Source of the DNA: a virus
IMG/VR virus record: IMGVR_UViG_3300047457_000500
Span: 59,488-123,487 of that record
DNA length: 64,000 nt
Reading direction: 5' to 3' (one strand)
In this document: piece after piece, positions 1 through 64,000 of the stretch
Position numbering within the stretch: the stretch's first letter is position 1
How the letters are laid out: each line of letters begins with the position of its first letter
Program-made: the position numbers and the translations under genes
Notes under the pieces: generated by a model
The model's database searches: none
Told to the model about the DNA's origin: nothing
The model's input: the letters and a program-made list of their open reading frames with translations, nothing else

Positions 1-1014
1 AAGGTATGTACCTTGACCTGAGAACTGTGTCCAATCTTGACCAGCAAAAGATGCTAAGTAATGATCAGACTGTACCCATGCTGTTGATGCATAGTTATTG
101 CCTTCCATTACGAAGACTGCTGCTCCTACTAATTCAGAGAAAGCGTCTGCATCTGCTGGGCGTGAAGCAACAAGTGTTGCTCCAGAAGCAGAAAGTTCCC
201 AGATACCATTTTCAGAATCAGTTGTTTGTCCTGTAAGAAGCAAACGATATCCAGCATCATTAATATCAAGTGGTGCGTGACCATCAATTACTGCACCTAC
301 AAAATCTCCTGCTACATTTACGTTAGATGTTGCAAGAAGATTTACTGCTGCCTTCCAGTTAAGACCAGATGAGAGACCATCTGCATATGCCTTAGCATTA
401 TTTTCTGCAGTAAGTGCTGCTGCATCTGCATAGTTGTTTGAACGAGTTACCTCAGCAGCAATTTCATCATCTGTGTAAGAGTTGGCATCTGCAAGTGCTG
501 CATTAGCCTTTGTTGTAGCATCTGATGCTGCATCTGCAATTGCATCATTCTTAGCAAGAAGAATTGCTGCATCACGAGCAATTACTTCGTCAGAGATTTC
601 TCCGTCTGTGTATTGCTGTGCTGCAAGAATTGCATCTGCCTCAGCATCTGCTGCTGCACCAATTGTATCCCACAAACCAGTGTTTGCAGTTACTGCTCTT
701 GCATCTGTAAAATATTTATTTGATGCACCTTCTGAAAGGTCATCTGTATCATGGTTTGAAAGTGAAGAAACTGTACCAGTTACATCACCAACAAGGTCTG
801 CTGTTATTGTTCCAGCAGCAAAGTTGCCTGAGCCATCACGCTTTACAACTGTGTTTGGTGTATTTGCTGAATCTGAGGATCCACCAATGAGACCAATAAT
901 ATAATCTTGGTCGTCTTCCTTCTTTGTAAGAATGTCAAAATTGTCGATGGTACCTGTTGTGCCTTCAACAATAAGACCATGCTTTACTTTAAAGTCTTTA
1001 TTTACTGTTGCCAT
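1..1014 (-). CDS. Tail fibre/virion structural protein, partial (runs off the left edge)
   Basis: Manually translated from ATG at 1014 (MATVNKDFKVKHGLIVEG...NTVVKRDGSGNFAAGTITADLVGDVTG), with Ala-rich repeats and an upstream AAGGAG. Absent from the ORF track because it lacks a stop in the window. Confidence 0.75.
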   Translation of the reverse strand, partial: MATVNKDFKVKHGLIVEGTTGTIDNFDILTKKEDDQDYIIGLIGGSSDSANTPNTVVKRDGSGNFAAGTITADLVGDVTGTVSSLSNHDTDDLSEGASNKYFTDARAVTANTGLWDTIGAAADAEADAILAAQQYTDGEISDEVIARDAAILLAKNDAIADAASDATTKANAALADANSYTDDEIAAEVTRSNNYADAAALTAENNAKAYADGLSSGLNWKAAVNLLATSNVNVAGDFVGAVIDGHAPLDINDAGYRLLLTGQTTDSENGIWELSASGATLVASRPADADAFSELVGAAVFVMEGNNYASTAWVQSDHYLASFAGQDWTQFSGQGTYL

Positions 1015-1029
1015 TTATTATCTCCTTGT

Positions 1030-1476
1030 TTATGCCTTAAGTCCAATTCGTGCGTAACGAACTGTGACTGGCTTAATTGTTGGGTCTGGTGTAACAGTTA
1101 ATGAAACTGTATTACCTACCCTAGAGACGCTAACGGTGCCAATATTCCCATCATTGTCTATTGTGCCATATTCAGAGACGTTTACATTTGTACCGTCTAC
1201 CAAAATGGTCAACTCTGTTGCGTAAAATTTGTTATCTCCTGCAGTTACTTTTGCAATAGAAACAAGATACTTAACCATACGCCATTCTGTGGCGTCAAAA
1301 TTGTCAATCACAGTAGCATTTTCAATGCCAGAGATTGTGTTTTCATTATTACCCATTGAACCAAGATCTGTTGAACGGGCTGAGGCTGAATCAATTAAAT
1401 CCTCATAGTCCTGCTGTGTGGGACGATCACCAGTTTGAAATTTTGTTTTCAATGTTGGAATTGATATTTTTGCCAT
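1030..1476 (-). CDS. Virion/tail-associated protein
   Basis: N-terminal KFQTGDRPTQQDYEDLIDS motif is typical of phage tail proteins; lies in the structural module. Confidence 0.6.
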   Translation of the reverse strand: MAKISIPTLKTKFQTGDRPTQQDYEDLIDSASARSTDLGSMGNNENTISGIENATVIDNFDATEWRMVKYLVSIAKVTAGDNKFYATELTILVDGTNVNVSEYGTIDNDGNIGTVSVSRVGNTVSLTVTPDPTIKPVTVRYARIGLKA

Positions 1477-1504
1477 GGCCTTATTATAACTCCTTTTTTA
1501 TATT

Positions 1505-1726
1505 TTAAAGAATCCAGTTGCTAAAACCAATAACTTGTAGTGGAATTGGTGGCGGATTAGAAGAACTGTACCCTTCAATATTTATAGATTTAAACCTTAC
1601 CCTAAAGGGCAAGTCATGTTTGATTGTTGCTGTTGGAGCAATTAGGTTTATTTGTTTTACAGAATAGTCAAGTGGTTTAATGTATTTGGTTTTATGTTGT
1701 ATGGTTGATAGTGTTGCTCTTGCCAT
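1505..1726 (-). CDS. Hypothetical structural-module protein
   Basis: Start/stop-coupled with the neighbouring gene (TAATG overlap). Confidence 0.6.
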   Translation of the reverse strand: MARATLSTIQHKTKYIKPLDYSVKQINLIAPTATIKHDLPFRVRFKSINIEGYSSSNPPPIPLQVIGFSNWIL

Positions 1727-2130
1727 TAATCAGTTACATCTTCAAGTATCTTCATGCTACCCTGACAAACTGTCCAGACTCTTGTAGCATCAGATAATTG
1801 AATATCAAAGATGTCCCCTGTTTCTAAAATTACTGATTGATCTGAAGTTAACCAAACAGTAAACTCTCCAACCAAATCATCAGCGTCTGCTTCTGGATTT
1901 AATTCCATAACTAATGTGGCGTCGTCCGTAATAACTCCAAGGTCTGATGTATTGTTAGGTCTTTTAATTTTCATATTAATATTCCAATCTGGAATAATTA
2001 ATGGTTCTCCAGCATCATCAACAACATAAACTTTAAAACCAGATGTATCTCCACGAACAACAGTCCAAATAACTGTAGGTGGTTTTTCACCTATATCATA
2101 AGAAGAAGCGGATCCACGAAAATTTGCCAT
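1726..2130 (-). CDS. Tail/baseplate-like protein (VVRGDT family)
   Basis: Shares a WxVVRGDT or YYKGDT start and a terminal GxI/MxV motif with 6363..6761 and 8597..8983; extended -10 immediately upstream. Confidence 0.6.
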   Translation of the reverse strand: MANFRGSASSYDIGEKPPTVIWTVVRGDTSGFKVYVVDDAGEPLIIPDWNINMKIKRPNNTSDLGVITDDATLVMELNPEADADDLVGEFTVWLTSDQSVILETGDIFDIQLSDATRVWTVCQGSMKILEDVTD

Positions 2131-2147
2131 GTTGTGATTATATCATA

Positions 2148-2714
2148 TTAGGCTAATCCAGCCTTCAATGCTCCCCAAGTTCCATTTCCTTTTGCTTGTA
2201 TAACTATTACTCCATCATTAACGGATGATAGTCCAACTACCCCGATTACTCCGCCAGTTGCAGTTGTTGTTAAGGCTCCAGAAGAATTTACATATAATAA
2301 ATCACCTGCTTGAAATGATGAAGTATTTATTCCTGGTCCAGATAAAACTCCAGAAACTACTACCTCTCCAATTCCTCCATTTGCAGTTATCTCTGTTTTA
2401 GTTAATCCTAAAAACGGATAATTATCTGAAAGTTCTGAAGTAAAAGGTTTAATAACTGTTCTACCGTCATGCTGTCCTCTTTCCTGATTTAATTCAGGAT
2501 TAAACCAAGTCGCTGCATATACTGGTCTACCAGCGCCAATATTATCTTGTGTTTTATTAATAACTTTAACTCTAACATTAGATACATCTAAAGATTGTAG
2601 GGCTGAATCAACAGAGTCTGCTAATTTTTTAATATCATTATGAACATTTACAGAATCTGTTGCTTCTGGAAACTTTAAACCATAATTATCTGTTATATCG
2701 GCCATAGAAAACAA
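2148..2714 (-). CDS. Tail fibre-like protein
   Basis: N-terminal TDNYGLKFP...DIKKLADSVD resembles actinophage minor tail proteins. The true start may be 2705. Confidence 0.55.
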   Translation of the reverse strand: MFSMADITDNYGLKFPEATDSVNVHNDIKKLADSVDSALQSLDVSNVRVKVINKTQDNIGAGRPVYAATWFNPELNQERGQHDGRTVIKPFTSELSDNYPFLGLTKTEITANGGIGEVVVSGVLSGPGINTSSFQAGDLLYVNSSGALTTTATGGVIGVVGLSSVNDGVIVIQAKGNGTWGALKAGLA

Positions 2715-2726
2715 TTATATCATTAT

Positions 2727-2756
2727 TTGACTAAATGGCCTAAATTGTGTTATACT
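2727..2756 (+). promoter_or_regulatory. SigA-type promoter (TTGACT-N18-TATACT) for the lysozyme-like gene
   Basis: Near-consensus -35 and -10 boxes; a short 5' hairpin (atggcacc/ggtgtcat) and AAGGAGG RBS follow. Confidence 0.6.
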
Positions 2757-2810
2757 AGGAAGTAATATGGCACCCCTAAAAAGGTGTCATTCGTTTCTAA
2801 GGAGGAAACT

Positions 2811-3374
2811 ATGATTACTTTTATGAATAATAACAAGAATATCATTGGCACACTCAGCATATTGGCTATGTTTTCCGTTTGGTCAAACGTGGCTAATGCT
2901 TCTGAAAACCGATTAGACGATAGTAAACCTATCGTGCTTGAAGAAATAGTAGAGGCCACGCAAGTGGCCAAAAGTGTTTCTGAGGCTAAAGAAGATCAGT
3001 TAGAAAAATACAAAAATGCTGTAAATCTATCTGACAAAGACCTTAAAAATCTACTACGTTTAGTAGGGTTTGAAGGTCAAAAACTAAAGGAGGCTTGGGC
3101 TATTGCTAAAAAAGAATCTGGCGGTAGACCAATGGCGCTAAACCTTAGTAAAAGAACTGGAGATAGTTCTTATGGCTTATTTCAAATAAATATGATTGGC
3201 GACCTTGGTCCTGAGCGTAGAGATAAGTTTAAGTTAGAATCAAACTATGAGTTATTTAATCCAGTATTGAATGCTCAAGTTGCGTTTCATATGTCTAACG
3301 GTGGTGAAAATTGGATTGCCTGGAAAGGTATCACCCCAAGAACACAAGAGTGGTTAAATAAATTTCCACATTAA
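2811..3374 (+). CDS. Secreted lysozyme-like/SLT transglycosylase
   Basis: AWAIAKKES catalytic Glu, YGLFQIN and terminal W..W motifs; N-terminal hydrophobic signal; RBS supports the 2811 start. Confidence 0.8.
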   Translation: MITFMNNNKNIIGTLSILAMFSVWSNVANASENRLDDSKPIVLEEIVEATQVAKSVSEAKEDQLEKYKNAVNLSDKDLKNLLRLVGFEGQKLKEAWAIAKKESGGRPMALNLSKRTGDSSYGLFQINMIGDLGPERRDKFKLESNYELFNPVLNAQVAFHMSNGGENWIAWKGITPRTQEWLNKFPH

Positions 3375-3383
3375 TTAAATGTT

Positions 3384-4103
3384 TTATCCCCAAGGGGCAA
3401 AGTTAAATGTTGCCTCTGGGGTAAAACTAAATACGCTAAACGATGATTCTGGGGTAAAACTAAATACGCTAAACGATGATTCTGGTGTAAATGAGAATAC
3501 AGAAAACGCTGGCATGAAGTTAAACGATGGTTCTGGCGTAAATGAAAATACTCCAAACGGAGAGAATCCGAATACGCCAAACGGTGGCATAAAGTTAAAC
3601 GATGGCTCTGGCGTAAATGAAAATACCCCAAATGGAGAAAAGCCAAACACGCCGAACGGTGGCATGAAGTTAAACGATGGTTCTGGAACAAATGAAAACA
3701 CGCCAAATGGAGAAAAGCCGAATACACCAAATGGTGGCATGAAGTTAAACGATGGTTCTGGAACAAACGAAAATACTCCGAATGGGGAAAAACCAAAAAC
3801 GCCAAATGGGGAAAAACCAAAAACGCCAAATGGAGAAAAACCAAAAACACCAAATGGTGTAAATGCAAATGAATGAATCTTATAATTAACAGTGCTTTCA
3901 TAATCTAGCAATGTATTTGCAGGAACATCTTGTGATTTTACTAAACCAGTAAGTGCTTCGTTGTCTTGAACTTCTTCTGTTTCGGTACCATATTTAAACC
4001 CTGCATTTTGAAGAGATGTTCTTGCTTGAAGTTTTGTTAAGCCAATTAAATTAGGAACCGCATTCATTCCTTTTGCAAAAAATGCCCATAATGAATTTAA
4101 CAT
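3384..4103 (-). CDS. PASTA-domain protein with a C-terminal Phe/Pro-rich repeat
   Basis: VPNLIGLT..A...LQNAGF...G.V.SQ..PA PASTA pattern; repeat units vary synonymously in this frame. Confidence 0.75.
   Translation of the reverse strand: MLNSLWAFFAKGMNAVPNLIGLTKLQARTSLQNAGFKYGTETEEVQDNEALTGLVKSQDVPANTLLDYESTVNYKIHSFAFTPFGVFGFSPFGVFGFSPFGVFGFSPFGVFSFVPEPSFNFMPPFGVFGFSPFGVFSFVPEPSFNFMPPFGVFGFSPFGVFSFTPEPSFNFMPPFGVFGFSPFGVFSFTPEPSFNFMPAFSVFSFTPESSFSVFSFTPESSFSVFSFTPEATFNFAPWG
3390..3870 (-). repeat. Coding tandem repeat (FGVFGFSP / FGVFSFxPEPSFNFMPP / FSVFSFTPESS)
   Basis: 24-, 33- and 51-nt units are visible in the DNA, with a 75-nt higher-order period. Confidence 0.9.
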
Positions 4104-4110
4104 TTTATGC

Positions 4111-4743
4111 CTACACCGTCAAATCGCCGATTAACACCCAGGTGTCTGTTGCATATTTTATTAAAGTAGCGCCAGCATACCTTGCAGCAATCTTCTTATT
4201 AGAATTTTTGCTGTTAATTATAACATCCACTGTAGCACCAGAGAAAGTTACATTCCCAGATCCTACCCTAATAACATCTATTCTTTGTCCTATTTCAAAA
4301 GGAACTGATGAGTTTAACGGTACAGTTACTGTTGTATCAGAACCAGAATTAATAGTTACTGTTTTACCAGCATCTCCCAAAACAAGGGTGTAGTTAGATG
4401 TTTTTTCATTAAATATAACACTATCAAGTAATCCTACCCACTTAGTTCCATTATAATATTGAAGTTGACTTATATCTGTACCGCCATTAGTCTGCTCTAC
4501 AAAACATACAGTTCCTTCTGTTGGAGAAGTTATTGCTGCATCTCTAGCAGTAGGGTTTTGAAATATATTTACTCCACCTTTTGCCTTTATAACATCATTT
4601 GCTGTTACTGTAGATCCAAAAATATGAGCCTGTGTCCATGTGTATGGAACATTAGTATTTGCTACACCAGCAATCGCATACCATTTATTATCTCCAGCGT
4701 CATACATGTATGCTACTTTGCTTTGAGGTGCAATTTGAGCCAT
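4111..4743 (-). CDS. Tail fibre-associated protein
   Basis: NPTARDAAITSPTEG and YTLVLGDAGK...WVLIGDL motifs are typical of phage fibre modules. Confidence 0.65.
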   Translation of the reverse strand: MAQIAPQSKVAYMYDAGDNKWYAIAGVANTNVPYTWTQAHIFGSTVTANDVIKAKGGVNIFQNPTARDAAITSPTEGTVCFVEQTNGGTDISQLQYYNGTKWVGLLDSVIFNEKTSNYTLVLGDAGKTVTINSGSDTTVTVPLNSSVPFEIGQRIDVIRVGSGNVTFSGATVDVIINSKNSNKKIAARYAGATLIKYATDTWVLIGDLTV

Positions 4744-4744
4744 A

Positions 4745-5782
4745 TTAGATCTCCTCCACTATGAAAGTATCAGAAGTTTCACCGATTCTTTGTGTTATTA
4801 CATTTGCAACATAACCATTTGGAGTAATATTAATTAATCTATATGTTATAACATCTCCAGTTGTTGCTCCATGTGTGTCTAGCCATTCAAAATGAGAACT
4901 TGTAAATTCTTTTGATACCAAGCCTACATTTATTGTTGAGTACGCACCAGCATTAATTTTTCTTTGCAAACCTAAAAATACCTCTTTGTTCGTATCTGTT
5001 GTTGGTCTACATACCCCTGTAAATGTTATCTTTGTTTTTGTAGAAGATGCACTTTTTGTTATTGATAACTCTAAGTCATCACCAGATATTGTTTTTAAAA
5101 CTTCGTCTTCGGCAACTCCATTAATATGTATTCCAATTAAACTTGTTTCTGCATAATCTCCAAAATAAATTGAGGATATATTTTTATTATTTTCATAATC
5201 TAGGTCTGTCCAAGAAACTCCAAGGGGTGCACTGGAGTCTGCCGTTAAAACTTTTCCATTGCTTCCAACTGTAAGTATTTCTGTAACTCCGCTTGAAGCA
5301 CCTACAATTAAATCACCTTTTGCTTCTGTGTATGTTCCGACTTTTACAAAACTAGAAGTGTCATAAACATATATATCTTTATTTTCAGAATCTTTATCTA
5401 TCCAAACAATTCCATTTGCTAAGTTTGTTGTTGGCGCTTCATTCTGATAAAGTGCAATTCCATATGTTGATTGTACAGTTGATCCACTTGAATCTGATGC
5501 CATGGCAATGTATCCATCTGTTGGCTGTGCTATTGCCTGTATTTGTGCAAGTGTTAAATAGTCAGACCCAATGCCCAACTCTTCCTGATCATCAACCCTG
5601 TTTTTTAGTTGTTGCAGATAGTATGCTATTGAAGGGTTTAAAAGTTGTTGAGGGTCTTCATTGGTAACATCATAGTTATAATTTCCATACAGGAATAACT
5701 TAAGCGCTGCTTGTATATCAGCCTTATCTTCATATCCTGGTTGCTTTGTATTCCACAAGCCACCAATGTCTTCTGCTGCCAC
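4745..5782 (-). CDS. Tail/virion protein
   Basis: AKGDLIVG..LTVGSNGKVLTADS fibre motif; GTG start with a GGGGTGA SD. Confidence 0.65.
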   Translation of the reverse strand: MAAEDIGGLWNTKQPGYEDKADIQAALKLFLYGNYNYDVTNEDPQQLLNPSIAYYLQQLKNRVDDQEELGIGSDYLTLAQIQAIAQPTDGYIAMASDSSGSTVQSTYGIALYQNEAPTTNLANGIVWIDKDSENKDIYVYDTSSFVKVGTYTEAKGDLIVGASSGVTEILTVGSNGKVLTADSSAPLGVSWTDLDYENNKNISSIYFGDYAETSLIGIHINGVAEDEVLKTISGDDLELSITKSASSTKTKITFTGVCRPTTDTNKEVFLGLQRKINAGAYSTINVGLVSKEFTSSHFEWLDTHGATTGDVITYRLINITPNGYVANVITQRIGETSDTFIVEEI

Positions 5783-5799
5783 TTAGATCACCCCCTTGA

Positions 5800-6363
5800 T
5801 TATACCACCGAAATATGCAGGTGGGCTGTTCTTGATTCAGATATATCTACCCAAGAACTTCCATCAAACTCCTTTGCATAAAATGTAATCTTTAAAACAT
5901 CTACAGACCCATCATTAATAATTTCTGTTTTTATTGAATTTGCAATAGGTCTTCCAGCAGATGTGGCTAATGTTGCCTGAACACTAAAGTTATCTACCCC
6001 AACATTACCAACATAGGAAGGGTCTTTGATAAAACTTATTGGAATGGTGCAATAATTTTGAGTTGGAAAACTAATTTCTTTTAACGTATCATAAGTATTT
6101 GGTATTAGTTTATTTAAAGGCTCCCACTGTGGAGTAGAACTTCCAAGACCATACGTGTACTGATACAGCATAAGATATTCTTCTGTATCGCTCTTTTGTA
6201 AATTTATGTATAAATCAAAAACATTTGGGTCTTGCCCTATATCTGTTACATCTGGTCTTCCATTACCTACAAAAATTAAACTTCCACGATCACCTTTATC
6301 GCCAAAATCAACTTCTACTTTTACAGTGTCTGGTCCGCCTAAAACTAATACATCGTCTGACAT
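5800..6363 (-). CDS. Virion structural protein
   Basis: Coupled to its neighbours in the structural operon. Confidence 0.55.
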   Translation of the reverse strand: MSDDVLVLGGPDTVKVEVDFGDKGDRGSLIFVGNGRPDVTDIGQDPNVFDLYINLQKSDTEEYLMLYQYTYGLGSSTPQWEPLNKLIPNTYDTLKEISFPTQNYCTIPISFIKDPSYVGNVGVDNFSVQATLATSAGRPIANSIKTEIINDGSVDVLKITFYAKEFDGSSWVDISESRTAHLHISVV

Positions 6364-6761
6364 TATTTATCTGCTACCTGTTCTGTAATACTTATAGTTC
6401 CAGTTAATAAAGTTAATACTTGTGGATAATCTACTCCTGGCTTTCTAACCTGTACATCGTATACATAATCCTTAGAAGCGTCCATTAGTAAACCATCTTC
6501 TGGTCTAATAGTACAAAGAACATAGTCTCCCTCGTCAGAAATTTTTGCTAAACACTTATGCCATCCTGGGGCTGTGCTTCCACCTCTTGTTTGTGCAAAT
6601 GCAAAAATAACTCCTTCTACTTCGCCAGTAGTCAAAGGATCATCTGGGATGTTATATGCTGTTAATGGAAACGGCAATCCGTCTGGTTTCTTAGGGTATA
6701 CACGAAATTCATAGGTGTCACCCTTATAATAATTTATGTTGTATGTTCCTGGAAATGCCAT
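6363..6761 (-). CDS. Tail/baseplate-like protein (YKGDT family)
   Basis: Paralogous pattern with 1726..2130 and 8597..8983; GAGGAGG RBS. Confidence 0.6.
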   Translation of the reverse strand: MAFPGTYNINYYKGDTYEFRVYPKKPDGLPFPLTAYNIPDDPLTTGEVEGVIFAFAQTRGGSTAPGWHKCLAKISDEGDYVLCTIRPEDGLLMDASKDYVYDVQVRKPGVDYPQVLTLLTGTISITEQVADK

Positions 6762-6777
6762 AGTTCCTCCTCGTAAA

Positions 6778-7497
6778 TTATATCACAGATACGTATATGG
6801 AATTCATAATTGCAGAAGCGTTATAGTCTGTTCTAATTTGCGGAATAGCACCAGAGTTCCACATAACGTTGTCCTCTATATAAAAGTTCTGAGTTACATA
6901 CATATTATATACATATTGATATTTTAATGATGCTACAAACTGGGATATTTCCGTATTTGATTTAGGGAAAAATGTTCTTATCCAAACCTCTGTGTTGTTA
7001 GATTCTGTTGTAAGTTCAAAATTATATGTTACAAATACCTGAGACCCTATCTTTAATCCATGAAAATTAAGCATTCTTTGATGCTCATTCCAAAGGCTTG
7101 TGCATCCCTCTGGCAGATATTTTTCATTTGTATTACTTCCTTTTGAATCTACCCATACATTTACCCACCCATCTTCTCCGTAATTAACTCCTAAGTCGAT
7201 AGGCTTTCTATTTTGATTAAAGTATGCTGCCCAGCCAGCCTGCTGACCAGAGGAGGATAACGAACTTAGACCATCCTTACCAGGTAGTCCTCTTTCGCCT
7301 TTAGGACCCTGAATGCCGTCTTTTCCAGCAGGACCCGTATCTCCTTTAGGACCCATAGGCCCCTGTGGCCCCATAGGCCCAGGAACAGGTACATAATTAA
7401 TTAATATATCAGTATTTGTTGTTTGAGTTTCTACAACTTGTGCAGCATAACTAGATTTTTTGCTGCCAGGGAAATCCATAGACTTAGAAACAGGCAT
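6778..7497 (-). CDS. Collagen-like virion protein
   Basis: Gly-X-Y run GPMGPQGPMGPKGDTGPAGKDG... Confidence 0.75.
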   Translation of the reverse strand: MPVSKSMDFPGSKKSSYAAQVVETQTTNTDILINYVPVPGPMGPQGPMGPKGDTGPAGKDGIQGPKGERGLPGKDGLSSLSSSGQQAGWAAYFNQNRKPIDLGVNYGEDGWVNVWVDSKGSNTNEKYLPEGCTSLWNEHQRMLNFHGLKIGSQVFVTYNFELTTESNNTEVWIRTFFPKSNTEISQFVASLKYQYVYNMYVTQNFYIEDNVMWNSGAIPQIRTDYNASAIMNSIYVSVI

Positions 7498-7514
7498 GGA
7501 GTTATTATCCCATA

Positions 7515-8225
7515 TTATTCACAAATATAAGAAAACGACATATGGAATTTATCGTCTGTATCTATACCAACGGGTGTATTATGATTAAATGTTTGATCTG
7601 CAGCACTGCTTCCTATTGCCCACACTGTAAACGTTGAAGAGTTATCAGACAAATGTCCTTTAAGACTATAGTGATCTGTTCCTTGGTTTGTAATTTTATG
7701 AACTGATCCACCATAAACATCTGTATGGTATTTAGAAGGGAAAGGAAGAGTAAGTGAATATTGTCCTGTTCCAAAATTAGTTACAGTAGTAAATAAAACA
7801 TCAATTTGCACAGTAACTAGATTTCCAATCTTAATGTATGATCCAGTTGCTGGTGTGTTATTAAAAGTTAATCCTGTACCGCTCCAAACTGGATTGTAAG
7901 AATTAATTGTTGTTGTTCCAGTGTCTAAGTTTGCATCTTGACCGTCTGCACCGTCTTGACCTGGTTCTGCAATTGTTGTCCAATAAGAAGTTCCTGGTGG
8001 ATATCCTGGATTTGGTTCTCCGACTCTGTAATAAGTTCCTCCAGCATATGTAACTACATCGCCAATATTGTAATCTGCTCCGTTATTATATTCACCAACA
8101 AAATTCCATAATGCGTCTGCACCATTAGCGCCTGCAGGACCTGGTTCTCCTTGTGGTCCTGGATCTCCTTGTGGACCAGTTCCTCCAGAACCTCCACCAA
8201 TACCAGGGTGTGTAAACCGTGCCAT
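7515..8225 (-). CDS. Collagen-like tail fibre protein with a short carbohydrate-binding-like module
   Basis: GPQGDPGPQGEPGPAG repeat, YNIGDVVTYAGGTY...W motif and a GSYIKIGNLV fibre-tip motif. Confidence 0.75.
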   Translation of the reverse strand: MARFTHPGIGGGSGGTGPQGDPGPQGEPGPAGANGADALWNFVGEYNNGADYNIGDVVTYAGGTYYRVGEPNPGYPPGTSYWTTIAEPGQDGADGQDANLDTGTTTINSYNPVWSGTGLTFNNTPATGSYIKIGNLVTVQIDVLFTTVTNFGTGQYSLTLPFPSKYHTDVYGGSVHKITNQGTDHYSLKGHLSDNSSTFTVWAIGSSAADQTFNHNTPVGIDTDDKFHMSFSYICE

Positions 8226-8506
8226 TAGTTCTGACTCTCTAATCCAGTCTGCATTACTGCCAAGTTCATTGTTGTTGATCCAATTGCATATAATGCATCA
8301 GCGCTTGGAAGTTCAAAAGATATTGAGTGGTTTGGCATAATTCTAAAACCATAATTAGTTGAAGAAACTGTATCATCTCCTCCAAGGTAAATGTACCCAG
8401 TGTCATTTACATTTTGAAGTGTTATGTCCATACCGCCATGTTTTCCATTTGGCGTAAGTCTTACTGGTGTTGCGCTTGTTAGTTCTACGATGGAGTGTTG
8501 TGCCAT
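8225..8506 (-). CDS. Small virion protein
   Basis: Coupled to its neighbours; ITLQN...IYLGG pattern. Confidence 0.55.
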   Translation of the reverse strand: MAQHSIVELTSATPVRLTPNGKHGGMDITLQNVNDTGYIYLGGDDTVSSTNYGFRIMPNHSISFELPSADALYAIGSTTMNLAVMQTGLESQN

Positions 8507-8507
8507 T

Positions 8508-8597
8508 TTATACCTTCCTTATCTTAAAAGTTTTTGAATTAATCTTAATAACTGGTGGTAGTTCTGTTCTTGGAGATGTGATTTTAATAACTGCCAT
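8508..8597 (-). CDS. Small hypothetical protein (29 aa, MAVIKITSPRTELPPVIKINSKTFKIRKV)
   Basis: Fills the gap exactly, with a TAATG overlap. Confidence 0.5.
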   Translation of the reverse strand: MAVIKITSPRTELPPVIKINSKTFKIRKV

Positions 8598-8983
8598 TAT
8601 AAACTCCCTGGAGTAATATCTCCCAAAACATAAATTGTTCCAATAACTGGAGTCCACACAGTGTCATTATCAATTATTACCTCAACATCAAATGGAAGTT
8701 CTGCAACTGTTGACTTATATCCGCTTCCCCAATTTTCTGTTGTTTCTGGATCTGCTTTTATGTCTACATAACCATCAGCGGCTTCACACTTTAAAGAATC
8801 TAATACATCTCCAAACTGATCGTAGGCCGTGCATCTATAGGTCCATCCGTCTGTGTTGTAATAGGTAACTTCGTCATCTTGATAAAACTCTACACGTAAT
8901 GTTGCTGTGTCTCCACGTACAACTCTCCACTGTATGTTTGCTGGATCAGCACCAAAAATTTCGGGAGCACATGGATTTGTCAT
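8597..8983 (-). CDS. Tail/baseplate-like protein (VVRGDT family)
   Basis: WRVVRGDT motif; leaderless promoter TGGTATAAT upstream. Confidence 0.6.
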   Translation of the reverse strand: MTNPCAPEIFGADPANIQWRVVRGDTATLRVEFYQDDEVTYYNTDGWTYRCTAYDQFGDVLDSLKCEAADGYVDIKADPETTENWGSGYKSTVAELPFDVEVIIDNDTVWTPVIGTIYVLGDITPGSL

Positions 8984-9012
8984 AATAGAAAGATTATACC
9001 ATCAAATATGGA

Positions 9013-9057
9013 CTTGCCCCAAGATCGGTGGGTATGAGAGACGGATCAAGGGGCAAG
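9013..9057 (-). ncRNA. Candidate small hairpin RNA with a 17-nt pyrimidine-rich loop
   Basis: Stem cttgcccc-aa-gatc / gatc-aa-ggggcaag; an extended -10 (TGATATACT, 9065-9073, minus strand) lies just upstream. Confidence 0.4.
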
Positions 9058-9273
9058 CATTAAAAGTATATCATAAAGGACAAAACGGACATTAGTTGTT
9101 TACGTCACAAATAGTTTATGGTATAGTACTTATAGGGTTTGTGGGGACTTTGCACTAGAGATATTATCTTCACTTCCACCATTAGATGTAACTAAAAAAT
9201 CTATGGGGGGAGGGGGGGACTTTCCCTAAAGATACTTACTATTATATAAAGAAAACAATGTTATAATCAATAT

Positions 9274-9900
9274 ATGATTAAAGTTTATAAAAATCTAATG
9301 TCCGAAGAAGACAGATTATCTGTTTTAGATGTTATGCAATATTTTGAAGAACCTCTATGGGGTCCTAGCATTTGTACAGATGAACCAGTAAGACAATTGA
9401 GGGACTGGCTGCCTATTTCAGTTCATAAAAAAATGTATTCTGTTCATAAAAAAGTTATACCATTAATAGAAAAAGATTTTAGATTAAGTGAAAGAAATGT
9501 AAAAATAACAAACCCAGAATATTCAGACCTTATGAATACTTCATTTTTAACTATGGATCGAAGAGATCCAGGAATGAGCCTAGGTCCTCATCCAGACATT
9601 CCTACAGGAACATATCAGCCTCATCCAGGAATATCTTTGGGTGGAGGAAGCCCTATCACAATATCAGGTATTTTCTACTGGAATGATGATATTGAAGGCG
9701 GAGAACTTAAGTTTCACGATGACGACGTTGCTATAGAAAGACCAGAGGAATGTGATATTAAATCTCCGTATATCTATAAGCCAGTTGCTGGAGATTTTGT
9801 TGCTTTTGAGTCTAAATATATACATGAAATTCTAGAGGTAAAATCTGGACACAGATATTCGACTCAGTGGTTTTTTGCTAATGAAAATTGGAAAGGCTAG
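9274..9900 (+). CDS. 2OG-Fe(II) oxygenase (prolyl hydroxylase-like)
   Basis: HPD, YWNDDIEGGEL, HEI and RYS motifs. Confidence 0.85.
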   Translation: MIKVYKNLMSEEDRLSVLDVMQYFEEPLWGPSICTDEPVRQLRDWLPISVHKKMYSVHKKVIPLIEKDFRLSERNVKITNPEYSDLMNTSFLTMDRRDPGMSLGPHPDIPTGTYQPHPGISLGGGSPITISGIFYWNDDIEGGELKFHDDDVAIERPEECDIKSPYIYKPVAGDFVAFESKYIHEILEVKSGHRYSTQWFFANENWKG

Positions 9901-10121
9901 TCCTTGTTTTTAATAACAAGGTCATATATAACATTTACTTTTTCCTCAAGCCTATTGACCTGATCTTTTAAACTTGATCCACCATTTGGCTTAAATTGTG
10001 ATTTAATTTCTTCAAAGTAATGTTTTGTTAACCACTTGATTCCATAGCCAACACCTGATAGAATAGTACATATGCCTATTATGATTTCAATTACTAACGC
10101 TGTACCCTGTGTAGCAAACAT
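9897..10121 (-). CDS. Small membrane protein
   Basis: Single TM helix followed by PNGGSSLKDQVNRLE, a motif common in actinophage membrane proteins. Confidence 0.6.
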   Translation of the reverse strand: MFATQGTALVIEIIIGICTILSGVGYGIKWLTKHYFEEIKSQFKPNGGSSLKDQVNRLEEKVNVIYDLVIKNKD

Positions 10122-10154
10122 AACAGGATTAATTATAAGTGGAGTTTTTAAAAA

Positions 10155-11054
10155 ATGAGAACTACTGGAGACAAAATTAGGGGAATTTCTAATTTCTTTA
10201 AAGATGAAATTATAAACGCATCGGACATAGTAAATGCTGACCCAAACGTGGTAAAAAGTCCATTAATATCTAACTCTTCTTTAAGACAAGTATGTTATGA
10301 CTGTACATGTCACGGTGGCCCAGATAACAAAAACATGGAACTTTATGATTTGGACGACATTGTATATAATATAAATAGTTTAGGATACAGGTCAGAAGAG
10401 TTCTCCAAGGAAGATGCACCAAATAACTTTTTGTATATTGGATGTTCTGTAACTTTTGGAGTTGGCCTGCCAGACGATGTAATTTGGCCATACTTTTTAA
10501 ATAAAAAGTTAAATGGAGAAAAAATATTTAACTTAGGAATTAACGGTATATCTACTAATGTAATTACTTATAATATACATAAATATATAAAACAATTTGG
10601 TAAGCCCAAAGCAATTTTTGCCTTGTATCCAAACATTCATAGAACAGAGTCTTTTTTAGATGACAAGTTAAGTATAATACATTTTAAGGAACATGCAGAG
10701 TTAGAGTTTGGACCTAACTTAAAGAATAAAGTGGATATAGCAGCGTTTGCCTTTAGTCAAATAAACACAATAAAGATTTTGGCAGATTATTTAGAATCTA
10801 TAGATATCCCATTTTTTTGGAGCAGTTGGTGGGGTGCGTTTGATAACTATGTACAATATCAAGACAAAGATCTTTTTAAAAATTTTGTAAAGTTTGATCG
10901 TTCGATAGACTTAGATTTAGTCGAACAATATAAAAATCATCACTACTTTAATGTTGCAAGAGACAATCAGCACTTTGGTATATTAGGACATATATCTATA
11001 ACAGAATCATTTTTCGATGCTTGGAAGGAATACAATGAAAAAAGAAATTCTTAA
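10155..11054 (+). CDS. SGNH/GDSL-hydrolase-like protein
   Basis: NSLGYRS, GCSVTFG, NLG..G and terminal D..H motifs. Confidence 0.65.
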   Translation: MRTTGDKIRGISNFFKDEIINASDIVNADPNVVKSPLISNSSLRQVCYDCTCHGGPDNKNMELYDLDDIVYNINSLGYRSEEFSKEDAPNNFLYIGCSVTFGVGLPDDVIWPYFLNKKLNGEKIFNLGINGISTNVITYNIHKYIKQFGKPKAIFALYPNIHRTESFLDDKLSIIHFKEHAELEFGPNLKNKVDIAAFAFSQINTIKILADYLESIDIPFFWSSWWGAFDNYVQYQDKDLFKNFVKFDRSIDLDLVEQYKNHHYFNVARDNQHFGILGHISITESFFDAWKEYNEKRNS

Positions 11055-11808
11055 GACCTTAGAGGGCTTCGACAAAATAATAATATCTCCCGATATGGAT
11101 GGTTTTATTTCGGCGCATTTCGTAAATAGGTTTAACGGCGCAAAGGTAGTTGGGACATATGATTCAAACAAGTTATGTCTTTCCGACGGGGTGAAAGTAG
11201 AAGAGTGCCTGTTCCTCGATTGTGACATAAACAGGCCAGATATAGTCTCGCTTGGAAATCATATGCGACTTATAAATGACAATATGTCTAAAAGATCGTT
11301 CAATCCAAATATTCATTTCGGCGTTACGAACTATAAAGACAAGTATCCATTTGCAACCGCATATCTTTTGGCGTTTGCGCTAGAGATTGAAACATCCCCA
11401 CAAGACATAATACGCATGGCATACGCTGACTCAACACTAAGGAATATGATTTCATACAGCGATAACATGCGAAATTGGTCAGATAAGATGCCTCATCCTT
11501 CTGTTAGATATGTGATCAACAACACAGAATATTCTAAAGCCCTGGATGACAATATAAGAGTCGAATACGGAAATGATCAATCATTTACCTCTTGGCGTTT
11601 TGGAAAAGAGCGGTATATGAAAACAATCAATGAAGCCCTAGTAAAAGAAAATGTTTCACATGAAACATTGACTACTGGTATAAAATATATTAAGGACAAG
11701 GTTGGGTATAATACTGTTAAGAGATATATGAATGATATTTTCTCATATGCAGAAACATATCAGGGAGAATACTCAGTAACATATATGGAGGAAACCGAAT
11801 GGAAATAG
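11035..11808 (+). CDS. DHH phosphoesterase-like protein
   Basis: SPDMDG, FLDCD, GNH and ADS motifs. Confidence 0.5.
   Translation: MKKEILKTLEGFDKIIISPDMDGFISAHFVNRFNGAKVVGTYDSNKLCLSDGVKVEECLFLDCDINRPDIVSLGNHMRLINDNMSKRSFNPNIHFGVTNYKDKYPFATAYLLAFALEIETSPQDIIRMAYADSTLRNMISYSDNMRNWSDKMPHPSVRYVINNTEYSKALDDNIRVEYGNDQSFTSWRFGKERYMKTINEALVKENVSHETLTTGIKYIKDKVGYNTVKRYMNDIFSYAETYQGEYSVTYMEETEWK
11652..11667. promoter_or_regulatory. parS-like palindrome TGTTTCACATGAAACA
   Basis: One mismatch from the bacterial parS consensus TGTTTCACGTGAAACA; lies inside a CDS. Confidence 0.35.
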
Positions 11809-12023
11809 TACCAGGGTTTGGAGATAAAAAAGATGTTAAGGTTTGGGATTTAATTAATCCTAATAAACCAAGAAGTGAGCAGGAAGAAGCCCAACGAAGG
11901 CTAGATATCTGTATGTCTTGTGAGCACCTAAACAAGCGTATGGTAAAATGTAATAAGTGTGGTTGTTTTATGAAATTAAAAACAACACTGCAAGGAGCAA
12001 AATGTCCAATAGGAAAGTGGTGA
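11799..12023 (+). CDS. Small Cys-rich protein (DUF6171-like)
   Basis: RLDICMSC...C..CGCFM..K......CP.GKW pattern. Confidence 0.65.
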   Translation: MEIVPGFGDKKDVKVWDLINPNKPRSEQEEAQRRLDICMSCEHLNKRMVKCNKCGCFMKLKTTLQGAKCPIGKW

Positions 12024-12026
12024 AAT

Positions 12027-12215
12027 ATGTATAGAGAAGAAGGCGTTGCGTTGATGACAAAGACGGTAAACGAGTACAATAGAAGAATGGCTGCAAACGC
12101 AGGTGTTCCAATGGACCAAGTAGAGTCCGTATTGGCACAACAGCAAGAACAGTTGAACGCTGTTAATGGGATGCTGTTTGACACTTTGAAGGAAAACGGA
12201 TATATTCGTGACTAA
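12027..12215 (+). CDS. Hypothetical protein
   Basis: Operon-coupled ORF. Confidence 0.55.
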   Translation: MYREEGVALMTKTVNEYNRRMAANAGVPMDQVESVLAQQQEQLNAVNGMLFDTLKENGYIRD

Positions 12216-12807
12216 TAGTTCTTTATTCTCTGAGTTTGAGCCTATTGTTATTAACAATGTTTTCAGCGAAGAAGAGATTAAAGAAATTTATGATTCCCGC
12301 TCCAAAAGTGAGAATCTTTTGGTTGATGCTAGTTGTGGCTACATAACTAATACAAAACCATTTAGCGAAAATATTAGGAAAAAGATTGTGCAGATTGTTC
12401 AAGACAATGTGCCGATAAAAGTTAAAGAGTGGGGCAATCATATGCCTAGGTATACTTTGGAATCCAATAGCAAGCCTAGGCTTCATCCCCATTATGATGT
12501 AGGGTTAGATCAAGCATCGTTTACTTTAAGTATTCAACTTGATCATACCTTACCTTGGACAGTTTATGTTGGACATCAAGGATATGATATTCCAAGAAAT
12601 ACCGCTGTCCTGTTCTCTGGATCACACCAAATACATTGGAGACCAGATATAGAGTTTGGGCCAAATGATTATTACGACATTATAGTTGCCCAAGTTGTAG
12701 AAGATACAGAAAACCCACTTGTGCTAGACGATACTCATAGAGAGCATATGTCAAACCAAGTGGGTTCTTTTGTTGCTAAGTATTTTACTTCACAATCGGG
12801 AAATTAG
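12208..12807 (+). CDS. 2OG-Fe(II) oxygenase-like protein (HWRP subfamily)
   Basis: PRLHPHYD, FTLSIQLD and FSGSHQIHWRP motifs. Confidence 0.75.
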   Translation: MTNSSLFSEFEPIVINNVFSEEEIKEIYDSRSKSENLLVDASCGYITNTKPFSENIRKKIVQIVQDNVPIKVKEWGNHMPRYTLESNSKPRLHPHYDVGLDQASFTLSIQLDHTLPWTVYVGHQGYDIPRNTAVLFSGSHQIHWRPDIEFGPNDYYDIIVAQVVEDTENPLVLDDTHREHMSNQVGSFVAKYFTSQSGN

Positions 12808-13057
12808 CCCTCTTAAGTGCATCCTTTAATGGTGGATCTAGTTCATCATACTTCTTGTCAATTACCCGCCCATCATTAGAATTAATGTGAACAATTTCAG
12901 TCTTTCTTAGTTGTGTGTTATCAGATGGATCTGCAAATGTTTTTAGAACAATAAGATAATCGCAAAAATCCTTAAAAATAAAGTCCTTTGCTTGAGCATT
13001 TCCGTCTTGAGTTGTATACCAATCAGTCTCTACAAAACTCATTTTTTCTAGTGCCAT
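12785..13057 (-). CDS. Hypothetical protein
   Basis: AGGAGG RBS upstream. Confidence 0.55.
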   Translation of the reverse strand: MALEKMSFVETDWYTTQDGNAQAKDFIFKDFCDYLIVLKTFADPSDNTQLRKTEIVHINSNDGRVIDKKYDELDPPLKDALKRANFPIVK

Positions 13058-13112
13058 GGTGGCCTCCTATCTTCTTTAAAAGTATACCATAATCATATGT
13101 TATAATCTTTAT

Positions 13113-13799
13113 ATGGCAAATATCGATCCTTTAGTACCGCACACAGAGAAGCATTTCTTTACTGATGAAGAATACGGCATGATTTATGACACAATAAAAA
13201 AGACTATCGATCTTGGTGTTGCTGAAGCAAACGATCCATGGTTACATTTCCGTAAAAACACAAATAATGGATTTTTAGTTATATTCTTTAGTGAGCGTCG
13301 CAATGGACCACTACCAGGATTGCCTAAGCAAGTAGAAGATAAGATTAGACAAAAGTTTGAAGAGAAAACAGGTGGACCTGTAGATCACATAGGTGTATTG
13401 TGGGCTAGATATACGCCATTGAGTGGAGAGATTCCATCTTTATACCCGCACCAAGATAGATCAGAAACACATACAGCGTATATGTTTACAATTGAATTAG
13501 ATAAAACTCTTGATTGGGACTTCTATGTTGAAGATGAAAAGTTCCAAATGGAAAAAAACCAAGCAGTGTGGTTCTCTGGTACAAACCAAGCACACTGGAG
13601 ACCAGATAGACATTTTGGTGAAGAAGATTATTATGACATCTTGTTATGTCAAACACATCATGGAGAAGATGACAATCCTTTATCTGAAGAACATTATTTA
13701 GATGGAGACGATCATGCTACTGAGGTTGCCCAGAAGTATGCTCATCTTCTACCCGAAACACTTTTGAAAGCATCTCGCCTTCAGGGTCCCTGCCAGTAG
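13113..13799 (+). CDS. 2OG-Fe(II) oxygenase-like protein (HWRP subfamily)
   Basis: LYPHQD and FSGTNQAHWRP motifs; leaderless promoter TGTTATAAT. Confidence 0.75.
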   Translation: MANIDPLVPHTEKHFFTDEEYGMIYDTIKKTIDLGVAEANDPWLHFRKNTNNGFLVIFFSERRNGPLPGLPKQVEDKIRQKFEEKTGGPVDHIGVLWARYTPLSGEIPSLYPHQDRSETHTAYMFTIELDKTLDWDFYVEDEKFQMEKNQAVWFSGTNQAHWRPDRHFGEEDYYDILLCQTHHGEDDNPLSEEHYLDGDDHATEVAQKYAHLLPETLLKASRLQGPCQ

Positions 13800-13880
13800 T
13801 GTGATCTTTTTCTGATCTACAACTGCATCCATCACAACAAAAATCTGAAAAAATTTTGAATGCCAAACTATTATTTTCTG

Positions 13881-14042
13881 TCATATTGAAGTCCATCCTT
13901 GTGCTGTAGCCTTTCCGCTTGCTATCCAGTCACGATGTAACTCATGCTGAAAAGTCCAATTGGTCTCATGTGTATCCCGCCCACAATTATGGCAAAAATC
14001 TGAATTTATATCTTTATACACATGATCACAATATTTAGACAT
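13881..14042 (-). CDS. Small Cys/His protein (53 aa, MSKYCDHVY...CHNCG...)
   Basis: Manual translation; TGGTATAAT lies 6 nt upstream of the ATG. Confidence 0.55.
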   Translation of the reverse strand: MSKYCDHVYKDINSDFCHNCGRDTHETNWTFQHELHRDWIASGKATAQGWTSI

Positions 14043-14180
14043 AAAACCATTATACCAAAAATCTGAATTTTTTTCTTAAATGTACGATACATAATATATA
14101 AAAATAAAACAAAAAAAAATAGTGAGCACATATTTAGCGATCAAAATATATGTGCCCACTAGTAGGGGAAGGTTTTATTC

Positions 14181-14372
14181 CTATACTGGTACTTCCATTT
14201 TTCCAAATAGCCACCCGTTGTGTATTCCAATGAGTGGTGCGTCTATACAAACCGCATAACCTATTGGCAAAGAGTCTGAGAATGTAGAAATAAAAGTTTC
14301 TACTGTTTCCTTGTTAGGGAGATTTATTGTCTTAGTTTCTCCGTTAGTTGTTGTTAGTCTGATTGGTATCAT
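14181..14372 (-). CDS. Early-region hypothetical protein
   Basis: AGGAG RBS; last gene of the leftward early operon. Confidence 0.6.
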   Translation of the reverse strand: MIPIRLTTTNGETKTINLPNKETVETFISTFSDSLPIGYAVCIDAPLIGIHNGWLFGKMEVPV

Positions 14373-14495
14373 TGTTATTTTCTCCTAGTTCTATTTTATA
14401 CCTTGTTTTGTAATGGCTTCTATCATAGTTGGCAATAGTACCATATTTCTTGATGTGTGCGAGTCTTTTTAGTTGTTCCTCGCTATACCCTGCCA

Positions 14496-14606
14496 CTATT
14501 CAACACACTCGCAAGGTTCTACCGCATAGTCATTTTCATCACCAATAAAAATAACTCCTTGTCCATAGCATGATGAGCAATCTATAATTTGTACTGAGTT
14601 TATCAT
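14496..14606 (-). CDS. Small zinc-finger protein (CSSCYGQG...CEC)
   Basis: Manual translation; GAAAGGA RBS; similar to 17295..17504. Confidence 0.6.
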   Translation of the reverse strand: MINSVQIIDCSSCYGQGVIFIGDENDYAVEPCECVE

Positions 14607-14628
14607 TTCTTATCCTTTCGTTTCAATA

Positions 14629-14651
14629 ATCTTAGCATAGGGCACTGACAA
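14629..14651 (-). promoter_or_regulatory. PafBC/RecA-NDp-type promoter TTGTCAGTG-N8-TAAGAT
   Basis: Matches the mycobacterial tTGTCRgtg-N8-TAnnnT motif. Confidence 0.6.
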
Positions 14652-14654
14652 GGG

Positions 14655-14831
14655 TTAGCCTTGCCAATGTTGAGAGTCATCACCCTCATCTACTCTAACA
14701 GTTTCGATAGTGTAGCCCCAACGGACTAGGCTATCTAGCAAGTCATTTATTTGATACTCGCTAACCATGAGGCGATTTACTACCTCTACTAGTGTGCCGT
14801 CTTTTTCGGCTGTATAACTTAAAGTTTTCAT
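14655..14831 (-). CDS. Early-region hypothetical protein (58 aa)
   Basis: Manual translation MKTLSYTAEKDG...; AGAAAGGA RBS. Confidence 0.6.
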   Translation of the reverse strand: MKTLSYTAEKDGTLVEVVNRLMVSEYQINDLLDSLVRWGYTIETVRVDEGDDSQHWQG

Positions 14832-14850
14832 TTTCTAATCCTTTCTAAAA

Positions 14851-14967
14851 TTAGTGCTTAGAGCAATCGTGAGTTTTGTAAACTTGGAAACCCCATACTG
14901 GGCAAACCTTGTAATCTGCTGGGTTCACTATCATGTAATCGTTTCTGCTTTCGTAAATTGTGTTCAT
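14851..14967 (-). CDS. Early-region hypothetical protein (38 aa)
   Basis: Manual translation MNTIYESRNDY...; AGAAAGGA RBS. Confidence 0.55.
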   Translation of the reverse strand: MNTIYESRNDYMIVNPADYKVCPVWGFQVYKTHDCSKH

Positions 14968-15002
14968 TTACTTATCCTTTCTTTTTCTATCTTTCTAGGA
15001 GT

Positions 15003-15025
15003 ATCCTAACACCTACCACTGACAT
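15003..15025 (-). promoter_or_regulatory. PafBC/RecA-NDp-type promoter ATGTCAGTG-N8-TAGGAT
   Basis: A 25-bp identical copy occurs at 15322-15346. Confidence 0.6.
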
Positions 15026-15063
15026 TTTGGGGTGTCTGTGGGGTGTGTCCCCTGTGATGTGTA

Positions 15064-15276
15064 TCACTCGAAGAATACAGCACCTCTAACATTTTTGTGA
15101 TTTACACAAACATTTCCACGAGGGATTTCCACATGGCATTTGAAGCATAGCATTTTGACTTCTGCTTTTGTAACTATTGCTAATTCTAAATCTAGCAATT
15201 CGCTACTAGTAGCATTTTCTAACGATACCCAACCAGCACCGTTTTCATCTAATCTAAACATTTCTAATGTAGCCAT
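15064..15276 (-). CDS. Early-region small Cys/His protein
   Basis: AGAAAGG RBS; CFKC...CVNH. Confidence 0.6.
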   Translation of the reverse strand: MATLEMFRLDENGAGWVSLENATSSELLDLELAIVTKAEVKMLCFKCHVEIPRGNVCVNHKNVRGAVFFE

Positions 15277-15324
15277 TTTGTGACCACCTTTCTTTCTAAT
15301 CTAAAACTTATCTTGATACCTAGT

Positions 15325-15627
15325 ATCCTAACACCTACCACTGACAAATTGGGGGTAACAATTCGGACATTTGGTATATTTGGGATTGTGAGTTACCTCA
15401 CATTTTTTAGGCCACTATTTATTTTTTATAGGAGTATCCTAACATATAAATCTAAAAAAGTCAACACGACACGCCGTATTTCTAGATAACATTTTCATAA
15501 CGACACGCCCGACAGCGTCGGCAAATGTCCGTTTTGTCCGATTTACGTTTATGTGATTATGCTCACAAAAATAAATCCCCGACACGCCCGAAAAACAGGC
15601 TAATTTGTCAGTCCCCCCTGTTAGAAT
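15325..15627. promoter_or_regulatory. Divergent early control region with PafBC-type promoters, CRP-like boxes and CGACACGCC boxes
   Basis: TTGTCAGT-type promoters at 15325-15347 (-) and 15605-15627 (+); TGTGA-N6-TCACA at 15387-15402 and 15552-15567; CGACACGCC at 15467, 15501 and 15580. Confidence 0.7.
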
Positions 15628-15661
15628 ACTAGTATTAGAAAATAAAGAAAGGTGGTCTAAA

Positions 15662-15841
15662 ATGACTACACTAAGAGAAATAGAAAATCTAGGCTTTTGC
15701 CTAACCGATAATATCTGTGTGTTTTGCTCACACACTATGGACGGGTGGGATCGTGTATGCGTACCCTGTAACGAATATAAAGGCGTGATGAATATCGTTT
15801 CCGCCGTAGGCTACTATGGGAAAGATATTCTTCCCGTGTGA
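15662..15841 (+). CDS. Small zinc-finger protein
   Basis: CVFC...CVPC; AGAAAGG RBS supports the 15662 start. Confidence 0.6.
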   Translation: MTTLREIENLGFCLTDNICVFCSHTMDGWDRVCVPCNEYKGVMNIVSAVGYYGKDILPV

Positions 15842-15911
15842 GCCACCTCACAAAAATAAATAAAATCTAACGGCGTGTCGCCTTGAAAATGTCAGCCAAA
15901 AATGCTAAAAT
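15837..15911 (+). promoter_or_regulatory. Composite promoter: CRP-like box, CGGCGTGTCG, TTGAAA-N17-TAAAAT with an internal TGTCAG
   Basis: Read directly from the sequence; the architecture is repeated at 16919-16998. Confidence 0.65.
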
Positions 15912-15943
15912 TACAGAGTAATAAAATGAAAGAAGGTAAAAAT

Positions 15944-16144
15944 ATGTCAGCAAATGTGTATCCAATCCAAGCCCTACTAATTGGTAAGGCTTATCGCTCT
16001 CGCTCTATTCAGGGAATTATTGAGGACGCAGAGCCTCGCCCTAATGTATGGTATAAAGGCGCAGATGCCTACGCCGTTCGTGTTCGTCCTGTAAATGGTG
16101 CTCGTGATGAATGGCGCACTCTAGCCGTAAAGGTTGGTGAGTAA
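15944..16144 (+). CDS. Small SH3-like early protein
   Basis: Paralog of 17029..17244 (LL.G..Y...G.I..AE.R..VW....AYA.R). Confidence 0.6.
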   Translation: MSANVYPIQALLIGKAYRSRSIQGIIEDAEPRPNVWYKGADAYAVRVRPVNGARDEWRTLAVKVGE

Positions 16145-16254
16145 TGAAACTAGATGAATTCAAAGCCTATATTGAGGCACAGCGCAAAGCGCAACAATTG
16201 ACAAACTTAGAGAAAATCGCTAAAATTATAACAACAGAAAAGAAAGGTAACTAA
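16144..16254 (+). CDS. Small hypothetical protein (36 aa, MKLDEFKAYIEAQRK...)
   Basis: TAATG coupling; manual translation. Confidence 0.5.
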   Translation: MKLDEFKAYIEAQRKAQQLTNLEKIAKIITTEKKGN

Positions 16255-16258
16255 ATAA

Positions 16259-16522
16259 ATGACTACTACTAATTACACAGACTATAAATTTTCCGTCAAT
16301 GGCGTAAAGTTTATTTCAAGAATAAATGCTAACTCTCCATTCGCAGGCTCTCTCGCAAAACTTCCTTCGCAGGTTGTTATCGATATGAATGTTCAAGCCG
16401 TAACGGAATTAGTTGGTGACGCTTCTAAATTTACTCGTGATGAGTTATTGGAAGAATTAGAAAGAGTAAATGACGGCGGAACTCATGCATTCATTCTACT
16501 AGATGAAGAGGTGAGTGCATGA
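16259..16522 (+). CDS. Early-region hypothetical protein
   Basis: AGAAAGG RBS. Confidence 0.6.
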   Translation: MTTTNYTDYKFSVNGVKFISRINANSPFAGSLAKLPSQVVIDMNVQAVTELVGDASKFTRDELLEELERVNDGGTHAFILLDEEVSA

Positions 16523-16710
16523 GCCTAACAAAAACACACTTCAAGGCTATCGCCTCAATTCTAAATGATGTCAAAGAAGAAATTCATCCGCAAGTCTATG
16601 AGGATTTAGTAGAAGGATTTTCAACTTATTTCGGAACAAAAAACGAAATGTTCGATAAAGCAAAATTTGAAACCGCTTGCGGTGTTGATGAGTTAGGAAT
16701 AATTGCATGA
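16519..16710 (+). CDS. Early-region hypothetical protein
   Basis: MxxTKxHFxxIA...NxxFD..KF..AC motif, common in phage early genes. Confidence 0.65.
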   Translation: MSLTKTHFKAIASILNDVKEEIHPQVYEDLVEGFSTYFGTKNEMFDKAKFETACGVDELGIIA

Positions 16711-16896
16711 TTAGATTTCTAACTACACTTGTTCAAATTGGTTTAGTTCTTTCAATTTATTTTATAATAAAACTTGCCAAAGAATAAAATCAAATTTTCA
16801 AAATGTGAAATCTGCGGTAGAATTTTTATCGCAGATCTAAAATGTTTTGTGTGTGCTGCTAAACAATAGTTGAAATTTCAACAAGTTGCCGACCAC

Positions 16897-16917
16897 TTAT
16901 CCACAGGGTTATCCACA
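16897..16917 (+). promoter_or_regulatory. Two tandem perfect DnaA boxes (TTATCCACA x2)
   Basis: At 16897-16905 and 16909-16917, 3-nt spacer, intergenic. Confidence 0.6.
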
Positions 16918-17028
16918 ATGTGAATTACGTTACAATAAAAAAATTTCCCAGATTTTACGGCGTGTCGTTTTGATTTTGTCAGTCCTAGATGATAGGATTA
17001 CAGAGTAATAAAATGAAAGGAAAACTAA

Positions 17029-17244
17029 ATGAGAAGTTACTCTATTGAAGATTTGTTGGTAGGGCAATACTATAAGCCTACCTCTCTAGCCCGTAGATTT
17101 ATGGGGGGAGAAATAAATTTTGCTGAAAAGCGTGATGATGTTTGGGTAGGCACAGACTATCAAGCCTACGCAATTCGTTATCGTGTTGGACAGTCCCTAA
17201 AGACTGATTGGGCTACTATTGCCGTTCGTGTGTCTGATTTGTAA
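17029..17244 (+). CDS. Small SH3-like early protein
   Basis: Paralog of 15944..16144; both leaders share attacagagtaataaaatgaaag. Confidence 0.65.
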   Translation: MRSYSIEDLLVGQYYKPTSLARRFMGGEINFAEKRDDVWVGTDYQAYAIRYRVGQSLKTDWATIAVRVSDL

Positions 17245-17294
17245 ATGTCAGACCAATATGCTAAGATTTCAGTATCAAAAGAAAGGATATAAAA

Positions 17295-17504
17295 ATGGAT
17301 AAATTGGAATACGCACTACGCACTATCGCTAATTGCGATTTGTGTTATGGTCAAGGTTATAATGGTTGGGCTATTGGCGAGGACTATGATATGGAGGATT
17401 GTATTTGTAATCCTTATGGTCTAATCCTTGAAAATGGCGAAGTTATTTTTGATAATGGCTTACTAAGTGAGCCTGAACTATTCACAACGCAGGAGGCTTA
17501 CTAA
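17295..17504 (+). CDS. Small zinc-finger protein
   Basis: CDLCYGQG...CIC; has its own PafBC-type promoter at 17245-17267. Confidence 0.65.
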   Translation: MDKLEYALRTIANCDLCYGQGYNGWAIGEDYDMEDCICNPYGLILENGEVIFDNGLLSEPELFTTQEAY

Positions 17505-17505
17505 T

Positions 17506-17790
17506 ATGGGAAGTAATTTTGCTAATGATTTGGCTTTGGCTGATAATCTAACTATTGAAACTCAGATTGAAATACACCTGAAGTCTAATCACTATCCACC
17601 CGTTCCGTCTTTCATGGTGCCTACTTGTATTGAGGCTATTGACGCTGTAAATGACGCAGGGCTTTGGCACTTAGAAATACCTCTACCTGAAGGGGTATTG
17701 TATAAGGGTAATTTGACTACCGCACCAGCACACGCTATTATTGACCAACACCACCTTGAAGCGTGGCTTATTGAAAGAGAGGAATACTAA
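17506..17790 (+). CDS. Early-region hypothetical protein
   Basis: MGSNFAND start with AGGAGG RBS; HL.SNHYPPVP motif. Confidence 0.65.
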   Translation: MGSNFANDLALADNLTIETQIEIHLKSNHYPPVPSFMVPTCIEAIDAVNDAGLWHLEIPLPEGVLYKGNLTTAPAHAIIDQHHLEAWLIEREEY

Positions 17791-18001
17791 AATGGAATAC
17801 AACTATGTTCTAACAACTTACTATGACGGAGAATTATTTTCTACTCATAGAATTAGCGACTTCATGGAAGCGCATGAGGCGTGGGCTAAATGTGTAGACT
17901 ACGGCAACGCTACCATGTTCGCAACTTATAATCTTACAGACCCAACAGGTAAAATGTATACAAAAAACTTTTATTCTGATGGCAGAGTAGAGATTAGATA
18001 A
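17791..18001 (+). CDS. Early-region hypothetical protein
   Basis: Probable start MEYNY just after the previous stop; GAGGA RBS. Start coordinate is approximate. Confidence 0.55.
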
Positions 18002-18229
18002 ATGTCTGCTACAATAAATGACATGGAACTAGTATTCGCTGATTATCTTTTGCCAAACCAATTGGCAGAAGGTGATCTAGTAAAGATTGAAGATCAATTT
18101 GTAACAGTAAAAACAATCATGGAAGCAAGTAATGGTTATCATTTAGTTTTGCTTGATGACTTTGATGATGAAGTTGAAGCATTTGTTTTAGATGATGACA
18201 AAATTGAATGGTACGTTTTTGTAGAGTAA
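18002..18229 (+). CDS. Small acidic SH3-like protein
   Basis: QLAEGDLVKI...VTVKTI beta-barrel pattern. Confidence 0.55.
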   Translation: MSATINDMELVFADYLLPNQLAEGDLVKIEDQFVTVKTIMEASNGYHLVLLDDFDDEVEAFVLDDDKIEWYVFVE

Positions 18230-18326
18230 AAGTGCCCGACTCGATTTGCACTAAATGTCCGTTTTACGTAGTTTGTTAAGAACCTCCCTATTTGATTTTC
18301 TAATATTTTTATGATATTATTATTTC

Positions 18327-18470
18327 ATGTTTAGAAAAAGCAAAGAGGAATTAAGGCGTATTCAAGAATTACGCAGATCTAACGCTGCCTCTGCCTTGCC
18401 AAACAAAAAGGCCTATACTAGACAAAGCAGCAAAAAAATGTTAGAATTAGAAAAGAAAGAAAGGCCCTAA
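18327..18470 (+). CDS. Small basic protein (47 aa, ...ELRRSNAASALPNKKAYTR...)
   Basis: Manual translation; extended -10 immediately upstream. Confidence 0.55.
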   Translation: MFRKSKEELRRIQELRRSNAASALPNKKAYTRQSSKKMLELEKKERP

Positions 18471-19190
18471 ATGAAACTAAAGCGCAGCAATGATAGGAAA
18501 GTAGCAAATGCAGTCTCCCCAAATGGAAAAACCCCAACAATCGCAAACACTTTTGGATTACCTAGTGGTAAGGCTTACTCATGTCCTGGTGAGACCTCTG
18601 TATGCAGCAAAGTATGCTACGCAGGAAAACTTGAAAAAATCTACAAAGGTGTAAGAGATACCCTATTACATAACTGGAATTTATTGAAAGACGCAGACCA
18701 TGACACTATGGAAGAGTTGCTCATGGAAATGATAGAAGACTTCAAAAAAGACTGTGATAAGCGTGAGGCTCCTAAACTATTTCGTATTCACTGGGACGGT
18801 GATTTCTTTTCGGATGAGTACGCATTCGCCTGGAAGCATGTTGTGCTAAATAATCCTGATGTTCAATTCTGGGTATACACTCGTGTGGCTTCCGCTGCTA
18901 ATATGCTCAAGAATATTGAAAACCTAAGTTTATATTTCTCTGCAGATAGTGAGAATATCAAAACCGCTGTAGAGTTAAAACAAACTCATGGCATTCGTAT
19001 GGCATACCTTGCACAAAATTTTGCTGCAGGACAAGAAAAAATGAAAGAACTTATTTCTAAACCTGGAGCAAAGTGTCCTGAAAATGCAAAACGCATTCCG
19101 CTTATTTCTACTAATGGAAGTGCGTGTGTGTCATGTGGGTTGTGTGTTTATAACAAGTCTGATATAGTATTCTCTGCTAGTAAAAAATAG
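18471..19190 (+). CDS. Gp88-like Fe-S/radical-SAM-fold protein
   Basis: SCPG.T..C.K.CYA, FRIHWDGDF, FWVYTR, C-terminal CP...CVSCGLC. Confidence 0.75.
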   Translation: MKLKRSNDRKVANAVSPNGKTPTIANTFGLPSGKAYSCPGETSVCSKVCYAGKLEKIYKGVRDTLLHNWNLLKDADHDTMEELLMEMIEDFKKDCDKREAPKLFRIHWDGDFFSDEYAFAWKHVVLNNPDVQFWVYTRVASAANMLKNIENLSLYFSADSENIKTAVELKQTHGIRMAYLAQNFAAGQEKMKELISKPGAKCPENAKRIPLISTNGSACVSCGLCVYNKSDIVFSASKK

Positions 19191-19419
19191 GAGTTGAAAT
19201 GAAAATGCAATATGTATTCTTAGCATGGTTCGTATTGTTATTTTTTATTTATCAATAGATCCCCCGCAAAAGTGGTCGGCCCCTAAACCTTAGATTTGTC
19301 AAGTTACGACGCTGTGATTAAGGACACAGGAAAAAACCTCATAAAATGCCATAAACGATTTGTATTTCTTGTATTTTTTTGCTAAACTTATACTATAACG
19401 ACAACAGAAAGGAAACGAA

Positions 19420-19587
19420 ATGACACTAGGCGGATACACTTATCAGGTAGGCGATTTATTCACCACCTCTAAGACAGGAGTTACAGGACGAATTGAAAAG
19501 TTTGTTCCTATCTCTCGTAATGTTACCAGAGTCATGCTACGCTTGGCAAATAACCAACAGCGTTTTGCTATGGTCAAAACACACTAA
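19420..19587 (+). CDS. Small SH3-like early protein
   Basis: YQVGDLFTTSKTGVTGRI; paralog of the next gene; manual translation. Confidence 0.65.
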   Translation: MTLGGYTYQVGDLFTTSKTGVTGRIEKFVPISRNVTRVMLRLANNQQRFAMVKTH

Positions 19588-19683
19588 TCTCAAAATATGA
19601 GAAATCTCAGAAATAACTTGACGAGAAATCTCAAAAATGCTAAAATTGAATATATCAACAACCAACTAACAAAGGAGAAAGAA

Positions 19684-19851
19684 ATGGCAGTAAATAACGC
19701 AACTTACAAGGTAGGCGACACCTACACCTCACAGAAGTCAAAGGTCACAGGTGTTATCACAGAAATCAAGCCAAACACAGACGGAACAAGCGTTCGTGTG
19801 AAACTTGATGTCAATGGCTCACCTCGCTGGACTACTTGGACAGCAAAGTAA
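19684..19851 (+). CDS. Small SH3-like early protein
   Basis: YKVGDTYTSQKSKVTGVI; AAGGAG RBS supports the 19684 start. Confidence 0.7.
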   Translation: MAVNNATYKVGDTYTSQKSKVTGVITEIKPNTDGTSVRVKLDVNGSPRWTTWTAK

Positions 19852-19866
19852 TTCCTAAACAGGAAA

Positions 19867-19896
19867 AGTCCTGAGCATGACTACTAAAACTGCTCA
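19867..19896 (+). ncRNA. Conserved 3' pseudoknot motif, copy 1
   Basis: AGTC-CTGAGCAT-GACT-ACTAAAAC-TGCTCA. Confidence 0.7.
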
Positions 19897-19931
19897 TAAC
19901 AACAAACAACGAAAGAAAAGGAAAATAACAA

Positions 19932-20354
19932 ATGGCACGACAAAAAGCAATTAGCGTGAAAATCGCTACAACCAAAGTTATCAAGGCTTTGGAAACTAAG
20001 TTAGCACAAATCAAGAAAGATAAGGCTAACCAAAAAACTAACGAGGAGAAGTATCAGAAGGCTCACGAAAAGTGGCTAAAAGATGTTGCTAAACTTTCTC
20101 TCGCTCAAATCTCAAAGGCAGAAAACCTACGAGCAAGCACACGCTACAATGGCATGGTAAATGTAGATTTTGATTTGCCTAAGTCTGTGGTAGCAGATTT
20201 CCCTGCTGAACCTGAAAAGGATTTTGAGACTTTTCATGAGTGGCAGTATAAGGAAATGGTTGAGGAAATTGAGAACGCAATTCGTATTCTCAAGATGACA
20301 GATGAGGAAGTAGTTTCTACTTCTACTTACAACGCTATCGCTAGATACTTGTAA
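19932..20354 (+). CDS. Hypothetical coiled-coil protein
   Basis: Strong RBS and biased codon usage. Confidence 0.7.
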   Translation: MARQKAISVKIATTKVIKALETKLAQIKKDKANQKTNEEKYQKAHEKWLKDVAKLSLAQISKAENLRASTRYNGMVNVDFDLPKSVVADFPAEPEKDFETFHEWQYKEMVEEIENAIRILKMTDEEVVSTSTYNAIARYL

Positions 20355-20425
20355 TTTGGTTGGGGGAGGGTATTTGACTCCCCCACTAATAAATGCTATG
20401 ATTAGATAATACGAAAGGATAAGCC

Positions 20426-20839
20426 ATGGAAACAACTAACATTCATAACGTCACTGAGGAATTTTTAAAAACTCAGATTACACAAAAAGATGAACGAATT
20501 CAGGTCCTGGAAGAGCATGTACAGCGTGTAACACAGCGTGACTACGCTACCGCTGGAAAACTGCAGGCAATGCGAGACGGTCTACACGAGTGGACTATGA
20601 CTGAATTAGAAAATAATGGAATCACAGAGGAGCAGGCTACTGAACTTTCTGAGATTGGTGGATTTGAACTTACAAAAGAAGTAGAGGCTGAAGTTACAGT
20701 CCGCTACTGGATTACTCTTCAGATTCCTGCAGGAGAAGACGCAGAGTCTGTAATCAATGATATTGATTTCGACGCAATTACATATGATACTGATGTGATA
20801 ACACATGTTAGTTCATCTGTAGACAGTATCGATATCTAA
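20426..20839 (+). CDS. Hypothetical acidic protein
   Basis: Own promoter (TTGACT...TATGAT) and GAAAGGA RBS. Confidence 0.7.
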   Translation: METTNIHNVTEEFLKTQITQKDERIQVLEEHVQRVTQRDYATAGKLQAMRDGLHEWTMTELENNGITEEQATELSEIGGFELTKEVEAEVTVRYWITLQIPAGEDAESVINDIDFDAITYDTDVITHVSSSVDSIDI

Positions 20840-20845
20840 CAATCT

Positions 20846-20918
20846 TCCTGGCCTTCATGAAAGGGGCCAGGATCTGCAAGCATCGCTCTTCTTTCATCCT
20901 TTCTTTCAAAGAGCATGC
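20846..20918 (+). ncRNA. Two hairpins, the second with an anti-SD loop (UCAUCCUUUCUUUC)
   Basis: tcctggcc/ggccagga stem, then a gcat-c-gctctt/aagagc-atgc stem around an 18-nt pyrimidine loop. Confidence 0.5.
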
Positions 20919-20921
20919 AAG

Positions 20922-20951
20922 GGACCTGAGCACGTCCACGTAAACTGCTCA
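20922..20951 (+). ncRNA. Conserved 3' pseudoknot motif, copy 2
   Basis: GGAC-CTGAGCAC-GTCC-ACGTAAAC-TGCTCA, followed by a T run. Confidence 0.7.
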
Positions 20952-21089
20952 TTTTTTATTGAAAAAGTGGTCGGGCGATTTGTCCTATATGTCCGATTTA
21001 CGAATTATGATCATATTCCCCAATCCTGGATTTGCTTTTGTCACCCCATTGTGCTAAACTTTAGATAACAAAACAGAAAGGAAATAAAA

Positions 21090-22097
21090 ATGGCTCATGA
21101 ATTAGAATCTGCTAATTCTTTCGCATCATTCCGTGAACCTGCTTGGCATGGTTTAGGAACTGTATTTCAGGAGGAAGTTACTACTGAAAAAATGTTGGAA
21201 CTCGCTAACCTTGATGGTTGGAATGTTCGTCTTGAAGATGTCGTAATCCCAGACACTCTTTCATCTGATAAATCTTATCAATATGTTGTGCGTGATAACC
21301 CATTCACCGCAAATCAAGTTGATGTTCTAGGCGTTGTTGGTGAACGCTATGTCCCATTGCAAAATGAAGACCTATTCACATTTGGTGATGCAATTCTTGA
21401 TGGCGGAGGTCGTTGGGAAACTGCTGGCTCATTGCGTGGTGGTCGTGTTGTATTTGGTTCTCTTGCTCTTGAGCGTGAGACTGTTCTAGACCCTAATGGC
21501 GTCGCTGATGTTGTCAAGACTTATCTTCTTGTCAACACATCACATGATGGTTCTGTTGCTATTCAAGCATCTGTAACACCTGTTCGTGTTGTATGCGCTA
21601 ACACTCTTGCTGTTGCACTAGGTCGCACTAGCAAAAAGGGTGGCGTAAAACAATCATTCAAGATTCGTCACACACAATCTGCTGAGGGTAAAGTTCAACA
21701 GGCTCGTGAGGCTCTTGCTGTTGCCAATGCTTATATGGATTCATTCTCTCTAATGGCTAAGGCTATGATTGAGAAAGAAATCACAGCGCAACAATTCAAT
21801 GATATTGTTCTCGCTGCGTATCCTAAGCCTGATGAAACCAAAAAGGGTGCATTGTCTAAGTGGACAACTAAGATTGACACTATCAATGACATCTATACAG
21901 GTGAATTCAATGGCATGATTGCTGGCACTGCATGGGGTGCATGGAATGCACTTACAGAAAGAATCGATTGGTATCGTGGAGGTAAGCGTGGTCTTACTGA
22001 ATCAATTCTAATGGGTTCAAGTGGATTTGACCCTGCTATCACAGCAGAAAAAAATCGTTTGCTAACTATTGTTCGCAACTCTCTAGAATTGGTGTAA
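21090..22097 (+). CDS. DUF932 family phage/plasmid protein
   Basis: MAHELE...PAWHGLG, ETAGSL.GGR, NTSHDGS and VRVVCANT motifs. Confidence 0.9.
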   Translation: MAHELESANSFASFREPAWHGLGTVFQEEVTTEKMLELANLDGWNVRLEDVVIPDTLSSDKSYQYVVRDNPFTANQVDVLGVVGERYVPLQNEDLFTFGDAILDGGGRWETAGSLRGGRVVFGSLALERETVLDPNGVADVVKTYLLVNTSHDGSVAIQASVTPVRVVCANTLAVALGRTSKKGGVKQSFKIRHTQSAEGKVQQAREALAVANAYMDSFSLMAKAMIEKEITAQQFNDIVLAAYPKPDETKKGALSKWTTKIDTINDIYTGEFNGMIAGTAWGAWNALTERIDWYRGGKRGLTESILMGSSGFDPAITAEKNRLLTIVRNSLELV

Positions 22098-22104
22098 CAA
22101 TTCA

Positions 22105-22131
22105 ACTCCTGAGCATGAGTAAAAACTGCTC
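22105..22131 (+). ncRNA. Conserved 3' pseudoknot motif, copy 3
   Basis: ACTC-CTGAGCAT-GAGT-AAAAAC-TGCTC. Confidence 0.7.
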
Positions 22132-22229
22132 TCTTGACAAAGATCAAAAAAGGTGCCGACCAAAAATATCATTTAGAAATTTAATTACGATACGTTGACA
22201 AAATCCCCAAATTTTGCTATTATTTATTC

Positions 22230-22424
22230 ATGGACCAAAAAGAACTAACGACATACATGACAAACCTGCGTAGTGGCCTGGATGAAGACCTACGTAATCT
22301 TGCTGCAGAAATGGACTCTATTGACCCTGCCTCTAAAGACTTTGCAGACCTAGACTTTGAGTTTAATTATATTACAGGACAAGTATCAATGTTAAGCCAT
22401 ATACTACAAAAGATAGGACAATAA
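22230..22424 (+). CDS. Hypothetical protein
   Basis: TTGACA-N17-TATTAT promoter, apparently leaderless. Confidence 0.6.
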   Translation: MDQKELTTYMTNLRSGLDEDLRNLAAEMDSIDPASKDFADLDFEFNYITGQVSMLSHILQKIGQ

Positions 22425-22582
22425 TGCTGGGGTATACAGAAGAACAAGTAGATAAGATGCTCACTACATTAAACTATACTATTCATCATCATATGACTGG
22501 TAAGTTTGCAGATGAGGATAGGTCAGTACTTAGAGATCTAGAGGACTTCTTACAGGGTTTGTTAGCAGAGGGACGTATTTGA
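22424..22582 (+). CDS. Small hypothetical protein (MLGYTEEQ...GLLAEGRI)
   Basis: TAATG coupling; manual translation. Confidence 0.55.
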   Translation: MLGYTEEQVDKMLTTLNYTIHHHMTGKFADEDRSVLRDLEDFLQGLLAEGRI

Positions 22583-22634
22583 CATCCCCCTGATATTTTG
22601 CTAGAATTGCATACAACGACTAGAAAGGAATAAT

Positions 22635-23330
22635 ATGCCAAATTGGGTATATAACTCTCTAACTATTGAGGGTAATGCAGAAGACATTTCTGCTATCAAA
22701 ACACAACTAAACCAACCATTCCAACGTCAACACGACCAATGGAATATGGAAACAAGACAAATGGAATTACAGGATGTTACTTATTCAAACCCTGTATTTG
22801 CATTCTGGAATATTATCAAGCCAACTAATCTAGAGGCATACAATAAGCAGTCTGACCATTCATTACCTATGGAAGAACAACTTATGTTCAAGGGTGATAA
22901 CTGGTATGACTGGAATGTAACTAACTGGGGAACCAAATGGGATGTTGCTGTATCAGATAATGAGCAGTATCCTGAGACTGAACTAATCAACGAAGAGGAT
23001 TGGTCAGATAGACTTACCTATAGTTTCAATACCGCTTGGTCTCCTCCTCTTCCTGCTATTGCTACATTGTCAGAACAATATCCTAATTTAGAATTTACCT
23101 TGTCATACGAGGAAGAAACAGGCTGGGGTGGCGAAATAGAGTTCCTCAATGGTCAAGATACTGTATTAGAAAACTATGAAAACAAATGTCGTGACTGTGA
23201 TTCAATCAACACACTAGAGTATTGCGAAAACGACTGTGGTGAGATATGCTCTGATTGCCATTACATGGGTGAGGCAGACTTAGAGTGTGTTGCAGAGTGT
23301 GACATACATAAAGAATACTTGGAGGCATAA
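22635..23330 (+). CDS. DUF1281/YubB-like ferredoxin-fold protein with a Cys-rich tail
   Basis: MPNWV.N.L.I.G, WYDWN..NWGTKW and F.TAWSPP motifs. Confidence 0.8.
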   Translation: MPNWVYNSLTIEGNAEDISAIKTQLNQPFQRQHDQWNMETRQMELQDVTYSNPVFAFWNIIKPTNLEAYNKQSDHSLPMEEQLMFKGDNWYDWNVTNWGTKWDVAVSDNEQYPETELINEEDWSDRLTYSFNTAWSPPLPAIATLSEQYPNLEFTLSYEEETGWGGEIEFLNGQDTVLENYENKCRDCDSINTLEYCENDCGEICSDCHYMGEADLECVAECDIHKEYLEA

Positions 23331-23581
23331 TGTTACCTGATTATCTAAAGAATGCAATCAATGCAGGTGCTACAGGACTAGATGTCATGCACGGGCACCT
23401 GAAGACGCTTATGCTTGACGCAGAACGGGAACTAGAAGAGGCGCAGCGGGTAGAAGACGAGACCGAAGAGGCCATTGATTCCATGGAGCGCAAGTACTGG
23501 GAGGGACAATTAGACGCCCTATCATATGTTTATAGCCTTACATATGAACTGTCATTTGCAGTAGCGGATAGGGAGGAATAG
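23330..23581 (+). CDS. Hypothetical protein
   Basis: TAATG coupling; DSMERKYWEGQLDAL. Confidence 0.6.
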   Translation: MLPDYLKNAINAGATGLDVMHGHLKTLMLDAERELEEAQRVEDETEEAIDSMERKYWEGQLDALSYVYSLTYELSFAVADREE

Positions 23582-23660
23582 ATCCACGTGTATGAGCAAT
23601 TGACATTAGACCTGGACCCTGATATCATTAATACAAACCCAACTACAGAAAGGACCCCCC

Positions 23661-24020
23661 ATGGGAGCACGTTGTAACTTTATCTTTAAACAATCAGAGG
23701 ACCAGGCCGTAGCGCTGTACAGCCACTGGGACGAAGACCATATGTATGAACTCCTGGCAGCAGCCCTGCAGCATGCAATGCCACGTATTCAAATGGGTGA
23801 TACCCCGTATGCGACTCGTATGGCTATCAGTTACATTATCAAGGATAGTATCTTAGATGAGACTGGATATGGAATTTATGCCTGTGACCCCTCAGACCAG
23901 GGATTCATGGACCATCCAATCACAATAGATTTCACAGACGGTACCGTGGGCAGCGGTGAAGACTGGCACTCAATTCCTGATTTTATTTCTTATCATTCTG
24001 CTCAGTTAATTACAAAATAA
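23661..24020 (+). CDS. Hypothetical phage protein (MGAR...LYSHW family)
   Basis: AGAAAGGA RBS; recurrent phage motif. Confidence 0.7.
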   Translation: MGARCNFIFKQSEDQAVALYSHWDEDHMYELLAAALQHAMPRIQMGDTPYATRMAISYIIKDSILDETGYGIYACDPSDQGFMDHPITIDFTDGTVGSGEDWHSIPDFISYHSAQLITK

Positions 24021-24027
24021 TAACTTT

Positions 24028-24087
24028 GGGGCGTAAGGTTTGGTTTATTCCTTTCGTCGTTGTGCCTTGCGCCCCTCCCACTTTTTT
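24028..24087 (+). ncRNA. Hairpin with an anti-leader/anti-SD loop and a T tract
   Basis: 12-bp stem ggggcgtaaggt/gccttgcgcccc; the loop is complementary to 22613-22633. Confidence 0.55.
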
Positions 24088-24105
24088 GATAGAATAGGAG
24101 TAACT

Positions 24106-24324
24106 ATGACTACACGCAGACACAGACTAACTGACGAGGAACGAGTTGCCATGCGCCTTGCCACTTTAGTATCTGACTTGCGACTTGACATCGAGCAGGT
24201 TGGGCAGTATTTAGCGCAGGTAGCACCAACAGTATCGTATAATAGACTTATCACAATCGCAGAAAGCGCACAACATCACAAAGAGGAGAAATACAATGAG
24301 CAATACCAATACAGACTTTTCTAG
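24106..24324 (+). CDS. Hypothetical protein
   Basis: AGGAG RBS before MTTRRHR. Confidence 0.6.
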   Translation: MTTRRHRLTDEERVAMRLATLVSDLRLDIEQVGQYLAQVAPTVSYNRLITIAESAQHHKEEKYNEQYQYRLF

Positions 24325-24568
24325 TCGTTGTAATATTCTGGCAGACCTGTGGTTGAACTATAAAGATGATGCTGAGTTTTCTGACTTCATACAATATAAT
24401 GACATGGGTTTGCCCCTAGCATTTTTTGTTAGTCAAGAAGTTGTTCCTAGTAATGATATGGTAATGAACTATGTCAATGAAACTTGGGAGTTATTCTTAG
24501 AGGCTCTAAAGATAGAAGACACAGGGTTTGACACACTTGACGAATTGCTAATGGGATTTGACAAGTAG
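24296..24568 (+). CDS. Hypothetical acidic protein
   Basis: GAGGAG RBS. Confidence 0.65.
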   Translation: MSNTNTDFSSRCNILADLWLNYKDDAEFSDFIQYNDMGLPLAFFVSQEVVPSNDMVMNYVNETWELFLEALKIEDTGFDTLDELLMGFDK

Positions 24569-24600
24569 CCACGAAAGTGGTCGGCATATTATTTTAGTTA

Positions 24601-25220
24601 TACAAACCATTACGATACCAAACCATTTTTCCCCAAAATAGGATTACGATCCAAACCATATTTTTCCCAAACCATGATAAATGGTGTTATGATTATATGT
24701 ATGCCAAGACATTTTTATAGAGTTAATTATCCAAACCAAGCAAATGATGATGATAGAGGTTTGCATAATGCCTTTGTAGCCTTTACTCATCTTATAGGTC
24801 TTAGTAAGTACTTCTCTTTTATCCCGCCCGTTTTTGACAGGGACGAGTGGCGGGCCGAACACGGGGCGGGATCTAAAAAAGATTACGATCATACCATATA
24901 TCCCCCTAATAAGCAATAACAAACCATATTTCCTGGTTTTAAAACATTTTCAAACATAATAAAAAGTATTACGAACTTATTGGAATTTTCCCAGACTTTT
25001 GGCAATTTTTCTGCATAAATCTATTACGAAGATACTTGACAAACCATGGTTTTGCAGATATAATGCCCAAACCTTGATATATGGTTTGACAGATATGGGG
25101 CATATATGGTATAAGGGTTTGATGGATATAGGGTTTGATGGTTTGGCATTACGATCCCCGCATTAAAAAGCGCTTCATTACCCATATCTCTCCACTATCC
25201 TCCACTTTACTCCACATATA
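24601..25220. repeat. Iteron-like tract of CAAACC(AT) and ATTACGA repeats
   Basis: About 12 CAAACC/GGTTTG copies and 6 ATTACGA copies; orientation switches near 25045. Confidence 0.65.
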
Positions 25221-25274
25221 AAATAACAGTAAGATTTATTTTTCAAAATAAGCGATGCTATAATTAAGTTTGCC

Positions 25275-25766
25275 ATGATAAAAGACGTATTTACGCAGCC
25301 ACAAATAGATTTTATAAACCAACTCGTGTTGGATAACTATGACAAATTGGATAGCAGGTATTCAGAACGAGGTAGGGAAGATATCGTTTTAACTCCCAAT
25401 GGGACAGCAGCATTTGAGAACCTAAACCCTATTGCCAAAGAAATATGTGACCGTGTGCTTTCATATTTTGATGAGGGTAAATACATCAATGCCATAACCT
25501 ATGGTGAATACACAAACAAACACACCAACCCTAATCTTCCACCACACAAGGATCCTATCCATACCAAGAATGGCCTAACCTTTGACTACCTATTGGATTC
25601 AAATGTTGATTGGCCAATATGTCTGGAAGGTGACTGTGTGAGCCTAGAAAAGAATGATGCTATCATTTTTAGTCCATGTGAGCAGTATCACCACAGACCA
25701 GAAATGATATTTAATGATGGCGATTATGTTAAAGTTTTATTTTTTATGATTAGGACAAACCAATGA
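25275..25766 (+). CDS. 2OG-Fe(II) oxygenase-like protein (HxRP subfamily)
   Basis: PNLPPHKD, TFDYLLD and QYHHRP motifs. Confidence 0.7.
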   Translation: MIKDVFTQPQIDFINQLVLDNYDKLDSRYSERGREDIVLTPNGTAAFENLNPIAKEICDRVLSYFDEGKYINAITYGEYTNKHTNPNLPPHKDPIHTKNGLTFDYLLDSNVDWPICLEGDCVSLEKNDAIIFSPCEQYHHRPEMIFNDGDYVKVLFFMIRTNQ

Positions 25767-25918
25767 TATCTCACGACTCAAAAGTTGATATTATTGTAGA
25801 AATAATACACGAACATCTAAAGGGTAAGCATAAGGACTCTCTATCTAAAAGATTGGCGGTAGAGATAATTGAAGCCCTAGATGACGAACCTACACCATCA
25901 TGGTATGAACACGGTTAA
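25763..25918 (+). CDS. Small hypothetical protein (51 aa)
   Basis: ATGA coupling; manual translation. Confidence 0.5.
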   Translation: MISHDSKVDIIVEIIHEHLKGKHKDSLSKRLAVEIIEALDDEPTPSWYEHG

Positions 25919-26149
25919 TGCTATAATGGAAAGATGTCTGATACATTGAAATGTTATTATTGTGATAACAAACCAGAATATACTCAACCAGATAAGACTA
26001 CTGGTGTTATCGTCGATGTTTGTAAAAGACATTTTATCTACATGTATATGGGGTGATTATGGACAAAGATAAGGCAGATGCCAACTTCAAGGCTTTTTGG
26101 ATTCTATTGGGATCTATCATTGTTATTCTTACTATAGTAGGGATTGCTA

Positions 26150-26326
26150 TTGGGTAATAGGGCTAATAGGGATTACGAAGAACTTACAGATCCCGTCGAA
26201 CTTTTGGTAAAAACCAAAGCACCTACTAAATGGTTATTGATAGATAGGGAAACAGGACAAGTCTATCAAGGCAGTCCATATGGTCATTGGGATAGGTTAG
26301 ATCCTGTTATAAAGGATAAAATATGA
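26150..26326 (+). CDS. Hypothetical protein
   Basis: KTKAPTKWLLIDRETGQVY motif; TTG start. Confidence 0.55.
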   Translation: MGNRANRDYEELTDPVELLVKTKAPTKWLLIDRETGQVYQGSPYGHWDRLDPVIKDKI

Positions 26327-26859
26327 GAGTTCATTTACTTACCCTGCCTGGAATGAAAGAAACTGTTGGAGAATATATCCAGATTAAGTTTGAAATCCCT
26401 CACGTTTCATTTAAGTATTCATTTGGACCAGATATGCCAGAAGATGATGTAGATCACATTATTGGCCTGTGCAGAAAACCACAAGAGGCCATTGCTGATC
26501 TTATTCATCAAGGATATGAAACACCTGCAGCATTAGAAAAATATAGAAGATATTCGGATTATATATGTGACAATGCTAAAACCATAATAAACTATGAATC
26601 TCTTAAAGATATAGATGGTTTGACTAAGGCATTGTTTAATCATTTTGCCCTTGAGGATGATAACTGGAAAACCAAAACTGGCAAAGAGTCTTTGTTTGAT
26701 GAGATAATGTCTAGGCAAATTCCATTTAATGTATGGGTTGAGCCATATCAGGATGCATTCAAGGGATTAATGTATCCAGAGATAGTCTTAAAGGGCATGA
26801 TAGATGAAAGACTATTAGAGCATTATGATAAGGTGGATACTAGAACTATTAAACCCTAG
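26323..26859 (+). CDS. Hypothetical protein, possibly a degenerate sulfotransferase fold
   Basis: R.P..AI.. and I.YE.L segments; weak similarity. Confidence 0.45.
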   Translation: MRVHLLTLPGMKETVGEYIQIKFEIPHVSFKYSFGPDMPEDDVDHIIGLCRKPQEAIADLIHQGYETPAALEKYRRYSDYICDNAKTIINYESLKDIDGLTKALFNHFALEDDNWKTKTGKESLFDEIMSRQIPFNVWVEPYQDAFKGLMYPEIVLKGMIDERLLEHYDKVDTRTIKP

Positions 26860-26892
26860 TGCTAGTGTCTAGCATAAAATGGTTTGATATTT

Positions 26893-27780
26893 CTATTTAC
26901 CGCCGAACTTTAAGCGCTTGTTTATTAGGTCTATAACTGTTTCAGAAACTTCTTTATTCCACCCACCGCCAGGGTGTTGATTATCGCCAGCCAAAAACCA
27001 ATACTTTACATCGCTGTTACCGTAATCCTTTTTTGTGTAATCTGGATAAGATGTGGGTATTTTAAAATAAGAACTATATTGTTCAGCAAAGTTATCAAAT
27101 ACAGACTCTGAGTCAATATGCCAAGTACTCCACAAAAATATAGAGCCATTTGCCTTGAATATATTTTCTAATAAATCTATCATTGTCAAATAAACTATTG
27201 CATTTTCTTGCGGTATATAGTTTTCTTTATACTTTGATAACTCCTCATACATCCAGTCAACCGTATTGTCTTTATAGAAGTTTAATTGGGCTGGTATAAA
27301 CTGATCTATGTATGTGCTGTAAATCATCTTTCGATGGATGTCTGGCAATATCATTACTAGCACATCTGGTATTCCGTATTTATTAATAAAGGCGCATATA
27401 TTTTTTATTATTAAATGAATTGATGCACCCATCATAGAAAGATTATAGCCTTTAGTGTCTTTTATATTTTTAAAGTATTCTGTTGTAAAATCAGACCATC
27501 TAAATTCTTGTGGGATATCCTGTCCAAAACTAAAAGAGCATCCACTGTACAATATGTTTAAATTGTCTTTATTTAAAGGCTCAAAGTTGTCTGTTCTAAA
27601 TCCGTCTTTATTTATCTTATATGTTATATCATCAGCATTTGTGCTCTTAGTATAAAAATAATCATTATCCCAGTACCCTTCTCTGGTTAGCATAGATCCA
27701 TTAACACCTTTGATATGAAATTGTGAATGATCAAAAACAGTTATGTTTTTATATATACTTTCATTAATGTTTAACGTCAT
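26893..27780 (-). CDS. SGNH/GDSL-like protein
   Basis: GCSFSFG and GDNQHPG motifs; tandem paralog of the next gene. Confidence 0.7.
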   Translation of the reverse strand: MTLNINESIYKNITVFDHSQFHIKGVNGSMLTREGYWDNDYFYTKSTNADDITYKINKDGFRTDNFEPLNKDNLNILYSGCSFSFGQDIPQEFRWSDFTTEYFKNIKDTKGYNLSMMGASIHLIIKNICAFINKYGIPDVLVMILPDIHRKMIYSTYIDQFIPAQLNFYKDNTVDWMYEELSKYKENYIPQENAIVYLTMIDLLENIFKANGSIFLWSTWHIDSESVFDNFAEQYSSYFKIPTSYPDYTKKDYGNSDVKYWFLAGDNQHPGGGWNKEVSETVIDLINKRLKFGGK

Positions 27781-28649
27781 AAAACCTCAAGCACTCGTTT
27801 TGCAAATCTTTCATGCCACCCACCACCTGGATGTCTACCATCCCCTGCTATTTTCCAATACGGAGATTCGTGCTCCTCATAGTCTTGCTTAACAGACCTT
27901 GGACCACTTATTAAGTTTTTAGAATCAAACCAGCAATCTAAATCGTTGGCAAACATAGAAAAACAATCCTCAGTTAAACCATCATATGTAGAAACTAAAA
28001 ACTTAGAGCCAGCATTTTTGCATAATAACTCTAATAATTTAAGCATTAATAAATTATTTAATAATAAATTTTCTGGCATCAGTTGATCAACAAAATTTTT
28101 AGCATCGGGCTTTTGTGTTCTAGGAGTTAAATCAAAAAATTCTGATGTCACTGGATCAAAAGTAACTGTTCTAGTTATATCTGGCATTAATGCAATTATT
28201 AAATCTGGCATTCCGTAAGTATTAATAAAAGCACATATGTTGCTAAGTGTTAAAAATATAGATCCACCCATAATAGACAAATTATATTCTTCAACATCTT
28301 TATTTTTAGATAATTCTTTTGTTATTAGTTTTGTCCATAACATCTCTTCTGGTAGATCTTGTCCAAATGTTACTGAGCATCCGCTATACAAAACCGTAAA
28401 CTTTTTCTTATCCACTGGCTTAAAATTATTGCATCTAAAACCCTGTTTGTTTAACTTATATAATAAGTCTATACTAAGTTTCATTGTATGCACATTATGC
28501 GTATAATAATAATCATCTTCCCAATATCCAGAATCCATTTTATTATTACTTTTATTAGAGTTAAAAACCATCTGCATTCTGGTATTTACTATAGTATTAG
28601 GGCTAAGAATATCCCTATTATTATTTAAAATATCAGTTTTATATGCCAT
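27777..28649 (-). CDS. SGNH/GDSL-like protein
   Basis: GCSVTFG and GDGRHPG motifs. Confidence 0.7.
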   Translation of the reverse strand: MAYKTDILNNNRDILSPNTIVNTRMQMVFNSNKSNNKMDSGYWEDDYYYTHNVHTMKLSIDLLYKLNKQGFRCNNFKPVDKKKFTVLYSGCSVTFGQDLPEEMLWTKLITKELSKNKDVEEYNLSIMGGSIFLTLSNICAFINTYGMPDLIIALMPDITRTVTFDPVTSEFFDLTPRTQKPDAKNFVDQLMPENLLLNNLLMLKLLELLCKNAGSKFLVSTYDGLTEDCFSMFANDLDCWFDSKNLISGPRSVKQDYEEHESPYWKIAGDGRHPGGGWHERFAKRVLEVL

Positions 28650-28960
28650 ATAATATATTGTACTTGACTTTTATTCCTATAGAGAATATAATGGTTATAT
28701 GAATAGGTTTATTATATGCCCAGCCTGCAAAAAAGAGATAGAGGTTAGGTGGGGTATTTTTGCCCATGATACACTTAATAGACACATAAAGGAGCATAGA
28801 TGAAACAGCATACATTTCCAGACCCAGACAAAGAGGGATATGAAATTGTTATACCTAATGAAGTTAAAAAAGATATCATCATTGAATATTTAAGAACAAC
28901 CTATTATTGGTCTATTGCATTGGCATGTTTCATTATTGGATTTTTAGTTAGGTCCGTATT

Positions 28961-29218
28961 ATGATTAATTGGATTGTAGATAATTTATTTAAATGGGATA
29001 GCCTTCGCATTGCACTTTTTTCAGAAGTCGATTGGTATAACTCTATTTCTCGTACCTTGGAAGATCCAGATTCTATGAAAACTGTTTCTACAATTTGGTG
29101 TGAGCCTGATGGTTGGCGTGGATGGAACTTAAAAGATGAAGGTACATATTATTTTCATGATTTGCCAGAAAAAGGTATTGCAGACATTATGGACATAATT
29201 TATGGGAGTGATGAATGA
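28961..29218 (+). CDS. Hypothetical protein
   Basis: Operon-coupled ORF. Confidence 0.55.
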   Translation: MINWIVDNLFKWDSLRIALFSEVDWYNSISRTLEDPDSMKTVSTIWCEPDGWRGWNLKDEGTYYFHDLPEKGIADIMDIIYGSDE

Positions 29219-29514
29219 CCTGGGCTTGCCCTTGTAATGGCTGTAAAAAGGCACAGAAGGTCATTATAGACCAGATCATTGAAGACTATAAGTCTTGTCC
29301 GAATATTGTTGAGTATGATGAAAAACTATACTGTTCTACATGGTATAGACATGATGATTGTGTAAGGCTAATGGAACTATTAAATAAGATTACGAATAAA
29401 GATTTATATTCCCTGCCAGAAACAAGGCCAGTAGTTAGAGATGCAATAGAGAAAATGATTAATGATCCAGATACCGCAGAAATATTACGAAGACTTGAAG
29501 ACAACGGTATTTGA
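29215..29514 (+). CDS. Cys-rich hypothetical protein
   Basis: CPCNGC...C...HDDC. Confidence 0.55.
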   Translation: MTWACPCNGCKKAQKVIIDQIIEDYKSCPNIVEYDEKLYCSTWYRHDDCVRLMELLNKITNKDLYSLPETRPVVRDAIEKMINDPDTAEILRRLEDNGI

Positions 29515-29547
29515 CAAACAACATAGCACAAACTATAATTAAATAAT

Positions 29548-29621
29548 GGAGCAGTAGCCAAGTTGGTCAAGGCCCCGAACTCATAATTCGGCTATCGTAG
29601 GTTCGAGTCCTACCTGCTCTA
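29548..29621 (+). tRNA. tRNA with CAT anticodon (Met or Ile2)
   Basis: GGAGCAG/CTGCTCT acceptor, CCGAA-CTCATAA-TTCGG anticodon arm, GTTCGAG T loop. Confidence 0.9.
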
Positions 29622-29623
29622 CA

Positions 29624-29787
29624 AGGCTCATCAGGAATTCGACCTCTCGATGAGTACAACTGCCCTGAAACCAGCCTGGTGGTAGTCGTTGGATAACCTG
29701 TGTCGAACAGGCCCAAGCAGACAGCATCTAAGGAGCAGAGCCAGTAGTTATATTCGCCGTAAAAACGGGTAGCGTGACTGGCACCCA
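29624..29787 (+). ncRNA. Unassigned structured RNA between tRNAs
   Basis: GC-richer 165-nt spacer with several stems (ctcatc/gatgag, cctgt/acagg, gccagt/actggc). Confidence 0.4.
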
Positions 29788-29788
29788 A

Positions 29789-29861
29789 GCCCTTGTAGCC
29801 CAGTGGTAGAGGCACACGACTTAAAATCGTGCAAGCGTTGGTTCGAATCCAACCAGGGGTA
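29789..29861 (+). tRNA. tRNA-Leu(TAA), short variable arm
   Basis: CACGA-CTTAAAA-TCGTG anticodon arm. Confidence 0.9.
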
Positions 29862-29862
29862 C

Positions 29863-29939
29863 GCATCTGTAACTCAGTTGGTTAGAGTACCCGCCTTATA
29901 TGCGGAGAGCCGAAGGTTCAAGTCCTTCCAGATGTACCA
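29863..29939 (+). tRNA. tRNA-Ile(TAT)
   Basis: CCGC-CTTATAT-GCGG anticodon arm; encoded CCA. Confidence 0.85.
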
Positions 29940-29940
29940 G

Positions 29941-30012
29941 ACCTCTGTAACTCAGCGGAAGAGTAGCGGACTTCTAATCCGTTTGTCGCAGGTTCGATTC
30001 CTGCCAGGGGTG
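29941..30012 (+). tRNA. tRNA-Arg(TCT)
   Basis: GCGGA-CTTCTAA-TCCGT anticodon arm. Confidence 0.9.
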
Positions 30013-30028
30013 CTACAATTAAGTACTT

Positions 30029-30104
30029 TGGTCTGTAGTTCAGTTGGTAGAACACTCGACTGTTAATCGAGATGTCGCAGGATCGAGACCTGCCAGACCA
30101 GCCA
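30029..30104 (+). tRNA. tRNA-Asn(GTT)
   Basis: CTCGA-CTGTTAA-TCGAG anticodon arm; variant T loop ATCGAGA; encoded CCA. Confidence 0.9.
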
Positions 30105-30105
30105 A

Positions 30106-30179
30106 GGTCCGTTAGTTCAGTTGGTTAGAACGCTACCCTGTCACGGTAGAGGTCGTCGGTTCAAGTCCGATACGGATCG
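30106..30179 (+). tRNA. tRNA-Asp(GTC)
   Basis: CTACC-CTGTCAC-GGTAG anticodon arm. Confidence 0.9.
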
Positions 30180-30180
30180 C

Positions 30181-30251
30181 TGGAACATAGTGTAGTGGTA
30201 GCACAACGGATTCCAAACCCGTTAGTGTGGGTTCGATTCCTACTGTTCCTG
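30181..30251 (+). tRNA. tRNA-Trp(CCA)
   Basis: ACGGA-TTCCAAA-CCCGT anticodon arm; T:T mismatch at 1:72. Confidence 0.8.
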
Positions 30252-30255
30252 CAAT

Positions 30256-30327
30256 GGCACTATCGTCTATCGGTTAGGACATCGCCCTTTCACGGCGGAA
30301 AGACGGGTTCGATTCCCGTTAGTGCTG
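30256..30327 (+). tRNA. tRNA-Glu(TTC)
   Basis: TCGCC-CTTTCAC-GGCGG anticodon arm. Confidence 0.9.
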
Positions 30328-30362
30328 CGGGTTGTCGTAGGTTCAAATCCTACAGGAGGCTC
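30328..30362 (+). pseudogene. 3' half of a tRNA
   Basis: Variable loop, GTAGG-TTCAAAT-CCTAC T arm and acceptor 3' strand AGGAGGC; no 5' half. Confidence 0.7.
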
Positions 30363-30387
30363 TGGTATAATTTTAAAAAGGAGAATT

Positions 30388-30609
30388 ATGAGACCAGGAA
30401 TGATAGTCATGATAACTGACGAAGGACAGTATAATAAAAAGGCTGCAGAAATTATATCTTCTGTAGATGATGATTTTACTGTGAAGGTTTGTGACACTAG
30501 CGAAACAATAGTTTTAAAATCTAGTAGTTTAAAAAGAAGAAAACTATGTGTTTGTAATACATCAAAGAGCAAGCCATTTTGTGATGGCTCGCACTCTGGT
30601 TTATTTTAA
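30388..30609 (+). CDS. KOW/SH3-like domain fused to a CDGSH iron-sulfur motif
   Basis: LCVCNTSKSKPFCDGSH; AAGGAG RBS. Confidence 0.8.
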   Translation: MRPGMIVMITDEGQYNKKAAEIISSVDDDFTVKVCDTSETIVLKSSSLKRRKLCVCNTSKSKPFCDGSHSGLF

Positions 30610-31361
30610 TTCATAGTGTTATACTTTCCATCTATTACGATGCAGACTTGATCTAATATGTTTCTTGGCTCATTGTTAAAGTATAATCTTAGTCCATCTA
30701 ATGTATCATGTATAACTTTTTCGTTATTCATTGTTAGATTATAACAAAGAGCAGCCCTTCTTGTTTTTCCCAATATAGAAATTGCTTCTTCCAAAAAGTT
30801 TGGTATCTCATCATGAAATTCTTGACCACGTTTTGCATTTCTTAGCATCAAAACCATTGGGTATCTATAATCTTTTCTTTCTTCTAAAAACAATAACCTT
30901 TCATCTTTAACAAAAGGCAAAAATGATTCAAATATAAAGTTATGCATGGTACCTGTAACTGCAACTGCTGCCATTACAACAGATGGTCCTGGAGTAGATG
31001 TAATATGTATTCCTTCTGATATGCATCTCTTTACAATTCTAGCGCCTGGATCAGCAACGCCTGGCATTCCCTCATCTGATATTAAATATACATCTTCTCC
31101 ACTTTTTAATATAGACAAAACCTTTTCCATATTGTGTAATTCATATGCTTCTCCTGGCTCACCACCATCTGAATCATATTCTATTGATATTGTGTTTACG
31201 TTAGGCTTTTGCATCCCTAGTGCTGGCCAAATTCTTTCAAATGCTTCTTCTCTTTCAATTACTATATTTTTTGCATCTTTAATATATTGATATGCTCTAT
31301 TAGACATATCATCCCAGTTGCCTACGGGTAATCCAACTAAAAAAAGTTTTCCATATTTCAT
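30606..31361 (-). CDS. rsmI: RsmI-like SAM-dependent methyltransferase (tetrapyrrole methylase fold), copy 1
   Basis: GKLFLVGLPVGN, ISDEGMPGVADPG, PGPS and FIFESFLP motifs. Confidence 0.75.
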   Translation of the reverse strand: MKYGKLFLVGLPVGNWDDMSNRAYQYIKDAKNIVIEREEAFERIWPALGMQKPNVNTISIEYDSDGGEPGEAYELHNMEKVLSILKSGEDVYLISDEGMPGVADPGARIVKRCISEGIHITSTPGPSVVMAAVAVTGTMHNFIFESFLPFVKDERLLFLEERKDYRYPMVLMLRNAKRGQEFHDEIPNFLEEAISILGKTRRAALCYNLTMNNEKVIHDTLDGLRLYFNNEPRNILDQVCIVIDGKYNTMN

Positions 31362-31395
31362 ATATCAAGTATACACCATGTGATACAATGATTTA

Positions 31396-31977
31396 ATGAT
31401 AGTAGATAAAGAGTTTTTATCTTTAGAAGAGGTAACGCATTTAAAAAATGTTATGTGCGAAGATCCAAAATGGAATTTTCCATGGATATTTCATAAATCT
31501 ACAAATATAAAAACAGATAATTATGCAATCTTAGATGGCGACAATATAGTTGATAGTCCACAGTTTGTCCATATGGCTATGTTTAATAAACAAAAACAAT
31601 CTCCTTTTGCAGATAACTGTATATCCATATTAAATCAATTTGCTAAAAAAAATAATATAAGAGTTGATGATATTATTAGAATTAAAGCAAATATGATATT
31701 AAAAAATTGTGATGCTGGAATACATTATCCACATGTAGATGCAGATAAAGATCATCTAGTATTCTTGTACTATGTAAATGATTCAGATGGAGATACAATA
31801 TTTTTTAATGAAAAATATGACGGTTCTAAAATAGATAATTTAACTGTTATGTCTAGAGTATCTCCAGAATCTGGAAAGGCTGTAGTATTTGACGGAAGAA
31901 CATACCATGCATCTTCAAGCCCCTCAATAGGTGATTATAGGTGTGTTATTAATATAGACTTTATAGGAAGTTTGTGA
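31396..31977 (+). CDS. 2OG-Fe(II) oxygenase
   Basis: HYPHVD, YYVNDSDGDT and HAS...R motifs. Confidence 0.85.
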   Translation: MIVDKEFLSLEEVTHLKNVMCEDPKWNFPWIFHKSTNIKTDNYAILDGDNIVDSPQFVHMAMFNKQKQSPFADNCISILNQFAKKNNIRVDDIIRIKANMILKNCDAGIHYPHVDADKDHLVFLYYVNDSDGDTIFFNEKYDGSKIDNLTVMSRVSPESGKAVVFDGRTYHASSSPSIGDYRCVINIDFIGSL

Positions 31978-32040
31978 TATAATATTAATGTACCTGCCCA
32001 AAGGGGGGTATAAAATGACTCGCTTAACAAGGAGAAAATA

Positions 32041-32460
32041 ATGGTAAGTTCATTTGCATTGGATCTATTTAAGGATCCATTTTTTATTGGTTTCAACAGA
32101 GAGTTGGACCGTCTTTCAAATATCCATCGTGAGGCAACTCGTCAATCTTATCCACCATACGATGTGGTAAAACTTGATGAGGACACTTACAAACTATCTT
32201 TGGCACTTGCTGGCTTTAGCAAGTATGAGGTAGAGGTTTCTGTGGATAATGGAAGTTTAATTATCAAGGGTGAGAAAGCCGAAGAGGACTCAACTAACGT
32301 CCTACATAAGGGTATCGCAACTCGTAAGTTCACACGCACCTTTGCTCTTGGAGAGTATATGGAGGTTGATCGTGCTGAAATGGCAGACGGTATTCTTAGC
32401 GTCTTTGTGGAAAGAAACATCCCCGAAGAAAAGAAACCAAAAACTATCAAAATCAAGTAA
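32041..32460 (+). CDS. hsp20: Small heat shock protein (Hsp20/IbpA-like)
   Basis: YPPYDV, ALAGF, LHKGIATRKF and IPEEKKPKTIKI motifs. Confidence 0.95.
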   Translation: MVSSFALDLFKDPFFIGFNRELDRLSNIHREATRQSYPPYDVVKLDEDTYKLSLALAGFSKYEVEVSVDNGSLIIKGEKAEEDSTNVLHKGIATRKFTRTFALGEYMEVDRAEMADGILSVFVERNIPEEKKPKTIKIK

Positions 32461-32481
32461 GTAACAGTATTGTCATACTGA

Positions 32482-32509
32482 CCACCTGAGCATGTGGATA
32501 AACTGCTCA
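32482..32509 (+). ncRNA. Conserved 3' pseudoknot motif, copy 4
   Basis: CCAC-CTGAGCAT-GTGG-ATAAAC-TGCTCA. Confidence 0.7.
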
Positions 32510-32531
32510 TTTGCCATGCTATAATATTCTT

Positions 32532-32849
32532 ATGCCATATCATGTAGGTGCTAAAGGTTCCCATGGATGTTCTGGATACCCTGCTGTAAAAGACACAGGA
32601 GAGGTTATGGGGTGCCATAAAACTCGTGCTGATGCTGCAGGACAAATCTATGCAATCAATAGGTCTGAAGGCAATATAAAGTCTTTAAATAATGAATGCT
32701 GCCCAGATGAAGTAGAAAAGAAAGCCCCTTGTTGGGAAGGATATGTTCAGCGTGGCATGAAAGAAAAAAATGGCAAGATGGTACCCAACTGTATTCCAGT
32801 AGAGAAAACAATTTGGGAAGGTTCAGCCTTCGATAGAAAGAAAAGATAA
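32532..32849 (+). CDS. Hypothetical phage protein
   Basis: GCH.T...A..Q..A and PCWEGY...GMK.K.GK.VPNC motifs; leaderless start MPYHV. Confidence 0.7.
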   Translation: MPYHVGAKGSHGCSGYPAVKDTGEVMGCHKTRADAAGQIYAINRSEGNIKSLNNECCPDEVEKKAPCWEGYVQRGMKEKNGKMVPNCIPVEKTIWEGSAFDRKKR

Positions 32850-33001
32850 TGTCAAAAAGAAAATCATCTGGTAAATTTAGATCTAAGCATCCTTTTAATC
32901 CAATACAAATCAAAGATGGAATGATTGTTCGTCTTCGTAAAGATGGAACAATTAAAGCAGTTCTTGGTAAGTATGGCGAATATGGTAAAAATACTAAATA
33001 G
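32849..33001 (+). CDS. Small basic protein (50 aa)
   Basis: TAATG coupling; manual translation. Confidence 0.55.
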   Translation: MSKRKSSGKFRSKHPFNPIQIKDGMIVRLRKDGTIKAVLGKYGEYGKNTK

Positions 33002-33758
33002 TTATTTTTTGATTTGTAATTCCATCAACGACTAAGCATAAATTACCCAAAACTTTATTATTTAATAAATACTCTTCTATATCTTTTAGCAATCCCCTTA
33101 TTACTTTTTGTTTTGAAGTTGTTAGATCTATGCAAAGTACAGCACGTCGGTCTTCTCCAAAAAAAGAAATACATTCTTTAATAAAAACATCAGCATCAAA
33201 ACAGTTATGTATCATATGAATTTTATCGTCACTGTCTATAGGTCTAGTGTTTGGGTTATGTAAAAGAAAGATCATTGGTGCAGGTGATGTTTGTAAAAAT
33301 TTAAATTTTTCATGTCTGTCAGAGTTTGTATTAGACATAAATCCTTCAAATATAAAGTTGTTCAGAACATTGCATACAGATGCTGCTGCTACTACAGTGG
33401 ATGGGCCAGGAGTTGTTACTATTTCTATATTATTTTTTATTGCTTCTTTTACTAATATTTCACCAGGATCTGCTAAACCAGGCATTCCTTCATCTGATAT
33501 TATATAAACATCTTCTCCACCTTTAAGCAATGAAATAATTTTTTCTTTAATATTCATTTCTCTGTTATTGTTTAAAGAAAAGCATATGTCTATTAATTCT
33601 GCACTATAATAAAAATTATTTAAATTACAATATTCCTTAAACCTATCTATATCTTCAACACAAATATATTTAGCGTCAGAAAAAGCGTCCAGCAGTCTTT
33701 TGGAAACATCTAAACTATTCCCTATTGGGGATCCAATTAGATATAACTTACCATACAT
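32994..33758 (-). CDS. rsmI: RsmI-like methyltransferase, copy 2
   Basis: GKLYLIGSPIGN, ICVED, ISDEGMPGLADPG, PGPS and FIFEGF motifs. Confidence 0.75.
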   Translation of the reverse strand: MYGKLYLIGSPIGNSLDVSKRLLDAFSDAKYICVEDIDRFKEYCNLNNFYYSAELIDICFSLNNNREMNIKEKIISLLKGGEDVYIISDEGMPGLADPGEILVKEAIKNNIEIVTTPGPSTVVAAASVCNVLNNFIFEGFMSNTNSDRHEKFKFLQTSPAPMIFLLHNPNTRPIDSDDKIHMIHNCFDADVFIKECISFFGEDRRAVLCIDLTTSKQKVIRGLLKDIEEYLLNNKVLGNLCLVVDGITNQKITI

Positions 33759-33927
33759 CTCGCAAATTACTTTCTTTTAAATACTTTTTAAATAACTGCA
33801 TTAACTCATCAGCATATTTATCGTAATCGATATCTAATATAAGATTTCCATCTATTAATTTGTGTACTTTAATTTCTTTTCCTATATTAAATAATACTTC
33901 TTTTATAGAGTCTTCTACATTTTTCAT
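33748..33927 (-). CDS. Hypothetical protein
   Basis: Start MKNVED right after the upstream stop. Confidence 0.55.
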   Translation of the reverse strand: MKNVEDSIKEVLFNIGKEIKVHKLIDGNLILDIDYDKYADELMQLFKKYLKESNLRDVW

Positions 33928-33928
33928 A

Positions 33929-34591
33929 TTAGTAAAAAGTACTTGGATCTGGATGCATATCATAATATTCAGAAAAGAATCTATTTCTTTCATGAAGTAT
34001 TTGATCTTGATGATCATCATAAGGCACATCTTCTACATATTCTAAATGACAGAATATCATGTCCTGATGGCTACCTGATTTTAATTCTTTCTTTCTTCTC
34101 CAATGAGGTTGTTGTGTTCCAGCAAAAACCAATGCTTGGTTGTCTTCTAGAAAATATTCTACATCTTCTACTACTACGCCCCACTCTTCGTCTGCTCTAA
34201 TTTGTATGTCAAAGGTTATTCTTTGCTTATCTCTCATGTCTGTGTGCGGGAATAATTTAGTCATCCATCCATACTCCATGCTATATCTAGCAAATGAGTG
34301 ATCATCAACCAGTCTAACATTATCACCCAAAGATCTTTTTACTGCTTCGTTTATTTTGTCTTTAATCCTTGGGCCTAAATCTATATGCCATGCTTTCATC
34401 CCGCCCCATTTTTGGATCTGAGTTTTATCCTCTGGAGTATTGTTTACAATTTCATATAAATGCTCTATATCTTCTTTTGAGAAAATATTATCTACAATAA
34501 ATGGAACAAAATCTTGATTTGATATAGGTTCTTGAGATTTTTTGAGTTCCATGTATTTCTCATATGCTGGGCCTTTGACTGGTTCTTTCAT
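33929..34591 (-). CDS. 2OG-Fe(II) oxygenase-like protein (HWR subfamily)
   Basis: LFPHTD, TFDIQI and FAGTQQPHWR motifs. Confidence 0.75.
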   Translation of the reverse strand: MKEPVKGPAYEKYMELKKSQEPISNQDFVPFIVDNIFSKEDIEHLYEIVNNTPEDKTQIQKWGGMKAWHIDLGPRIKDKINEAVKRSLGDNVRLVDDHSFARYSMEYGWMTKLFPHTDMRDKQRITFDIQIRADEEWGVVVEDVEYFLEDNQALVFAGTQQPHWRRKKELKSGSHQDMIFCHLEYVEDVPYDDHQDQILHERNRFFSEYYDMHPDPSTFY

Positions 34592-34626
34592 AATACTTTA
34601 TTATATCATAGTGTATAATCATTATT

Positions 34627-35385
34627 ATGCCATTAACAGACGAGCAAAAACGTATAACTGAGCAGGTTGAAAAAAATAGCGGTATGTCAAAAAAAATAGT
34701 AGAATCTTTTTCTTTAGATGAAATTAGAAAATTAAATAAGGATGAAATAGAGGATCCACGAGAACTAAGTCAGGATCAATTAGATGGTGCACTACTTTTT
34801 AAATCAAGGGAAGAGTATATCAAAAGCCTAAAAAAAGGATTAAGATATATGGAGGTTGGAGTTGCCTGGGGATATTATTCTGAATTAGTTTGTGAAAGCG
34901 CCAAACCATCGGTTATTGATTTGGTTTGTAGGTTTGATCAGGATATGAAATGTTGGTCATGGAGAAGGTTTGGCGAATGCCAATGTAAGCCTATAAAGCA
35001 TACATATGATTTTTCTGCTGAAGAATCAGAAGATTTTATTAAAAATAAATTTTTAAAATACGGAAACGTTACAACATATAAAGGGGATGCAGAAGATATT
35101 CTTCCAACCTTTATAGGCAGAGAGTATGACTATATATACATAGACATTCATAATGGAAGAGCAGCAACAAGAAAAGTTTTATCAGACTCTTCTAAATTAA
35201 TTCCAATTGGTGGAATAATAGGACTAAATGATTATTTAATTTATGATGGAATAATAGATGGAGTTCAATATGGAACATATCAAACAGTAAATGAATTTTT
35301 ACACTACAATAAAAATTGGTCTGTTAATGCACTCGCTCTTCATAAATTAGGATTTTATGATATCTATCTTAGGAGAGATTGGTGA
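34627..35385 (+). CDS. Class I SAM methyltransferase (Methyltransf_24-like)
   Basis: MEVGVAWG, YDYIYID.H and GGIIGLNDY motifs. Confidence 0.8.
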   Translation: MPLTDEQKRITEQVEKNSGMSKKIVESFSLDEIRKLNKDEIEDPRELSQDQLDGALLFKSREEYIKSLKKGLRYMEVGVAWGYYSELVCESAKPSVIDLVCRFDQDMKCWSWRRFGECQCKPIKHTYDFSAEESEDFIKNKFLKYGNVTTYKGDAEDILPTFIGREYDYIYIDIHNGRAATRKVLSDSSKLIPIGGIIGLNDYLIYDGIIDGVQYGTYQTVNEFLHYNKNWSVNALALHKLGFYDIYLRRDW

Positions 35386-36272
35386 GTTTAGATAAAGATT
35401 ATATATTAAAAAAAGACATTTCTAATCAAGGAATGTCTAATACAATATCAAATGAATTTGATTTATCTTGGCATAAAGGAAGTAATGTTTTTGAAGAAAC
35501 TATAACCAAATCTGAAATTAAAACTAACGTTATAGATGACAAAACTGTTTTATATAAATATAATTCAAATTTTTTTAGATCTAGTGAATTTACAACAAAT
35601 CCTTCAAGACCACATATTTTATTTGCTGGATGTTCGCAAACCGAAGGCATAGGCGGTAATCTAGAAACTGTTTGGCCAACCATTTTTTTACAAAACTCTA
35701 ATGTTGAAGACAAGACATTGTACAGTTTAGCCAGGTCTGGTTGGGGATGGCAAATGATAATAGATAATATAAGAATATATATACGTGAGTATAGTAAACC
35801 AGATTATATTTTTATTCTGTTGCCAAACATATCTAGAAGGTTTGAATTTGACACAATAAACAATAACGACTATTGCTATATGCAAAGGTATCCGAAGTCA
35901 TCTGGTGGCCCTTCGGAAAAAGAAGACATAGGTATTTTATCTAAAAATGAATATTTTGAATCACTTATGAATTTTGTTGTTGGTTGGAGACTTTTTATAG
36001 ATTACTGCAATTCAAATAATATCAAAATTTTGTGGTCTACTTGGTACTTTAATGATTTAGAAAATTTAAAAACATTAAAAATGATAGATAGTTCATATGT
36101 GCCCATGAATATAGATGATCAAGTAGATTATGTTGCAACCCAATATCAATCAGGGTGGCAAAAAACTGAGCATGACTTAAAGAAAAGAGATGGTCATGCT
36201 GGTACATTAATTAATATGTATTATGCTAATTGCTTTTTAAAAACAGCAAAGGAGAAATGGAATGTTTTTTAA
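35379..36272 (+). CDS. SGNH/GDSL-like protein
   Basis: FAGCSQTEG and RDGHAG motifs. Confidence 0.7.
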   Translation: MVSLDKDYILKKDISNQGMSNTISNEFDLSWHKGSNVFEETITKSEIKTNVIDDKTVLYKYNSNFFRSSEFTTNPSRPHILFAGCSQTEGIGGNLETVWPTIFLQNSNVEDKTLYSLARSGWGWQMIIDNIRIYIREYSKPDYIFILLPNISRRFEFDTINNNDYCYMQRYPKSSGGPSEKEDIGILSKNEYFESLMNFVVGWRLFIDYCNSNNIKILWSTWYFNDLENLKTLKMIDSSYVPMNIDDQVDYVATQYQSGWQKTEHDLKKRDGHAGTLINMYYANCFLKTAKEKWNVF

Positions 36273-36346
36273 AAAAATATACAGAAAATTTAAAAAGTGG
36301 AACTATATGAGAAGATTAAAAAAGCAACTAAAAGATCCACCAAACT

Positions 36347-36913
36347 TTATTTACTAACTAAAAAACATCTTATTGCATATTTTTTGCCAGACACTATTGG
36401 GTTTGACCTATGTGTATAAGGCCAGTTAGAAGGAAACATAATCAGACTATTTTTAGGAGGTGTAATTTTAATATCAAAATGTTTAAATTCTAATTCTCCA
36501 CCTTCATAATCATCATTTAAATATGCTAAAGCAGCACCAATTCTATTGTCCATGCCAAGAGTATCGCTGTGGAAAATAACAGAATTATCTATTTCATATT
36601 TTAACAAAGTCACCATTGGTCTAGAATCATCCCCGTAATCTGGCATCATGTTTGGCACATTATATAAAGACTTATAAATATTTATGCAGTTTTCAAGTTT
36701 AATTTTGAAGTCATCATACAAAATTTTTGCATTATTATCTAATTGCTCTATATCACTCAACTGTATAGAATAAGATTTTCTTACAATGTCTCCATTTGGA
36801 TTGTTTATTTTTAATTGAAAATGATCAGATATATTATTTTCTATAAAACTAATATACTCTTGATCAAAAAAATTATCAAATAATACTATTCCTGGGCCAA
36901 GTATTTTATGCAT
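36347..36913 (-). CDS. 2OG-Fe(II) prolyl hydroxylase-like oxygenase
   Basis: HSD, YLNDDYEGGEL, FPSNWPYTH and GKKY motifs. Confidence 0.85.
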   Translation of the reverse strand: MHKILGPGIVLFDNFFDQEYISFIENNISDHFQLKINNPNGDIVRKSYSIQLSDIEQLDNNAKILYDDFKIKLENCINIYKSLYNVPNMMPDYGDDSRPMVTLLKYEIDNSVIFHSDTLGMDNRIGAALAYLNDDYEGGELEFKHFDIKITPPKNSLIMFPSNWPYTHRSNPIVSGKKYAIRCFLVSK

Positions 36914-36945
36914 AATTTTATTGTACCATATGATACAATTATTAT

Positions 36946-37707
36946 GTGACTATATTTCATAACCATATACCCAGAACTTCAGGCGGAGTAATAAATCATT
37001 ATATTAAAAATGATGATCGAATAAACAAATATATTATTGAGCCTACAGATCAAATTGACGTTGAAGAGTTTAAAAACAAACAATACATTGCGGGTCATAT
37101 TGGACAATTACCACAAAAATACATAGATGATGTTATGTCATTTTCTTTTATTAGGGATCCCAAGGAACAATGGCTAAGTTGGTTTTGGTTAATGTATAGG
37201 CAGGGGCTTACAGTAGTTGATTCAAAAATAGTTGGTTCCGTATACGGTACACCTCAGTCTTATATGGAAAAATTTTTGTATGATGAATCATATTACCCTG
37301 GAACATCAAATATTCAGTCAAAATTCCTATTAGGTTATGTAGATGTAGACCTATGGAATAAACTTGAAGAACCTATAGATAAAATGAAGGCAAACTGGTG
37401 TTTAAAAGAATACAATATGGATCAGTCAGAAATAGATAATGCTATTGAGTCTAATCTATTAGAGACTGTTGAAAATAGAGATAAAATGATTGACTTTTTA
37501 AATACCGTTTTTAAGAAAAAATACAAAATAAATAATGCGATATCACATTATGAGTGGTCTGGACATAACACACCAAAACCAAACCCGCTGGACTTTTCTA
37601 TCCCAGATTCCTGGATCAACAGAATAAATGAATTGAATAATGTAGACCTTTATTTATACAATAAGGTTGGGGCTGCTAAGAAAAAATATGCTATAATGTC
37701 ATTATGA
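36946..37707 (+). CDS. Sulfotransferase family protein
   Basis: HIPRTSG 5'-PSB loop and FIRDP....S 3'-PB motif. Confidence 0.75.
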   Translation: MTIFHNHIPRTSGGVINHYIKNDDRINKYIIEPTDQIDVEEFKNKQYIAGHIGQLPQKYIDDVMSFSFIRDPKEQWLSWFWLMYRQGLTVVDSKIVGSVYGTPQSYMEKFLYDESYYPGTSNIQSKFLLGYVDVDLWNKLEEPIDKMKANWCLKEYNMDQSEIDNAIESNLLETVENRDKMIDFLNTVFKKKYKINNAISHYEWSGHNTPKPNPLDFSIPDSWINRINELNNVDLYLYNKVGAAKKKYAIMSL

Positions 37708-37934
37708 GTACTTTTAAAGTAGGACGTGCTGGTACGGGGACCTGCCGTGAAAGACAATACCCACTATTTAAAGATAATGAGCAGGTAGGCTGTTTCTATT
37801 TACCAAAGGATGCTGCTAACCACGCTAGAGAAGAGTTTGGTGCTACAGAAGTAGTCGCATTTGACATCGATAATCTGGAGTCAACAGAAGAAGTTGTTGT
37901 TGTATACCAGGATGGCAAGTGGGTTCTTAAGTAA
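37704..37934 (+). CDS. Small Cys protein, tandem paralog A
   Basis: MSTFK..C.E..YPL..VGCF..PK motif shared with the next gene. Confidence 0.65.
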   Translation: MSTFKVGRAGTGTCRERQYPLFKDNEQVGCFYLPKDAANHAREEFGATEVVAFDIDNLESTEEVVVVYQDGKWVLK

Positions 37935-38182
37935 TGTCTACATTTAAAATTGAAAAAAGTGGATCATTCGGATGCGAAGAAAACAAGTATCCACTTTTAG
38001 TAGATGATGTCTGTGTTGGATGCTTTGAATTTCCTAAAGAAGCAGCAGCAGAGGCAAGAGAAAGAGGGGCTACTGCTATAGATGCTTTTGACTATACATT
38101 GCCAGAAGACGAAAGTTCTAGACACGCCCTAGCATTAAAGCCAGACGGAACATGGTGCCATACCTTTTCAAATATGGCCTAA
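37934..38182 (+). CDS. Small Cys protein, tandem paralog B
   Basis: Same motif as the previous gene. Confidence 0.65.
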   Translation: MSTFKIEKSGSFGCEENKYPLLVDDVCVGCFEFPKEAAAEARERGATAIDAFDYTLPEDESSRHALALKPDGTWCHTFSNMA

Positions 38183-38206
38183 CAAAAAAGAAAAGAGAAA
38201 GTAAAT

Positions 38207-38899
38207 ATGGATCCGCTTAAATTTAAATACCAACAAGAAGGTTTTACAGAAAGCAGGAATGGAGAAAGGTTTTATTTCTCATCACCATTTCCTGGCATGC
38301 ACATTTATGATAATGTATGGCCAGATTCCATGGATTTTATTAATGAAATAAGTAAAGATGAGTTTTGGGAATCTAATGAACGTGGAAACAGAAAGTGGAT
38401 TCGTGAAGACTATTATGATGAATTAAATGGTAAAAGATCAGAAACATGTTGGATTTGGAATCATCCCAAGTTTGTTGAAAATTTTCAGGAAGTTATTGAT
38501 TCCTATTTATGGCAATGGGATCTTGCCCCACTAAGCAGAGAAGCAATGAGAATATCAAGGTACGAGCCAGGAGAATGGTTCTCTATGCATGCAGACGATT
38601 CATATGGAACACCTAGAACAGTATCTATGGTGTACTACCCAAATGATGATTACGAAGGTGGAGAATTAGAGTTTGTTCATTTTGGAGTTAAGATAAAGCC
38701 GAAGGCTGGTCAGTTGTTTGTGTTTCCATCAGCATATAGTTATATGCATAAAATTCATGCAATTAAATCTGGCGTTAGGTATACCTTTGTATCTTTCTTC
38801 TCAGAGATATCAGAAAAAGAAAGACAGACAAGATTTGCACAAATAGAGTTTCCATATACAACAGACCTTCAGTATCAATTTGAAGACAAAAAACTATGA
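38207..38899 (+). CDS. 2OG-Fe(II) prolyl hydroxylase-like oxygenase
   Basis: HAD, YPNDDYEGGEL, YMH and GVRY motifs. Confidence 0.85.
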   Translation: MDPLKFKYQQEGFTESRNGERFYFSSPFPGMHIYDNVWPDSMDFINEISKDEFWESNERGNRKWIREDYYDELNGKRSETCWIWNHPKFVENFQEVIDSYLWQWDLAPLSREAMRISRYEPGEWFSMHADDSYGTPRTVSMVYYPNDDYEGGELEFVHFGVKIKPKAGQLFVFPSAYSYMHKIHAIKSGVRYTFVSFFSEISEKERQTRFAQIEFPYTTDLQYQFEDKKL

Positions 38900-39780
38900 C
38901 TTTAAGAAAAATTATAAACGAAACAGTATATGATTTAGAAGATCAGGTAGAGTGTCTACAAAATAATTTTCCAGCATGGATGGTGCAACCTGGTTTTATT
39001 TTAAAAAACAATCAAGTAGTTTATAAAATTAACTACGTAGACGACGAAGAGTATAGCCCTAAGCAATCTTTTTATTTTCTTCATATACCTAAAACTTCTG
39101 GAATGTCTATAAAGGTTCCTTTATTGCATGGATTTAACCAAAAAAGAATGTACAGTAACTTTTTACAATACATTAATGATGATGAAATGATAAAGTGTGA
39201 TTTTGTTAGTGGTCATTTTGCATTATATCCAGTAGAACTATTCAAAAGTTTTAATAAAAAACTATTAACCTATACAATATTAAGAGAACCTACAGAAAGA
39301 TTTTTGAGTAACTTTTTATATCAAAACAATAATCCTACGTTAGATGATTTAGATTACTTTATGCATGATCCTAAACAAAATAATGTTCAGCACAAACATC
39401 TTACATGTACGTTAAATATAAAAGACCTTACGCCACATTATAATTTGTTATGTGAAAATAAAATAACTTATGAAGAATATAAAACTAGAGCACTATCTTA
39501 TAATGATTTAGTTATGGTTTATGATAATATAGACGATGCATTACAAAATATTAATTATATTGAGATAGTGGAAAATCAAAAAGATTTATCAAAATTAAAC
39601 AACATTACTTCAAAAAAATTTGGAGTTTATCTTCCTATCAAAAAACCATTTGAGAATGTAGGCAAGAATAAAGATTTTATTAATACAATACCTAAGAGCA
39701 TGATAAATACAATAAAAGAAAATCAAAACTTAGACTACGAACTTTATGAAAAAATAAAGATGGGCTACTACAATGAATAG
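38896..39780 (+). CDS. Sulfotransferase family protein
   Basis: FLHIPKTSGMS and LREPTERFLS motifs. Confidence 0.85.
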   Translation: MTLRKIINETVYDLEDQVECLQNNFPAWMVQPGFILKNNQVVYKINYVDDEEYSPKQSFYFLHIPKTSGMSIKVPLLHGFNQKRMYSNFLQYINDDEMIKCDFVSGHFALYPVELFKSFNKKLLTYTILREPTERFLSNFLYQNNNPTLDDLDYFMHDPKQNNVQHKHLTCTLNIKDLTPHYNLLCENKITYEEYKTRALSYNDLVMVYDNIDDALQNINYIEIVENQKDLSKLNNITSKKFGVYLPIKKPFENVGKNKDFINTIPKSMINTIKENQNLDYELYEKIKMGYYNE

Positions 39781-39798
39781 CCCATCCCTTTTATAGAA

Positions 39799-40068
39799 CT
39801 ACTTCTTTTTTACAGTGGCTTTCTTTTTAGGGGCAGCCTTTTCTGCTAACTTCTTTAGTTCTGAATCGACTACAGTTGCAATCAATCCGAATGCTGGATC
39901 TTTTGGATTTACTGCTCTTAATGCAGGTCCTGCTATTGCAATTACACCAGCAAGCAATACGCCAGTCAGAGTAACTCCATCACCTTGTGCAACATATGTT
40001 GCTGCAGCAACTGCAAAAGATCTTCCATAAGAAGACAACATTTCTTTGTGTGACTTTTTAAGTTTCAT
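39799..40068 (-). CDS. Holin-like membrane protein
   Basis: SYGRSF...ALRAVNPKDPAFG; hydrophobic helices and a basic tail. Confidence 0.55.
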   Translation of the reverse strand: MKLKKSHKEMLSSYGRSFAVAAATYVAQGDGVTLTGVLLAGVIAIAGPALRAVNPKDPAFGLIATVVDSELKKLAEKAAPKKKATVKKK

Positions 40069-40077
40069 TTTTTCCTC

Positions 40078-40236
40078 CTAGGATATGAATCTTGTTATGG
40101 CATCGTAACCTAGCCATAGTCCTATTATACCAGCCACTCCTGCAAAAACTGGTGGTGCTGGAACTGGTAGTTTAAAGGCAGCAAAGATAACTCCACATCC
40201 AAAACCAGTTATAATTGATAAAACTATTTCCTTCAT
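40078..40236 (-). CDS. XapX-domain (DUF1427-like) membrane protein, 52 aa
   Basis: Manual translation ...FKLPVPAPPVFAGVAGIIGLWLG...; AAGGAG RBS. Confidence 0.75.
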   Translation of the reverse strand: MKEIVLSIITGFGCGVIFAAFKLPVPAPPVFAGVAGIIGLWLGYDAITRFIS

Positions 40237-40439
40237 TTTTCTCCCTTTGTGTTAGTTGGATGATCTAATGGAGTTGGAACTGTCATTAAAGCACCACATT
40301 CATTGCATTCCCCGTCTAAAAAATAAATCCCTATTTCATAATCTGAGGGATCAAAAATAACCTTTACTCTTATTACTTTAGAGCCACACATTAAGCAACA
40401 TGACGATGGGATACCACGTAGATTAACCTTGTTCTTCAT
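40233..40439 (-). CDS. Zinc-ribbon protein
   Basis: CLMCGS...CNECG. Confidence 0.6.
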   Translation of the reverse strand: MKNKVNLRGIPSSCCLMCGSKVIRVKVIFDPSDYEIGIYFLDGECNECGALMTVPTPLDHPTNTKGEK

Positions 40440-41970
40440 AAAACTTTTCCTTTAAAATATGAAAATGTGTTTTAGAGTTATCTACAATACTGTCCCATAC
40501 ATTTTTTGCTTCCTGTCTTTTCTGAAAATATTTTTCCATTTTATTCTTAATGTCAGAATTATTAGCATCAGACATTTTTTCAAGAAGACTTATATATGTT
40601 TTATAAAATGGTCTTATGCCAAACCCTGCCTTGATAGTGTCTACGTTATTATTTGCCCATTCTACATTAGATTTAAAATAATTTTTTGGATATGACTTAG
40701 AGGTAACACTTCTCCAATACTCTGTGTCATTTCTTTGAGACAATGCGTAATGCATTCCTACAAAGTCAAACATTTTTTCTATTCTTGTTTTAGTTTTATA
40801 ATTAAAATTATCAATGTCATACTGTGTTACTGATCCTCTTTCAAGAGCATCTACCAACGTAAAGCAATTTTGATGAGTAAGTAATAAGCCAGTGCTTTCA
40901 AGAGGTTCTAAAAACCCTGCTGCCAAACCTACAGCAACAACATTACCAACCCAAAATCTATCATAGTATCCGTTGTGTATTTTTATATTTTTAAATGTTA
41001 AAGATTTTGATCTTTCTGGATCGTGAACCACCATTTGATCAGAATCTAAGTATTGCTTATACTCCTCAAGAGCATCTTCATCACTTATAAAATCATTACA
41101 GTATACATATCCAGAACCAATTCTATTCCAAAGAGGGATGTTCCAGACCCATCCATTATTAATAGCAGTACAATTAGTAAAGGTTTGTAACTCTTTTTCT
41201 TTATTAGTATATGGAACATGCGCTGTCCATGCCCTGTTGTTAGGCAAAAACTCTGCTGTTGAGATAAACTTTTCATTGATAAACTTACCTAGCAATATAC
41301 TGTTAAATCCAGAACAATCAACAAATAAATCAGCAGTTACTTCTGTGCCATCATCTAAAACTAAAGAATGTATTCCTGAATTGCTTGGGTAAATTTTATT
41401 TACTGTACCCCAAATTCTTTTTACTCCTCGTGGCATAGCATAAAACTCTGCAAGCCAGTTGCCTAATTTAGTAGCATCCATTTGCAATGCCAAATCCCTA
41501 TGCGGTTGGTAAGGATTCATGTCCTCTATATGATCAACCACGATCTTATTTGTTTCTATACTTTTTGCCTGCGGGAAAAAATATCTAACATAATCTTGAT
41601 CTTCAGTTTCTGGGTAAAAAGCCTTTTTATAATACCAATCATCTAAACCAAAACATGTTAACTCTTTATCTAAATTTGGGTGCCCAAATGGATAATAAAA
41701 TGTTTTAGAGTCTTTAGTTTTAAAGTTTGTAAAACCAATTGCAACCTTGTATGAAGCATTTGTATACTTCATAATACTAGAATAATCTAAATCTAAAAAG
41801 TTAAAGAATCCATTTATTTCAAATGTAGTGCTTTCTCCAACACCTATTATAGGAACATCTTTACTTTCAATTAAAACTATTTCTTTTTCAGGATATGCTT
41901 TTATCAAAGCAGATGCTGTCATCCATCCAGCGGACCCTCCGCCAACAATAACTATCTTATCTGTCTTCAT
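40423..41970 (-). CDS. Flavin-dependent tryptophan halogenase-like protein (PrnA family)
   Basis: GGGSAGW, GVGEST, FVDCSG, GWVWNIP and FLEPLESTG motifs. Confidence 0.9.
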   Translation of the reverse strand: MKTDKIVIVGGGSAGWMTASALIKAYPEKEIVLIESKDVPIIGVGESTTFEINGFFNFLDLDYSSIMKYTNASYKVAIGFTNFKTKDSKTFYYPFGHPNLDKELTCFGLDDWYYKKAFYPETEDQDYVRYFFPQAKSIETNKIVVDHIEDMNPYQPHRDLALQMDATKLGNWLAEFYAMPRGVKRIWGTVNKIYPSNSGIHSLVLDDGTEVTADLFVDCSGFNSILLGKFINEKFISTAEFLPNNRAWTAHVPYTNKEKELQTFTNCTAINNGWVWNIPLWNRIGSGYVYCNDFISDEDALEEYKQYLDSDQMVVHDPERSKSLTFKNIKIHNGYYDRFWVGNVVAVGLAAGFLEPLESTGLLLTHQNCFTLVDALERGSVTQYDIDNFNYKTKTRIEKMFDFVGMHYALSQRNDTEYWRSVTSKSYPKNYFKSNVEWANNNVDTIKAGFGIRPFYKTYISLLEKMSDANNSDIKNKMEKYFQKRQEAKNVWDSIVDNSKTHFHILKEKFYEEQG

Positions 41971-42322
41971 TTGGTCTCATTTGCTCTAATTGCTCAAACG
42001 CTTTCTTTATTCTAGGAACTGATAGGTCATTGGGAGACTCAGATTCTTTTTCTAAAATATTTGCAAACAAAACTAATTCATTTTGCAAGTCTTCAATATA
42101 CTTATATGCCATCTCTCGTGTATCATTTAAAAATGCTATGAAATGATCTTTATCTGGATCTTCATTTGTATGAATAAGTTTATCTTTTATAGCATTCATA
42201 TCTATTGTTGACTGCGCTAATAAAAACATCAACTCAATATTTTTATTTTTTAACCTTATATTTTCTATTACTGCGCCAGTAATAACTACTACAACGACTA
42301 CAAATATCAATAAATCAAGCAT
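41957..42322 (-). CDS. Membrane-anchored hypothetical protein
   Basis: N-terminal TM helix. Confidence 0.6.
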   Translation of the reverse strand: MLDLLIFVVVVVVITGAVIENIRLKNKNIELMFLLAQSTIDMNAIKDKLIHTNEDPDKDHFIAFLNDTREMAYKYIEDLQNELVLFANILEKESESPNDLSVPRIKKAFEQLEQMRPNEDR

Positions 42323-42812
42323 TTAGTGCCTCATGTGTTGGCCAATAATACTTGCACGGTAATTTACGCTCTGGGCAACAAGGTGAGTTAAAAAAACTAT
42401 TAACATATGGCTGAAATTTTGCATAATATAGAGGATCTTTATTAAACAAACTAACCCTATGTGTGGTAGTAATTCTAGACAATTTATTATCATCAAACCA
42501 AAATGAAGGAGTGTCACTACGCCAATCGTTCCAACATTGGTCTTTAAGTCTATTAAGGTTTGTCTCATTGTTTTCTGTCTTGATGCCACGAGACTTAGCC
42601 TCTAAAATCATAGCCTGTACATATGACCACAAACCACGCTCAAACCCACGCCACATTAATACTGCTGGATGATTACGCCACCCACCTGTAGGAGACTTAC
42701 CAGATAAAACATTAAGTATTTGGTAACATTCTAAAATTTGTTTATTAAGACGTTTTGAATCAAGTATTTGAGCAGACTGACTAAAGTCTTGAGATGGTAG
42801 AAATGTTTGCAT
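42315..42812 (-). CDS. Pyrimidine dimer DNA glycosylase-like protein (endonuclease V family)
   Basis: MQTFLP, LDSKRL.KQ..E..QI and HPAV.MWRG motifs. Confidence 0.8.
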   Translation of the reverse strand: MQTFLPSQDFSQSAQILDSKRLNKQILECYQILNVLSGKSPTGGWRNHPAVLMWRGFERGLWSYVQAMILEAKSRGIKTENNETNLNRLKDQCWNDWRSDTPSFWFDDNKLSRITTTHRVSLFNKDPLYYAKFQPYVNSFFNSPCCPERKLPCKYYWPTHEALNA

Positions 42813-42813
42813 G

Positions 42814-43050
42814 TTATTTACCGCCTTCACGTACTAAAAGAACAACTGCGCCATTGTCCTCAAGAGCCTTTTTAACCCTTATCATATATTCTACAGCACG
42901 GCGCTTATCTGTGTCAAGTAAAGACATAAAAGATTTTTCTGGTGCCCTAACTGTTATAAAACTATCATTGTCTACCAGTTCTAGTTTAAATCCTTTTGGG
43001 GCAAAATGGTCTAATGACCTAAATGCTTTACGCATAGCATCTGTATACAT
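42814..43050 (-). CDS. Hypothetical protein
   Basis: Operon-coupled ORF. Confidence 0.6.
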   Translation of the reverse strand: MYTDAMRKAFRSLDHFAPKGFKLELVDNDSFITVRAPEKSFMSLLDTDKRRAVEYMIRVKKALEDNGAVVLLVREGGK

Positions 43051-43349
43051 TAAAATAATTCTTCTGGTTGCTTTCTAGCAGTAGTTATTATTGCTTTGGT
43101 CCCTTCCCACCTTACACGACCCTTGCACCCAACATTATATTTTGTATCGCCTTCATATTCTGACGACACTGCATAAGCATATCCATGTAATTCAAAATCA
43201 CTAGCCAAAACTTGGTTTCCATTAATAAAAATTCTCCAAACCATCGGATCGTCTGGCCCAGCCTTTGTATTAAATCTTAATATAATATCATCATATGGCC
43301 TTAACCATCTATCTTTAATTATAGACCAAATATAATTTAATTTATTCAT
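43050..43349 (-). CDS. Hypothetical protein
   Basis: Operon-coupled ORF. Confidence 0.6.
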   Translation of the reverse strand: MNKLNYIWSIIKDRWLRPYDDIILRFNTKAGPDDPMVWRIFINGNQVLASDFELHGYAYAVSSEYEGDTKYNVGCKGRVRWEGTKAIITTARKQPEELF

Positions 43350-44104
43350 AGTCCCATTTCTTTTCTTTTTTGTGTTGCAGAAATAGACTGTATATTATCA
43401 GGCAATGTTACCTGTTCAATCTTATATCCTACATCACGACCATACACAATGTTTGTAATATTAGGCAATCTTAATACAAGGGTATCCTTAAATGGATTAT
43501 CTTGTTTAATATAATTTTCTACTTCGCTATACTGTAAAGGATCTTTTTCTGATGTCTTGTATGTATTACGGACCCCAACCAGTACCTGATTAGTTCTTTT
43601 ATGTGCTTCTTCTTTTAATGCTTGATGACCCTCATGCCACGGTTGGTAACGTCCAAGTTGCAACGTAGTTGGAGCAGACCAATCAAACAATCCGCCAGCC
43701 TGTATTACAGTATTAACTTCTTGCTCTATTGTGTATCCATCTAATATTCTTAAATCAAAAATCCTAGGCTCTTCCCAAATCTTATTTGTATTTTCAAATC
43801 TGCCTTCTTTAATTCTATCAACCCACACTACTAAATCTGCATCACCAAATGCTTCTCGTGTCTGTTCTGTAGGACAAATAAAGTCAACAATAACTGGTGC
43901 TACATTTTGTTTTGCAATAAGACGTGCCATCTCACCCATGCGTCTTGCTTGCTCAATTCTATCTTCTGGTGTAAAGGAAAGATCAGAATTAACTGTAGAC
44001 CTAACCTCATCAGCATTAAGATGTATAGCGTTTATTCTCTCTTTTAGCGCTACCGCTAGTGCAGTTTTGCCAGATCCAGGAAGCCCAATTATTTGAATTA
44101 TCAT
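43346..44104 (-). CDS. Adenylylsulfate kinase-like domain fused to an HxGH nucleotidyltransferase
   Basis: GLPGSGKT, NADEVR..DLSF..EDR and GRYQPWHEGH motifs. Confidence 0.85.
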   Translation of the reverse strand: MIIQIIGLPGSGKTALAVALKERINAIHLNADEVRSTVNSDLSFTPEDRIEQARRMGEMARLIAKQNVAPVIVDFICPTEQTREAFGDADLVVWVDRIKEGRFENTNKIWEEPRIFDLRILDGYTIEQEVNTVIQAGGLFDWSAPTTLQLGRYQPWHEGHQALKEEAHKRTNQVLVGVRNTYKTSEKDPLQYSEVENYIKQDNPFKDTLVLRLPNITNIVYGRDVGYKIEQVTLPDNIQSISATQKRKEMGL

Positions 44105-44111
44105 ATATCGA

Positions 44112-44549
44112 TTATATCAGACCAACATAATCGCTACAAATTCCAGCAATAAAGTCTGGTACATTATTTCTGGGATCTTCTAAATATACCAAAATACTTT
44201 TATCTGTTACTGGCATACCAGGGTATGTCCAAATATAATGATTTGTAGTTATTGTATGCTTGTCGCTCTCATGCCAAAATCCTTGATAATATTTTGGCTT
44301 ATTGATTATATAATTTAATGCATCTAGATTTTTACAATGTAGCCATATTTTTTTTACATATGAGTCTATAAAAAATTGATCAATCTGGTACTGAGGATAG
44401 TCGTGGCCAAGATATAGCACATTATCTACTACCCAAAAATCTACCTCAACATTATATCCAGATGATATTGCCTTCTTTATATATTCAGGATTATTTTCTA
44501 GTTCTTTATTTGGACCAAATATATTTCCTCTATGTGATATTTTAATCAT
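44112..44549 (-). CDS. GDPD/PI-PLC-like phosphodiesterase
   Basis: ISHRGN, EN, VEVD, LGHD, HCKN and GICSD motifs. Confidence 0.8.
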   Translation of the reverse strand: MIKISHRGNIFGPNKELENNPEYIKKAISSGYNVEVDFWVVDNVLYLGHDYPQYQIDQFFIDSYVKKIWLHCKNLDALNYIINKPKYYQGFWHESDKHTITTNHYIWTYPGMPVTDKSILVYLEDPRNNVPDFIAGICSDYVGLI

Positions 44550-45747
44550 TTACAAGGCCCCATTTTTCAATTGCCTTGATATATTCTGACTTATAGTCTC
44601 TATCAATTGCCTGCCTCATAGCCCTAGCACCACCTATAGTGCCTTCAGGATGGCCGTGTACGGCTCCACCAACGTTAGCCATATACTCTGTCCCAAATCG
44701 ACGTGTAATAGCCTCTACAAGCCCAGGGTGCATTCCGCAACTTAGGGCAGGAACAACATTACTATCGTTTAATAGCCTTATAGATCTATCTAGTTCTACT
44801 TCGTCATCGCTTAAATACCCTCCCCACATACCAGTATGTATTGTGTCTACGCCCATCAGAGCAGCAAGTTTACATAAAACGTACCAGTCTATCTTAAAGT
44901 TATGCTGTGAATTGGTTAGTATCTTATCTCCGCTTTTCTGAAAATGCATAAATAATGGTAGATCTAACTTACGTATTGAGTTATAGGCTCCAAATCCACT
45001 CCAAAAGTTTACATGTATTCCATTTCCACCATTTTCATAAACTAACTTTGCTCTATCTAAAATAGCATGTGGGTCAGAGTTTATGCAATGTGCAAAAACT
45101 ACATTCCTGCCAGAATCTGAAATTATTTTTGCAATGTGCTCTACACGTTCTTCTAGTCTACAAAAAGACGGATTAGATAAAATCTCATCTTCTTTTATGA
45201 AATCAACTCCACCATCCACTAACTCTTTAACAATATAACCAAGTTGTTTTACAGATATGCCAGTTTTTGGCTTTACGATTCCGCCAAGCAACGGCTTATT
45301 ATATTGATTAGTAAACTCTCTAATACCAGACATTCCGTATTTTGGTTTTAAGAAACTTCTTTTTACAGACTCAGGAAACTCTATATCAACAACACGACAT
45401 ACTTTAAATATATTAATATCTAATTGACCGCCCATTATTTGACACAATAAATGAGATATACCGTCATTATCCCAATCTGAATTTATTTTTGGAAATCCGA
45501 TTTTTACAAATCCGTTTAATTTTGATTTTAAATTTTCTTCTTCATCATATATAACACAGGAAGACATTTCAAATATGTCGTCTGTTTCCCAGTTGTTTCT
45601 TTGCTTTGGATTGCCAACACTTTGTCCTATTGCTAAATCCCATGCTGCGTCATTAAGTCTTCCATGAACAGAGTTTACCTCAATGTAATAGGTTACAACA
45701 ACACATCTATCCTTTTCTAGGTCATCTAACTCTCTATAAAACTTCAT
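44542..45747 (-). CDS. RuBisCO-like protein (form IV/RLP)
   Basis: GGIVKPKTG, GVDFIKEDE, DTIHTG, PALSCGMH and GGAVHGHP motifs; start MKFYREL with a GGAGA RBS. Confidence 0.9.
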   Translation of the reverse strand: MKFYRELDDLEKDRCVVVTYYIEVNSVHGRLNDAAWDLAIGQSVGNPKQRNNWETDDIFEMSSCVIYDEEENLKSKLNGFVKIGFPKINSDWDNDGISHLLCQIMGGQLDINIFKVCRVVDIEFPESVKRSFLKPKYGMSGIREFTNQYNKPLLGGIVKPKTGISVKQLGYIVKELVDGGVDFIKEDEILSNPSFCRLEERVEHIAKIISDSGRNVVFAHCINSDPHAILDRAKLVYENGGNGIHVNFWSGFGAYNSIRKLDLPLFMHFQKSGDKILTNSQHNFKIDWYVLCKLAALMGVDTIHTGMWGGYLSDDEVELDRSIRLLNDSNVVPALSCGMHPGLVEAITRRFGTEYMANVGGAVHGHPEGTIGGARAMRQAIDRDYKSEYIKAIEKWGLVND

Positions 45748-46057
45748 ATTTATCTCCTGGTAGTGATGGAACCTTAACAACTAAAACAGTACAGTCTTCT
45801 AAAAATATAGGATCAGCAATCTCCCCTGGTGTAAAAACAAATACATCTCCAGAGTTAAGTTCTTTATCCTGTATTATCATTTTGCCATTTACTAAAACAT
45901 TATACTCAGTGCCAACCTTGTGATAATGTTTTGGCCAAACCTCTCCAGCCTTATGCCGAAGCAAACCAACTTCAAACTTATCTGTCTTTAGTAAAGATGG
46001 ATCAAAGTTTCCAATTATCCACCCCCTAGTAAAGTCTTCTATTCTTCTGATTTCCAT
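45734..46057 (-). CDS. Cupin protein
   Basis: HYHK..TEYNV...G.M motif. Confidence 0.8.
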   Translation of the reverse strand: MEIRRIEDFTRGWIIGNFDPSLLKTDKFEVGLLRHKAGEVWPKHYHKVGTEYNVLVNGKMIIQDKELNSGDVFVFTPGEIADPIFLEDCTVLVVKVPSLPGDKYEVL

Positions 46058-46767
46058 AATTTCTCCATATATAGTTCTAAGTCTGAAGGCACCCCAACAG
46101 CGTTATGCTGATAAGAAGGTATGTGATATATTCCAATTTTTTTGCCATCCATAATCATTGAGTTATAGGTTGGACCAACATAAAACTCATTGTTATACCT
46201 TTCATTATTATAGATCATTCTTGTTGCACTGTCAACAAAATCTTTTCCATGTTTCCAATAATGGATACCATTTAATGATATGTCGCTTATAACTTCTTTT
46301 TCTTTTATCTGTGTTACTAATCCTTGTTTATTAATTTTAGCATAACTGTTTTTATCCGTACTTGATGTGTAAGTAACAATCATTCCATCATATTTAGAGT
46401 TACGGGCAACCTGTAAAAATAAATCAGAATCCCACCACATTATTTGATCTGAGTTAGCAATAATTAACTCATCATCATTGTTTATATAATCTTTGGCAAT
46501 AAGACATGTTTCTGCTGGGCCATTTGTTAATTCATTTATTTTTATAATATTACATGAACTATCTATACTTTTTAATACAGAATATAATTCATCAAAAAAT
46601 ATACTATCTCTTATAACAAAATGATAATTACCTATTATAGATAAAGACTCTATTGCATGCTCTATCATTGTTTTGCCATTTATTTTAATAAGTGGCTTTG
46701 TTGTTTTATAAGTTTCTATAGGAAATCTGCTACCCAGACCCGCCATAGGAATTAATATATTTGTCAT
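46039..46767 (-). CDS. Sugar nucleotidyltransferase
   Basis: ILIPMAGLGSRF, KPLI, NSDQ, KEK and NEFYV motifs. Confidence 0.85.
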   Translation of the reverse strand: MTNILIPMAGLGSRFPIETYKTTKPLIKINGKTMIEHAIESLSIIGNYHFVIRDSIFFDELYSVLKSIDSSCNIIKINELTNGPAETCLIAKDYINNDDELIIANSDQIMWWDSDLFLQVARNSKYDGMIVTYTSSTDKNSYAKINKQGLVTQIKEKEVISDISLNGIHYWKHGKDFVDSATRMIYNNERYNNEFYVGPTYNSMIMDGKKIGIYHIPSYQHNAVGVPSDLELYMEKLWKSEE

Positions 46768-47729
46768 AGTGTATTTAGCATCTTTTCTAGTTCGTATTCT
46801 ATTTTACCATATTCTCTAGAAATGTTAGGAACTGATATATATTTTTTATTAGCCCATAAGGTTGCTAACAAGAAAAAATGATAGTGAAATTCTATTTTTT
46901 GTCTAACTATTTGTATGGTGCTTAATTCTATTACTGTTGTTTTATCCCTCATAAATAATAAATTAGTCAACCCAGATCCAGATAATCCAGCAATAACTCC
47001 TACCTGATCAAAAAATCTTATTTGATCTTCAATAGTTTTAAATATACTAGTATCAACTATTTCAAAACCATGTTTTTTAAATAAATTTTCTAGTTTAATC
47101 TCATCATCTATTCTTAGGTCATCTTTATATGGCAGTTTATCTATCTCTTCTTGTGTCATTTGGTTTATTTGTGTGACTGTTAAGTTTTGCTTTCCGCCCC
47201 TTGTAACATAAACCTTTTTATTATTAGGCAAAGATATATCTCTATACGAACTCATAAGATCGTCTAGTATATTAATATGATCTCCACACATTTCTAGTTT
47301 TTCATAATAATAAAAATTTGATAATATAGGAGGATACTTTGCATGTATCTGTGTTACGGAAAATTTAATATTATAATTTCTTAATACTTGAACAATAAAA
47401 GTTCCAGTTGATTGAAATGCAGAAATTTCTTTACTTGGATGCAATAGTATTACCTCTATATTAGGGTCTTTTTTATATTCCCATAATATTGGCGCTAGAG
47501 TATTTAGTAAACTATGAAAAAAATTTGTTTCAAATCTAACTACTATTTTTCTTAATTTAGTTTCTTCTAGGAAGGTATCAGCATACTGTGTTAGTTCCCT
47601 ACGAAACTCTTCATTATGCCAATTTTCTTTTAATATTTCTGTTATTATTGGCTTACCTGCATTAAAGTCATCTTCAATTATACAAATACCCTTATAGTGC
47701 ACTGGCTCTACTGGATGCTGTCTTATCAT
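46764..47729 (-). CDS. Glycosyltransferase family 61-like protein
   Basis: FFH, YVTR, QIRFF and GSGLTNLLFM....VIEL motifs. Confidence 0.75.
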   Translation of the reverse strand: MIRQHPVEPVHYKGICIIEDDFNAGKPIITEILKENWHNEEFRRELTQYADTFLEETKLRKIVVRFETNFFHSLLNTLAPILWEYKKDPNIEVILLHPSKEISAFQSTGTFIVQVLRNYNIKFSVTQIHAKYPPILSNFYYYEKLEMCGDHINILDDLMSSYRDISLPNNKKVYVTRGGKQNLTVTQINQMTQEEIDKLPYKDDLRIDDEIKLENLFKKHGFEIVDTSIFKTIEDQIRFFDQVGVIAGLSGSGLTNLLFMRDKTTVIELSTIQIVRQKIEFHYHFFLLATLWANKKYISVPNISREYGKIEYELEKMLNTL

Positions 47730-48649
47730 AAATAATTTAAAAATCCTTTGTTTTTAAAGTATTCTATTATTGTATCAGATTTTCTTTCATGTGGTATAGT
47801 AATATATATATGTTTTTTAGCCCAACAAAAGGCAGCATAAAATGGATGTACCTGCTGCTTGGCAGAAACTACTACTGGCGTCTGTAGTTCTATTACTACC
47901 CCACCTGGCTGCATAAAAATCATATTTGCCATTCCTGATCCAGAAGGACAAATCATAACCCTTACATTATTTAAAAACTTAACCTGCTCTCCAAAATTTT
48001 TAAAATCTTCTGGGTATACTATTTCTACATTATTTTCTATAAAAAATTCAATAAGTTTGTCTTCATCCTCAACCCTTAAATCATTTTTTACAACTAAGGT
48101 ATCTCTATCTCTGTCATGAAAAATAGATCCCTCTTCTTTGGGCTTTACTTTTGATCTAGCCAAATAAATAATCTTATCTGGTTTTTTAGACCTATCAATA
48201 AACCCGCTGCAATAATCGTATACATCATCAACAAAAGAAGATTGAAACGGAACTGTATGAAAATATTTTGCATCTTTTACTTTTACAGTCTCATCTTTTA
48301 TATTAACTAGGCGGTATCTAACCTTTTTATTAGTTAACATATTAAGTATAAATTTAGAATGAGGAATTTGCAAATCTCCATCGTGAACATCTATTCCTAA
48401 TATTATTAAAAAATAAGCATTTTTGTTTTTATTAAAGAAAAATAAAATATAAGAGACCATATTAAAAAATGCATGTAAGAAATTTTTGTGCCACAAAACT
48501 ATATGAACATCATCTTCTTGGATTAAGTCCTCAATGTCAAGATCATCTAACCTTGTTATTGTGGGGCCAAAATCTTCTTTTTTAGTTCTAGATAGTAGGT
48601 TAACACCTTCTAAAACCTTTGGCTCAATGAAGTCTCCGTATACAAACAT
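47726..48649 (-). CDS. Glycosyltransferase family 61-like protein
   Basis: FLH, YLARS, EQV.F and GSGMANMIFMQPGGVVIEL motifs. Confidence 0.8.
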   Translation of the reverse strand: MFVYGDFIEPKVLEGVNLLSRTKKEDFGPTITRLDDLDIEDLIQEDDVHIVLWHKNFLHAFFNMVSYILFFFNKNKNAYFLIILGIDVHDGDLQIPHSKFILNMLTNKKVRYRLVNIKDETVKVKDAKYFHTVPFQSSFVDDVYDYCSGFIDRSKKPDKIIYLARSKVKPKEEGSIFHDRDRDTLVVKNDLRVEDEDKLIEFFIENNVEIVYPEDFKNFGEQVKFLNNVRVMICPSGSGMANMIFMQPGGVVIELQTPVVVSAKQQVHPFYAAFCWAKKHIYITIPHERKSDTIIEYFKNKGFLNYL

Positions 48650-48650
48650 G

Positions 48651-48935
48651 TTATTTCTCGTTGGTCAAACTAACCCAAAGATTGCTCCAGTCTTTTTCAT
48701 CTTTATGATTATTAAACTCTTTAGATATTTCTCCACCCTCTAAATAAACTCCGCCCCATACTCCCCATTCTTTTTGAGAGACGCCCACAGAAAAGCAAGT
48801 TTTCATTACTGGGCATCTGGTGCACAATTCATCTATTGCGCTTCTAAAGTTTTCTGATTCTTCGTATTTATCAAAAAATAAATTAGTATCATAATCTAAA
48901 CATGACCCATTATCTTTCCACTTTAATTTATGCAT
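48651..48935 (-). CDS. whiB: WhiB family transcription factor
   Basis: W.....C...FF...C..CPV...C...WGVWGG motif. Confidence 0.9.
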   Translation of the reverse strand: MHKLKWKDNGSCLDYDTNLFFDKYEESENFRSAIDELCTRCPVMKTCFSVGVSQKEWGVWGGVYLEGGEISKEFNNHKDEKDWSNLWVSLTNEK

Positions 48936-49521
48936 TGTGTTCCCTAACAGATATCATTTTCTTACCCCATAAACTTTGTCTTACACTTTGAAAATTTGTC
49001 AACTCTTCATCTTTAGGCCAGTCATGAGTCCAAGAATTCATTTCAACCTTGTAGGCATTTTCAATAGCATGATCTTCGTTATCAGCAAATACATCAATAA
49101 AATACTTGTCAGAAAAAACTATTTCTGCCCTATATTTTTTATTGCCTTCGCCAAAAATAGGCTTGTCTATGATTTTATAATAATAATTTTTAACACTTCC
49201 AGACTCTACCCACCAACTTAAAGAGTCAACAAAAACAAACATATCTCCTTTATTTGATTTTGTTCTTCTAAGTAAATGTGTTTTGAGGTTGTCCTTGAAG
49301 AAATGAACATAGGTATTATCCTCTTCTATTACCATACCCACTGCACGATACGGATCTTGCTGAGGCAAATCTTCTGCATAAAATCCTAATTCAACAATTT
49401 TAGACCTTACATTAGAAAATATATTTTGGTTTAATTCTTCTTCACTTACCTCAGAAAGAGTTCCTGGACAATAAAAGAAAGTATCACAATCTTTAAGTTT
49501 ATTCTCAAGGTCTTTGTTCAT
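48928..49521 (-). CDS. Hypothetical protein
   Basis: Operon-coupled ORF. Confidence 0.55.
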   Translation of the reverse strand: MNKDLENKLKDCDTFFYCPGTLSEVSEEELNQNIFSNVRSKIVELGFYAEDLPQQDPYRAVGMVIEEDNTYVHFFKDNLKTHLLRRTKSNKGDMFVFVDSLSWWVESGSVKNYYYKIIDKPIFGEGNKKYRAEIVFSDKYFIDVFADNEDHAIENAYKVEMNSWTHDWPKDEELTNFQSVRQSLWGKKMISVREHNA

Positions 49522-49729
49522 TACTGATCATCCTGTCTGGTATATCCCAGCCATTCGGACCTGGCTTAAATGTTTTTGTCATGTGCCACTTTCCATTTAA
49601 ATACTTTCCGTATTTAGATGTTCTGGCTTTATCGGATGGATATGAGTTTACAACATCCCATCCAGACCAAGACAAACTCTTGTTTGAAGCAACAATTGAT
49701 TCCATTTTTTCTAATGACTTAATGTACAT
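49505..49729 (-). CDS. Hypothetical protein
   Basis: AAGGA RBS; operon-coupled ORF. Confidence 0.6.
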   Translation of the reverse strand: MYIKSLEKMESIVASNKSLSWSGWDVVNSYPSDKARTSKYGKYLNGKWHMTKTFKPGPNGWDIPDRMISNEQRP

Positions 49730-49737
49730 ATTTTTCC

Positions 49738-50088
49738 TTAGTATTTAAAAATTCCCACTTCAATGTTATTGTTTTCTGCCTCTTTAACTAAGTTGCCTTT
49801 AGGCTCACTAGGAGTTGACAAATAGGCAAAGTAATTTATTGAGTTTATATTTTCAATAACCCATGAAGGTGGTACGTATCTTAGTTTTAGTTTAATGCCA
49901 CGTGATTTCATGCTCCGCTCTGAAACATTTACAAACTCCATGGCCATAGTGTTTGTCTTTGCTGGACCCACACTGTATATTTCTAACTGCTTATCGTCTT
50001 GCGAAAGACTAGATAGTGCAACACCGATAGCACGTAGAAAAACTTGATAATCACTAAAGTTGTTGGTTCCCTGAACCACTACTATCAT
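49738..50088 (-). CDS. SLOG/YspA-like protein
   Basis: MIVVVQGT..F.DY start; GAGGAG RBS. Confidence 0.5.
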   Translation of the reverse strand: MIVVVQGTNNFSDYQVFLRAIGVALSSLSQDDKQLEIYSVGPAKTNTMAMEFVNVSERSMKSRGIKLKLRYVPPSWVIENINSINYFAYLSTPSEPKGNLVKEAENNNIEVGIFKY

Positions 50089-50491
50089 TATAATTCTCCT
50101 CTCGTAATCTATCAATGATGAACATCATTTTATCTAATTGTACCCTACTCATAGTCATTGTGTCAACTCTTCTTGTAGTATCTTTATCAACTATTCCTTC
50201 ATTGTTCATGTCTGCCATATAAAAAACATTATCTTTAATCCAATAGGCGCTGTTTTCCATTATGATAACCTTTATGCTGTACTTTGATTCGTGCATAAAC
50301 GCTTGACTTTTCTTTTTATTTTTATTATGTTTAAACTTTGGCAACAGAGGGGAGACTATGTTATGGATGTGGCTTTGGCTATATCTTATAGGTTCTATGG
50401 TTGGTTCTTTTAATATATTATTTTTACTCTGTAATTTAAAAATACAGTAAATAACTAAAAATGCTGAGAAAAACCCTACTAGATATTCCAT
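50054..50491 (-). CDS. Membrane-anchored hypothetical protein
   Basis: N-terminal TM helix; leaderless promoter. Confidence 0.6.
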   Translation of the reverse strand: MEYLVGFFSAFLVIYCIFKLQSKNNILKEPTIEPIRYSQSHIHNIVSPLLPKFKHNKNKKKSQAFMHESKYSIKVIIMENSAYWIKDNVFYMADMNNEGIVDKDTTRRVDTMTMSRVQLDKMMFIIDRLREENYNDSSGSGNQQL

Positions 50492-50513
50492 AACAAGACT
50501 ATTATACTACTTG

Positions 50514-50834
50514 TTACAATAGGCTTCTTTTTATCTCTTTGAGGGTATAAAGAACTTCCTCATCAAGATCTTTAGTTGCATCATAATCAAAGGCTTTTTC
50601 TGTAAGTTTTACTAACGGATTTTCCTCAGTAATATCCATCTCCACTATTTCTTTTTCCCATAAAATCATTATATGTGTAGAGAACAGATTTTGTATTTCT
50701 CTGTGTAAAACTGGGCTTATTTTTTCTAATTTTTTGGTAAAGTTATATAGCATTTCTCCAGTGTCTGGGTCTATACCTGCTGGCTCTAATGCACCAGACA
50801 ATATTAATTTATCGAAATCATCATTTACTTGCAT
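50514..50834 (-). CDS. Hypothetical protein
   Basis: Operon-coupled ORF. Confidence 0.6.
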   Translation of the reverse strand: MQVNDDFDKLILSGALEPAGIDPDTGEMLYNFTKKLEKISPVLHREIQNLFSTHIMILWEKEIVEMDITEENPLVKLTEKAFDYDATKDLDEEVLYTLKEIKRSLL

Positions 50835-51237
50835 TCTTTGCCTTTTCTTTTTGTTGTGCTAGTGCAGCAAAGTCTTTAACCTTTGTCTCACCCATGTAAG
50901 GCCATGCATATCCCTGCTCTATCATGTGATCATTAACAGATACAGTGTCTCCATCTACATAAAGCCAGCCCAATATTCTTCCATATTTTTCTGACGAGTC
51001 TGGTTTTTCTGTTTTAATTACAATGCCCTCTGCATCTTTTAGTTTATTTTTTAAAAATTCTTTTGATTCAAGGCCAAGGCTTTTCTCAAACTTATCCTTA
51101 GTTCTTGACTCTGGAGTATCTATACCCGCAAGCCTTACTCTTTGTGAATATGATACATTAAACCCAAGATCTATGTCGACGTCAATAGTATCGCCATCAA
51201 CAACAGCGATAAGTTTTTTTACTCTATAAATATACAA
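50821..51237 (-). CDS. Thermonuclease (SNase-like)
   Basis: VVDGDT, RVRLAGIDTPE and KYGRIL motifs. Confidence 0.9.
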   Translation of the reverse strand: MYIYRVKKLIAVVDGDTIDVDIDLGFNVSYSQRVRLAGIDTPESRTKDKFEKSLGLESKEFLKNKLKDAEGIVIKTEKPDSSEKYGRILGWLYVDGDTVSVNDHMIEQGYAWPYMGETKVKDFAALAQQKEKAKNASK

Positions 51238-51238
51238 C

Positions 51239-51934
51239 TTATACCACCTCCACGATATTAGGAAGTACTACTATATCTGCGTTTGGAATATCCTTTAATA
51301 TCATAGATTTGACCTGAGCAATAGATAGTTTATCCTCATCTGACATTCCCATACAGTGTCTTATTCCTATAACAACATTTCTAGTTTTAGATAGTTCGTT
51401 ATATTTTTCTAAATCCGAATCTGTCCATGGCTGAAACTTGCCAACCATTAGTGTTTGCTCTGGCTTCCAGTCAAATGTCTCATATTTTTTAATAACACTA
51501 AATGCTCTAGTTGGTAGTGCATCAAGATATTCATTGCCAGTATTAGTTATTCTAAGGTCGTACTCATTTTCTTCTGGCTCTTCCCATGAAATAACTTTAC
51601 CAAATTTATCTGTAAATTCTTTTTTATCTGTAGTATCTATCCAAACTGAAATGTCTGGAAACTTTGCGGTATCAGATAAATGCATATATCCACTAATATC
51701 TCTGAATTGATCACGTGCCTCTTTTGTTGGAAAATATCCACTAACCACTATAGATGAGTTATAATCCTTTGTAAAGAAAATTGATATGGTCCTCAACCAT
51801 CGAGCATACTGAGCCTGTAATTCCGCCATTGGCAAATCTGTATCCAATACATGCCACGAGTTAGTTCTTTCTGCATAGGCTATAGATACATCAGTTCTTG
51901 TCTTTTCGTCCATTCCAAAAAATTGAACAATCAT
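51239..51934 (-). CDS. Catalytically degenerate paralog of the APS kinase-nucleotidyltransferase fusion
   Basis: Collinear with 43346..44104, but the P-loop and HxGH motif are lost. Confidence 0.65.
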   Translation of the reverse strand: MIVQFFGMDEKTRTDVSIAYAERTNSWHVLDTDLPMAELQAQYARWLRTISIFFTKDYNSSIVVSGYFPTKEARDQFRDISGYMHLSDTAKFPDISVWIDTTDKKEFTDKFGKVISWEEPEENEYDLRITNTGNEYLDALPTRAFSVIKKYETFDWKPEQTLMVGKFQPWTDSDLEKYNELSKTRNVVIGIRHCMGMSDEDKLSIAQVKSMILKDIPNADIVVLPNIVEVV

Positions 51935-52191
51935 GAATAGGATTCTCCCTTGGTTCTGTTCTCGTCTAGTCTTGATCTTTCATCAACTATTTGTAATGCA
52001 AATTTCATTAAGTTATCATACCCTACGGCATTGTCTACTGACTTATTGTAGTGATGTCCACAAAATAATAGGTCATAGTTGTTTTTCCCAATAACTTTTA
52101 CATACGCCTGTGCGCCACAGCGATCACATCTGTCAGTGGCATCAAGCAACCAGACATCGCCTTCTTCTTTATTCTTAAGCATACTAAACAT
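51931..52191 (-). CDS. Zinc-binding actinobacterial-type protein
   Basis: DRCDRCGAQAY...LLFCGHH. Confidence 0.75.
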   Translation of the reverse strand: MFSMLKNKEEGDVWLLDATDRCDRCGAQAYVKVIGKNNYDLLFCGHHYNKSVDNAVGYDNLMKFALQIVDERSRLDENRTKGESYS

Positions 52192-52192
52192 A

Positions 52193-52378
52193 TTATACCT
52201 TTCTATTGTCAGTTTTATAGAATCCAGAGCCGTTAAAAGTAACCCCTATACTTGAGTATACACGAACTAAGGGTTTATTGCAAGTCTCACAACTATACCC
52301 TGGATCTGATTCTGACATAGATCTTACTTTGGTGTACCGCACAGCACAGGACATGCAGTCATATTCATATGCTGGCAC
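52193..52378 (-). CDS. FmdB family zinc-ribbon protein
   Basis: GTG start MPAYEYDC..C...C..C...FNGSGFYKTD. Confidence 0.85.
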   Translation of the reverse strand: MPAYEYDCMSCAVRYTKVRSMSESDPGYSCETCNKPLVRVYSSIGVTFNGSGFYKTDNRKV

Positions 52379-52482
52379 TATTTCTTTTTCTTCCTCAATT
52401 GCCAAACTGTAATGCCACGGGGAGCAGAACTTAACTCATACCCAAGCATGCTTGCGATAAATCTAATAATTCTAATACGCAT
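52378..52482 (-). CDS. Small basic protein (34 aa, MRIRIIRFIASMLGYE...)
   Basis: Fills the gap exactly, overlapping both neighbours. Confidence 0.55.
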   Translation of the reverse strand: MRIRIIRFIASMLGYELSSAPRGITVWQLRKKKK

Positions 52483-52700
52483 CATCCAACCTTCTTTCCG
52501 TATTTAGCCCATACTCTTTCATGTAAGTAATAGCCCAAAGACTCCCACAAAATATATCCAAGCGCTCCAAGAGTGGCATATTCATACTCTACCTCTCCAG
52601 TAATCATATATGTAATTATTGCAATAATTCCTGCAACACCCACTAAGTGAAATGTCTCCCAACTGAGTGTTTTTAGCAGACTCTTTTTCTTTGATTCCAT
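52482..52700 (-). CDS. DUF2061-like membrane protein
   Basis: KSLLKTLSW...YYLHERVW. Confidence 0.75.
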   Translation of the reverse strand: MESKKKSLLKTLSWETFHLVGVAGIIAIITYMITGEVEYEYATLGALGYILWESLGYYLHERVWAKYGKKVG

Positions 52701-52722
52701 TTTTCCTCCTATATATATAGTA

Positions 52723-53448
52723 TCATTTTGATTGAGAGATTACAAGTGTATAATAAGAATAAAACATAAGAATATTAGTTTTCCATCCATTTATTATATC
52801 AAAATGAAATGGAAATTTTCTATGTTTTTCTAAAATTTCTTTCATTTCTTTGCTCTTGCCCCTCAATATTTTTTGTGTCGGCTTACTTATATCACAACAA
52901 ACCGCTAAATCTCTGTCTGGAAAAACTGTTGCAATGTCATCAATGTACTTATCCAAAAATGGAATACAAATAAAAATAATAGGACAATCTAAAGATTTTA
53001 TATTATTTAAAAAATTTAAAGTATTATCTTGTGGGATCCTTCCTGCAAAATAAAATTCTCCCCTATTTCCTTCAAAACCAGAAAAAAACAATGCTTGCAA
53101 AACCGAGTTTGGTCCAGGAATGAGGTCTATATCTATTCCCATTCTAATTAAGTTGTGTAATAATTCAATACCAGAGTCTTGTATTGTGGGATAGCCGTCA
53201 TTTGAAACTACAAGAATATTTTTATCTTCCTTCAATCCATTAAGTATTACTTCCAATATTTGCTTAATATTATCCTTAGTTTCGTATATTTGTGAAATAT
53301 TTGCACCATTTTCCAAACAAAATTTTTTAAATACTTTTTCAGTTTCAACTATTGCTATATCAGTTATCTTTAGGTACTCCTGTAATGCAATAGCAATATG
53401 AGAGTTGTCGCCTATTGGGGTGGCTGCAAATACAACCTTTTTTGTCAT
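52723..53448 (-). CDS. rsmI: RsmI-like methyltransferase, copy 3 (most diverged)
   Basis: AATPIGD, VSNDGYPTIQDSG, IPGPNS and FYFAGRIP motifs. Confidence 0.7.
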   Translation of the reverse strand: MTKKVVFAATPIGDNSHIAIALQEYLKITDIAIVETEKVFKKFCLENGANISQIYETKDNIKQILEVILNGLKEDKNILVVSNDGYPTIQDSGIELLHNLIRMGIDIDLIPGPNSVLQALFFSGFEGNRGEFYFAGRIPQDNTLNFLNNIKSLDCPIIFICIPFLDKYIDDIATVFPDRDLAVCCDISKPTQKILRGKSKEMKEILEKHRKFPFHFDIINGWKTNILMFYSYYTLVISQSK

Positions 53449-54881
53449 CTAACTATCCTTGTGTTATATGTATTTTCCCAATTAACTATATCTGTTTCGT
53501 CATTAAGCAATGGTTGCCCTTTGATATTTAAACTAGTATTTAGTAATACTGGAACTCCAGTAAGCGTATACCAATTAGATAGTACAGCATATAAACCAGG
53601 ATGTTGCTTTTCATTTACTGTTTGAACTCTGGATGTTCCGTCTTTATGAACTACTGATGGAATCTTTTCAGGCTGTAAACATTTAACCGCATACTGCATA
53701 TACGGAGAAGTAAACTTCATATCAAACCATTTGCTTGCATGCTCCTCCATAACTACTGGTGCAAAGGGTCTAAATAGTTCCCTCTTCTTGATTAAATTAA
53801 CTTTATCTTTAATGTTAGGGTCTCTTGGATCTGCCAAAATTGATCTATTACCCAAAGCCCTTGGACCATATTCAGCCTTTCCAGTTGCTACTGCTGCTAC
53901 CTTGTTTCTAATTAATTCGGTAATTATTTCTGTTACTGGATACTCTCCGCCTAAATCATATCCAAGATATGGGGTTTGCCAATTTATATGATTACCGTAT
54001 GCAGCGGCTGCTGCACCAAGTGATGAACCAGCATCGCCTGGGTTTGGCATAATCCACACATTATCAAACATTCTCCAAAGCATAGTATTGGCAGAACAAT
54101 TTAGGGCACACCCACCCATAAACACAAGATTTTTTTCTCCAGTAAGTTTTTGTGCCATTGCCATAAAATTAACAAGTCTATCTTCGTATACTCTTTGTAC
54201 TGCTGCAGCAATGTCAAACTTATCCTGTTGTGATATCTCTATTCCCCAATCTAAAATTCCATTATGAAAAGCATACTTTTGTTCATGTATGTTTGGAAAA
54301 TATTCTTTTACTTTTATATAATACTTTGTCCAGTCACCGTAGGCAGCCATACCCATAAAAATATATTCTTCTTCGTTTGGTTTTAGTCCAACTAACTGAG
54401 TAAATGCTGAATAAAACAAACCGAAACTTAGTGGATAGTTTTGTTTATAAACTTGCCTAATGTTTGATCCATTACCAACCCAAACTGTTGAGGTATTATA
54501 TTCTCCGATTGCATCTAAAACAACTATGACTGCATTTTGAAAATTACTTGTGTAATAACCTGCTGCTGCATGAGAATAGTGATGGCTAAATGACTCTCTT
54601 GGAATCCATCTTAAATCTTTACGATCTAAATAATACGGCTTCCCCCCACCAAAACCACCACGAGTTGATATTCTTAATTTCTTTAACCACCTATTTTCAT
54701 AGTAAGCAACCCTATCTGGTTTACCAAACTGTAGAGCATAATCAATAATGCTATCATTATTAAACCAGTCATTTTTTTGTTTGCTAAATCTTTCTGCGTG
54801 TCCAGCAAACAGTATCTCACCATCCTCTATTAAAGAAATAGAGGCGTCATGTGTTGTTTCATTTATTCCAAGAATTTTCAT
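53445..54881 (-). CDS. Carbamoyltransferase (NodU/CmcH family)
   Basis: HDAS, ERFS..K, HHYSHA, DAIGE, GGCALN, EYGPRALG.RS and LNTSLN motifs; start MKILG. Confidence 0.92.
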   Translation of the reverse strand: MKILGINETTHDASISLIEDGEILFAGHAERFSKQKNDWFNNDSIIDYALQFGKPDRVAYYENRWLKKLRISTRGGFGGGKPYYLDRKDLRWIPRESFSHHYSHAAAGYYTSNFQNAVIVVLDAIGEYNTSTVWVGNGSNIRQVYKQNYPLSFGLFYSAFTQLVGLKPNEEEYIFMGMAAYGDWTKYYIKVKEYFPNIHEQKYAFHNGILDWGIEISQQDKFDIAAAVQRVYEDRLVNFMAMAQKLTGEKNLVFMGGCALNCSANTMLWRMFDNVWIMPNPGDAGSSLGAAAAAYGNHINWQTPYLGYDLGGEYPVTEIITELIRNKVAAVATGKAEYGPRALGNRSILADPRDPNIKDKVNLIKKRELFRPFAPVVMEEHASKWFDMKFTSPYMQYAVKCLQPEKIPSVVHKDGTSRVQTVNEKQHPGLYAVLSNWYTLTGVPVLLNTSLNIKGQPLLNDETDIVNWENTYNTRIVR

Positions 54882-55548
54882 ATCTGTCCTTAAATTGATT
54901 ATACCAGAACTGATGAATACTTTTTCCAGGGTGATGGTTGTCATCTCCGTGCAGGCTATCGCCATAGTATTCTATCTTATCAAAATCTGGAGACCTAAAC
55001 GTTTTAAACTGTTCAAGCATTTGATAATTTTTTTTATCTGCCCAAGAAGTAGATAAAAGAGTTATATTGTTTTTCTTACAATAATTTTCTAATATATAAT
55101 AATTATTATATATAAAATTATTTATAAAATCTTTTTTAATGTATCTAGATTCCCTATGTATTGGCGGTAGTAAAATAAAAATATAATTTGGCACCCCGTA
55201 AGACTCAACATACTTTATGGTATTAATAATAATTTCTATTATAGATCCGCCTGGTAAAGATATGTTAAAAAAGCCAGAGGTATTTTTAAAATCAGAATAT
55301 ACATTATATGCCCATGTATCTTCTATGTTTACCCCTATGCCAGCAGTTATAGAACATCCATTAAATAATATATGGGTTTTGCCTGTATGATCTTTTATTA
55401 ATTCATCACACCTAAGCCCCTTAGAATTTAATTTATAGACTATATCATTTTTGTCAATATGTTTTTTATAATCTGGCATGCCATCTTTATGCCAAAAGAT
55501 TGGCGCTATATCTGGATTGTCTAGTAAATAATTTTCATAAAATCGCAT
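54859..55548 (-). CDS. SGNH/GDSL-like protein
   Basis: NGCSITAG and DNHHPG motifs; start MRFYEN inferred from a TAATG overlap. Confidence 0.7.
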   Translation of the reverse strand: MRFYENYLLDNPDIAPIFWHKDGMPDYKKHIDKNDIVYKLNSKGLRCDELIKDHTGKTHILFNGCSITAGIGVNIEDTWAYNVYSDFKNTSGFFNISLPGGSIIEIIINTIKYVESYGVPNYIFILLPPIHRESRYIKKDFINNFIYNNYYILENYCKKNNITLLSTSWADKKNYQMLEQFKTFRSPDFDKIEYYGDSLHGDDNHHPGKSIHQFWYNQFKDRYENSWNK

Positions 55549-56219
55549 TATTCCTGGCCAGTCGACATTATTGGTGTCTTCATGTTGTGATACCAATGAG
55601 GCATTGAGTATCTAGTTCCATTTATAATTGGTGCAACTTCATGTATATAAAGATAGTTTGATGGGAAATAGATTATGCTACCAGGTTCTGGCTTCATTCT
55701 TACATTAGAATTAGGGAAGCATATTTCACCACCATCGTAATCATTATTTAGATACATAACTGTTGATAAAACTCTACTGCTAACTCCATGATCTTGATGC
55801 GCTGGTAAATAGCCACCCTTTTCATATCTTAATAAATGTATGCTGTATTCTCTTGATTTTATGTTTCTACCAGCAAAAGGGTATACTACATTTGCATAGT
55901 GGTTTGTTGCAGCATCTAATGCATCATAAAGTCTTTTAGATATATAGTGTTGCTCGTTATAGTAATAATCATTTGCTTTTACATCTTCTGGCTTAGGGAA
56001 AAATTTTTGCCAGCAAAAAGTTTCTAATGTTCCAGCACTTTCATTTTGCCAAGCATGCCAAGGCTTTACTTCAGTAAAGGAGTTGCCGTGTTCATTATTT
56101 TTATATTTTTCATCAATAGATGAAACAATATCAATAATTTCTTGAGGGTTTTTAAGTGCATTCTTATAATATACTAACCCTAAATCTAAAATTTCATAAT
56201 CATAGGTAGTTGAATTCAT
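55548..56219 (-). CDS. 2OG-Fe(II) prolyl hydroxylase-like oxygenase
   Basis: HQD, YLNNDYDGGE, HEV and GTRY motifs. Confidence 0.85.
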   Translation of the reverse strand: MNSTTYDYEILDLGLVYYKNALKNPQEIIDIVSSIDEKYKNNEHGNSFTEVKPWHAWQNESAGTLETFCWQKFFPKPEDVKANDYYYNEQHYISKRLYDALDAATNHYANVVYPFAGRNIKSREYSIHLLRYEKGGYLPAHQDHGVSSRVLSTVMYLNNDYDGGEICFPNSNVRMKPEPGSIIYFPSNYLYIHEVAPIINGTRYSMPHWYHNMKTPIMSTGQE

Positions 56220-56802
56220 GCTCTGGTGCCCTCCATCTTGGGTGTTTGTCTTCTCCTAAAAAGTCTGGATCTGAATACTGCGGTCTTGAAGTATGCATGT
56301 ATAGCGCAGTATATCTGTGACCAGATGTTACCTCTGTAATTCCATGTATATATTCACTGCCAGCACTTGGGAAAAATACTGCTGAATATCTTTTTGGTTG
56401 ATAAATAAAATCTTGGTTTGGGAAAAATATTTTTCCGCCTTCGTATTCTGGAGATTCATTGAGATATATAATTGTGCTCCACTCAATCCACGCCTCTGGG
56501 TCTTGTGCATCTAAATGTAGTGCACCTTTTGTCCCTGTCGTCCAATGAGATCCAAATGCCTTGAATACATATATGGGACTCTTGAAACCATTCAATTCCT
56601 TATGAACCTCGTTTGATTTGTCGCCATACTTTTTTAATATAGACATTACTGTTGGGTTGTAAGGCAATGATGTACCGCCGAACCTTTCCTTATAGTATTC
56701 TGGGTAAGGCAATCTAATAGCCGTAGGATCGTTTTGCTGCTGTATTAATGTTAGAGCATCTATAGGCTCTATAAAATTATCAATAATATGTATTCTGTGC
56801 AT
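56200..56802 (-). CDS. 2OG-Fe(II) prolyl hydroxylase-like oxygenase
   Basis: HLD, YLN..YEGG, HGI and GHRY motifs. Confidence 0.85.
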   Translation of the reverse strand: MHRIHIIDNFIEPIDALTLIQQQNDPTAIRLPYPEYYKERFGGTSLPYNPTVMSILKKYGDKSNEVHKELNGFKSPIYVFKAFGSHWTTGTKGALHLDAQDPEAWIEWSTIIYLNESPEYEGGKIFFPNQDFIYQPKRYSAVFFPSAGSEYIHGITEVTSGHRYTALYMHTSRPQYSDPDFLGEDKHPRWRAPEHEFNYL

Positions 56803-56829
56803 TTTTCCTCCTTATAACATTATACACTA

Positions 56830-57684
56830 TTAGTAAATATAGTGTAATCTGCCTATAAACTTTCTACCGTCTAACTTATCAAATGGGTTGTTGTAACAAT
56901 CGTACTCAACATCATTTGTTAAAAATGGTAGAGGGAATATAGAATCAATATTAATTTTATGATGATTTATAAAATCACTGACAGTCCTATTATTTCCCGA
57001 TTCAAAATATAAACTTTCTTCATTTTTTATTACTTTGATCATTTCATTATAATTATGATTTATAGAGTATGGAACGTACAGGGTATCTATAGAGTTTGTA
57101 CCTTCCAACGAATACAGATACTGTGGGCAAGAATATATGTCTACTCCCCTAGTAAACCAATATAAAGATAAATACTCTGATTCGCCACGATACTTTAAGA
57201 ATGTTGGATAGTTGGTGTTCCTAAACAACTCTGTTTTTAAAAATATAAAATCTTTATTCACTATCTGAGACAGCATAAAACTATCTGATTGGGTTGGATT
57301 ATTATATAAGAAAAAGTTATCATTAGTTATATTTGGATTCCCTTGTCCAGATATCACTGTATTATCTTTATAATTATCTATTAAGGTAGAGTCCCAATTT
57401 TCAGAAACAAATACGTTATCAGAAATTATTAACATAAAATCTTCTTTAACATCTTTTGTTGCTTCAAATCTATAGTGACATTGTCCATATGGGTGATCCC
57501 AAAACTTATGTCTGTATTTTACATTTTTAATTTCTTCATAATATGTATTTTTAATAATAGGTGTTTGGTCTATTATGTATATATTTATGATGTTATTTTT
57601 GGATGAATTTTCGTTCAGTCTTTTTACAACTTCCTTAAGAAGTTTTCCTTTATATGAATAAATTACAACTCCAATGCTACTCAT
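56830..57684 (-). CDS. GT-A glycosyltransferase, GT60 (hydroxyproline GlcNAc transferase)-like
   Basis: IGVVIYSYK, I..Q, G.C..R and ML.ISD...F..NWD..LI pattern. Confidence 0.5.
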   Translation of the reverse strand: MSSIGVVIYSYKGKLLKEVVKRLNENSSKNNIINIYIIDQTPIIKNTYYEEIKNVKYRHKFWDHPYGQCHYRFEATKDVKEDFMLIISDNVFVSENWDSTLIDNYKDNTVISGQGNPNITNDNFFLYNNPTQSDSFMLSQIVNKDFIFLKTELFRNTNYPTFLKYRGESEYLSLYWFTRGVDIYSCPQYLYSLEGTNSIDTLYVPYSINHNYNEMIKVIKNEESLYFESGNNRTVSDFINHHKINIDSIFPLPFLTNDVEYDCYNNPFDKLDGRKFIGRLHYIY

Positions 57685-58459
57685 CGTCGTGGTTTGCATC
57701 CTTTGAAAACATATTCTTTATTCCATAAATCTTTTTTCTCCATGTTGTTTTCTTGTAATATCCGTATAGCAATGATCTTCTGTCTTCTGCCTTTAATAAT
57801 TTTTTGTCCACAGCATCATAAGATTCATCTATACTCATTTCCCAATTATCTCTTTTAAATGGTATTATCTGCATAATTGGAGTACCTTTTGGTATAACTC
57901 CCTGAAATCCACGCTTTAAAAAGAAAGCAATAAATACTGGAAGGCCCCATATATCTGATTCAACAACTCCAGACATAGTATAAAATGGAAGGTCGTGCCT
58001 ATTCATTGGATGTGTTATTAGTACAGAATATCCAGGAGGTGTATCGTAAAACCAATTCATTCTAAACCCATAGTGCATAGGATGACAGTTATCTGGAACA
58101 ACTATATCATTGGTTGGTCTTTTATCTAAAAGCATTATGCTTCCATTCCAAGATAACTTAGGCCTTCCATCTGGATCCAACTCCACATGCAAATCATCTT
58201 CCAATAAATACATATATCCAGCGGTTAGTGCATCAAAAAATGGCAAACACATTTTTGTTGCAACTTGAGCACCATCTGAACCTAGGTGATTAACTGGGTT
58301 TAAATATCTGTCATCATTCCAGTTATCATGTTTTGCTAGACTCTTATACCATTCTGGAACATGTTTGACTGCTGGTTCTGGAGCAACCTGACATACAGAC
58401 CAGTGTGGTTGTGCATTTAGTGCTGGTGTAAATACTATATCTAGAGGCTGATCACTCAT
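57677..58459 (-). CDS. Hypothetical beta-strand protein, paralog A
   Basis: PEWYK, K.C.PF.D....GY, W...TPPGYS.L..HP and GTPI.QIIPFKR motifs. Confidence 0.7.
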   Translation of the reverse strand: MSDQPLDIVFTPALNAQPHWSVCQVAPEPAVKHVPEWYKSLAKHDNWNDDRYLNPVNHLGSDGAQVATKMCLPFFDALTAGYMYLLEDDLHVELDPDGRPKLSWNGSIMLLDKRPTNDIVVPDNCHPMHYGFRMNWFYDTPPGYSVLITHPMNRHDLPFYTMSGVVESDIWGLPVFIAFFLKRGFQGVIPKGTPIMQIIPFKRDNWEMSIDESYDAVDKKLLKAEDRRSLLYGYYKKTTWRKKIYGIKNMFSKDANHDDE

Positions 58460-59184
58460 CTAAATCTTTTCATGCTTCTGAATTTATTCTTATATCCATT
58501 GCTGAATGTTGATCTTAAATAAATTCTTTGATATCCTATTTCTTTTTTAACTTGTTCATGAGATACAACCTCTGACTCCCAGTCTTCTCTTTTCATAGGT
58601 ATAATCTGAACTAACGGAGTTCCCTGCTTTATTACTCCAACAAATCCCTTTTTAATAAAGAATGAGAAGTGTCCGTCAGTTATAAATTTATCTGTATCTA
58701 CAAAACCACCTACAGCCTTGAATGGTAAATCATCTTGATGATTAGGGTGTAATACTAAAGTGCTATATCCTTTTTCTGTTTTAAATGCCCAGAATGGCAT
58801 AATTCTAAATAGTTGTTTGTGATACATATCTGTGTCTACTGGATAATGATTGTATTGTTCTGGAGAATGAGTTGCAAACATGTCTGTACCAAATCTCTTC
58901 ATTGGGTTTGGGCACTGTATATTAAGTTTATTTGGATCACTTGCATCAATATAAACATCCATTGGTAGCGATAGGATATAACCTGCAGTCATCAAATCAA
59001 ACACTGGCATACATTTTTTAACCGTACCGTTGAAAGATCCAGAGGCTAGTCCTCGTTCCTCATCTACAGTAGCAGGCTGCTTCTTGTACCATTCTGGAAC
59101 AAACTTAGATGCTGGAACTGGCGGTGGCGTAAAGATTTCTGTATCTTCACTAAACGGGTAAAATTTTATCTTTCGTGAACTCAT
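58456..59184 (-). CDS. Hypothetical beta-strand protein, paralog B
   Basis: Same motif set as paralog A. Confidence 0.7.
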   Translation of the reverse strand: MSSRKIKFYPFSEDTEIFTPPPVPASKFVPEWYKKQPATVDEERGLASGSFNGTVKKCMPVFDLMTAGYILSLPMDVYIDASDPNKLNIQCPNPMKRFGTDMFATHSPEQYNHYPVDTDMYHKQLFRIMPFWAFKTEKGYSTLVLHPNHQDDLPFKAVGGFVDTDKFITDGHFSFFIKKGFVGVIKQGTPLVQIIPMKREDWESEVVSHEQVKKEIGYQRIYLRSTFSNGYKNKFRSMKRFR

Positions 59185-59857
59185 AAAACTCCTTAACTCT
59201 CTCTATTAACATTATATCAGTTGTTTGAACCTCAATATCAAACATTGGGGATTGCTTTCTTATTTTGCCAAATTCTTCATCGGACATGTGCGGTCCTAAA
59301 TTCTTAAAATGAAAATGAACGAAAGGAGGCTCTACTTCCGTTGTATTTATTGGTATATTGTTAAACCTCATAGACTCTTCATAAATATAAAATGGGCTGT
59401 CCTTTGGTTGTTTAAATGTTACATCTACATTATAATCAATAACCCAAGGCACATAAAATCTATAGATACCGTCAAAACAGTCAGGTGGCAAACTGTACTC
59501 TTTGTTAGAACTATAATATTGTCGTATCCAGGGTCTGTCTATGTTATAAAATTGCCCACTTCTTCTATAATGATCGATCAATAAAAACATTTCGGCATGA
59601 TTTCCCTGCCTAAGTATAAATCCATTATCATTAATAGAAACTAGGCTGGGTGGGGGATATAGCGTAGCAACATAATGATTTATTGGCTTTAATATAGAGT
59701 TCTTAAATAATTCATTTTCTTTTACTGGGATATAAGAAAGCCATCTTTTATAAGGGACTGCTATTTTATTTATATATAAAAAACTTTCAGATTTTGAGTT
59801 TTCCCAAAGATCCCAGTCCTTCTTAAACTCAGTAAGCATCTCATCGTGCTGGCTCAA
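59150..59857 (-). CDS. Hypothetical protein
   Basis: Operon-coupled ORF; the true start may be 59839. Confidence 0.55.
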   Translation of the reverse strand: MSQHDEMLTEFKKDWDLWENSKSESFLYINKIAVPYKRWLSYIPVKENELFKNSILKPINHYVATLYPPPSLVSINDNGFILRQGNHAEMFLLIDHYRRSGQFYNIDRPWIRQYYSSNKEYSLPPDCFDGIYRFYVPWVIDYNVDVTFKQPKDSPFYIYEESMRFNNIPINTTEVEPPFVHFHFKNLGPHMSDEEFGKIRKQSPMFDIEVQTTDIMLIERVKEFYEFTKDKILPV

Positions 59858-61400
59858 TCTTTATCACATCCCCAAAACTTCCTGACTCAACCACAGTTAT
59901 TCTAATTCCATTATACACTGCAGTTTCTCCTAATTTTAAAGACGCATTAGAGTTTTGTCCAGGAGATTTATTGTCCATGTTTGATGCTTGTATCATTTTT
60001 TTATTTTCTGGTAAAACTAATCTTATGCCATCTGCATGTGAAGTTAATGATGTATTTACAACATAAACCAAAGCGCCCTCAGAAACTTTCGGTAACTTAT
60101 AGTTAATACCTTCAGACCTTTGCGATTCAATTACTATAGCCCTTTGTCTATCTATTGGAATAATTATTGACTTACTTCTTGTACTTTTAACTGTAGATGG
60201 AGATATATATGCAACAGATTCACGATTTTTATCTAAACATATAACTTGTGAGTCAGAAATATATCCAGCGATCCACTTATGCCAAGTCAAAAGATCATAG
60301 GCTGATGCCCAGTTAATAAGTCCCCACCATTGAGGAGAATCTGGCTGAGAGTGACTGTTATCGTCAAAGCCAATACCGACATGCATTAACTCATGAATCC
60401 ACCAAGTAGGGAAAGAGAAATTTCTTTCTTGTGCAATATTGCCACCACTTGGCATAACAGAAATAGTAACAGGACCCTCATTTGTTCTTATTGTACCAAT
60501 TCCTACCTGATCACCAACTATTTTATTAGTGGATGGAGGAAATAAAACTAGCACAATGTGTGATCCAGAAAAATTAATCTGAGAATCTACAGCCTTTATC
60601 AAATCAGAAGAAAATCTTTGTGCATCTGATTGCTTTCTGTCATGTATTAAATTATAAGAAGATATGTTTCCAGGAAAATACAAATAGTTATCTGGTACTC
60701 TTATCTGTATATTTGAACCATTATCTGATGCCTGCTTTGTCCAATCAACAAGAAAGTCAAAATATTTTTTAAAATCATCAGATGGCTTAGTATTTGAATT
60801 TGGAATATCATTGGAATACAAAGGAATTACCTGATACACCGTATTTGGAGAAGGATGCTTTAGGTTTTCTGACCAAAACTTATCAGCATCTTTAAACCCT
60901 ATAGTATTTTGTTTTTGTGGATTGTGGTTTAATTTACATTCTGAAATATTATTAGCAATAAAACTATTCTGTGTTTTAGGAACAGATGTTAACTCTGAAG
61001 TAGATGGTACTCTAAACGGACTAAGGCATCCGCCTCCATTAATATGCTTTCTCTCAAAGTCTTTCCACTCAGCAGGGGTATTGGGATCTAATTCGCATGG
61101 ACTTGAAAAATATTTTTTATTTGTAGAAACCTCAACATTAGTTGGAGTAGGTGTTGGGGTTATTGTTGTATTTGTAACTGGAGTCTTTTTAATTGCCCAT
61201 CTGTATGTAGATCCGTCTTTTAGGCAAATTCTATTTTTTTCTACTTTGCCCACTTTTGATTTTGGGCATGCGGTTCTAGTTATTGTGTAATCAGTTACAT
61301 TATTTTGAGCAACTGGCATTTGAGTTGGCAATACAATAGATGCTGCTGCTACTGCAGATATACTTACAAGATACACTTTAGATGAACGTCCTAACTTCAT
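59841..61400 (-). CDS. Secreted zinc metalloprotease (M6-like)
   Basis: Signal peptide, Cys-pair N-terminal module, PT linker, HELMH zinc motif, GALVY.V. Confidence 0.75.
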   Translation of the reverse strand: MKLGRSSKVYLVSISAVAAASIVLPTQMPVAQNNVTDYTITRTACPKSKVGKVEKNRICLKDGSTYRWAIKKTPVTNTTITPTPTPTNVEVSTNKKYFSSPCELDPNTPAEWKDFERKHINGGGCLSPFRVPSTSELTSVPKTQNSFIANNISECKLNHNPQKQNTIGFKDADKFWSENLKHPSPNTVYQVIPLYSNDIPNSNTKPSDDFKKYFDFLVDWTKQASDNGSNIQIRVPDNYLYFPGNISSYNLIHDRKQSDAQRFSSDLIKAVDSQINFSGSHIVLVLFPPSTNKIVGDQVGIGTIRTNEGPVTISVMPSGGNIAQERNFSFPTWWIHELMHVGIGFDDNSHSQPDSPQWWGLINWASAYDLLTWHKWIAGYISDSQVICLDKNRESVAYISPSTVKSTRSKSIIIPIDRQRAIVIESQRSEGINYKLPKVSEGALVYVVNTSLTSHADGIRLVLPENKKMIQASNMDNKSPGQNSNASLKLGETAVYNGIRITVVESGSFGDVIKIEPAR

Positions 61401-61464
61401 ATATATATGGGATGCCTTATGCTTCCCACTCCTTTAACTTGTTTAATATATATTTAGTATACAT

Positions 61465-61998
61465 CTAAATACTCAATATGTCAATTGGACCTTTACAGGA
61501 CATTGAATGATTTATTGCAGCATTTACTGCAAGCACAGACCTTTTCCTTGCATCTTTTTGTTTTTGTGTTGAATATAAAGATCCTAATGCTATATCTCCG
61601 CCAGAACCCATTGCCAGATAATCTTGTTCATATTGTGTTAAAGACATATCTCCTGCATTATGTTCGTATATTTTTCCACGCACACAAATTATCATTCCAA
61701 AATCTGATGATGGTGAAGTGTCTACCCACCATTCTTCATAAAACTTACGTAATGCTTTTAAGAATTTACTATACATAAATTTATCAATACTGCCACGACC
61801 TTCGTATGCTGGAGGAACAAACAAATGCTTTATTCTATCTCCATCCATTGATCCTGCATATCCAAAAAGGTACCCTTCTTTTTTCCATATCTTAGGACTT
61901 GAACAAACATTAATAACGTTATCGTCTGAAACGCCACGATCTCCAGCCATCCAGATTTTATTATTTGCCTTATCACGAACGACTGCTATGCAAGTCAT
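61465..61998 (-). CDS. HslV/proteasome-like Ntn-hydrolase
   Basis: N-terminal Thr (MTCI), AGD, K33-like PKI and AMGSG motifs. Confidence 0.8.
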   Translation of the reverse strand: MTCIAVVRDKANNKIWMAGDRGVSDDNVINVCSSPKIWKKEGYLFGYAGSMDGDRIKHLFVPPAYEGRGSIDKFMYSKFLKALRKFYEEWWVDTSPSSDFGMIICVRGKIYEHNAGDMSLTQYEQDYLAMGSGGDIALGSLYSTQKQKDARKRSVLAVNAAINHSMSCKGPIDILSI

Positions 61999-62054
61999 TA
62001 AAGTACCTTTCTGTGTTTAGTATTTAGTATATCATTGAAATAAAAAAGTGTCAA

Positions 62055-62648
62055 CTAATTAATAGTTTGTCCACATTCTGGACATGTCTTATGCTTTTTA
62101 GCAGTCTTATTAGGCTTTGTAGGCTCATCAGATTTCTTTACTGCTGCCCCTCCAAACTTTGGACGACCAAAGCCTACTATAGAAATCATTACATTCTTTT
62201 TATTTTTCTTATAGGCACGAAGTTGTTTACAAACCTCTCCACCATTTCTCTGGCTGCCCTTTTTATTGCTTGAAGTATTACCTTCAATGCACCATACAGT
62301 ACCATCTTCATTGTCTTCAATAACAATACCTACGTGAGAAATTCTATCGACACCGTCTGAAGGGAAATCAAAATAGGCGATATCCCCTGGCTCTGGATCT
62401 GCTACATCTCCGTCAATCCATGCGCCAGCCTTTTTAAATGCTGCTGCGCCACTTGGAGTATAAACAGTATTAGGAACTTTTACGCCTGCCTCATTTGCAC
62501 ACCACATAACAAATGAGCCACACCATGGTTGAAAATTGGCCTTAGCAAACTTACCATATTTAGTCTCATTATCTTTTGGACCTTCAATAGTTCCAACTTC
62601 GCCCTTGGCTACCTCAATTAATTTTTCTGCAGTTCCCATTTCTGCCAT
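62055..62648 (-). CDS. CHAP-domain endolysin
   Basis: PWCGSFV, HVGIV and IEGNT motifs. Confidence 0.88.
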   Translation of the reverse strand: MAEMGTAEKLIEVAKGEVGTIEGPKDNETKYGKFAKANFQPWCGSFVMWCANEAGVKVPNTVYTPSGAAAFKKAGAWIDGDVADPEPGDIAYFDFPSDGVDRISHVGIVIEDNEDGTVWCIEGNTSSNKKGSQRNGGEVCKQLRAYKKNKKNVMISIVGFGRPKFGGAAVKKSDEPTKPNKTAKKHKTCPECGQTIN

Positions 62649-62650
62649 GA

Positions 62651-63094
62651 TTATTCCTTATCCCAATTAGTATCTATTGGTTGCTCTTCTGGCATAGCGC
62701 CATCTGGTTTCTTTGCAAGTCTTGCTCTTACTTCGTCAAGTTCTGCGTCAAGTTTATCTTCAGCCATTCTAATTTCAGATTCTAACTTTTTATCTGCCTG
62801 AGTATTTTTAGCATCTACCTCTTTATTTGCAACCTGTGCTGCCATAACATCTTTAGCACCTGATTGACCAATTAATAAACCAGCAAGTGTTCCTGTAATA
62901 AATGTTGCAACTGATCCCAAAACATTAAAGAACATCTTGTCATTTTCTGACTGTGCTCCGATAGGCTGTGTTACAAATATAAGAGCATACAAAATTCCTA
63001 ATGCTGTAAAAAGAAGGATTGCTCCAAGTGTACAACCAAGAATAAACTTTAGTCGTGCATCAAGATCCTGTGGTGTTAATCGTTGCTTAGACAT
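62651..63094 (-). CDS. Two-TM membrane protein with a coiled-coil tail (holin/lysis accessory)
   Basis: Two hydrophobic helices; adjacent to the endolysin. Confidence 0.6.
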   Translation of the reverse strand: MSKQRLTPQDLDARLKFILGCTLGAILLFTALGILYALIFVTQPIGAQSENDKMFFNVLGSVATFITGTLAGLLIGQSGAKDVMAAQVANKEVDAKNTQADKKLESEIRMAEDKLDAELDEVRARLAKKPDGAMPEEQPIDTNWDKE

Positions 63095-63306
63095 TACTTA
63101 CCTTTCGTTTTCTGATACTCTTTCCAAGTATCTTTTCCAATTATATCTCTTGTGCATGTTCCAGTAGTCTCACATATTGGAACATTACACTCTGCCTTAT
63201 CCCAGTTGGCTGGGTCCTGGCAAGGGTAGCGATAATGACCGTCATACCCGCAGCCAGAAAGGCCTAATATAAGTATACACGATAATAAAATATGACGAAT
63301 CTTCAT
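63094..63306 (-). CDS. Small Cys-rich lipoprotein
   Basis: Lipobox LSGC; RYPCQDP.NW...EC..P.C...GTC. Confidence 0.75.
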   Translation of the reverse strand: MKIRHILLSCILILGLSGCGYDGHYRYPCQDPANWDKAECNVPICETTGTCTRDIIGKDTWKEYQKTKGK

Positions 63307-63318
63307 ATTGTTATTATA

Positions 63319-63528
63319 CTATTCTTTTTCTTCACGAAGCGGAATGGTAATAAGCCATAGGGCTATTGATATTAATGTGGCTACCCCAACTACCTGCTGT
63401 GCGGTACCTGTAAGGGTAAGCCAAGCAATAAAGAAACCAAGGATAGTAAATACCTGGGCTATGCTTTCAATAATAGCAGCCTTAAACCACTTAAATAGTC
63501 CTTTAACTACCTTATTAATCATGTTCAT
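63319..63528 (-). CDS. Small membrane protein
   Basis: Two TM helices. Confidence 0.6.
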   Translation of the reverse strand: MNMINKVVKGLFKWFKAAIIESIAQVFTILGFFIAWLTLTGTAQQVVGVATLISIALWLITIPLREEKE

Positions 63529-63529
63529 A

Positions 63530-64000
63530 TTATAACCTCCTTAGTGACATAACTGAACTAACAATATTTCCTACCAAAATAACAGGAATGACTACCTCTT
63601 GAACCTTTTCTCTCTGATCATCTGTCATATCTTTACCCCATTCTGTTGGGCTTAATAATTTTTCAAAGTCTATATTTGTCAATACCCCAAGTGGGTCTGC
63701 TAAAAATGCTTCTGTTTGTACTTCAGTAATAGCATCCGCTAATGTATATGGCATTGGGGCATCTGCGTTTTCTTCTGCTCTACCCGCAAACTCTACAAAT
63801 GCCACTGCTATTGCTGGATTGTCTTTAATTGCTTCTGCAATTATTGCTATTTCTTCTGCCTTAATTCCAAGACTTTCTGCTACTGCTTCTTCCTCTGTTG
63901 TGGATAATTCAGTTAGCATGTTTGATAATTCGGCAGCCAACTTAGCATCGTTTTGTCCAATTAGTTTATTTAACTTATTAAGTTCATCTGCTGAAATTGG
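63530..64000 (-). CDS. C-terminal part of a large acidic, membrane-anchored protein (partial)
   Basis: The frame stays open to the right edge; C-terminal hydrophobic segment. Confidence 0.6.
   Translation of the reverse strand, partial: PISADELNKLNKLIGQNDAKLAAELSNMLTELSTTEEEAVAESLGIKAEEIAIIAEAIKDNPAIAVAFVEFAGRAEENADAPMPYTLADAITEVQTEAFLADPLGVLTNIDFEKLLSPTEWGKDMTDDQREKVQEVVIPVILVGNIVSSVMSLRRL

What the first reader, a model, noticed from the sequence alone, without database searches (positions are those of the whole stretch)
19867..32509. Four-copy compact RNA pseudoknot with complete stem-1 covariation, always just 3' of a gene
Seen: the motif NNNC-CTGAGCAY-GNNN-(A-rich 6-8 nt ending AAAC)-TGCTC occurs at 19867, 20922, 22105 and 32482. 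The 4-bp stem 1 differs in each copy but is always perfectly complementary (AGTC/GACT, GGAC/GTCC, ACTC/GAGT, CCAC/GTGG). The loop GAGCA pairs with the downstream TGCTC, forming an H-type pseudoknot. All copies are on the sense strand within about 85 nt of a stop codon (an SH3-like gene, 20426..20839, DUF932, hsp20). Established: H-type pseudoknots with an A-rich loop 3 form ligand or protein-binding folds (class I preQ1 riboswitch, ToxI antitoxins) and nuclease blocks. Inference: this is a selected RNA element rather than a terminator, possibly an exonuclease barrier stabilising abundant mRNAs, a protein-binding tag or an antitoxin decoy. I do not recognise it as a named family.
Basis: partly seen in the sequence, partly recalled or inferred. 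Interest (0 to 1): 0.85.

Follow-up and report, generated by a model that had tools for sequence, protein, structure and literature searches.

The report
Widespread phage gene-end RNA pseudoknot
Four copies of a 28-30-base knotted RNA fold sit just after genes in this lake phage; the same fold, in no RNA catalogue searched, recurs in well over a hundred unrelated phages and probably caps message ends, though its job is untested.

Summary
There are exactly four copies in the window and in the whole 123,487-bp virus record, all on the sense strand. The next-best covariance-model hit scores 10.8 bits against 37.8-44.5.

The pseudoknot is real. Stem 1 paired fully in 112 of 136 instances. All 25 clear variants of stem 2 kept pairing through G-U or compensatory changes.

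The element follows ORFs, with a sharp 5-nt floor after the stop codon. It lies before 17 of 55 tRNA arrays but after only 1 of 56. A U-rich tract follows it in 31 of 177 cases. Neighbouring genes show no common function, and no neighbouring protein family is shared.

Rfam has no match and my literature searches found no description. The core closely parallels the plant-virus 'coremin' Xrn1-resistant element, but the second hairpin that coremin needs is missing.

My best reading (about 0.4) is a protein-independent cap or roadblock that defines and protects the 3' end of the upstream cistron, and sometimes serves as a terminator hairpin. Function is untested.

This scan had already met the same motif on two other genomes.

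The parts
19867..19896 (+). Pseudoknot copy 1. P1 is 19867-19870 with 19879-19882. P2 is 19872-19877 with 19891-19896. The A-rich L3 is 19883-19890. It lies 15 nt after the stop of ORF 19597-19851 and 36 nt before the ATG of ORF 19932-20354.
   Evidence: Sequence. CM R1 scores 44.0 bits. Related contigs L024, L035 and L039 carry the same P1 and L3 after the same gene end.
20922..20951 (+). Pseudoknot copy 2. P1 is 20922-20925 with 20934-20937. P2 is 20927-20932 with 20946-20951. It lies 82 nt after the stop of ORF 20426-20839 and is followed directly by TTTTTT (20952-20957).
   Evidence: Sequence. CM R1 scores 37.8 bits.
22105..22131 (+). Pseudoknot copy 3. P1 is 22105-22108 with 22117-22120. 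P2 has 5 bp, 22111-22115 with 22127-22131. It lies 7 nt after the stop of the DUF932 gene 21090-22097. A sigma-70-like promoter (22195-22223) lies downstream of it.
   Evidence: Sequence. CM R1 scores 43.2 bits. DUF932 is shown. The promoter scan is.
32482..32509 (+). Pseudoknot copy 4. P1 is 32482-32485 with 32494-32497. P2 is 32487-32492 with 32504-32509. It lies 21 nt after the stop of the hsp20 gene 32041-32460 and is followed by TGcTATAAT (32517-32525).
   Evidence: Sequence. CM R1 scores 44.5 bits. Hsp20 is shown. Locus L089 has a homologous arrangement.

Best explanation
The element is a compact, self-contained H-type RNA pseudoknot. Its parts are a 4-bp P1 closed by C-G, a 1-nt L1 (C), a 5-6-bp P2, a 1-nt L2, and an A-rich L3 ending in AAAC.

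It is transcribed as the tail of the upstream cistron. There it acts, without a dedicated partner protein, as a mechanically robust cap. The cap marks and protects that cistron's 3' end against 3'-to-5' exonucleases.

The 3' end itself is made in one of three ways: by RNase P when a tRNA follows, by another endonuclease in the G-poor linker, or by termination where a U-tract follows. In that last case P2 doubles as the terminator hairpin.

What is shown: the fold, its sense-strand orientation, its link to ORF ends, and the spacing rules. What is inferred: the barrier function and its direction.
For: Fold.
- P1 pairs 4 of 4 in 112 of 136 instances found by a pattern that did not ask for pairing. 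Chance is about 5%.
- With no P2 requirement, 162 of 174 candidates pair 4 of 4. All 25 homologous-looking P2 variants keep every pair.
- 96.1% of cells are paired, against 79.2% in shuffles and 23-41% when the partners are slid.

Gene-end link.
- The upstream gene is on the same strand in 114 of 119 intergenic cases.
- The distance from stop codon to P1 has a floor at 5 nt. 21 of 130 instances are at exactly 5, 2 are below 5, and 48 are at 9 or less. At that spacing the knot sits just outside a terminating ribosome; this reading is inference from recalled ribosome-footprint data.
- The motif lies within 60 nt upstream of 17 of 55 tRNA arrays. It lies within 150 nt downstream of 1 of 56 arrays and inside 1 of 26 internal gaps. 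18 instances lie 3-14 nt before a tRNA.
- Six or more T in the next 10 nt occur in 31 of 177 instances, against 1 and 2 of 177 in control windows.
- Upstream genes include many abundant proteins: Hsp20 in 18, DUF932 in 12, RNR in 5 and SSB in 3 of 124.
- The motif stays with the upstream flank more often than with the downstream one: 61 against 19 pairs.
- In Streptomyces phage Navo the orthologous DUF932 gene end carries an ordinary terminator-like hairpin instead.

No partner.
- No protein family occurs in more than 21 of 120 loci.
- The motif occurs in phages of many host groups.
Against: - No transcript ends could be mapped. The RNA runs are held as contigs only, and some RNA contigs run through the knot into the next gene.
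- The stems are short and AT-rich. Nested folding gives only -5 to -9 kcal/mol, with z-scores from -0.9 to -2.9. A plain GC hairpin would serve as a 3' barrier, so the strong sequence conservation across phyla is not explained by this model alone.
- The closest known fold, coremin, blocks enzymes moving 5' to 3', which is the opposite direction.
- The flank co-inheritance count is biased, because upstream flanks are coding sequence.
- The Navo comparison is a single case.
Confidence: 0.4

Rival explanations
1. It is a 5'-to-3' roadblock, like coremin and other xrRNAs. The knot stops RNase J, RNase E scanning from the 5' end, Rho or stray ribosomes coming from the upstream ORF. It thereby protects or insulates whatever lies downstream.
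For: - The core matches coremin position for position: a 4-bp hp1 with a C-G closing pair, L1 = C, and then UUAAAC-U directly after the 3' strand of hp1.
- Coremin and its Watson-Crick variant stall Xrn1 and ribosomes.
- The knot abuts downstream units. tRNAs lie at 3-14 nt, and start codons lie from about 15-20 nt.
- Three copies stand in tandem in L062.
Against: - A 5' protector should be most useful at tRNA-to-ORF junctions, where processing leaves a 5'-monophosphate end. Yet only 1 of 56 such sides has the motif, against 17 of 55 ORF-to-tRNA sides.
- The hp2 hairpin that both coremin types need for Xrn1 resistance is absent, and hairpins are even depleted there: 10 of 172 against 49 of 344 control windows.
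- Some hosts, such as Vibrio, lack RNase J. That point is recalled knowledge.
- The U-tract enrichment is not explained.
Confidence: 0.25
2. It is a recognition site for a conserved host factor or RNase. For example, it could be a tRNA-like punctuation signal cut by RNase P, Z or E, or a tag for a ribosome- or RNAP-binding factor.
For: - Sequence conservation across phages of many host phyla is stronger than a mere barrier needs.
- The element sits at cistron boundaries and next to tRNAs.
- The 10 nt downstream are G-poor, with 2-9% G.
Against: - No common phage-encoded partner was found.
- Nothing in the data points to a particular enzyme.
- The conserved bases match those that coremin needs for its own tertiary fold, which explains the conservation without a partner.
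Confidence: 0.13
3. It is a dedicated transcription terminator or pause element in which the pseudoknot replaces the usual GC hairpin.
For: - A U-rich tract follows 31 of 177 instances, against 1-2 of 177 in controls. Window copy 2 is one of them.
- The Navo orthologue has a classical terminator at the same place.
- No classical terminators are enriched in this early region: 9 found against 8.6 expected.
Against: - 146 of 177 instances lack a clear U-tract.
- 18 instances lie 3-14 nt before a tRNA, which must be co-transcribed because there is no room for a promoter.
- There is one copy in a T7-like phage, ParMal1. Its middle genes are read by a phage RNA polymerase; that point is recalled knowledge.
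Confidence: 0.1
4. It is a riboswitch aptamer or a small self-cleaving ribozyme.
For: - It has a pseudoknot and several near-invariant bases, and it occurs in many phyla. These are the criteria that Weinberg et al. 2017 give for biochemically sophisticated RNAs (passage seen).
- Its topology resembles preQ1-I and the first half of pistol. This comparison is recalled.
Against: - There is no coherent regulon among 124 upstream or 119 downstream genes.
- There is no expression platform and no conserved flank.
- There is no Rfam match.
- At 28 nt with only two 1-nt junction loops, there is little room for a pocket or an active site. This is inference.
Confidence: 0.07
5. It is a DNA-level element: a recombination linker that shuffles gene cassettes, or a single-stranded-DNA signal.
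For: - Metatranscriptome contigs of relatives join 20356 to 22106 and 22131 to 19418, exactly at the motif borders.
- Loose ends start right after 19896 and 20951.
- Both flanks are mosaic.
Against: - G-U wobble pairs appear on the sense strand only. The pair GAGT/GCTC occurs 13 times, and 15 U-G cells are counted.
- Strict covariation points to a folded single strand that reads as the mRNA.
- Mosaic joints are the expected by-product of any conserved intergenic repeat.
Confidence: 0.05

Closest known systems
Coremin motif (xrRNA-C) of beny-, cucumo- and other eukaryotic RNA viruses. Source: Dilweg et al. 2019, PMC6546385 (abstract and Results part 1 read). Source: Dilweg et al. 2023, PMC10520033 (abstract read).
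   Same: - Both have a 3-4-bp first hairpin whose loop-closing C-G pair is sequence-specific.
- In both, the first loop base is a pyrimidine (C) acting as L1, and the loop ends in A-D.
- In both, the 3' strand of the hairpin is followed at once by U-U-A-A-A-C-U.
- In coremin A16 to A20 are essential. In the phage motif AAAC-U is near-invariant.
- Both are small H-type pseudoknots with an A-rich loop over the minor groove of stem 1.
   Different: - The coremin loop has 4 or 6 nt (YGAD or YGNNAD) and its stem 2 is non-canonical. The phage loop has 8 nt and forms 5-6 Watson-Crick pairs.
- Coremin needs a second hairpin directly downstream. In the phage motif that hairpin is absent or depleted.
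- The hosts of the phage motif are dsDNA phages, not RNA viruses.
- Context statistics point to a 3'-end role, not a 5'-to-3' block.
Watson-Crick coremin variant xrRNA-WCC. Source: Dilweg et al. 2023, PMC10321173 (abstract, introduction and passages read).
   Same: - It has a canonical antiparallel stem 2 between the hp1 loop and the spacer.
- It has the same stem 1 and A-rich loop.
- It acts on ribosomes without hp2.
   Different: - Its stem 2 has only 3 bp.
- It still needs hp2 for Xrn1 resistance.
- It is known from a laboratory screen and two RNA viruses. That paper does not contain the words 'phage' or 'bacteri'.
Luteoviral frameshifting pseudoknots such as BWYV, as discussed in PMC10321173.
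   Same: They have about the same size (about 28 nt), an L1 base in the groove of stem 2, and an A-rich loop forming a minor-groove triplex.
   Different: Those lie inside coding sequence, 5-9 nt after a slippery site. The phage motif lies after stop codons, and no slippery site was looked for or seen.
preQ1-I riboswitch
   Same: It is an H-type pseudoknot of about 34 nt with an A-rich 3' tail. This description is recalled.
   Different: There is no Rfam match even at E up to 10. The element is not upstream of queuosine genes. It has no expression platform.
PeSL cassettes of T4-type phages (Arbiol et al. 2010; recalled, not read).
   Same: They are repeated intergenic motifs in early-gene regions that mark the borders of shuffled gene cassettes. 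Compare the joints.
   Different: PeSLs are a promoter plus a simple stem-loop. They have no pseudoknot and are not shared across phage groups.

Membership tests
Coremin / xrRNA-C | A first hairpin of 3-4 bp with a sequence-specific C-G loop-closing pair. | tested here: met
   P1 has 4 bp. The C-G pair was fixed by my search patterns, so its 150 of 150 count in A2 is not independent. The CM search found a few G-C flips (L057). The coremin requirement was read.
Coremin / xrRNA-C | Loop 1 follows the consensus YGAD (4 nt) or YGNNAD (6 nt). | tested here: not met
   The loop has 8 nt, C-U-N4-A-Y. It shares the leading pyrimidine and the A before the last base, but neither the size nor the G at position 2.
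Coremin / xrRNA-C | A conserved spacer, U13 U14 A15 A16 A17 C18 U19 A20 C21, directly after hp1. | tested here: met
   L3 plus the first P2 base reads (U/A)(U/A)AAAC-U. The A before AAC is at least 90% conserved and was not fixed by the scan pattern. The A20 C21 part is replaced by Watson-Crick partners.
Coremin / xrRNA-C | A second hairpin (hp2, at least 4 bp) directly downstream, needed for Xrn1 resistance. | tested here: not met
   A hairpin starts within 4 nt in 10 of 172 instances, against 49 of 344 control windows. The next 10 nt are G-poor.
Coremin / xrRNA-C | It stalls a 5'-to-3' exoribonuclease. | not testable with these tools
   This needs an in vitro Xrn1 or RNase J assay.
preQ1-I riboswitch (Rfam) | A match to the family model, and a position in the 5' UTR of queuosine or transport genes. 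| tested here: not met
   No Rfam hit lies on the motif at gathering score or at E up to 10. Downstream genes are diverse: SNase in 8, DUF932 in 6 and Zn_ribbon_8 in 6 of 119.
Intrinsic terminator | A stable hairpin followed at once by a U-tract. | tested here: inconclusive
   Six or more T in 10 nt occur in 31 of 177 instances, which is strongly enriched over controls (1 and 2 of 177) but still a minority. Of the four window copies only copy 2 has it.
Type III antitoxin RNA (ToxI-like) | Tandem repeats next to a toxin endoribonuclease gene. | tested here: not met
   The copies are dispersed over 12.6 kb. No neighbouring protein family is shared by more than 21 of 120 loci. No tandem-repeat finder was run.

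The most novel reading that the evidence does not exclude
This is the first nuclease- and ribosome-resistant 'roadblock' RNA class of bacteriophages. It is a portable 28-nt module with the same tertiary core as the coremin xrRNA of eukaryotic RNA viruses. The shared core would be either an ancient common design or a striking convergence. dsDNA phages of many phyla would use it to set message ends without a protein or a classical terminator.
Probability: 0.3. Interest if true: 0.85.

Novelty: new variant of a known kind. Interest (0 to 1): 0.8.

Why it matters
If the reading holds, phages carry a universal, protein-free RNA part of under 30 nt that fixes where a message ends or how long it lives. 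That would be useful as a tiny stabiliser or insulator in synthetic operons.

It would also fill a gap in how densely packed early phage transcripts are punctuated.

The near-identity of its core with the plant-virus coremin element would link RNA-decay evasion in eukaryotic RNA viruses with that in bacterial DNA viruses. It would also supply hundreds of natural covarying sequences for solving the still unknown coremin fold.

Tried and rejected
**Known RNA families.** Rfam at gathering score and at E up to 10 gave only tRNAs and irrelevant weak hits.

**Riboswitch.** I rejected this because the flanking genes have no common function.

**Phage-encoded partner protein.** All-against-all clustering of 2,438 ORFs from 120 loci gave no family in more than 21 loci. 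The loci cover only up to about 7 kb on each side, so a distant partner is not excluded.

**Sigma-70 promoter linked to the motif.** Promoter-like sites occurred within 150 nt downstream in 12 of 172 instances and upstream in 10 of 172. I rejected this as a general feature.

**Close DNA relatives.** Megablast of 19500-23500 against the phage collection found no match.

**RNA runs.** Metatranscriptome contigs (X15-X18) cover the region and the knot. Because they are contigs, they give no transcript ends, strand or expression level. The steep fall in depth after 20362 cannot be interpreted.

**'Convergent gene' cases.** These looked like proof of a 3' role. On re-inspection several are artefacts of my crude ORF calling, because a tRNA or a short ORF follows.

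**Literature.**
- Searches for the motif strings, for phage pseudoknot motifs and for exoribonuclease-resistant RNA with RNase J and phage found no description of this element.
- A search on mycobacteriophage Patience RNA-seq gave nothing useful.
- The 2026 bioRxiv preprint on coevolutionary mining of prokaryotic non-coding elements was seen only as a listing and could not be opened.
- The catalogue of more than 10,000 candidate structured RNAs in viruses and phages (PMC10690425) was seen only as two passages. Either source might already list this motif.

**Not run.** I did not run complex prediction, protein folding or the large protein searches, because no question here needed them.

Full report
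**What is in the window.**

The four sites read exactly as reported. Their common layout is NNNC-C-U-GAGC-A-Y-GNNN-(A-rich, ending AAAC)-U-GCUC-(A).
- The combined pattern occurs 4 times on the + strand. Shuffles give 0.32.
- The whole 123,487-bp virus record, of which the window is bases 59488-123487, has these four copies and no others. All are forward.
- A covariance model built later scores them at 37.8-44.5 bits. The next hit in the genome scores 10.8.
- Each copy lies in an intergenic gap after a + strand ORF. The ORFs are an 84-aa ORF, a 137-aa ORF, DUF932 and Hsp20. The distances from the stop codon are 15, 82, 7 and 21 nt.
- The record is a lake phage. Its DUF932 protein is closest to those of Streptomyces, Mycobacterium and other actinobacterial phages, at up to 54.6% identity. 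Its DNA recurs in many lake metagenomes.

**Is the pseudoknot real?**

I scanned IMG/VR with a pattern that fixes the conserved letters but leaves stem 1 free.
- In the 136 instances found, the three free pairs of stem 1 all paired in 112 and two paired in 22. The other two instances scored 1 and 0 pairs, and the zero was cut by a locus end. Chance for full pairing is about 5%.
- For stem 2, I asked only for a perfect stem 1 and the flanking fixed letters. 162 of 174 candidates had all four inner pairs.
- Of 41 candidates with a non-standard letter on either side, 29 paired fully. All 25 that were clearly homologous kept every pair. They did so by G-U (GAGU/GCUC) or by double changes (AAGC/GCUU, GGAC/GUCC, GAAC/GUUC, GAGU/ACUC, GGGU/GCCC).
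- On a 150-sequence alignment 96.1% of cells pair, against 79.2% in shuffles (0 of 500 shuffles reach that) and 23-41% with slid partners. 7 of 10 pairs show changes on both sides. That alignment was selected for pairing, so the unbiased counts above carry the argument.
- G-U pairs lie on the sense strand, so the folded strand reads as the mRNA.
- Nested folding sees only the P2 hairpin, at -5 to -9 kcal/mol.
- The model search also turned up natural variants. One is a second 3'-strand type, AAAAGGCUC, with 9 instances. Others are flips of the closing pair and hairpins inserted at L2.

**Where it occurs.**
- The flanks carry no further conserved sequence. The base after UGCUC is A in 76% of instances, which adds a sixth P2 pair. 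The next 8-9 bases are G-poor, at 2-9% G.
- The motif is also in cultured phages. Mycobacterium phage Labelle, Lentibacter phage ICBM1, Vibrio phage D456 and the T7-like Paracoccus phage ParMal1 have one copy each. Synechococcus phage S-EIVl has seven matches, one of them partial.
- In 596 Gb of bacterial and archaeal genomes the pattern is mostly noise. Even so, 37 of 122 matches have a perfect stem 1 against about 5% expected. They come from MAGs and isolates of many phyla.
- Of ten ORFs flanking such matches that I scanned, five matched PHROG families at E up to 0.001. One is a head scaffolding protein in Lacticaseibacillus. Another is a metallo-protease / anti-restriction-like protein in a Methanobrevibacter MAG.

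**What the context says.**
- Upstream genes are on the motif's strand in 114 of 119 intergenic cases, and downstream genes in 98 of 112. Several apparent convergent cases turned out to be followed by a tRNA or a short ORF.
- The distance from the stop codon has a sharp floor at 5 nt. 21 of 130 instances are at exactly 5, only 2 are below, and 48 are at 9 or less. With the stop codon in the A site, 5 nt is about the closest a structure can sit without entering the ribosome's mRNA channel. That point is recalled knowledge and the reading is inference. I take it to mean that the knot must stay folded while the upstream ORF is translated.
- Upstream genes include Hsp20 (18), DUF932 (12), ribonucleotide reductase (5) and SSB (3) of 124. 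Downstream genes are unrelated to one another. That argues against a riboswitch.
- No protein family is shared by more than 21 of 120 loci. That argues against a nearby dedicated partner.

**Which side does it serve?**

Three counts favour the upstream ORF.
1. The motif lies within 60 nt before 17 of 55 tRNA arrays. It lies within 150 nt after only 1 of 56 and inside 1 of 26 internal gaps. 18 instances lie 3-14 nt before a tRNA of nine different isotypes. RNase P cutting at such a tRNA would leave the upstream message ending just after the knot. A protector of downstream RNA should instead be found at tRNA-to-ORF junctions.
2. Six or more T in the next 10 nt occur in 31 of 177 instances, against 1 and 2 of 177 in control windows. 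Window copy 2 is one of these. So a subset looks like a terminator whose hairpin is the knot.
3. Related contigs keep the upstream flank and swap the downstream one more often than the reverse, 61 against 19 pairs. This count is biased, because upstream flanks are coding sequence.

In Streptomyces phage Navo the orthologous DUF932 gene is followed by an ordinary terminator-like hairpin and no knot. This is one case only.

In the window, sigma-70-like promoters lie after copies 3 and 4. That fits a gene-plus-knot cassette, but it is not general.

**RNA evidence.**

Four metatranscriptome runs hold contigs over the region, including the knot. They show relatives in which cassettes are rejoined exactly at motif borders: 20356 to 22106, and 22131 to 19418. 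They also show sequences that diverge right after 19896 and 20951. Because these are contigs, they give no transcript ends.

**Comparison with known elements.**

Notes from earlier agents of this scan pointed to the coremin motif. I checked this in the papers.
- Coremin has a 3-4-bp hairpin with a sequence-specific C-G closing pair, a first loop base that cannot be freely changed, the spacer U13 U14 A15 A16 A17 C18 U19 A20 C21 with A16-A20 essential, and a required second hairpin (PMC6546385; PMC10321173).
- The phage motif has the same stem size, closing pair and L1 base. It also has the same UUAAAC-U directly after the stem.
- It differs in having an 8-nt loop that forms 5-6 Watson-Crick pairs. 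It also lacks the second hairpin: 10 of 172 instances against 49 of 344 control windows.
- It therefore works like, and may fold like, a Watson-Crick coremin. It fails two defining tests for membership.
- Coremin blocks enzymes moving 5' to 3'. My context counts point the other way, so the direction remains the main open question.

**Novelty.**
- There is no Rfam family for it.
- Four literature searches found no description.
- PMC10321173 does not contain the words 'phage' or 'bacteri'.
- I could not see the supplementary catalogues of PMC10690425, nor the 2026 preprint listed. Either might include the motif.
- This scan had already reported the motif on two other genomes. My counts are independent of those reports, except for the coremin lead.

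**Verdict.**

The element is a real, strongly selected and very widespread phage RNA pseudoknot at gene ends. The most likely role is a protein-free cap for the upstream message that sometimes doubles as a terminator hairpin (0.4). A coremin-like 5'-to-3' roadblock comes second (0.25). Function is untested.

Noticed in passing
window 29548-30327: A cluster of 8 tRNA genes (Rfam, 57.7-68.5 bits) is preceded by a perfect TTGACA-17-TATAAT promoter at 29511-29539. No pseudoknot copy lies next to this cluster, unlike in many relatives.
   Followed up: partly
window 19932-20354, with the drop at 20363: The 140-aa ORF of unknown family has very high depth in RNA contigs, up to 4,834 in run X15. Depth falls to 17.7 in the next bin. 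The high-depth contigs carry other letters and joints, so they come from relatives in which the knot follows this ORF directly.
   Followed up: partly
window 20356/22106 and 22131/19418 (joints in RNA contigs): Relatives have gene cassettes rejoined exactly at motif borders. The knot therefore marks mosaic junctions, which recalls the PeSL cassettes of T4-type phages.
   Followed up: partly
L062:7400-7578: Three pseudoknot copies stand in tandem within 180 nt after one ORF. A hairpin-like stretch lies between the first two.
   Followed up: no
L007, L023, L032, L036, L039, L078, L091: A second subtype replaces AAAC-UGCUC with AAAA-GGCUC, so an A-G apposition closes P2. There are nine instances, one of them with a compensated AAGC/GCUU pair.
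   Followed up: partly
L035:6624-6674 and L037:3080-3145: These copies carry a hairpin inserted between the 5' strand of P2 and the 3' strand of P1. The 1-nt L2 is therefore a tolerated insertion point.
   Followed up: no
window 20848-20871: An inverted repeat, CTGGCC...GGCCAG, lies 8 nt after the stop of ORF 20426-20839 and about 50 nt before copy 2. Its role is unknown.
   Followed up: no
window 25036-25064, 22195-22223, 20374-20402, 31955-31983: Many near-consensus sigma-70 promoters stand before single small genes. This suggests an early region built of self-contained cassettes. However, the overall count of promoter-like sites does not exceed shuffles (63 against 66.9).
   Followed up: no

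Follow-up and report, generated by a model that had tools for sequence, protein, structure and literature searches.

Several described RNAs are close to the one reported here. In Staphylococcus aureus, the 3' untranslated region (UTR) of icaR carries an anti-Shine-Dalgarno (anti-SD) motif, which pairs with the SD of its own mRNA, blocks ribosome loading and makes an RNase III substrate, and its authors allow action either in cis or in trans (PMC3868564). In mycobacteria, the C-rich loops of the 6C sRNA bind mRNAs without a chaperone (PMC6486639), while the cuckoo RNAs of Alphaproteobacteria (CcsR, or alpha-r14) consist of two to four adjacent hairpins with variable stems and a CCUCCUCCC loop motif (PMC4615179). 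A 2023 catalogue holds 8,495 candidate RNAs from IMG/VR; its main text names neither Shine-Dalgarno nor DUF932 (PMC10690425), and the catalogue may already contain the motif described below.

Here we analyzed a 64,000-nucleotide stretch of viral DNA (the window), in which a non-coding module of about 105 nt follows a gene for a small protein, and from its sequence we propose that this module probably dampens the translation of neighbouring early genes. To our knowledge, essentially no regulatory RNAs are known from phages that infect the most abundant freshwater bacteria. Our literature searches, limited to the terms used, found no prior report of phage anti-SD hairpins.

Genomic setting and architecture of the module

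The window covers bases 59488 to 123487 of a 123,487-bp IMG/VR virus record that is rated complete, and its GC content is 29-42%. Eight tRNAs were the sole Rfam 15 matches at gathering threshold in the whole window. The phage encodes a WhiB-family protein (46.9 bits against a cut-off of 23.6), and among 14 control genomes this family was matched in Corynebacterium only. Because of the WhiB gene and the many leaderless-looking genes, the host is probably actinobacterial, and the low GC content, together with the lake or aquatic labels on the sequencing runs that contain the stretch, fits freshwater actinobacteria as hosts. A search for WhiB homologues was uninformative on this point: eight matches fell in metagenome-assembled genomes (MAGs) titled as unrelated phyla, probably on mis-binned phage contigs, and the 16S tail pattern was absent from two of the MAGs with such titles and WhiB matches. 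With blastn, no similar phage was found in the INPHARED collection. For comparison, 281 relatives of the DUF932 protein encoded next to the module were found in IMG/VR, and 80 of their loci were fetched. The features discussed below are as follows.

20374-20402, plus strand: promoter-like site of the upstream gene
20413-20420, plus strand: SD GAAAGGAT of the upstream gene, with a predicted 8-bp pairing to the hairpin 2 loop
20426-20839, plus strand: upstream gene, 137 aa, assigned to no family, with the module in its 3' UTR
20837-20839, plus strand: stop codon of the upstream gene
20846-20872, plus strand: hairpin 1, GC-rich, in both the MFE and the centroid fold
20880-20918, plus strand: hairpin 2, in the RNAfold MFE and centroid folds, -10.4 kcal/mol, z -2.5
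20922-20950, plus strand: H-type pseudoknot, with S1 20922-20925/20934-20937 and S2 20928-20932/20946-20950
20952-20957, plus strand: T6 tract 3' of the pseudoknot, in this phage only
21032-21089, plus strand: sigma-70-type promoter and leader of the DUF932 gene (-35 at 21032-21037, extended -10 at 21052-21060)
21075-21082, plus strand: SD AGAAAGGA of the DUF932 gene
21090-22097, plus strand: DUF932 gene (DUF932 match 1.5e-46)
24028-24087, plus strand: sister hairpin at an operon end, with TCCTTTC in its 24-nt loop, a 12-bp stem and a T tract after it

The module (20846-20950, plus strand) is composed of hairpin 1, hairpin 2 and the H-type pseudoknot. It starts 7 nt past the stop codon of the upstream gene, upstream of the DUF932 promoter and within the 250-nt spacer that lies between the two genes. 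The DUF932 promoter was kept in all 77 upstream regions examined, and since this conserved promoter stands between the module and DUF932, the module is the tail of the upstream transcript and not the DUF932 leader; a riboswitch in the DUF932 5' UTR was rejected on the same ground. Hairpin 1 has a 10-bp stem (20846-20855 with 20863-20872), with two G-U pairs at its top and a 7-nt loop, and it includes an invariant SD-like ATGAAAGG (20857-20864). In hairpin 2, the strand GCAT-c-GCTCTT (20880-20890) pairs with AAGAGC-ATGC (20909-20918), leaving C20884 bulged, and closes an 18-nt, CU-rich loop, CTTTCATCCTTTCTTTCA (20891-20908), with the core TCCTTTCT at 20897-20904. The predicted unpaired probability of this loop is 0.99 in a 130-nt context. 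A descriptor scan of the whole genome, together with CM matches, placed four copies of the pseudoknot in the window (20922-20950, 19867-19895, 22105-22131 and 32482-32508), each of them on the sense strand, directly 3' of a gene and with a different stem 1 every time.

The terminator scan found no intrinsic terminator on the plus strand in 19800-22200, and hairpin 2 does not have the form of one, its loop being 18 nt long and a U tract being absent directly after it. The stem and the exposed loop are just as the earlier note on this DNA described them, in sequence and in fold. That note further placed hairpin 2 between a GC hairpin and a pseudoknot with a U tract, and suggested a discrete sRNA of about 110 nt. 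All of these elements are present, but relatives do not share the T6 tract that follows the pseudoknot. The discrete sRNA is plausible, as some relatives have promoter-driven versions; however, the module of the window lies in a 3' UTR, and the stretch from the stop codon to hairpin 1 contains no promoter-like site. The three RsmI-like enzymes that the note tentatively linked to its proposal could be recognized as three TP_methylase (RsmI-superfamily) genes.

Four metatranscriptomic runs contained 21-40% of the sampled words of 19500-22500. Two contigs from RNA libraries were identical to the window, at 20675-20872 (X2) and 20761-20911 (X3), and a third (X4) was a relative's piece over 20886-20951. 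The stretch is present in RNA libraries; the contigs give no ends, strand or level, and DNA carry-over is possible. In all four runs the contig depth was zero at 21015-21115, the promoter stretch, and little at 20914-21014, a gap that proves nothing.

Conservation and distribution of the module

The exact 18-mer of the hairpin 2 loop was found in 16 of the 80 DUF932-linked loci, including one in which DUF932 is only 78% identical. Across IMG/VR it gave 38 matches, 22 in the three-part context and 16 at unrelated sites, several of the latter being the reverse complement of a ribosome-binding site (RBS) plus ATG. We aligned 17 distinct module versions (109 columns), in which the loop columns T48-T63 of hairpin 2 and the motif columns A15-G22 of hairpin 1 were invariant. 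The stem cells paired in 98.3% of cases, compared with 84.2 +/- 1.2% in shuffles (0 of 500 reached the observed value) and 26-43% with slid partners, a figure that counts the pairs aligned in register by MAFFT and leaves out five upper-stem pairs of hairpin 2. Most of the unpaired cells came from L009, which is partly misaligned in this alignment (A1). Realignment with the CM (A2) produced the same one-column misregister of the hairpin 2 upper stem as MAFFT, so this upper stem was counted by folding each sequence individually, which revealed seven different sequences beneath one loop.

Changes on both sides of a pair were observed for twelve pairs in total among the 17 distinct sequences, including 7 of the 10 pairs of hairpin 1 and 4 of the 5 in the lower stem of hairpin 2. 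Pseudoknot pairing was seen in 100% of the cells in A1, and both S1 and S2 showed rich compensatory changes across the 80 loci. The earlier note had named in advance a conserved loop on variable stems as a check, and this is the pattern among the relatives. G-U pairs occupied two positions in 14-16 of the 17 sequences, which places the RNA on the plus strand. A minus-strand RNA, or ORF 20808-20939, was rejected, as the G-U pairs would turn into A-C mismatches. A coding reading was also rejected: the frames that start from the ATG in the hairpin 1 loop or in the relatives' linkers differ by 1- to 2-nt indels, and the L014 linker reads ATG-TAA where the window has ATC. Therefore, there is no conserved small ORF.

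We then turn from the DUF932 loci to IMG/VR at large. A search for CCTTTC followed by the pseudoknot, filtered on both pseudoknot stems, returned at least 57 distinct segments. Among the matches listed, CCTTTC lay in a hairpin loop closed by at least 5 bp in 44 of 57 distinct segments, compared with 83 of the 600 CCTTTC sites taken as controls from these loci, and at least 35 distinct stems carried this loop in the family segments. The loop motif shared by the family hairpins is (U/C)CCUUUCU. Among the 59 distinct occurrences in the matches listed, 46 were located at most 130 nt past the stop of a long open frame, 12 had a strong promoter-like site (at least 10 of 12 matches) directly upstream, and 7 had both a preceding long ORF and such a site. 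In L135, a perfect TTGACA-17-TGnTATAAT promoter is followed by the hairpin, the pseudoknot, an SD and a gene, in the arrangement of a 5' leader. In L177, a promoter precedes three hairpins, two of them with an identical TCCCTTTCT loop, then the pseudoknot and the extended -10 of a leaderless gene, and we consider L177, from this arrangement, to be a putative stand-alone non-coding unit. The L035 contig is missing hairpin 2 before DUF932 and carries a unit of the L177 type (L185) about 4.5 kb further on. Because of the promoter-driven leader in L135, the stand-alone arrangement in L177 and the occurrence of L185 on the L035 contig, the hairpin and pseudoknot together appear to form a portable unit, which may serve as a 3' UTR, a leader or an sRNA.

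In Rfam, the loci of ten relatives gave tRNAs only, and for 20780-21100 (E up to 10) the best match was the sub-threshold wcaG RNA; the 6C family of Rfam gave no match. A family with at least 35 stems, one loop core and an adjoining pseudoknot is a ready candidate for description as an RNA family.

Complementarity to the ribosome-binding sites of early genes

The loop core TCCTTTCT is identical to the last 8 nt of the actinobacterial 16S tail, while the CCUCC core of that tail is replaced by CATCC. Of 81 genomes sampled from the class to which an Aquiluna-titled MAG belongs, 45 contained the 16S tail motif (control matches: 0), and in L244 the motif is found at the 3' end of the SSU gene; in mycobacteria, the 16S 3' end is 11 nt after the C/ACCU cut (PMC12274833). 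As judged by this comparison, the hairpin 2 loop would be a partial 16S-tail mimic that copies only UCCUUUCU. Because CCUCC is missing, it fits AGAAAGG(A)/AGAAAGGA sites and not SDs of the GGAGG type.

The sites that match the loop are concentrated in a block of small genes at 14.6-24.1 kb, which we call early from gene size and position only. With gene calls that are crude (ORFs of at least 50 aa, with the start chosen by SD), AGAAAGG(A) or GAAAGGA SDs were found for 12 of 24 block genes versus 4 of 169 genes elsewhere; the genes elsewhere have AAGGAGG- or AGGAGG-type SDs, or look leaderless (TATAAT, 6-8 nt, ATG). The sequence AGAAAGGA occurs five times in 123 kb, and all of these occurrences fall within 17280-23647 of the window. 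Predicted duplexes of the loop with translation initiation regions (TIRs) reached -10 kcal/mol or lower for 14 of 24 block genes versus 11 of 169 elsewhere (Mann-Whitney p 3e-5), and for 15 TIRs the predicted duplex reached -10 or lower with the 16S tail while the one with the loop was weaker than -8. The RBS consensus of the block extends to the 10-mer GAAAGAAAGG, which goes beyond the pairing reach of the 16S tail and to which the loop is complementary throughout. At up to one mismatch, GAAAGAAAGG was counted 15 times where 5.7 +/- 2.2 matches were expected (no shuffle out of 100 gave as many), and 8 of the 14 non-self matches were situated directly upstream of called gene starts, at 14976-19920.

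The SD of the upstream gene is itself among the complementary sites. It can pair as GAAAGGAT with ATCCTTTC in the loop over 8 bp (8-9 bp), with a predicted energy of -10.7 kcal/mol, and as GGAAAGGAT it was kept in 12 of 14 sequences examined, the window included; it is not the strongest TIR partner of the loop. No long specific target of the hairpin 2 loop was found in the phage's own genome, in which its best non-self partner (-19.4) lies inside a DnaE-like ORF. Covariation between this loop and the SDs was not demonstrable, because the loop never varies in its family. Across families, CCC-type loops occurred with GAAAGGG SDs in 9 of 55 cases versus 42 of 540 for the other class, a weak difference in redundant loci.

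The sister hairpin at 24028 has a loop that does vary. The sequence of this loop is antisense to 22613-22640, the leader of gene 22635 in the same operon. Genome-wide, the loop has its strongest predicted non-self pairing with this leader (-28.5, with the next at -23.5 kcal/mol), in segments of 8 and 11 bp. In L009, a change in the leader close to the start codon is mirrored by a matching one in the loop (CCCAA/TTGGG). L018 differs in both elements, and its loop and leader are nevertheless complementary over 13 contiguous nt. In L008/L003 and L012, only the generic 8-nt SD complement is left between loop and leader, and L008 has a second loop, with a 7-nt match to the leader. When loops and leaders were tested against each other in a 5 x 5 matrix, three rows had the cognate leader as the best or near-best partner and the other two did not; for these two, the loop extraction had included stem bases. 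We read this as genuine, though partial, covariation of a 3'-terminal loop with the 5' leader of the same operon.

The earlier note had presented hairpin 2 as a mimic of the actinobacterial 16S tail that could switch translation from SD-led to leaderless mRNAs. The identity of the last 8 nt stands, but without the CCUCC core the loop is not a full mimic. The complementarity to AGAAAGGA-type SDs is indeed present, and the predominance of AGAAAGG(A)-type SDs among early genes is borne out by the small-gene block, at 12 of 24 genes under our crude calls. Leaderless-looking starts are frequent, as claimed; however, a division into SD-led and leaderless genes is too simple, because many non-block genes use AAGGAGG or AGGAGG SDs. 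In place of the switch, the predicted effect is class-specific and would leave the GGAGG-type SDs of many non-early genes untouched.

Possible functions and comparison with known RNAs

Based on the above-described complementarity, we infer that the loop pairs with SDs, in cis or in trans, and acts on their translation. Our preferred explanation, in which we place about even confidence, is that the loop masks one class of early RBSs and thereby provides a delayed negative feedback on the early block, with the pseudoknot forming or protecting the 3' end. The module would arise as the 3'-terminal part of the transcript of 20426-20839, with hairpin 2 as the arm that presents the seed. Its single-stranded loop core, (A)UCCUUUCU(UUC), would pair with the A-rich AGAAAGG(A) RBSs of the small and probably early genes, including the SD of the transcript that carries the module, and this would hide the RBSs from the 30S subunit and lower translation as the module accumulates, perhaps also triggering decay of the paired mRNAs. 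Translation of leaderless genes and of those led by GGAGG-type SDs would go on unaffected, and the pseudoknot would probably form or protect the RNA 3' end. A more far-reaching version, which we put forward tentatively and hold to be rather unlikely, describes an uncatalogued RNA family of lake actinophages in which the SD-like loop of hairpin 1 and the 16S-tail-like loop of hairpin 2 together would silence AGAAAGGA early RBSs as the RNA accumulates, while the GGAGG-led or leaderless middle and late genes would be spared. This RNA-only temporal switch would do the job that the RegB nuclease does in T4.

The alternatives differ in how much of the conservation they leave to the loops. A purely structural 3'-end element, which would stop transcription or block 3'-to-5' exonucleases and whose loops would bind a protein such as RNA polymerase, a nuclease or some phage factor and resemble the anti-SD only incidentally, is suggested by the position of the module 7 nt past a stop codon and before a promoter, by the 46 of 59 family members listed within 130 nt of a long ORF, by the pseudoknot standing alone at three other gene ends of the window, and by the T tract after the sister hairpin at 24028. 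Such a stabiliser requires stems and not an invariant loop, whereas here the CCUUUCU loop motif sits on at least 35 unrelated stems and the sister loop changes in step with an mRNA leader and not with any fixed protein site; in addition, the T tract 3' of the module is unconserved and the scan gave no plus-strand terminator, and we judge this explanation improbable. We give a still lower place, as quite improbable, to a global switch in which a trans-acting mimic of the 16S tail blankets the SDs of host and early phage mRNAs so that leaderless phage mRNAs take over, possibly helped by hairpin 1 as an SD mimic that titrates 30S subunits. The identity of the loop core with the last 8 nt of the 16S tail, the SD-like GAAAGG in the hairpin 1 loop (a GGGG loop in other lineages), the common leaderless-looking genes and the promoter-driven versions in relatives all agree with it, as does the abundance of leaderless mRNAs in mycobacteria (PMC12274833). 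However, a loop without CCUCC pairs poorly with the AAGGAGG/AGGAGG SDs of many non-block genes, and stoichiometric blanketing of host mRNAs is doubtful, since each transcript would supply a single loop and the module lacks a promoter of its own here.

The two hairpins could also serve each other. In a kissing complex, the hairpin 1 loop ATGAAAG would pair with CTTTCAT, the 5' part of the hairpin 2 loop, and act as a protein or ribosome ligand or as a self-masked switch, with a function other than SD masking. The 7-nt complement is exact, both of its sides are invariant in 17 of 17 versions, and CTTTCAT may not vary while the TTTCA at the 3' end of the loop may; but invariant partners offer no test by covariation, the duplex is predicted to be weak at -8.2 kcal/mol, and L026, L018, L125 and L165 keep CCUUUCU with another hairpin 1 loop or none. 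We see little likelihood in this arrangement. We attach scarcely any to a toxin decoy, in which the U-CCUU site of the loop would lure toxins of the MazF-mt3 type and protect ribosomes during abortive infection. Its basis is the TCCTT within the hairpin 2 loop and the cleavage specificities of mycobacterial MazF toxins, of which MazF-mt3 cuts U/CCUU, MazF-mt6 cuts UU/CCU and MazF-mt11 removes the anti-SD (PMC12274833). Against it, family members with the CCCUUUCU loop lack UCCUU, no toxin is known for the host, and the enrichment of complementary SDs beside the RNA would be left unexplained.

If the pairing on which class-specific masking depends is real, the module would be the first phage case of anti-SD control borne by a 3' UTR, and would offer a simple, RNA-only timing of early-gene expression. 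With 105 nt, one loop and a handful of targets, it could then be a model of chaperone-independent RNA regulation in actinobacteria, in hosts in which leaderless, GGAGG-led and A-rich-SD mRNAs would be found side by side.

Among the described systems, the 3' UTR of icaR comes closest in arrangement, since the module too has an anti-SD motif in a 3' UTR that is complementary to the SD of the same mRNA, and the sister loop at 24028 is likewise predicted to pair, in a co-varying manner, with the leader of its own operon. In icaR, the motif is UCCCCUG, it is located 260 nt past the stop codon, and it is reported as a single case (PMC3868564). The phage module, in contrast, displays (A)UCCUUUCU in a covarying hairpin beside a pseudoknot, is encoded on many phage contigs and is predicted to form only 8-9 bp with its own SD. 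The likeness to 6C consists in an RNA of the actinobacterial world with pyrimidine-rich hairpin loops, which in 6C are direct mRNA-binding sites that work without Hfq or ProQ; 6C is chromosomal and stand-alone, and its C-rich loops rely on G-C pairs (PMC6486639), whereas the phage loop CTTTCATCCTTTCTTTCA is U-rich and has no C run beyond CC. With the cuckoo RNAs, the wider phage family shares one loop core on at least 35 stems, and in L177 two such hairpins in tandem. It differs in its loop (CCUUUCU in place of CCUCCUCCC), in the phylum of the host, in having only one anti-SD hairpin in the window, and in its pseudoknot, an element that the cuckoo RNAs as described do not have (PMC4615179). 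The wcaG RNA (RF01761) is also a two-hairpin RNA of phages and metagenomes, and it gave the only full-length Rfam alignment to 20840-20931; we rejected it because its score was 16.6 bits where the gathering score is 42 (E 0.82, 321-nt search) and because the alignment does not follow hairpin 2. Because the defining loop motifs and Rfam scores are not matched, the module is a member of none of these groups; by analogy, it may work like the icaR 3' UTR, the 6C sRNA and the cuckoo RNAs.

Pseudoknots at gene ends and mosaic junctions

The H-type pseudoknot (27-29 nt) occurs in four copies in the window, every one directly 3' of a gene, and its stem 1 sequence is not the same in any of them.

Pseudoknot copies
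19867-19895, +, directly 3' of a gene
20922-20950, +, directly 3' of a gene
22105-22131, +, directly 3' of a gene
32482-32508, +, directly 3' of a gene; adjoins the extended -10 box that precedes ATG 32532, the start of a leaderless gene

In the relatives' RNA-library contigs from the metatranscriptomic runs X1 and X2, we found window position 20356 fused to 22106 with four other letters in between, so that the end of gene 19932-20354 runs straight into the pseudoknot at 22105, while gene 20426-20839, the hairpin-pseudoknot module and the DUF932 gene are missing. The pseudoknots mark where modules of the mosaic meet.

Region upstream of DUF932

More distant relatives (IMG/VR loci L021-L081) carry, upstream of DUF932, a short GGGG(G)-loop hairpin in place of hairpins 1 and 2, often overlapping the stop codon and followed by one or two tandem pseudoknots. 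Between the window pseudoknot and the DUF932 promoter, at 20965-21000, lie repeated (A)ATGTCCG(A/T)TTT and TTTGTCC boxes, which are kept across relatives at the same place and may serve a DNA-binding protein as its operator. TGTCA(G/C), about 10 nt upstream of the promoter's -10 box, is also kept.

Sister hairpin and its operon leader

The loop of the operon-end hairpin at 24028-24087 is antisense to its own operon's leader (22613-22640), with complementarity over 8 + 11 bp and a further 5 bp past the ATG. In the related loci L009 and L018, changes in the loop go with changes in the leader; in L008 and L012 such co-variation is not clear.

TP_methylase, WhiB and leaderless-looking genes

Three window genes match Pfam TP_methylase, the superfamily to which the 16S methylase RsmI belongs. 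Among genome contigs, the nearest homologues of the WhiB-family gene lie in MAGs titled Beijerinckiaceae, Polynucleobacter, Chitinophagaceae, Methylococcus and others; the contigs concerned are probably phage contigs binned in error.

TP_methylase and WhiB genes
30696-31349, -, TP_methylase, 85 bits
33078-33749, -, TP_methylase, 54 bits
52843-53439, -, TP_methylase, 50 bits
48651-48935, -, WhiB family

Many window genes start 6-8 nt past a TATAAT-like box without an SD, and their mRNAs look leaderless; leaderless mRNAs are typical of actinobacteria.

Sites of leaderless-looking starts (TATAAT-like box, no SD)
22183-22232
32510-32534
9274, 13113, 37704 (examples)
43346, 63094, - (examples)

Follow-up and report, generated by a model that had tools for sequence, protein, structure and literature searches.

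The loop of a conserved hairpin-promoter module in an uncultured freshwater phage is complementary to the leader of an upstream gene

The apical loop of an intergenic hairpin (24028-24075) in the phage genome analyzed here is complementary to the leader of gene 22635 (22613-22641, + strand), and the extent of this complementarity is far above chance. The hairpin is primarily a module found across a family of phages, and its 3' arm doubles as the -35 element of the next promoter. On the basis of the sequence, we propose that pairing between the 5' and 3' ends of a transcript would occlude the ribosome site of the cistron encoding an Api92-like protein, similar to icaR, and we give this reading a probability of roughly 0.5. 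Even if the pairing is nonfunctional, the hairpin and promoter are a well-defined, conserved RNA hairpin/promoter module in a large group of uncultured freshwater phages. The window refers to the whole 64,000-nt stretch of DNA that was analyzed, which forms the final 64 kb of one contig of 123,487 bp (35.7% G+C).

The hairpin has a GC-rich stem of 12 bp, including two G.U pairs, that is formed by the 5' arm GGGGCGTAAGGT (24028-24039, +) and the 3' arm GCCTTGCGCCCC (24064-24075, +). Between the arms is a 24-nt apical loop (24040-24063, +) with the anti-SD core CCTTTC at 24050-24055, and the 3' arm holds the hexamer TTGCGC (24067-24072) that serves as the -35 of the next promoter. The predicted fold has an energy of -23.3 kcal/mol (z = -3.14), which is equaled by 1 of 200 shuffles, and leaves the 24-nt loop essentially open. 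Intrinsic terminators combine a GC-rich stem with a loop of about 3-8 nt and a U tract that follows immediately. The T tract that had been read as following the stem is present as T6 (24082-24087) but is not adjacent, being separated from the stem by 6 nt. With this spacing and a loop of 24 nt, a canonical intrinsic (Rho-independent) terminator is ruled out. The hairpin is absent from the list produced for the window by a terminator scan, and on the + strand the same scan listed nothing resembling a canonical terminator from 22607 to 24028.

Other identities of the element were considered and rejected. On the minus strand, the copy of the SD is followed by no ATG, GTG, or TTG, and the earlier statement that this is not a reversed gene start is confirmed from the sequence and the list of ORFs. 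With the SD of the 72-aa gene downstream, the loop could pair over only ∼4 nt, as judged by eye. A covariance-model search of positions 18000-28000 with Rfam 15 (E up to 1) returned nothing relevant to the hairpin. The sole Rfam match in that range is a chance miRNA match at 20195-20259.

Complementarity between the loop and the leader is more extensive than originally described. The sequence-only reading had reported a 12-bp stem that presents a loop antisense to the leader of gene 22635 as 8 + 11 bp with a 2-nt bulge. This is correct, and the match continues as 8 + 11 + 5 bp: 8 bp (22613-22620), a TA bulge, 11 bp (22623-22633), a TAT bulge, and 5 bp (22637-22641). With the third helix, all 24 loop bases pair. 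The last 5 bp (GCCAA) involve the final base of the start codon of gene 22635, the G of ATG, together with codon 2. The paired target spans the predicted first base of the mRNA, the SD (GAAAGGA), and the start codon, and extends to codon 2-3 of the Api92-like gene.

Searches of the window and the genome single out this leader. The pattern ACAACGAC-N(0-4)-GAAAGGAA is present at exactly two sites in the window, 22613-22630 on the + strand and 24048-24063 on the - strand; in 100 shuffles its mean count was 0.00 and at least two copies were seen in 0 of 100. When both strands of the 123,487-bp genome were searched with the 19-mer, allowing up to 4 edits, the leader was the sole close match, with two inserted bases, and the four other matches genome-wide had 4 edits each. 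RNAduplex was used to pair the loop with every 40-nt window on both strands of the whole 123-kb genome. The leader of gene 22635 is the top non-self target genome-wide (-28.3 kcal/mol), followed by the leader of gene 20426 (-22.6 kcal/mol), relative to a background with a mean of -7.4 and a standard deviation of 3.0 kcal/mol. The 11-mer alone, with one mismatch, is unremarkable (5 found vs. 3.19 expected). The loop had also been likened to leaders at about 19400 and 19905. The A/C-rich tract and GAAAGGAA are indeed shared with these, but nothing more specific is, and the two leaders (19397-19422 and 19897-19934) are not among the 25 best RNAduplex windows for the loop.

The target is located directly behind a strong match to a promoter. 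A sigma-70-type promoter (22579-22607, +; TTGACA-17-TAGAAT with TG before the -10 and 11 of 12 consensus matches) precedes the Api92-like gene and is conserved upstream of this gene in relatives. Complementarity begins 6 nt past the -10 hexamer, which would place 22613 at roughly +1, and a local fold leaves the leader unpaired over its first 20 nt. A match that is bounded by the predicted +1 on one side and the start codon on the other would fit a role at the level of RNA. The first cistron after this promoter (22635-23330, +) is predicted to encode the Api92-like protein of 231 aa (DUF1281_C; PF18406, E 1.1e-13; phrog_12644). The second is an 83-aa ORF (23330-23581, +), which has homologs in relatives and no family match in domain, PHROG, and NCBIfam searches, and the last before the hairpin is a 119-aa ORF (23661-24020, +; phrog_31860) with 44 related loci. 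No match was found for the proteins of the operon in PDB and NCBIfam.

Promoters in the vicinity complicate the definition of this unit. Gene 22635 had been called the first gene of its cluster, and relative to the promoter at 22579-22607 it is, but an additional promoter is found a short distance upstream, at 22195, as are two small ORFs, and an internal promoter (23600-23628, +; TTGACA-17-TATCAT with TG), conserved in sequence in relatives, precedes the 119-aa gene. Transcripts from the promoters at 22195 and 23600 are predicted to have the leader in an internal position or to lack it, which counts against the proposed pairing. More broadly, the region from ∼17 to 27 kb is a run of small + strand genes behind near-consensus sigma-70 promoters, and the genes around the hairpin have PHROG matches that are mostly of unknown function. 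A megablast search of 22400-24400 against GenBank phages returned no match; related contigs are abundant in IMG/VR, and RNA libraries with the region are labeled as aquatic, freshwater, or wastewater. The tblastn matches of a DUF932 protein (21090-22097) are mostly from actinophages, all at less than 60% identity, and the host of the phage may be an actinobacterium.

The hairpin and the downstream promoter are conserved together across the family. The downstream promoter (24067-24095, +), of the extended -10 type, consists of TTGCGC, a 17-nt spacer that includes T6 (24082-24087) and TG (24087-24088), and TAGAAT (24090-24095). It is followed by a 72-aa ORF (24106-24324, +), the first gene of the next unit, with the SD AGGAG at 24096-24100. 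Because the 3' arm of the hairpin provides the -35, the hairpin is physically fused to this promoter. Homologs of the 72-aa protein are always directly downstream of a hairpin-promoter module. In 74 of 91 sources (90 loci and the window, with 32 distinct hairpins), the hairpin is followed by a T-tract and a G-N-TA-N-A-A-T element, and the module is also present in 79 of 79 further loci, which were retrieved by searching with aligned sequences of the 72-aa protein. In the whole genome, a filter recovered four hairpin-plus-promoter sites (six overlapping rows). Three of these have unrelated stems, and the hairpin at 24028 is the only one of the four with TTGC in its 3' arm.

Patterns of substitution in the stem show that selection acts on RNA. 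The tetranucleotide TTGC is invariant within the 3' arm (32 of 32 distinct hairpins) and its partners in the 5' arm vary through wobble only. Across the same 32 hairpins the 5' arm covaries with the 3' arm, with two-sided compensatory changes at several stem positions beyond TTGC, such as +4 (C-G in 18, G-C in 13) and +6 (G-C in 18, A-T in 10). In a count across 34 distinct hairpins that admitted both G.T and A.C as pairs, 342 stem pairs are Watson-Crick, 89 are G.T, and nine are A.C. The many G.T pairs relative to the few A.C pairs show that the structure has been selected for in + strand RNA, that is, in the sense transcript from upstream.

Whereas the module is universal (74/91 and 79/79 sources), the loops of relatives are hypervariable, turning over fast and ranging from 3 to 30 nt in size. 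This raises the possibility that only the structure, a transcript-end or insulator hairpin with a -35, is of consequence and that the anti-leader loop is a neutral relic of an inverted leader copy in a tolerant loop. Long (23-24 nt) anti-leader loops are found in only three lineages, represented by the window, the L051 type, and the L020 type, and L003/L045, the closest relative, whose Api92-like gene has 84% aa identity, has an unrelated loop of 8 nt. That most relatives, including the closest, have short unrelated loops indicates that the anti-leader loop is optional and dispensable. Mosaic boundaries are located near the module in relatives, reminiscent of the composite promoter/terminator cassettes that are described for T4-like phages in the available part of PMC4122927. 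These observations can be accounted for by a relic, which we regard as possible but on the whole unlikely given the way in which long loops and leaders have changed.

In the two related lineages with long loops, the loop is complementary to the leader of its own genome. L051-type contigs encode an Api92-like protein that is 67% identical to that of the window, and the last gene of their unit differs from that of the window. Their hairpin is identical to that of the window except for one loop base. This change creates CCCAA, which matches L051's own leader, ...GGAACCCAATG; in the form ...ACAACGACTAGAAAGGAACCCAATG, CCCAA matches the spacer of that leader. Between the L051 leader and loop, a 3-nt insertion is on the other side than in the window. 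The L020 type has an Api92-like protein of 66% identity and its own loop of 23 nt, which contains a 13-nt exact complement of the L020 leader, ...CAACAAAGAAAGG.... Here, the ACAACGAC of the window is replaced by ACAACAAA in leader and loop alike. The distance from the -10 hexamer to the beginning of the match is 6 nt in both the window and L051 and 9 nt in L020.

A relic should decay independently of the leader, yet at two positions the L020 loop has changed in step with the L020 leader, and the one change in the L051 loop lengthens the match to L051's own leader. Likewise, the CCTTTC core is retained despite differing flanks, and the match ends where the predicted +1 and the start codon are. 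Covariation of loop and leader, which had been put forward as a check, is supported in the L051 and L020 types, whose loops change together with their leaders; most relatives have short unrelated loops. The window and L051 hairpins may reflect recent common ancestry or exchange, and as they are 1 nt apart, the evidence amounts to about two independent lineages with two or three informative substitutions.

In an 18 × 18 matrix of loop-by-leader energies across relatives, each of the three long loops has its own leader at or near the top (ranks 1, 2, and 1). When all 27 distinct loop interiors were permuted against leaders, 4 of 20,000 permutations reached the observed own-leader sum. Without the three long loops, specificity disappears, as a relic would predict (3,043 of 20,000; not significant), and without both the long and the anti-SD loops (19 left), 1,971 of 20,000 reached the observed sum. 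The loss of signal without long loops means that lineage-specific pairing is established for long loops only. Interiors were defined by anchors; loops defined by RNAfold are shrunk by small helices inside long loops. Loops of the TTTGTGGTGGG class pair with CC(A/G)CCA leader motifs at ∼-12 kcal/mol, which is suggestive, but this class was set aside because the permutation was not significant. A metagenome scan for additional long-loop hairpins returned nine stretches, of which three are L020 or L051 types and six are unrelated, and thus zero new lineages. A viral scan for CCTTTC with a promoter returned 68 stretches (17 with the family module and nine with a different hairpin), which were left out of all frequencies, as the motif itself had been a condition of the search.

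The anti-SD core is more widespread than the long loops. Of 25 distinct loops, 7 contain CCTTTC, including loops with differing flanks, and 0 contain the sense hexamer GAAAGG; counted by distinct hairpin, CCTTTC is in 8 of 32. In loops shuffled with composition preserved, CCTTTC has a mean count of 0.41 and a maximum of 5 (5,000 trials). Loops with only the anti-SD core pair equally with all leaders, such that the own leader ranks 3-13 of 18. Among the matches listed for the + strand 7-mer TCCTTTC between 17000 and 26860, the only two are at 20897 and 24049, both of which are inside intergenic hairpin loops downstream of a gene. The former belongs to a second hairpin of the window (∼20880-20918) with the loop CTTTCATCCTTTCTTTCA (20891-20908). 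No specific target was found for this loop; its best matches are generic purine-rich stretches.

These loops are what would be expected if the hairpin displays CCUUUC as a generic mimic of the 16S anti-SD tail, acting on many SDs or binding or decoying a protein, such as S1 or a toxin that cuts the anti-SD. The CCUUUC loop would resemble the 3' end of actinobacterial 16S rRNA, and the toxin MazF-mt3 cleaves at UCCUU. Also in line with a generic mimic, in the MFE fold of the short-loop relative L003 the SD pairs with a CCTTTCTT tail just past the hairpin. However, matches in the window, L051, and L020 reach 8-13 nt beyond the SD into the lineage-specific part of the leader, and the window's own leader is ahead of the next target by ∼6 kcal/mol. 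A generic mimic is thus a clearly unlikely account of the loop at 24028.

The location of both copies relative to promoters bears on another explanation. One copy is at +1 to +21 of the promoter at 22579, where an operator could be, and the other is upstream of the -35 at 24067. These are classical regulatory positions, and the copies could be two DNA sites of one sequence-specific binding protein. But insertions of 2 and 3 nt inside the sequence distinguish the copies and, as in L051, the position of the 3-nt insertion can switch sides; RNA helices tolerate insertions as bulges, whereas protein-DNA recognition usually does not. Moreover, the site is asymmetric and inverted, its second copy is within a hairpin whose G.U-rich covariation indicates selection in + strand RNA, and searches with PHROG, domain, and NCBIfam models found no gene for a regulator. 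We consider a pair of DNA sites highly improbable.

Occlusion of the ribosome site by pairing of RNA ends could proceed as follows. Transcription from the promoter at 22579 would yield an RNA with the Api92-like gene, the 83-aa ORF, and the 119-aa ORF, followed by the conserved 3' hairpin in sense orientation. In the window and two related lineages, the apical loop, enlarged to 23-24 nt, would hold the antisense of the unit's own 5' leader. The trigger would be the transcription of the 3' end or the accumulation of a stable 3' hairpin fragment. The open loop may then nucleate on the free, unstructured 5'-terminal leader, in cis or, through a 3' fragment, in trans. From there, the duplex would spread across the SD and start codon and block 30S binding to the Api92-like cistron, and the 19-24 bp of the duplex may be a substrate for a double-strand RNase. 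The predicted outcome is negative feedback on the first gene. We infer that both elements are on one RNA or meet in trans, that they pair in vivo, and that pairing represses rather than stabilizes. The earlier proposal had gone further, to a timer that turns off early genes. As a class, early genes are not supported as targets; the leader of gene 22635 is the only specific one, so class-wide shut-off and a timer remain conjecture.

Geometry is a point against the proposed pairing, as a full two-turn helix is difficult for a closed loop of 24 nt to form unless the free 5' end of the partner winds in. The RNA-OUT loop, in work by Kittle et al. in 1989, reportedly nucleates on a free 5' end that winds into the loop. 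Among phages, T7 gene 1.2 is said to have been examined in connection with RNase III by Saito and Richardson in 1981, and phage lambda has sib retroregulation.

Predicted folds of whole transcripts are in line with pairing of the two ends. In both the MFE and centroid folds of the predicted 1,478-nt transcript, the leader pairs with the loop sequence, and full-transcript MFE folds likewise pair leader and loop, over 21 leader nt in L051 and 13 nt in L020; these folds are weak evidence, as MFE folds of 1.5-kb RNAs are unreliable and a loop-leader pseudoknot is beyond their model. Pieces of the region are also present in two metatranscriptome runs (X1 and X2) as assembled contigs that match it identically and give neither ends, strand, nor level. 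Contigs from RNA libraries that cover 22636-23193 and 23161-23775 are separate, and contigs cannot prove a single transcript. One contig from X2 (23983-24322) bridges the hairpin, again with no information on ends or strand, such that read-through or carry-over of DNA is possible. Parts without cover in the RNA libraries carry no meaning, and the contigs favor neither reading.

The same pairing could occur and have a protective effect, shielding the 5' end from 5'-end-dependent RNases without repression. Complementarity includes the very 5'-terminal nucleotides, and hbs mRNA is a precedent, according to the part of the source that is available (PMC5737220). The duplex, however, would bury the SD and start codon, and initiation at the first cistron should therefore be blocked. 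Protection without repression is, in our assessment, very unlikely.

A broader extension of the occlusion reading is that the loop is an evolvable "address" that is rewritten in each lineage to mirror the 5' leader of its own operon. Completion of the operon would circularize the mRNA and silence its first gene, and loops with only CCUUUC and loops with UGGUGG would be shorter versions of the address. We offer this tentatively and think it doubtful. If it is true, phages would have a translational off-switch that is coupled to the completion of transcription in the control of early genes. The existence of natural variants with long, SD-only, and unrelated loops makes the idea of pairing directly testable by compensatory mutations.

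Long-range pairing between ends of an mRNA has been described in bacteria. In Staphylococcus aureus, pairing of the icaR 3'-UTR with the SD blocks initiation and makes a substrate for RNase III (PMC3868564, as far as the available portion goes). As in icaR, the phage has a pyrimidine-rich anti-SD past the last stop codon that is complementary to an SD region upstream on the same strand. In icaR, the element is UCCCCUG, 7 nt within the long 3'-UTR of a bacterial mRNA that is monocistronic, according to the same portion of PMC3868564, whereas in the phage, where it is known from sequence, the unit has three genes and the 24-nt loop of its last hairpin mirrors all of the leader, starting at +1 and reaching codon 2. 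The phage hairpin also bears the -35 of the next promoter, unlike what that portion describes for icaR. The hbs mRNA of Bacillus subtilis has a 14-bp interaction between its 5'- and 3'-UTRs, and the phage transcript is similarly predicted to pair at both ends. The hbs interaction modulates cleavage by RNase Y in the leader, and masking of the SD is not described in the accessible text (PMC5737220); in contrast, the phage duplex would cover the SD and start codon.

The hairpin also resembles an antisense RNA of a transposon. In IS10, the hairpin RNA-OUT pairs with the 5' end and initiation region of the RNA-IN mRNA and prevents ribosome binding, and the complementarity of the phage hairpin likewise covers the 5' end of its target and the region in which translation of the target is initiated. 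RNA-OUT, as described in the accessible text of PMC5006887, is encoded in cis on the opposite strand and has perfect complementarity over 35 nt. The antisense element of the phage is on the same strand as its target, 1.4 kb downstream, and pairs with two bulges, and classification as a cis-encoded antisense RNA of the RNA-OUT type was thus rejected.

Phages have elements with which the module shares its arrangement. PeSLs of T4-like phages are composite terminator/promoter cassettes that occur as repeats in many copies and have a proposed role in recombination (the available part of PMC4122927; see also PMC2839356). Like a PeSL, the phage stem-loop lies between early genes, is directly joined to an early promoter, and is surrounded by mosaic gene content. 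Unlike PeSLs, it does not occur in many near-identical copies in the genome, the design at 24028 being unique among the four hairpin-plus-promoter sites, and a leader-antisense loop is not described for PeSLs in the accessible part of PMC4122927. In Cluster K mycobacteriophages, SAS/ESAS elements feature a 13-bp repeat at the RBS position before many nonstructural genes. The function of the SAS is unknown, an RNA or protein partner has been suggested, and a rare copy is on the complementary strand (PMC3203893, available part). Similar to the SAS, which is from actinophages, the leader is a phage-specific conserved sequence at the RBS position with an inverted copy, but here there is a single leader with a single antisense copy that is inside a hairpin loop.

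A non-exhaustive search of full-text literature found no description of pairing between a phage terminator loop and a leader. Relative to the known systems, the phage element is distinctive in that the antisense takes up the whole apical loop of the hairpin that ends the operon, mirrors an entire leader that is 1.4 kb away on the same strand, and is in a hairpin that is also the next -35. The design is unusually clean, with one loop that mirrors a leader from +1 to the start codon in a hairpin that builds the next promoter. A functional pairing would add a phage case to the few bacterial ones (icaR and hbs) in which 5' and 3' mRNA ends pair, and would illustrate how regulation can make use of the loop of a structural RNA that is itself conserved.

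A second recurrent motif, TTTGTGGTGGG, occupies the interiors of hairpins related to the main hairpin (loci L060-L068, L038, L074, L188, L030/L048 and L055), and variants of it are also found in L006, L025 and L026. The motif and its variant TTTTGGTAGGG are complementary to CC(A/G)CCA or CTACCA (about -12 kcal/mol), sequences that the Api92-like leaders of the same phages carry close to their 5' end and immediately ahead of the ATG. When own-leader pairing energies were compared with those of shuffled loop-leader assignments, pairing of the TTTGTGGTGGG loop class with its own Api92-like leaders was not significant. The complementarity is suggestive of the same principle as the anti-leader loop of the window hairpin.

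In relatives with short, unrelated loops (L003, positions 3413-3424, and the L027 and L048 types), CCTTTCTTTTT lies directly 3' of the hairpin, and in the full-length fold of L003 this tail pairs with the Shine-Dalgarno (SD) sequence of the Api92-like leader. The pairing could be a product of chance, arising where a T tract comes after a C-rich stem end. Many relatives (L001, L009, L027, L032 and others) also have an extra small hairpin ahead of the main one, just 3' of the stop codon of the 119-aa gene homologue. Its loop is conserved (about TTGGGTC) and its stems co-vary; the window lacks it.

Downstream of the main hairpin, the -10 hexamer and the ATG of the 72-aa gene lie just 10 nt apart (window 24090-24108), and among relatives this spacing is 10-17 nt. 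Transcripts begun at this promoter are therefore predicted to be nearly leaderless and to lack the AGGAG SD, which read-through transcripts, unlike these, would keep. A TTG at 24040, within the main hairpin loop, opens a frame that runs stop-free into the 72-aa gene (24040-24105). This frame is probably not coding because the spacing differs among relatives.

Other hairpins and genes also occur in the window. Two hairpins follow the gene at 20426-20839, one at 20846-20872 and one at about 20880-20918. The 18-nt loop of the second, CTTTCATCCTTTCTTTCA, resembles an anti-SD tail; RNAduplex returned no specific target for it, only generic purine-rich stretches. On the minus strand, a hairpin with a loop of about 29 nt (9012-9058) is followed by an extended -10-like sequence, TGGTATAAT. 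Eight tRNA genes (Met, Leu, Ile, Arg, Asn, Asp, Trp and Glu) are clustered on the plus strand at 29548-30328. Two minus-strand genes have PHROG matches of note, one (40423-41970) to a family annotated as tryptophan halogenase and the other (53445-54965) to one annotated as Nol-like carbamoyltransferase; judged from these matches, they are auxiliary-metabolism-type genes within the phage.

Viral contigs of an unrelated group (L105, L108, L109, L113, L123, L135, L143, L155 and L157) have a 10-bp GC stem directly 5' of a gene start, with a loop consisting of a T-run and CCTTTCT. It adds a further anti-SD-like loop, from a different group of phages.
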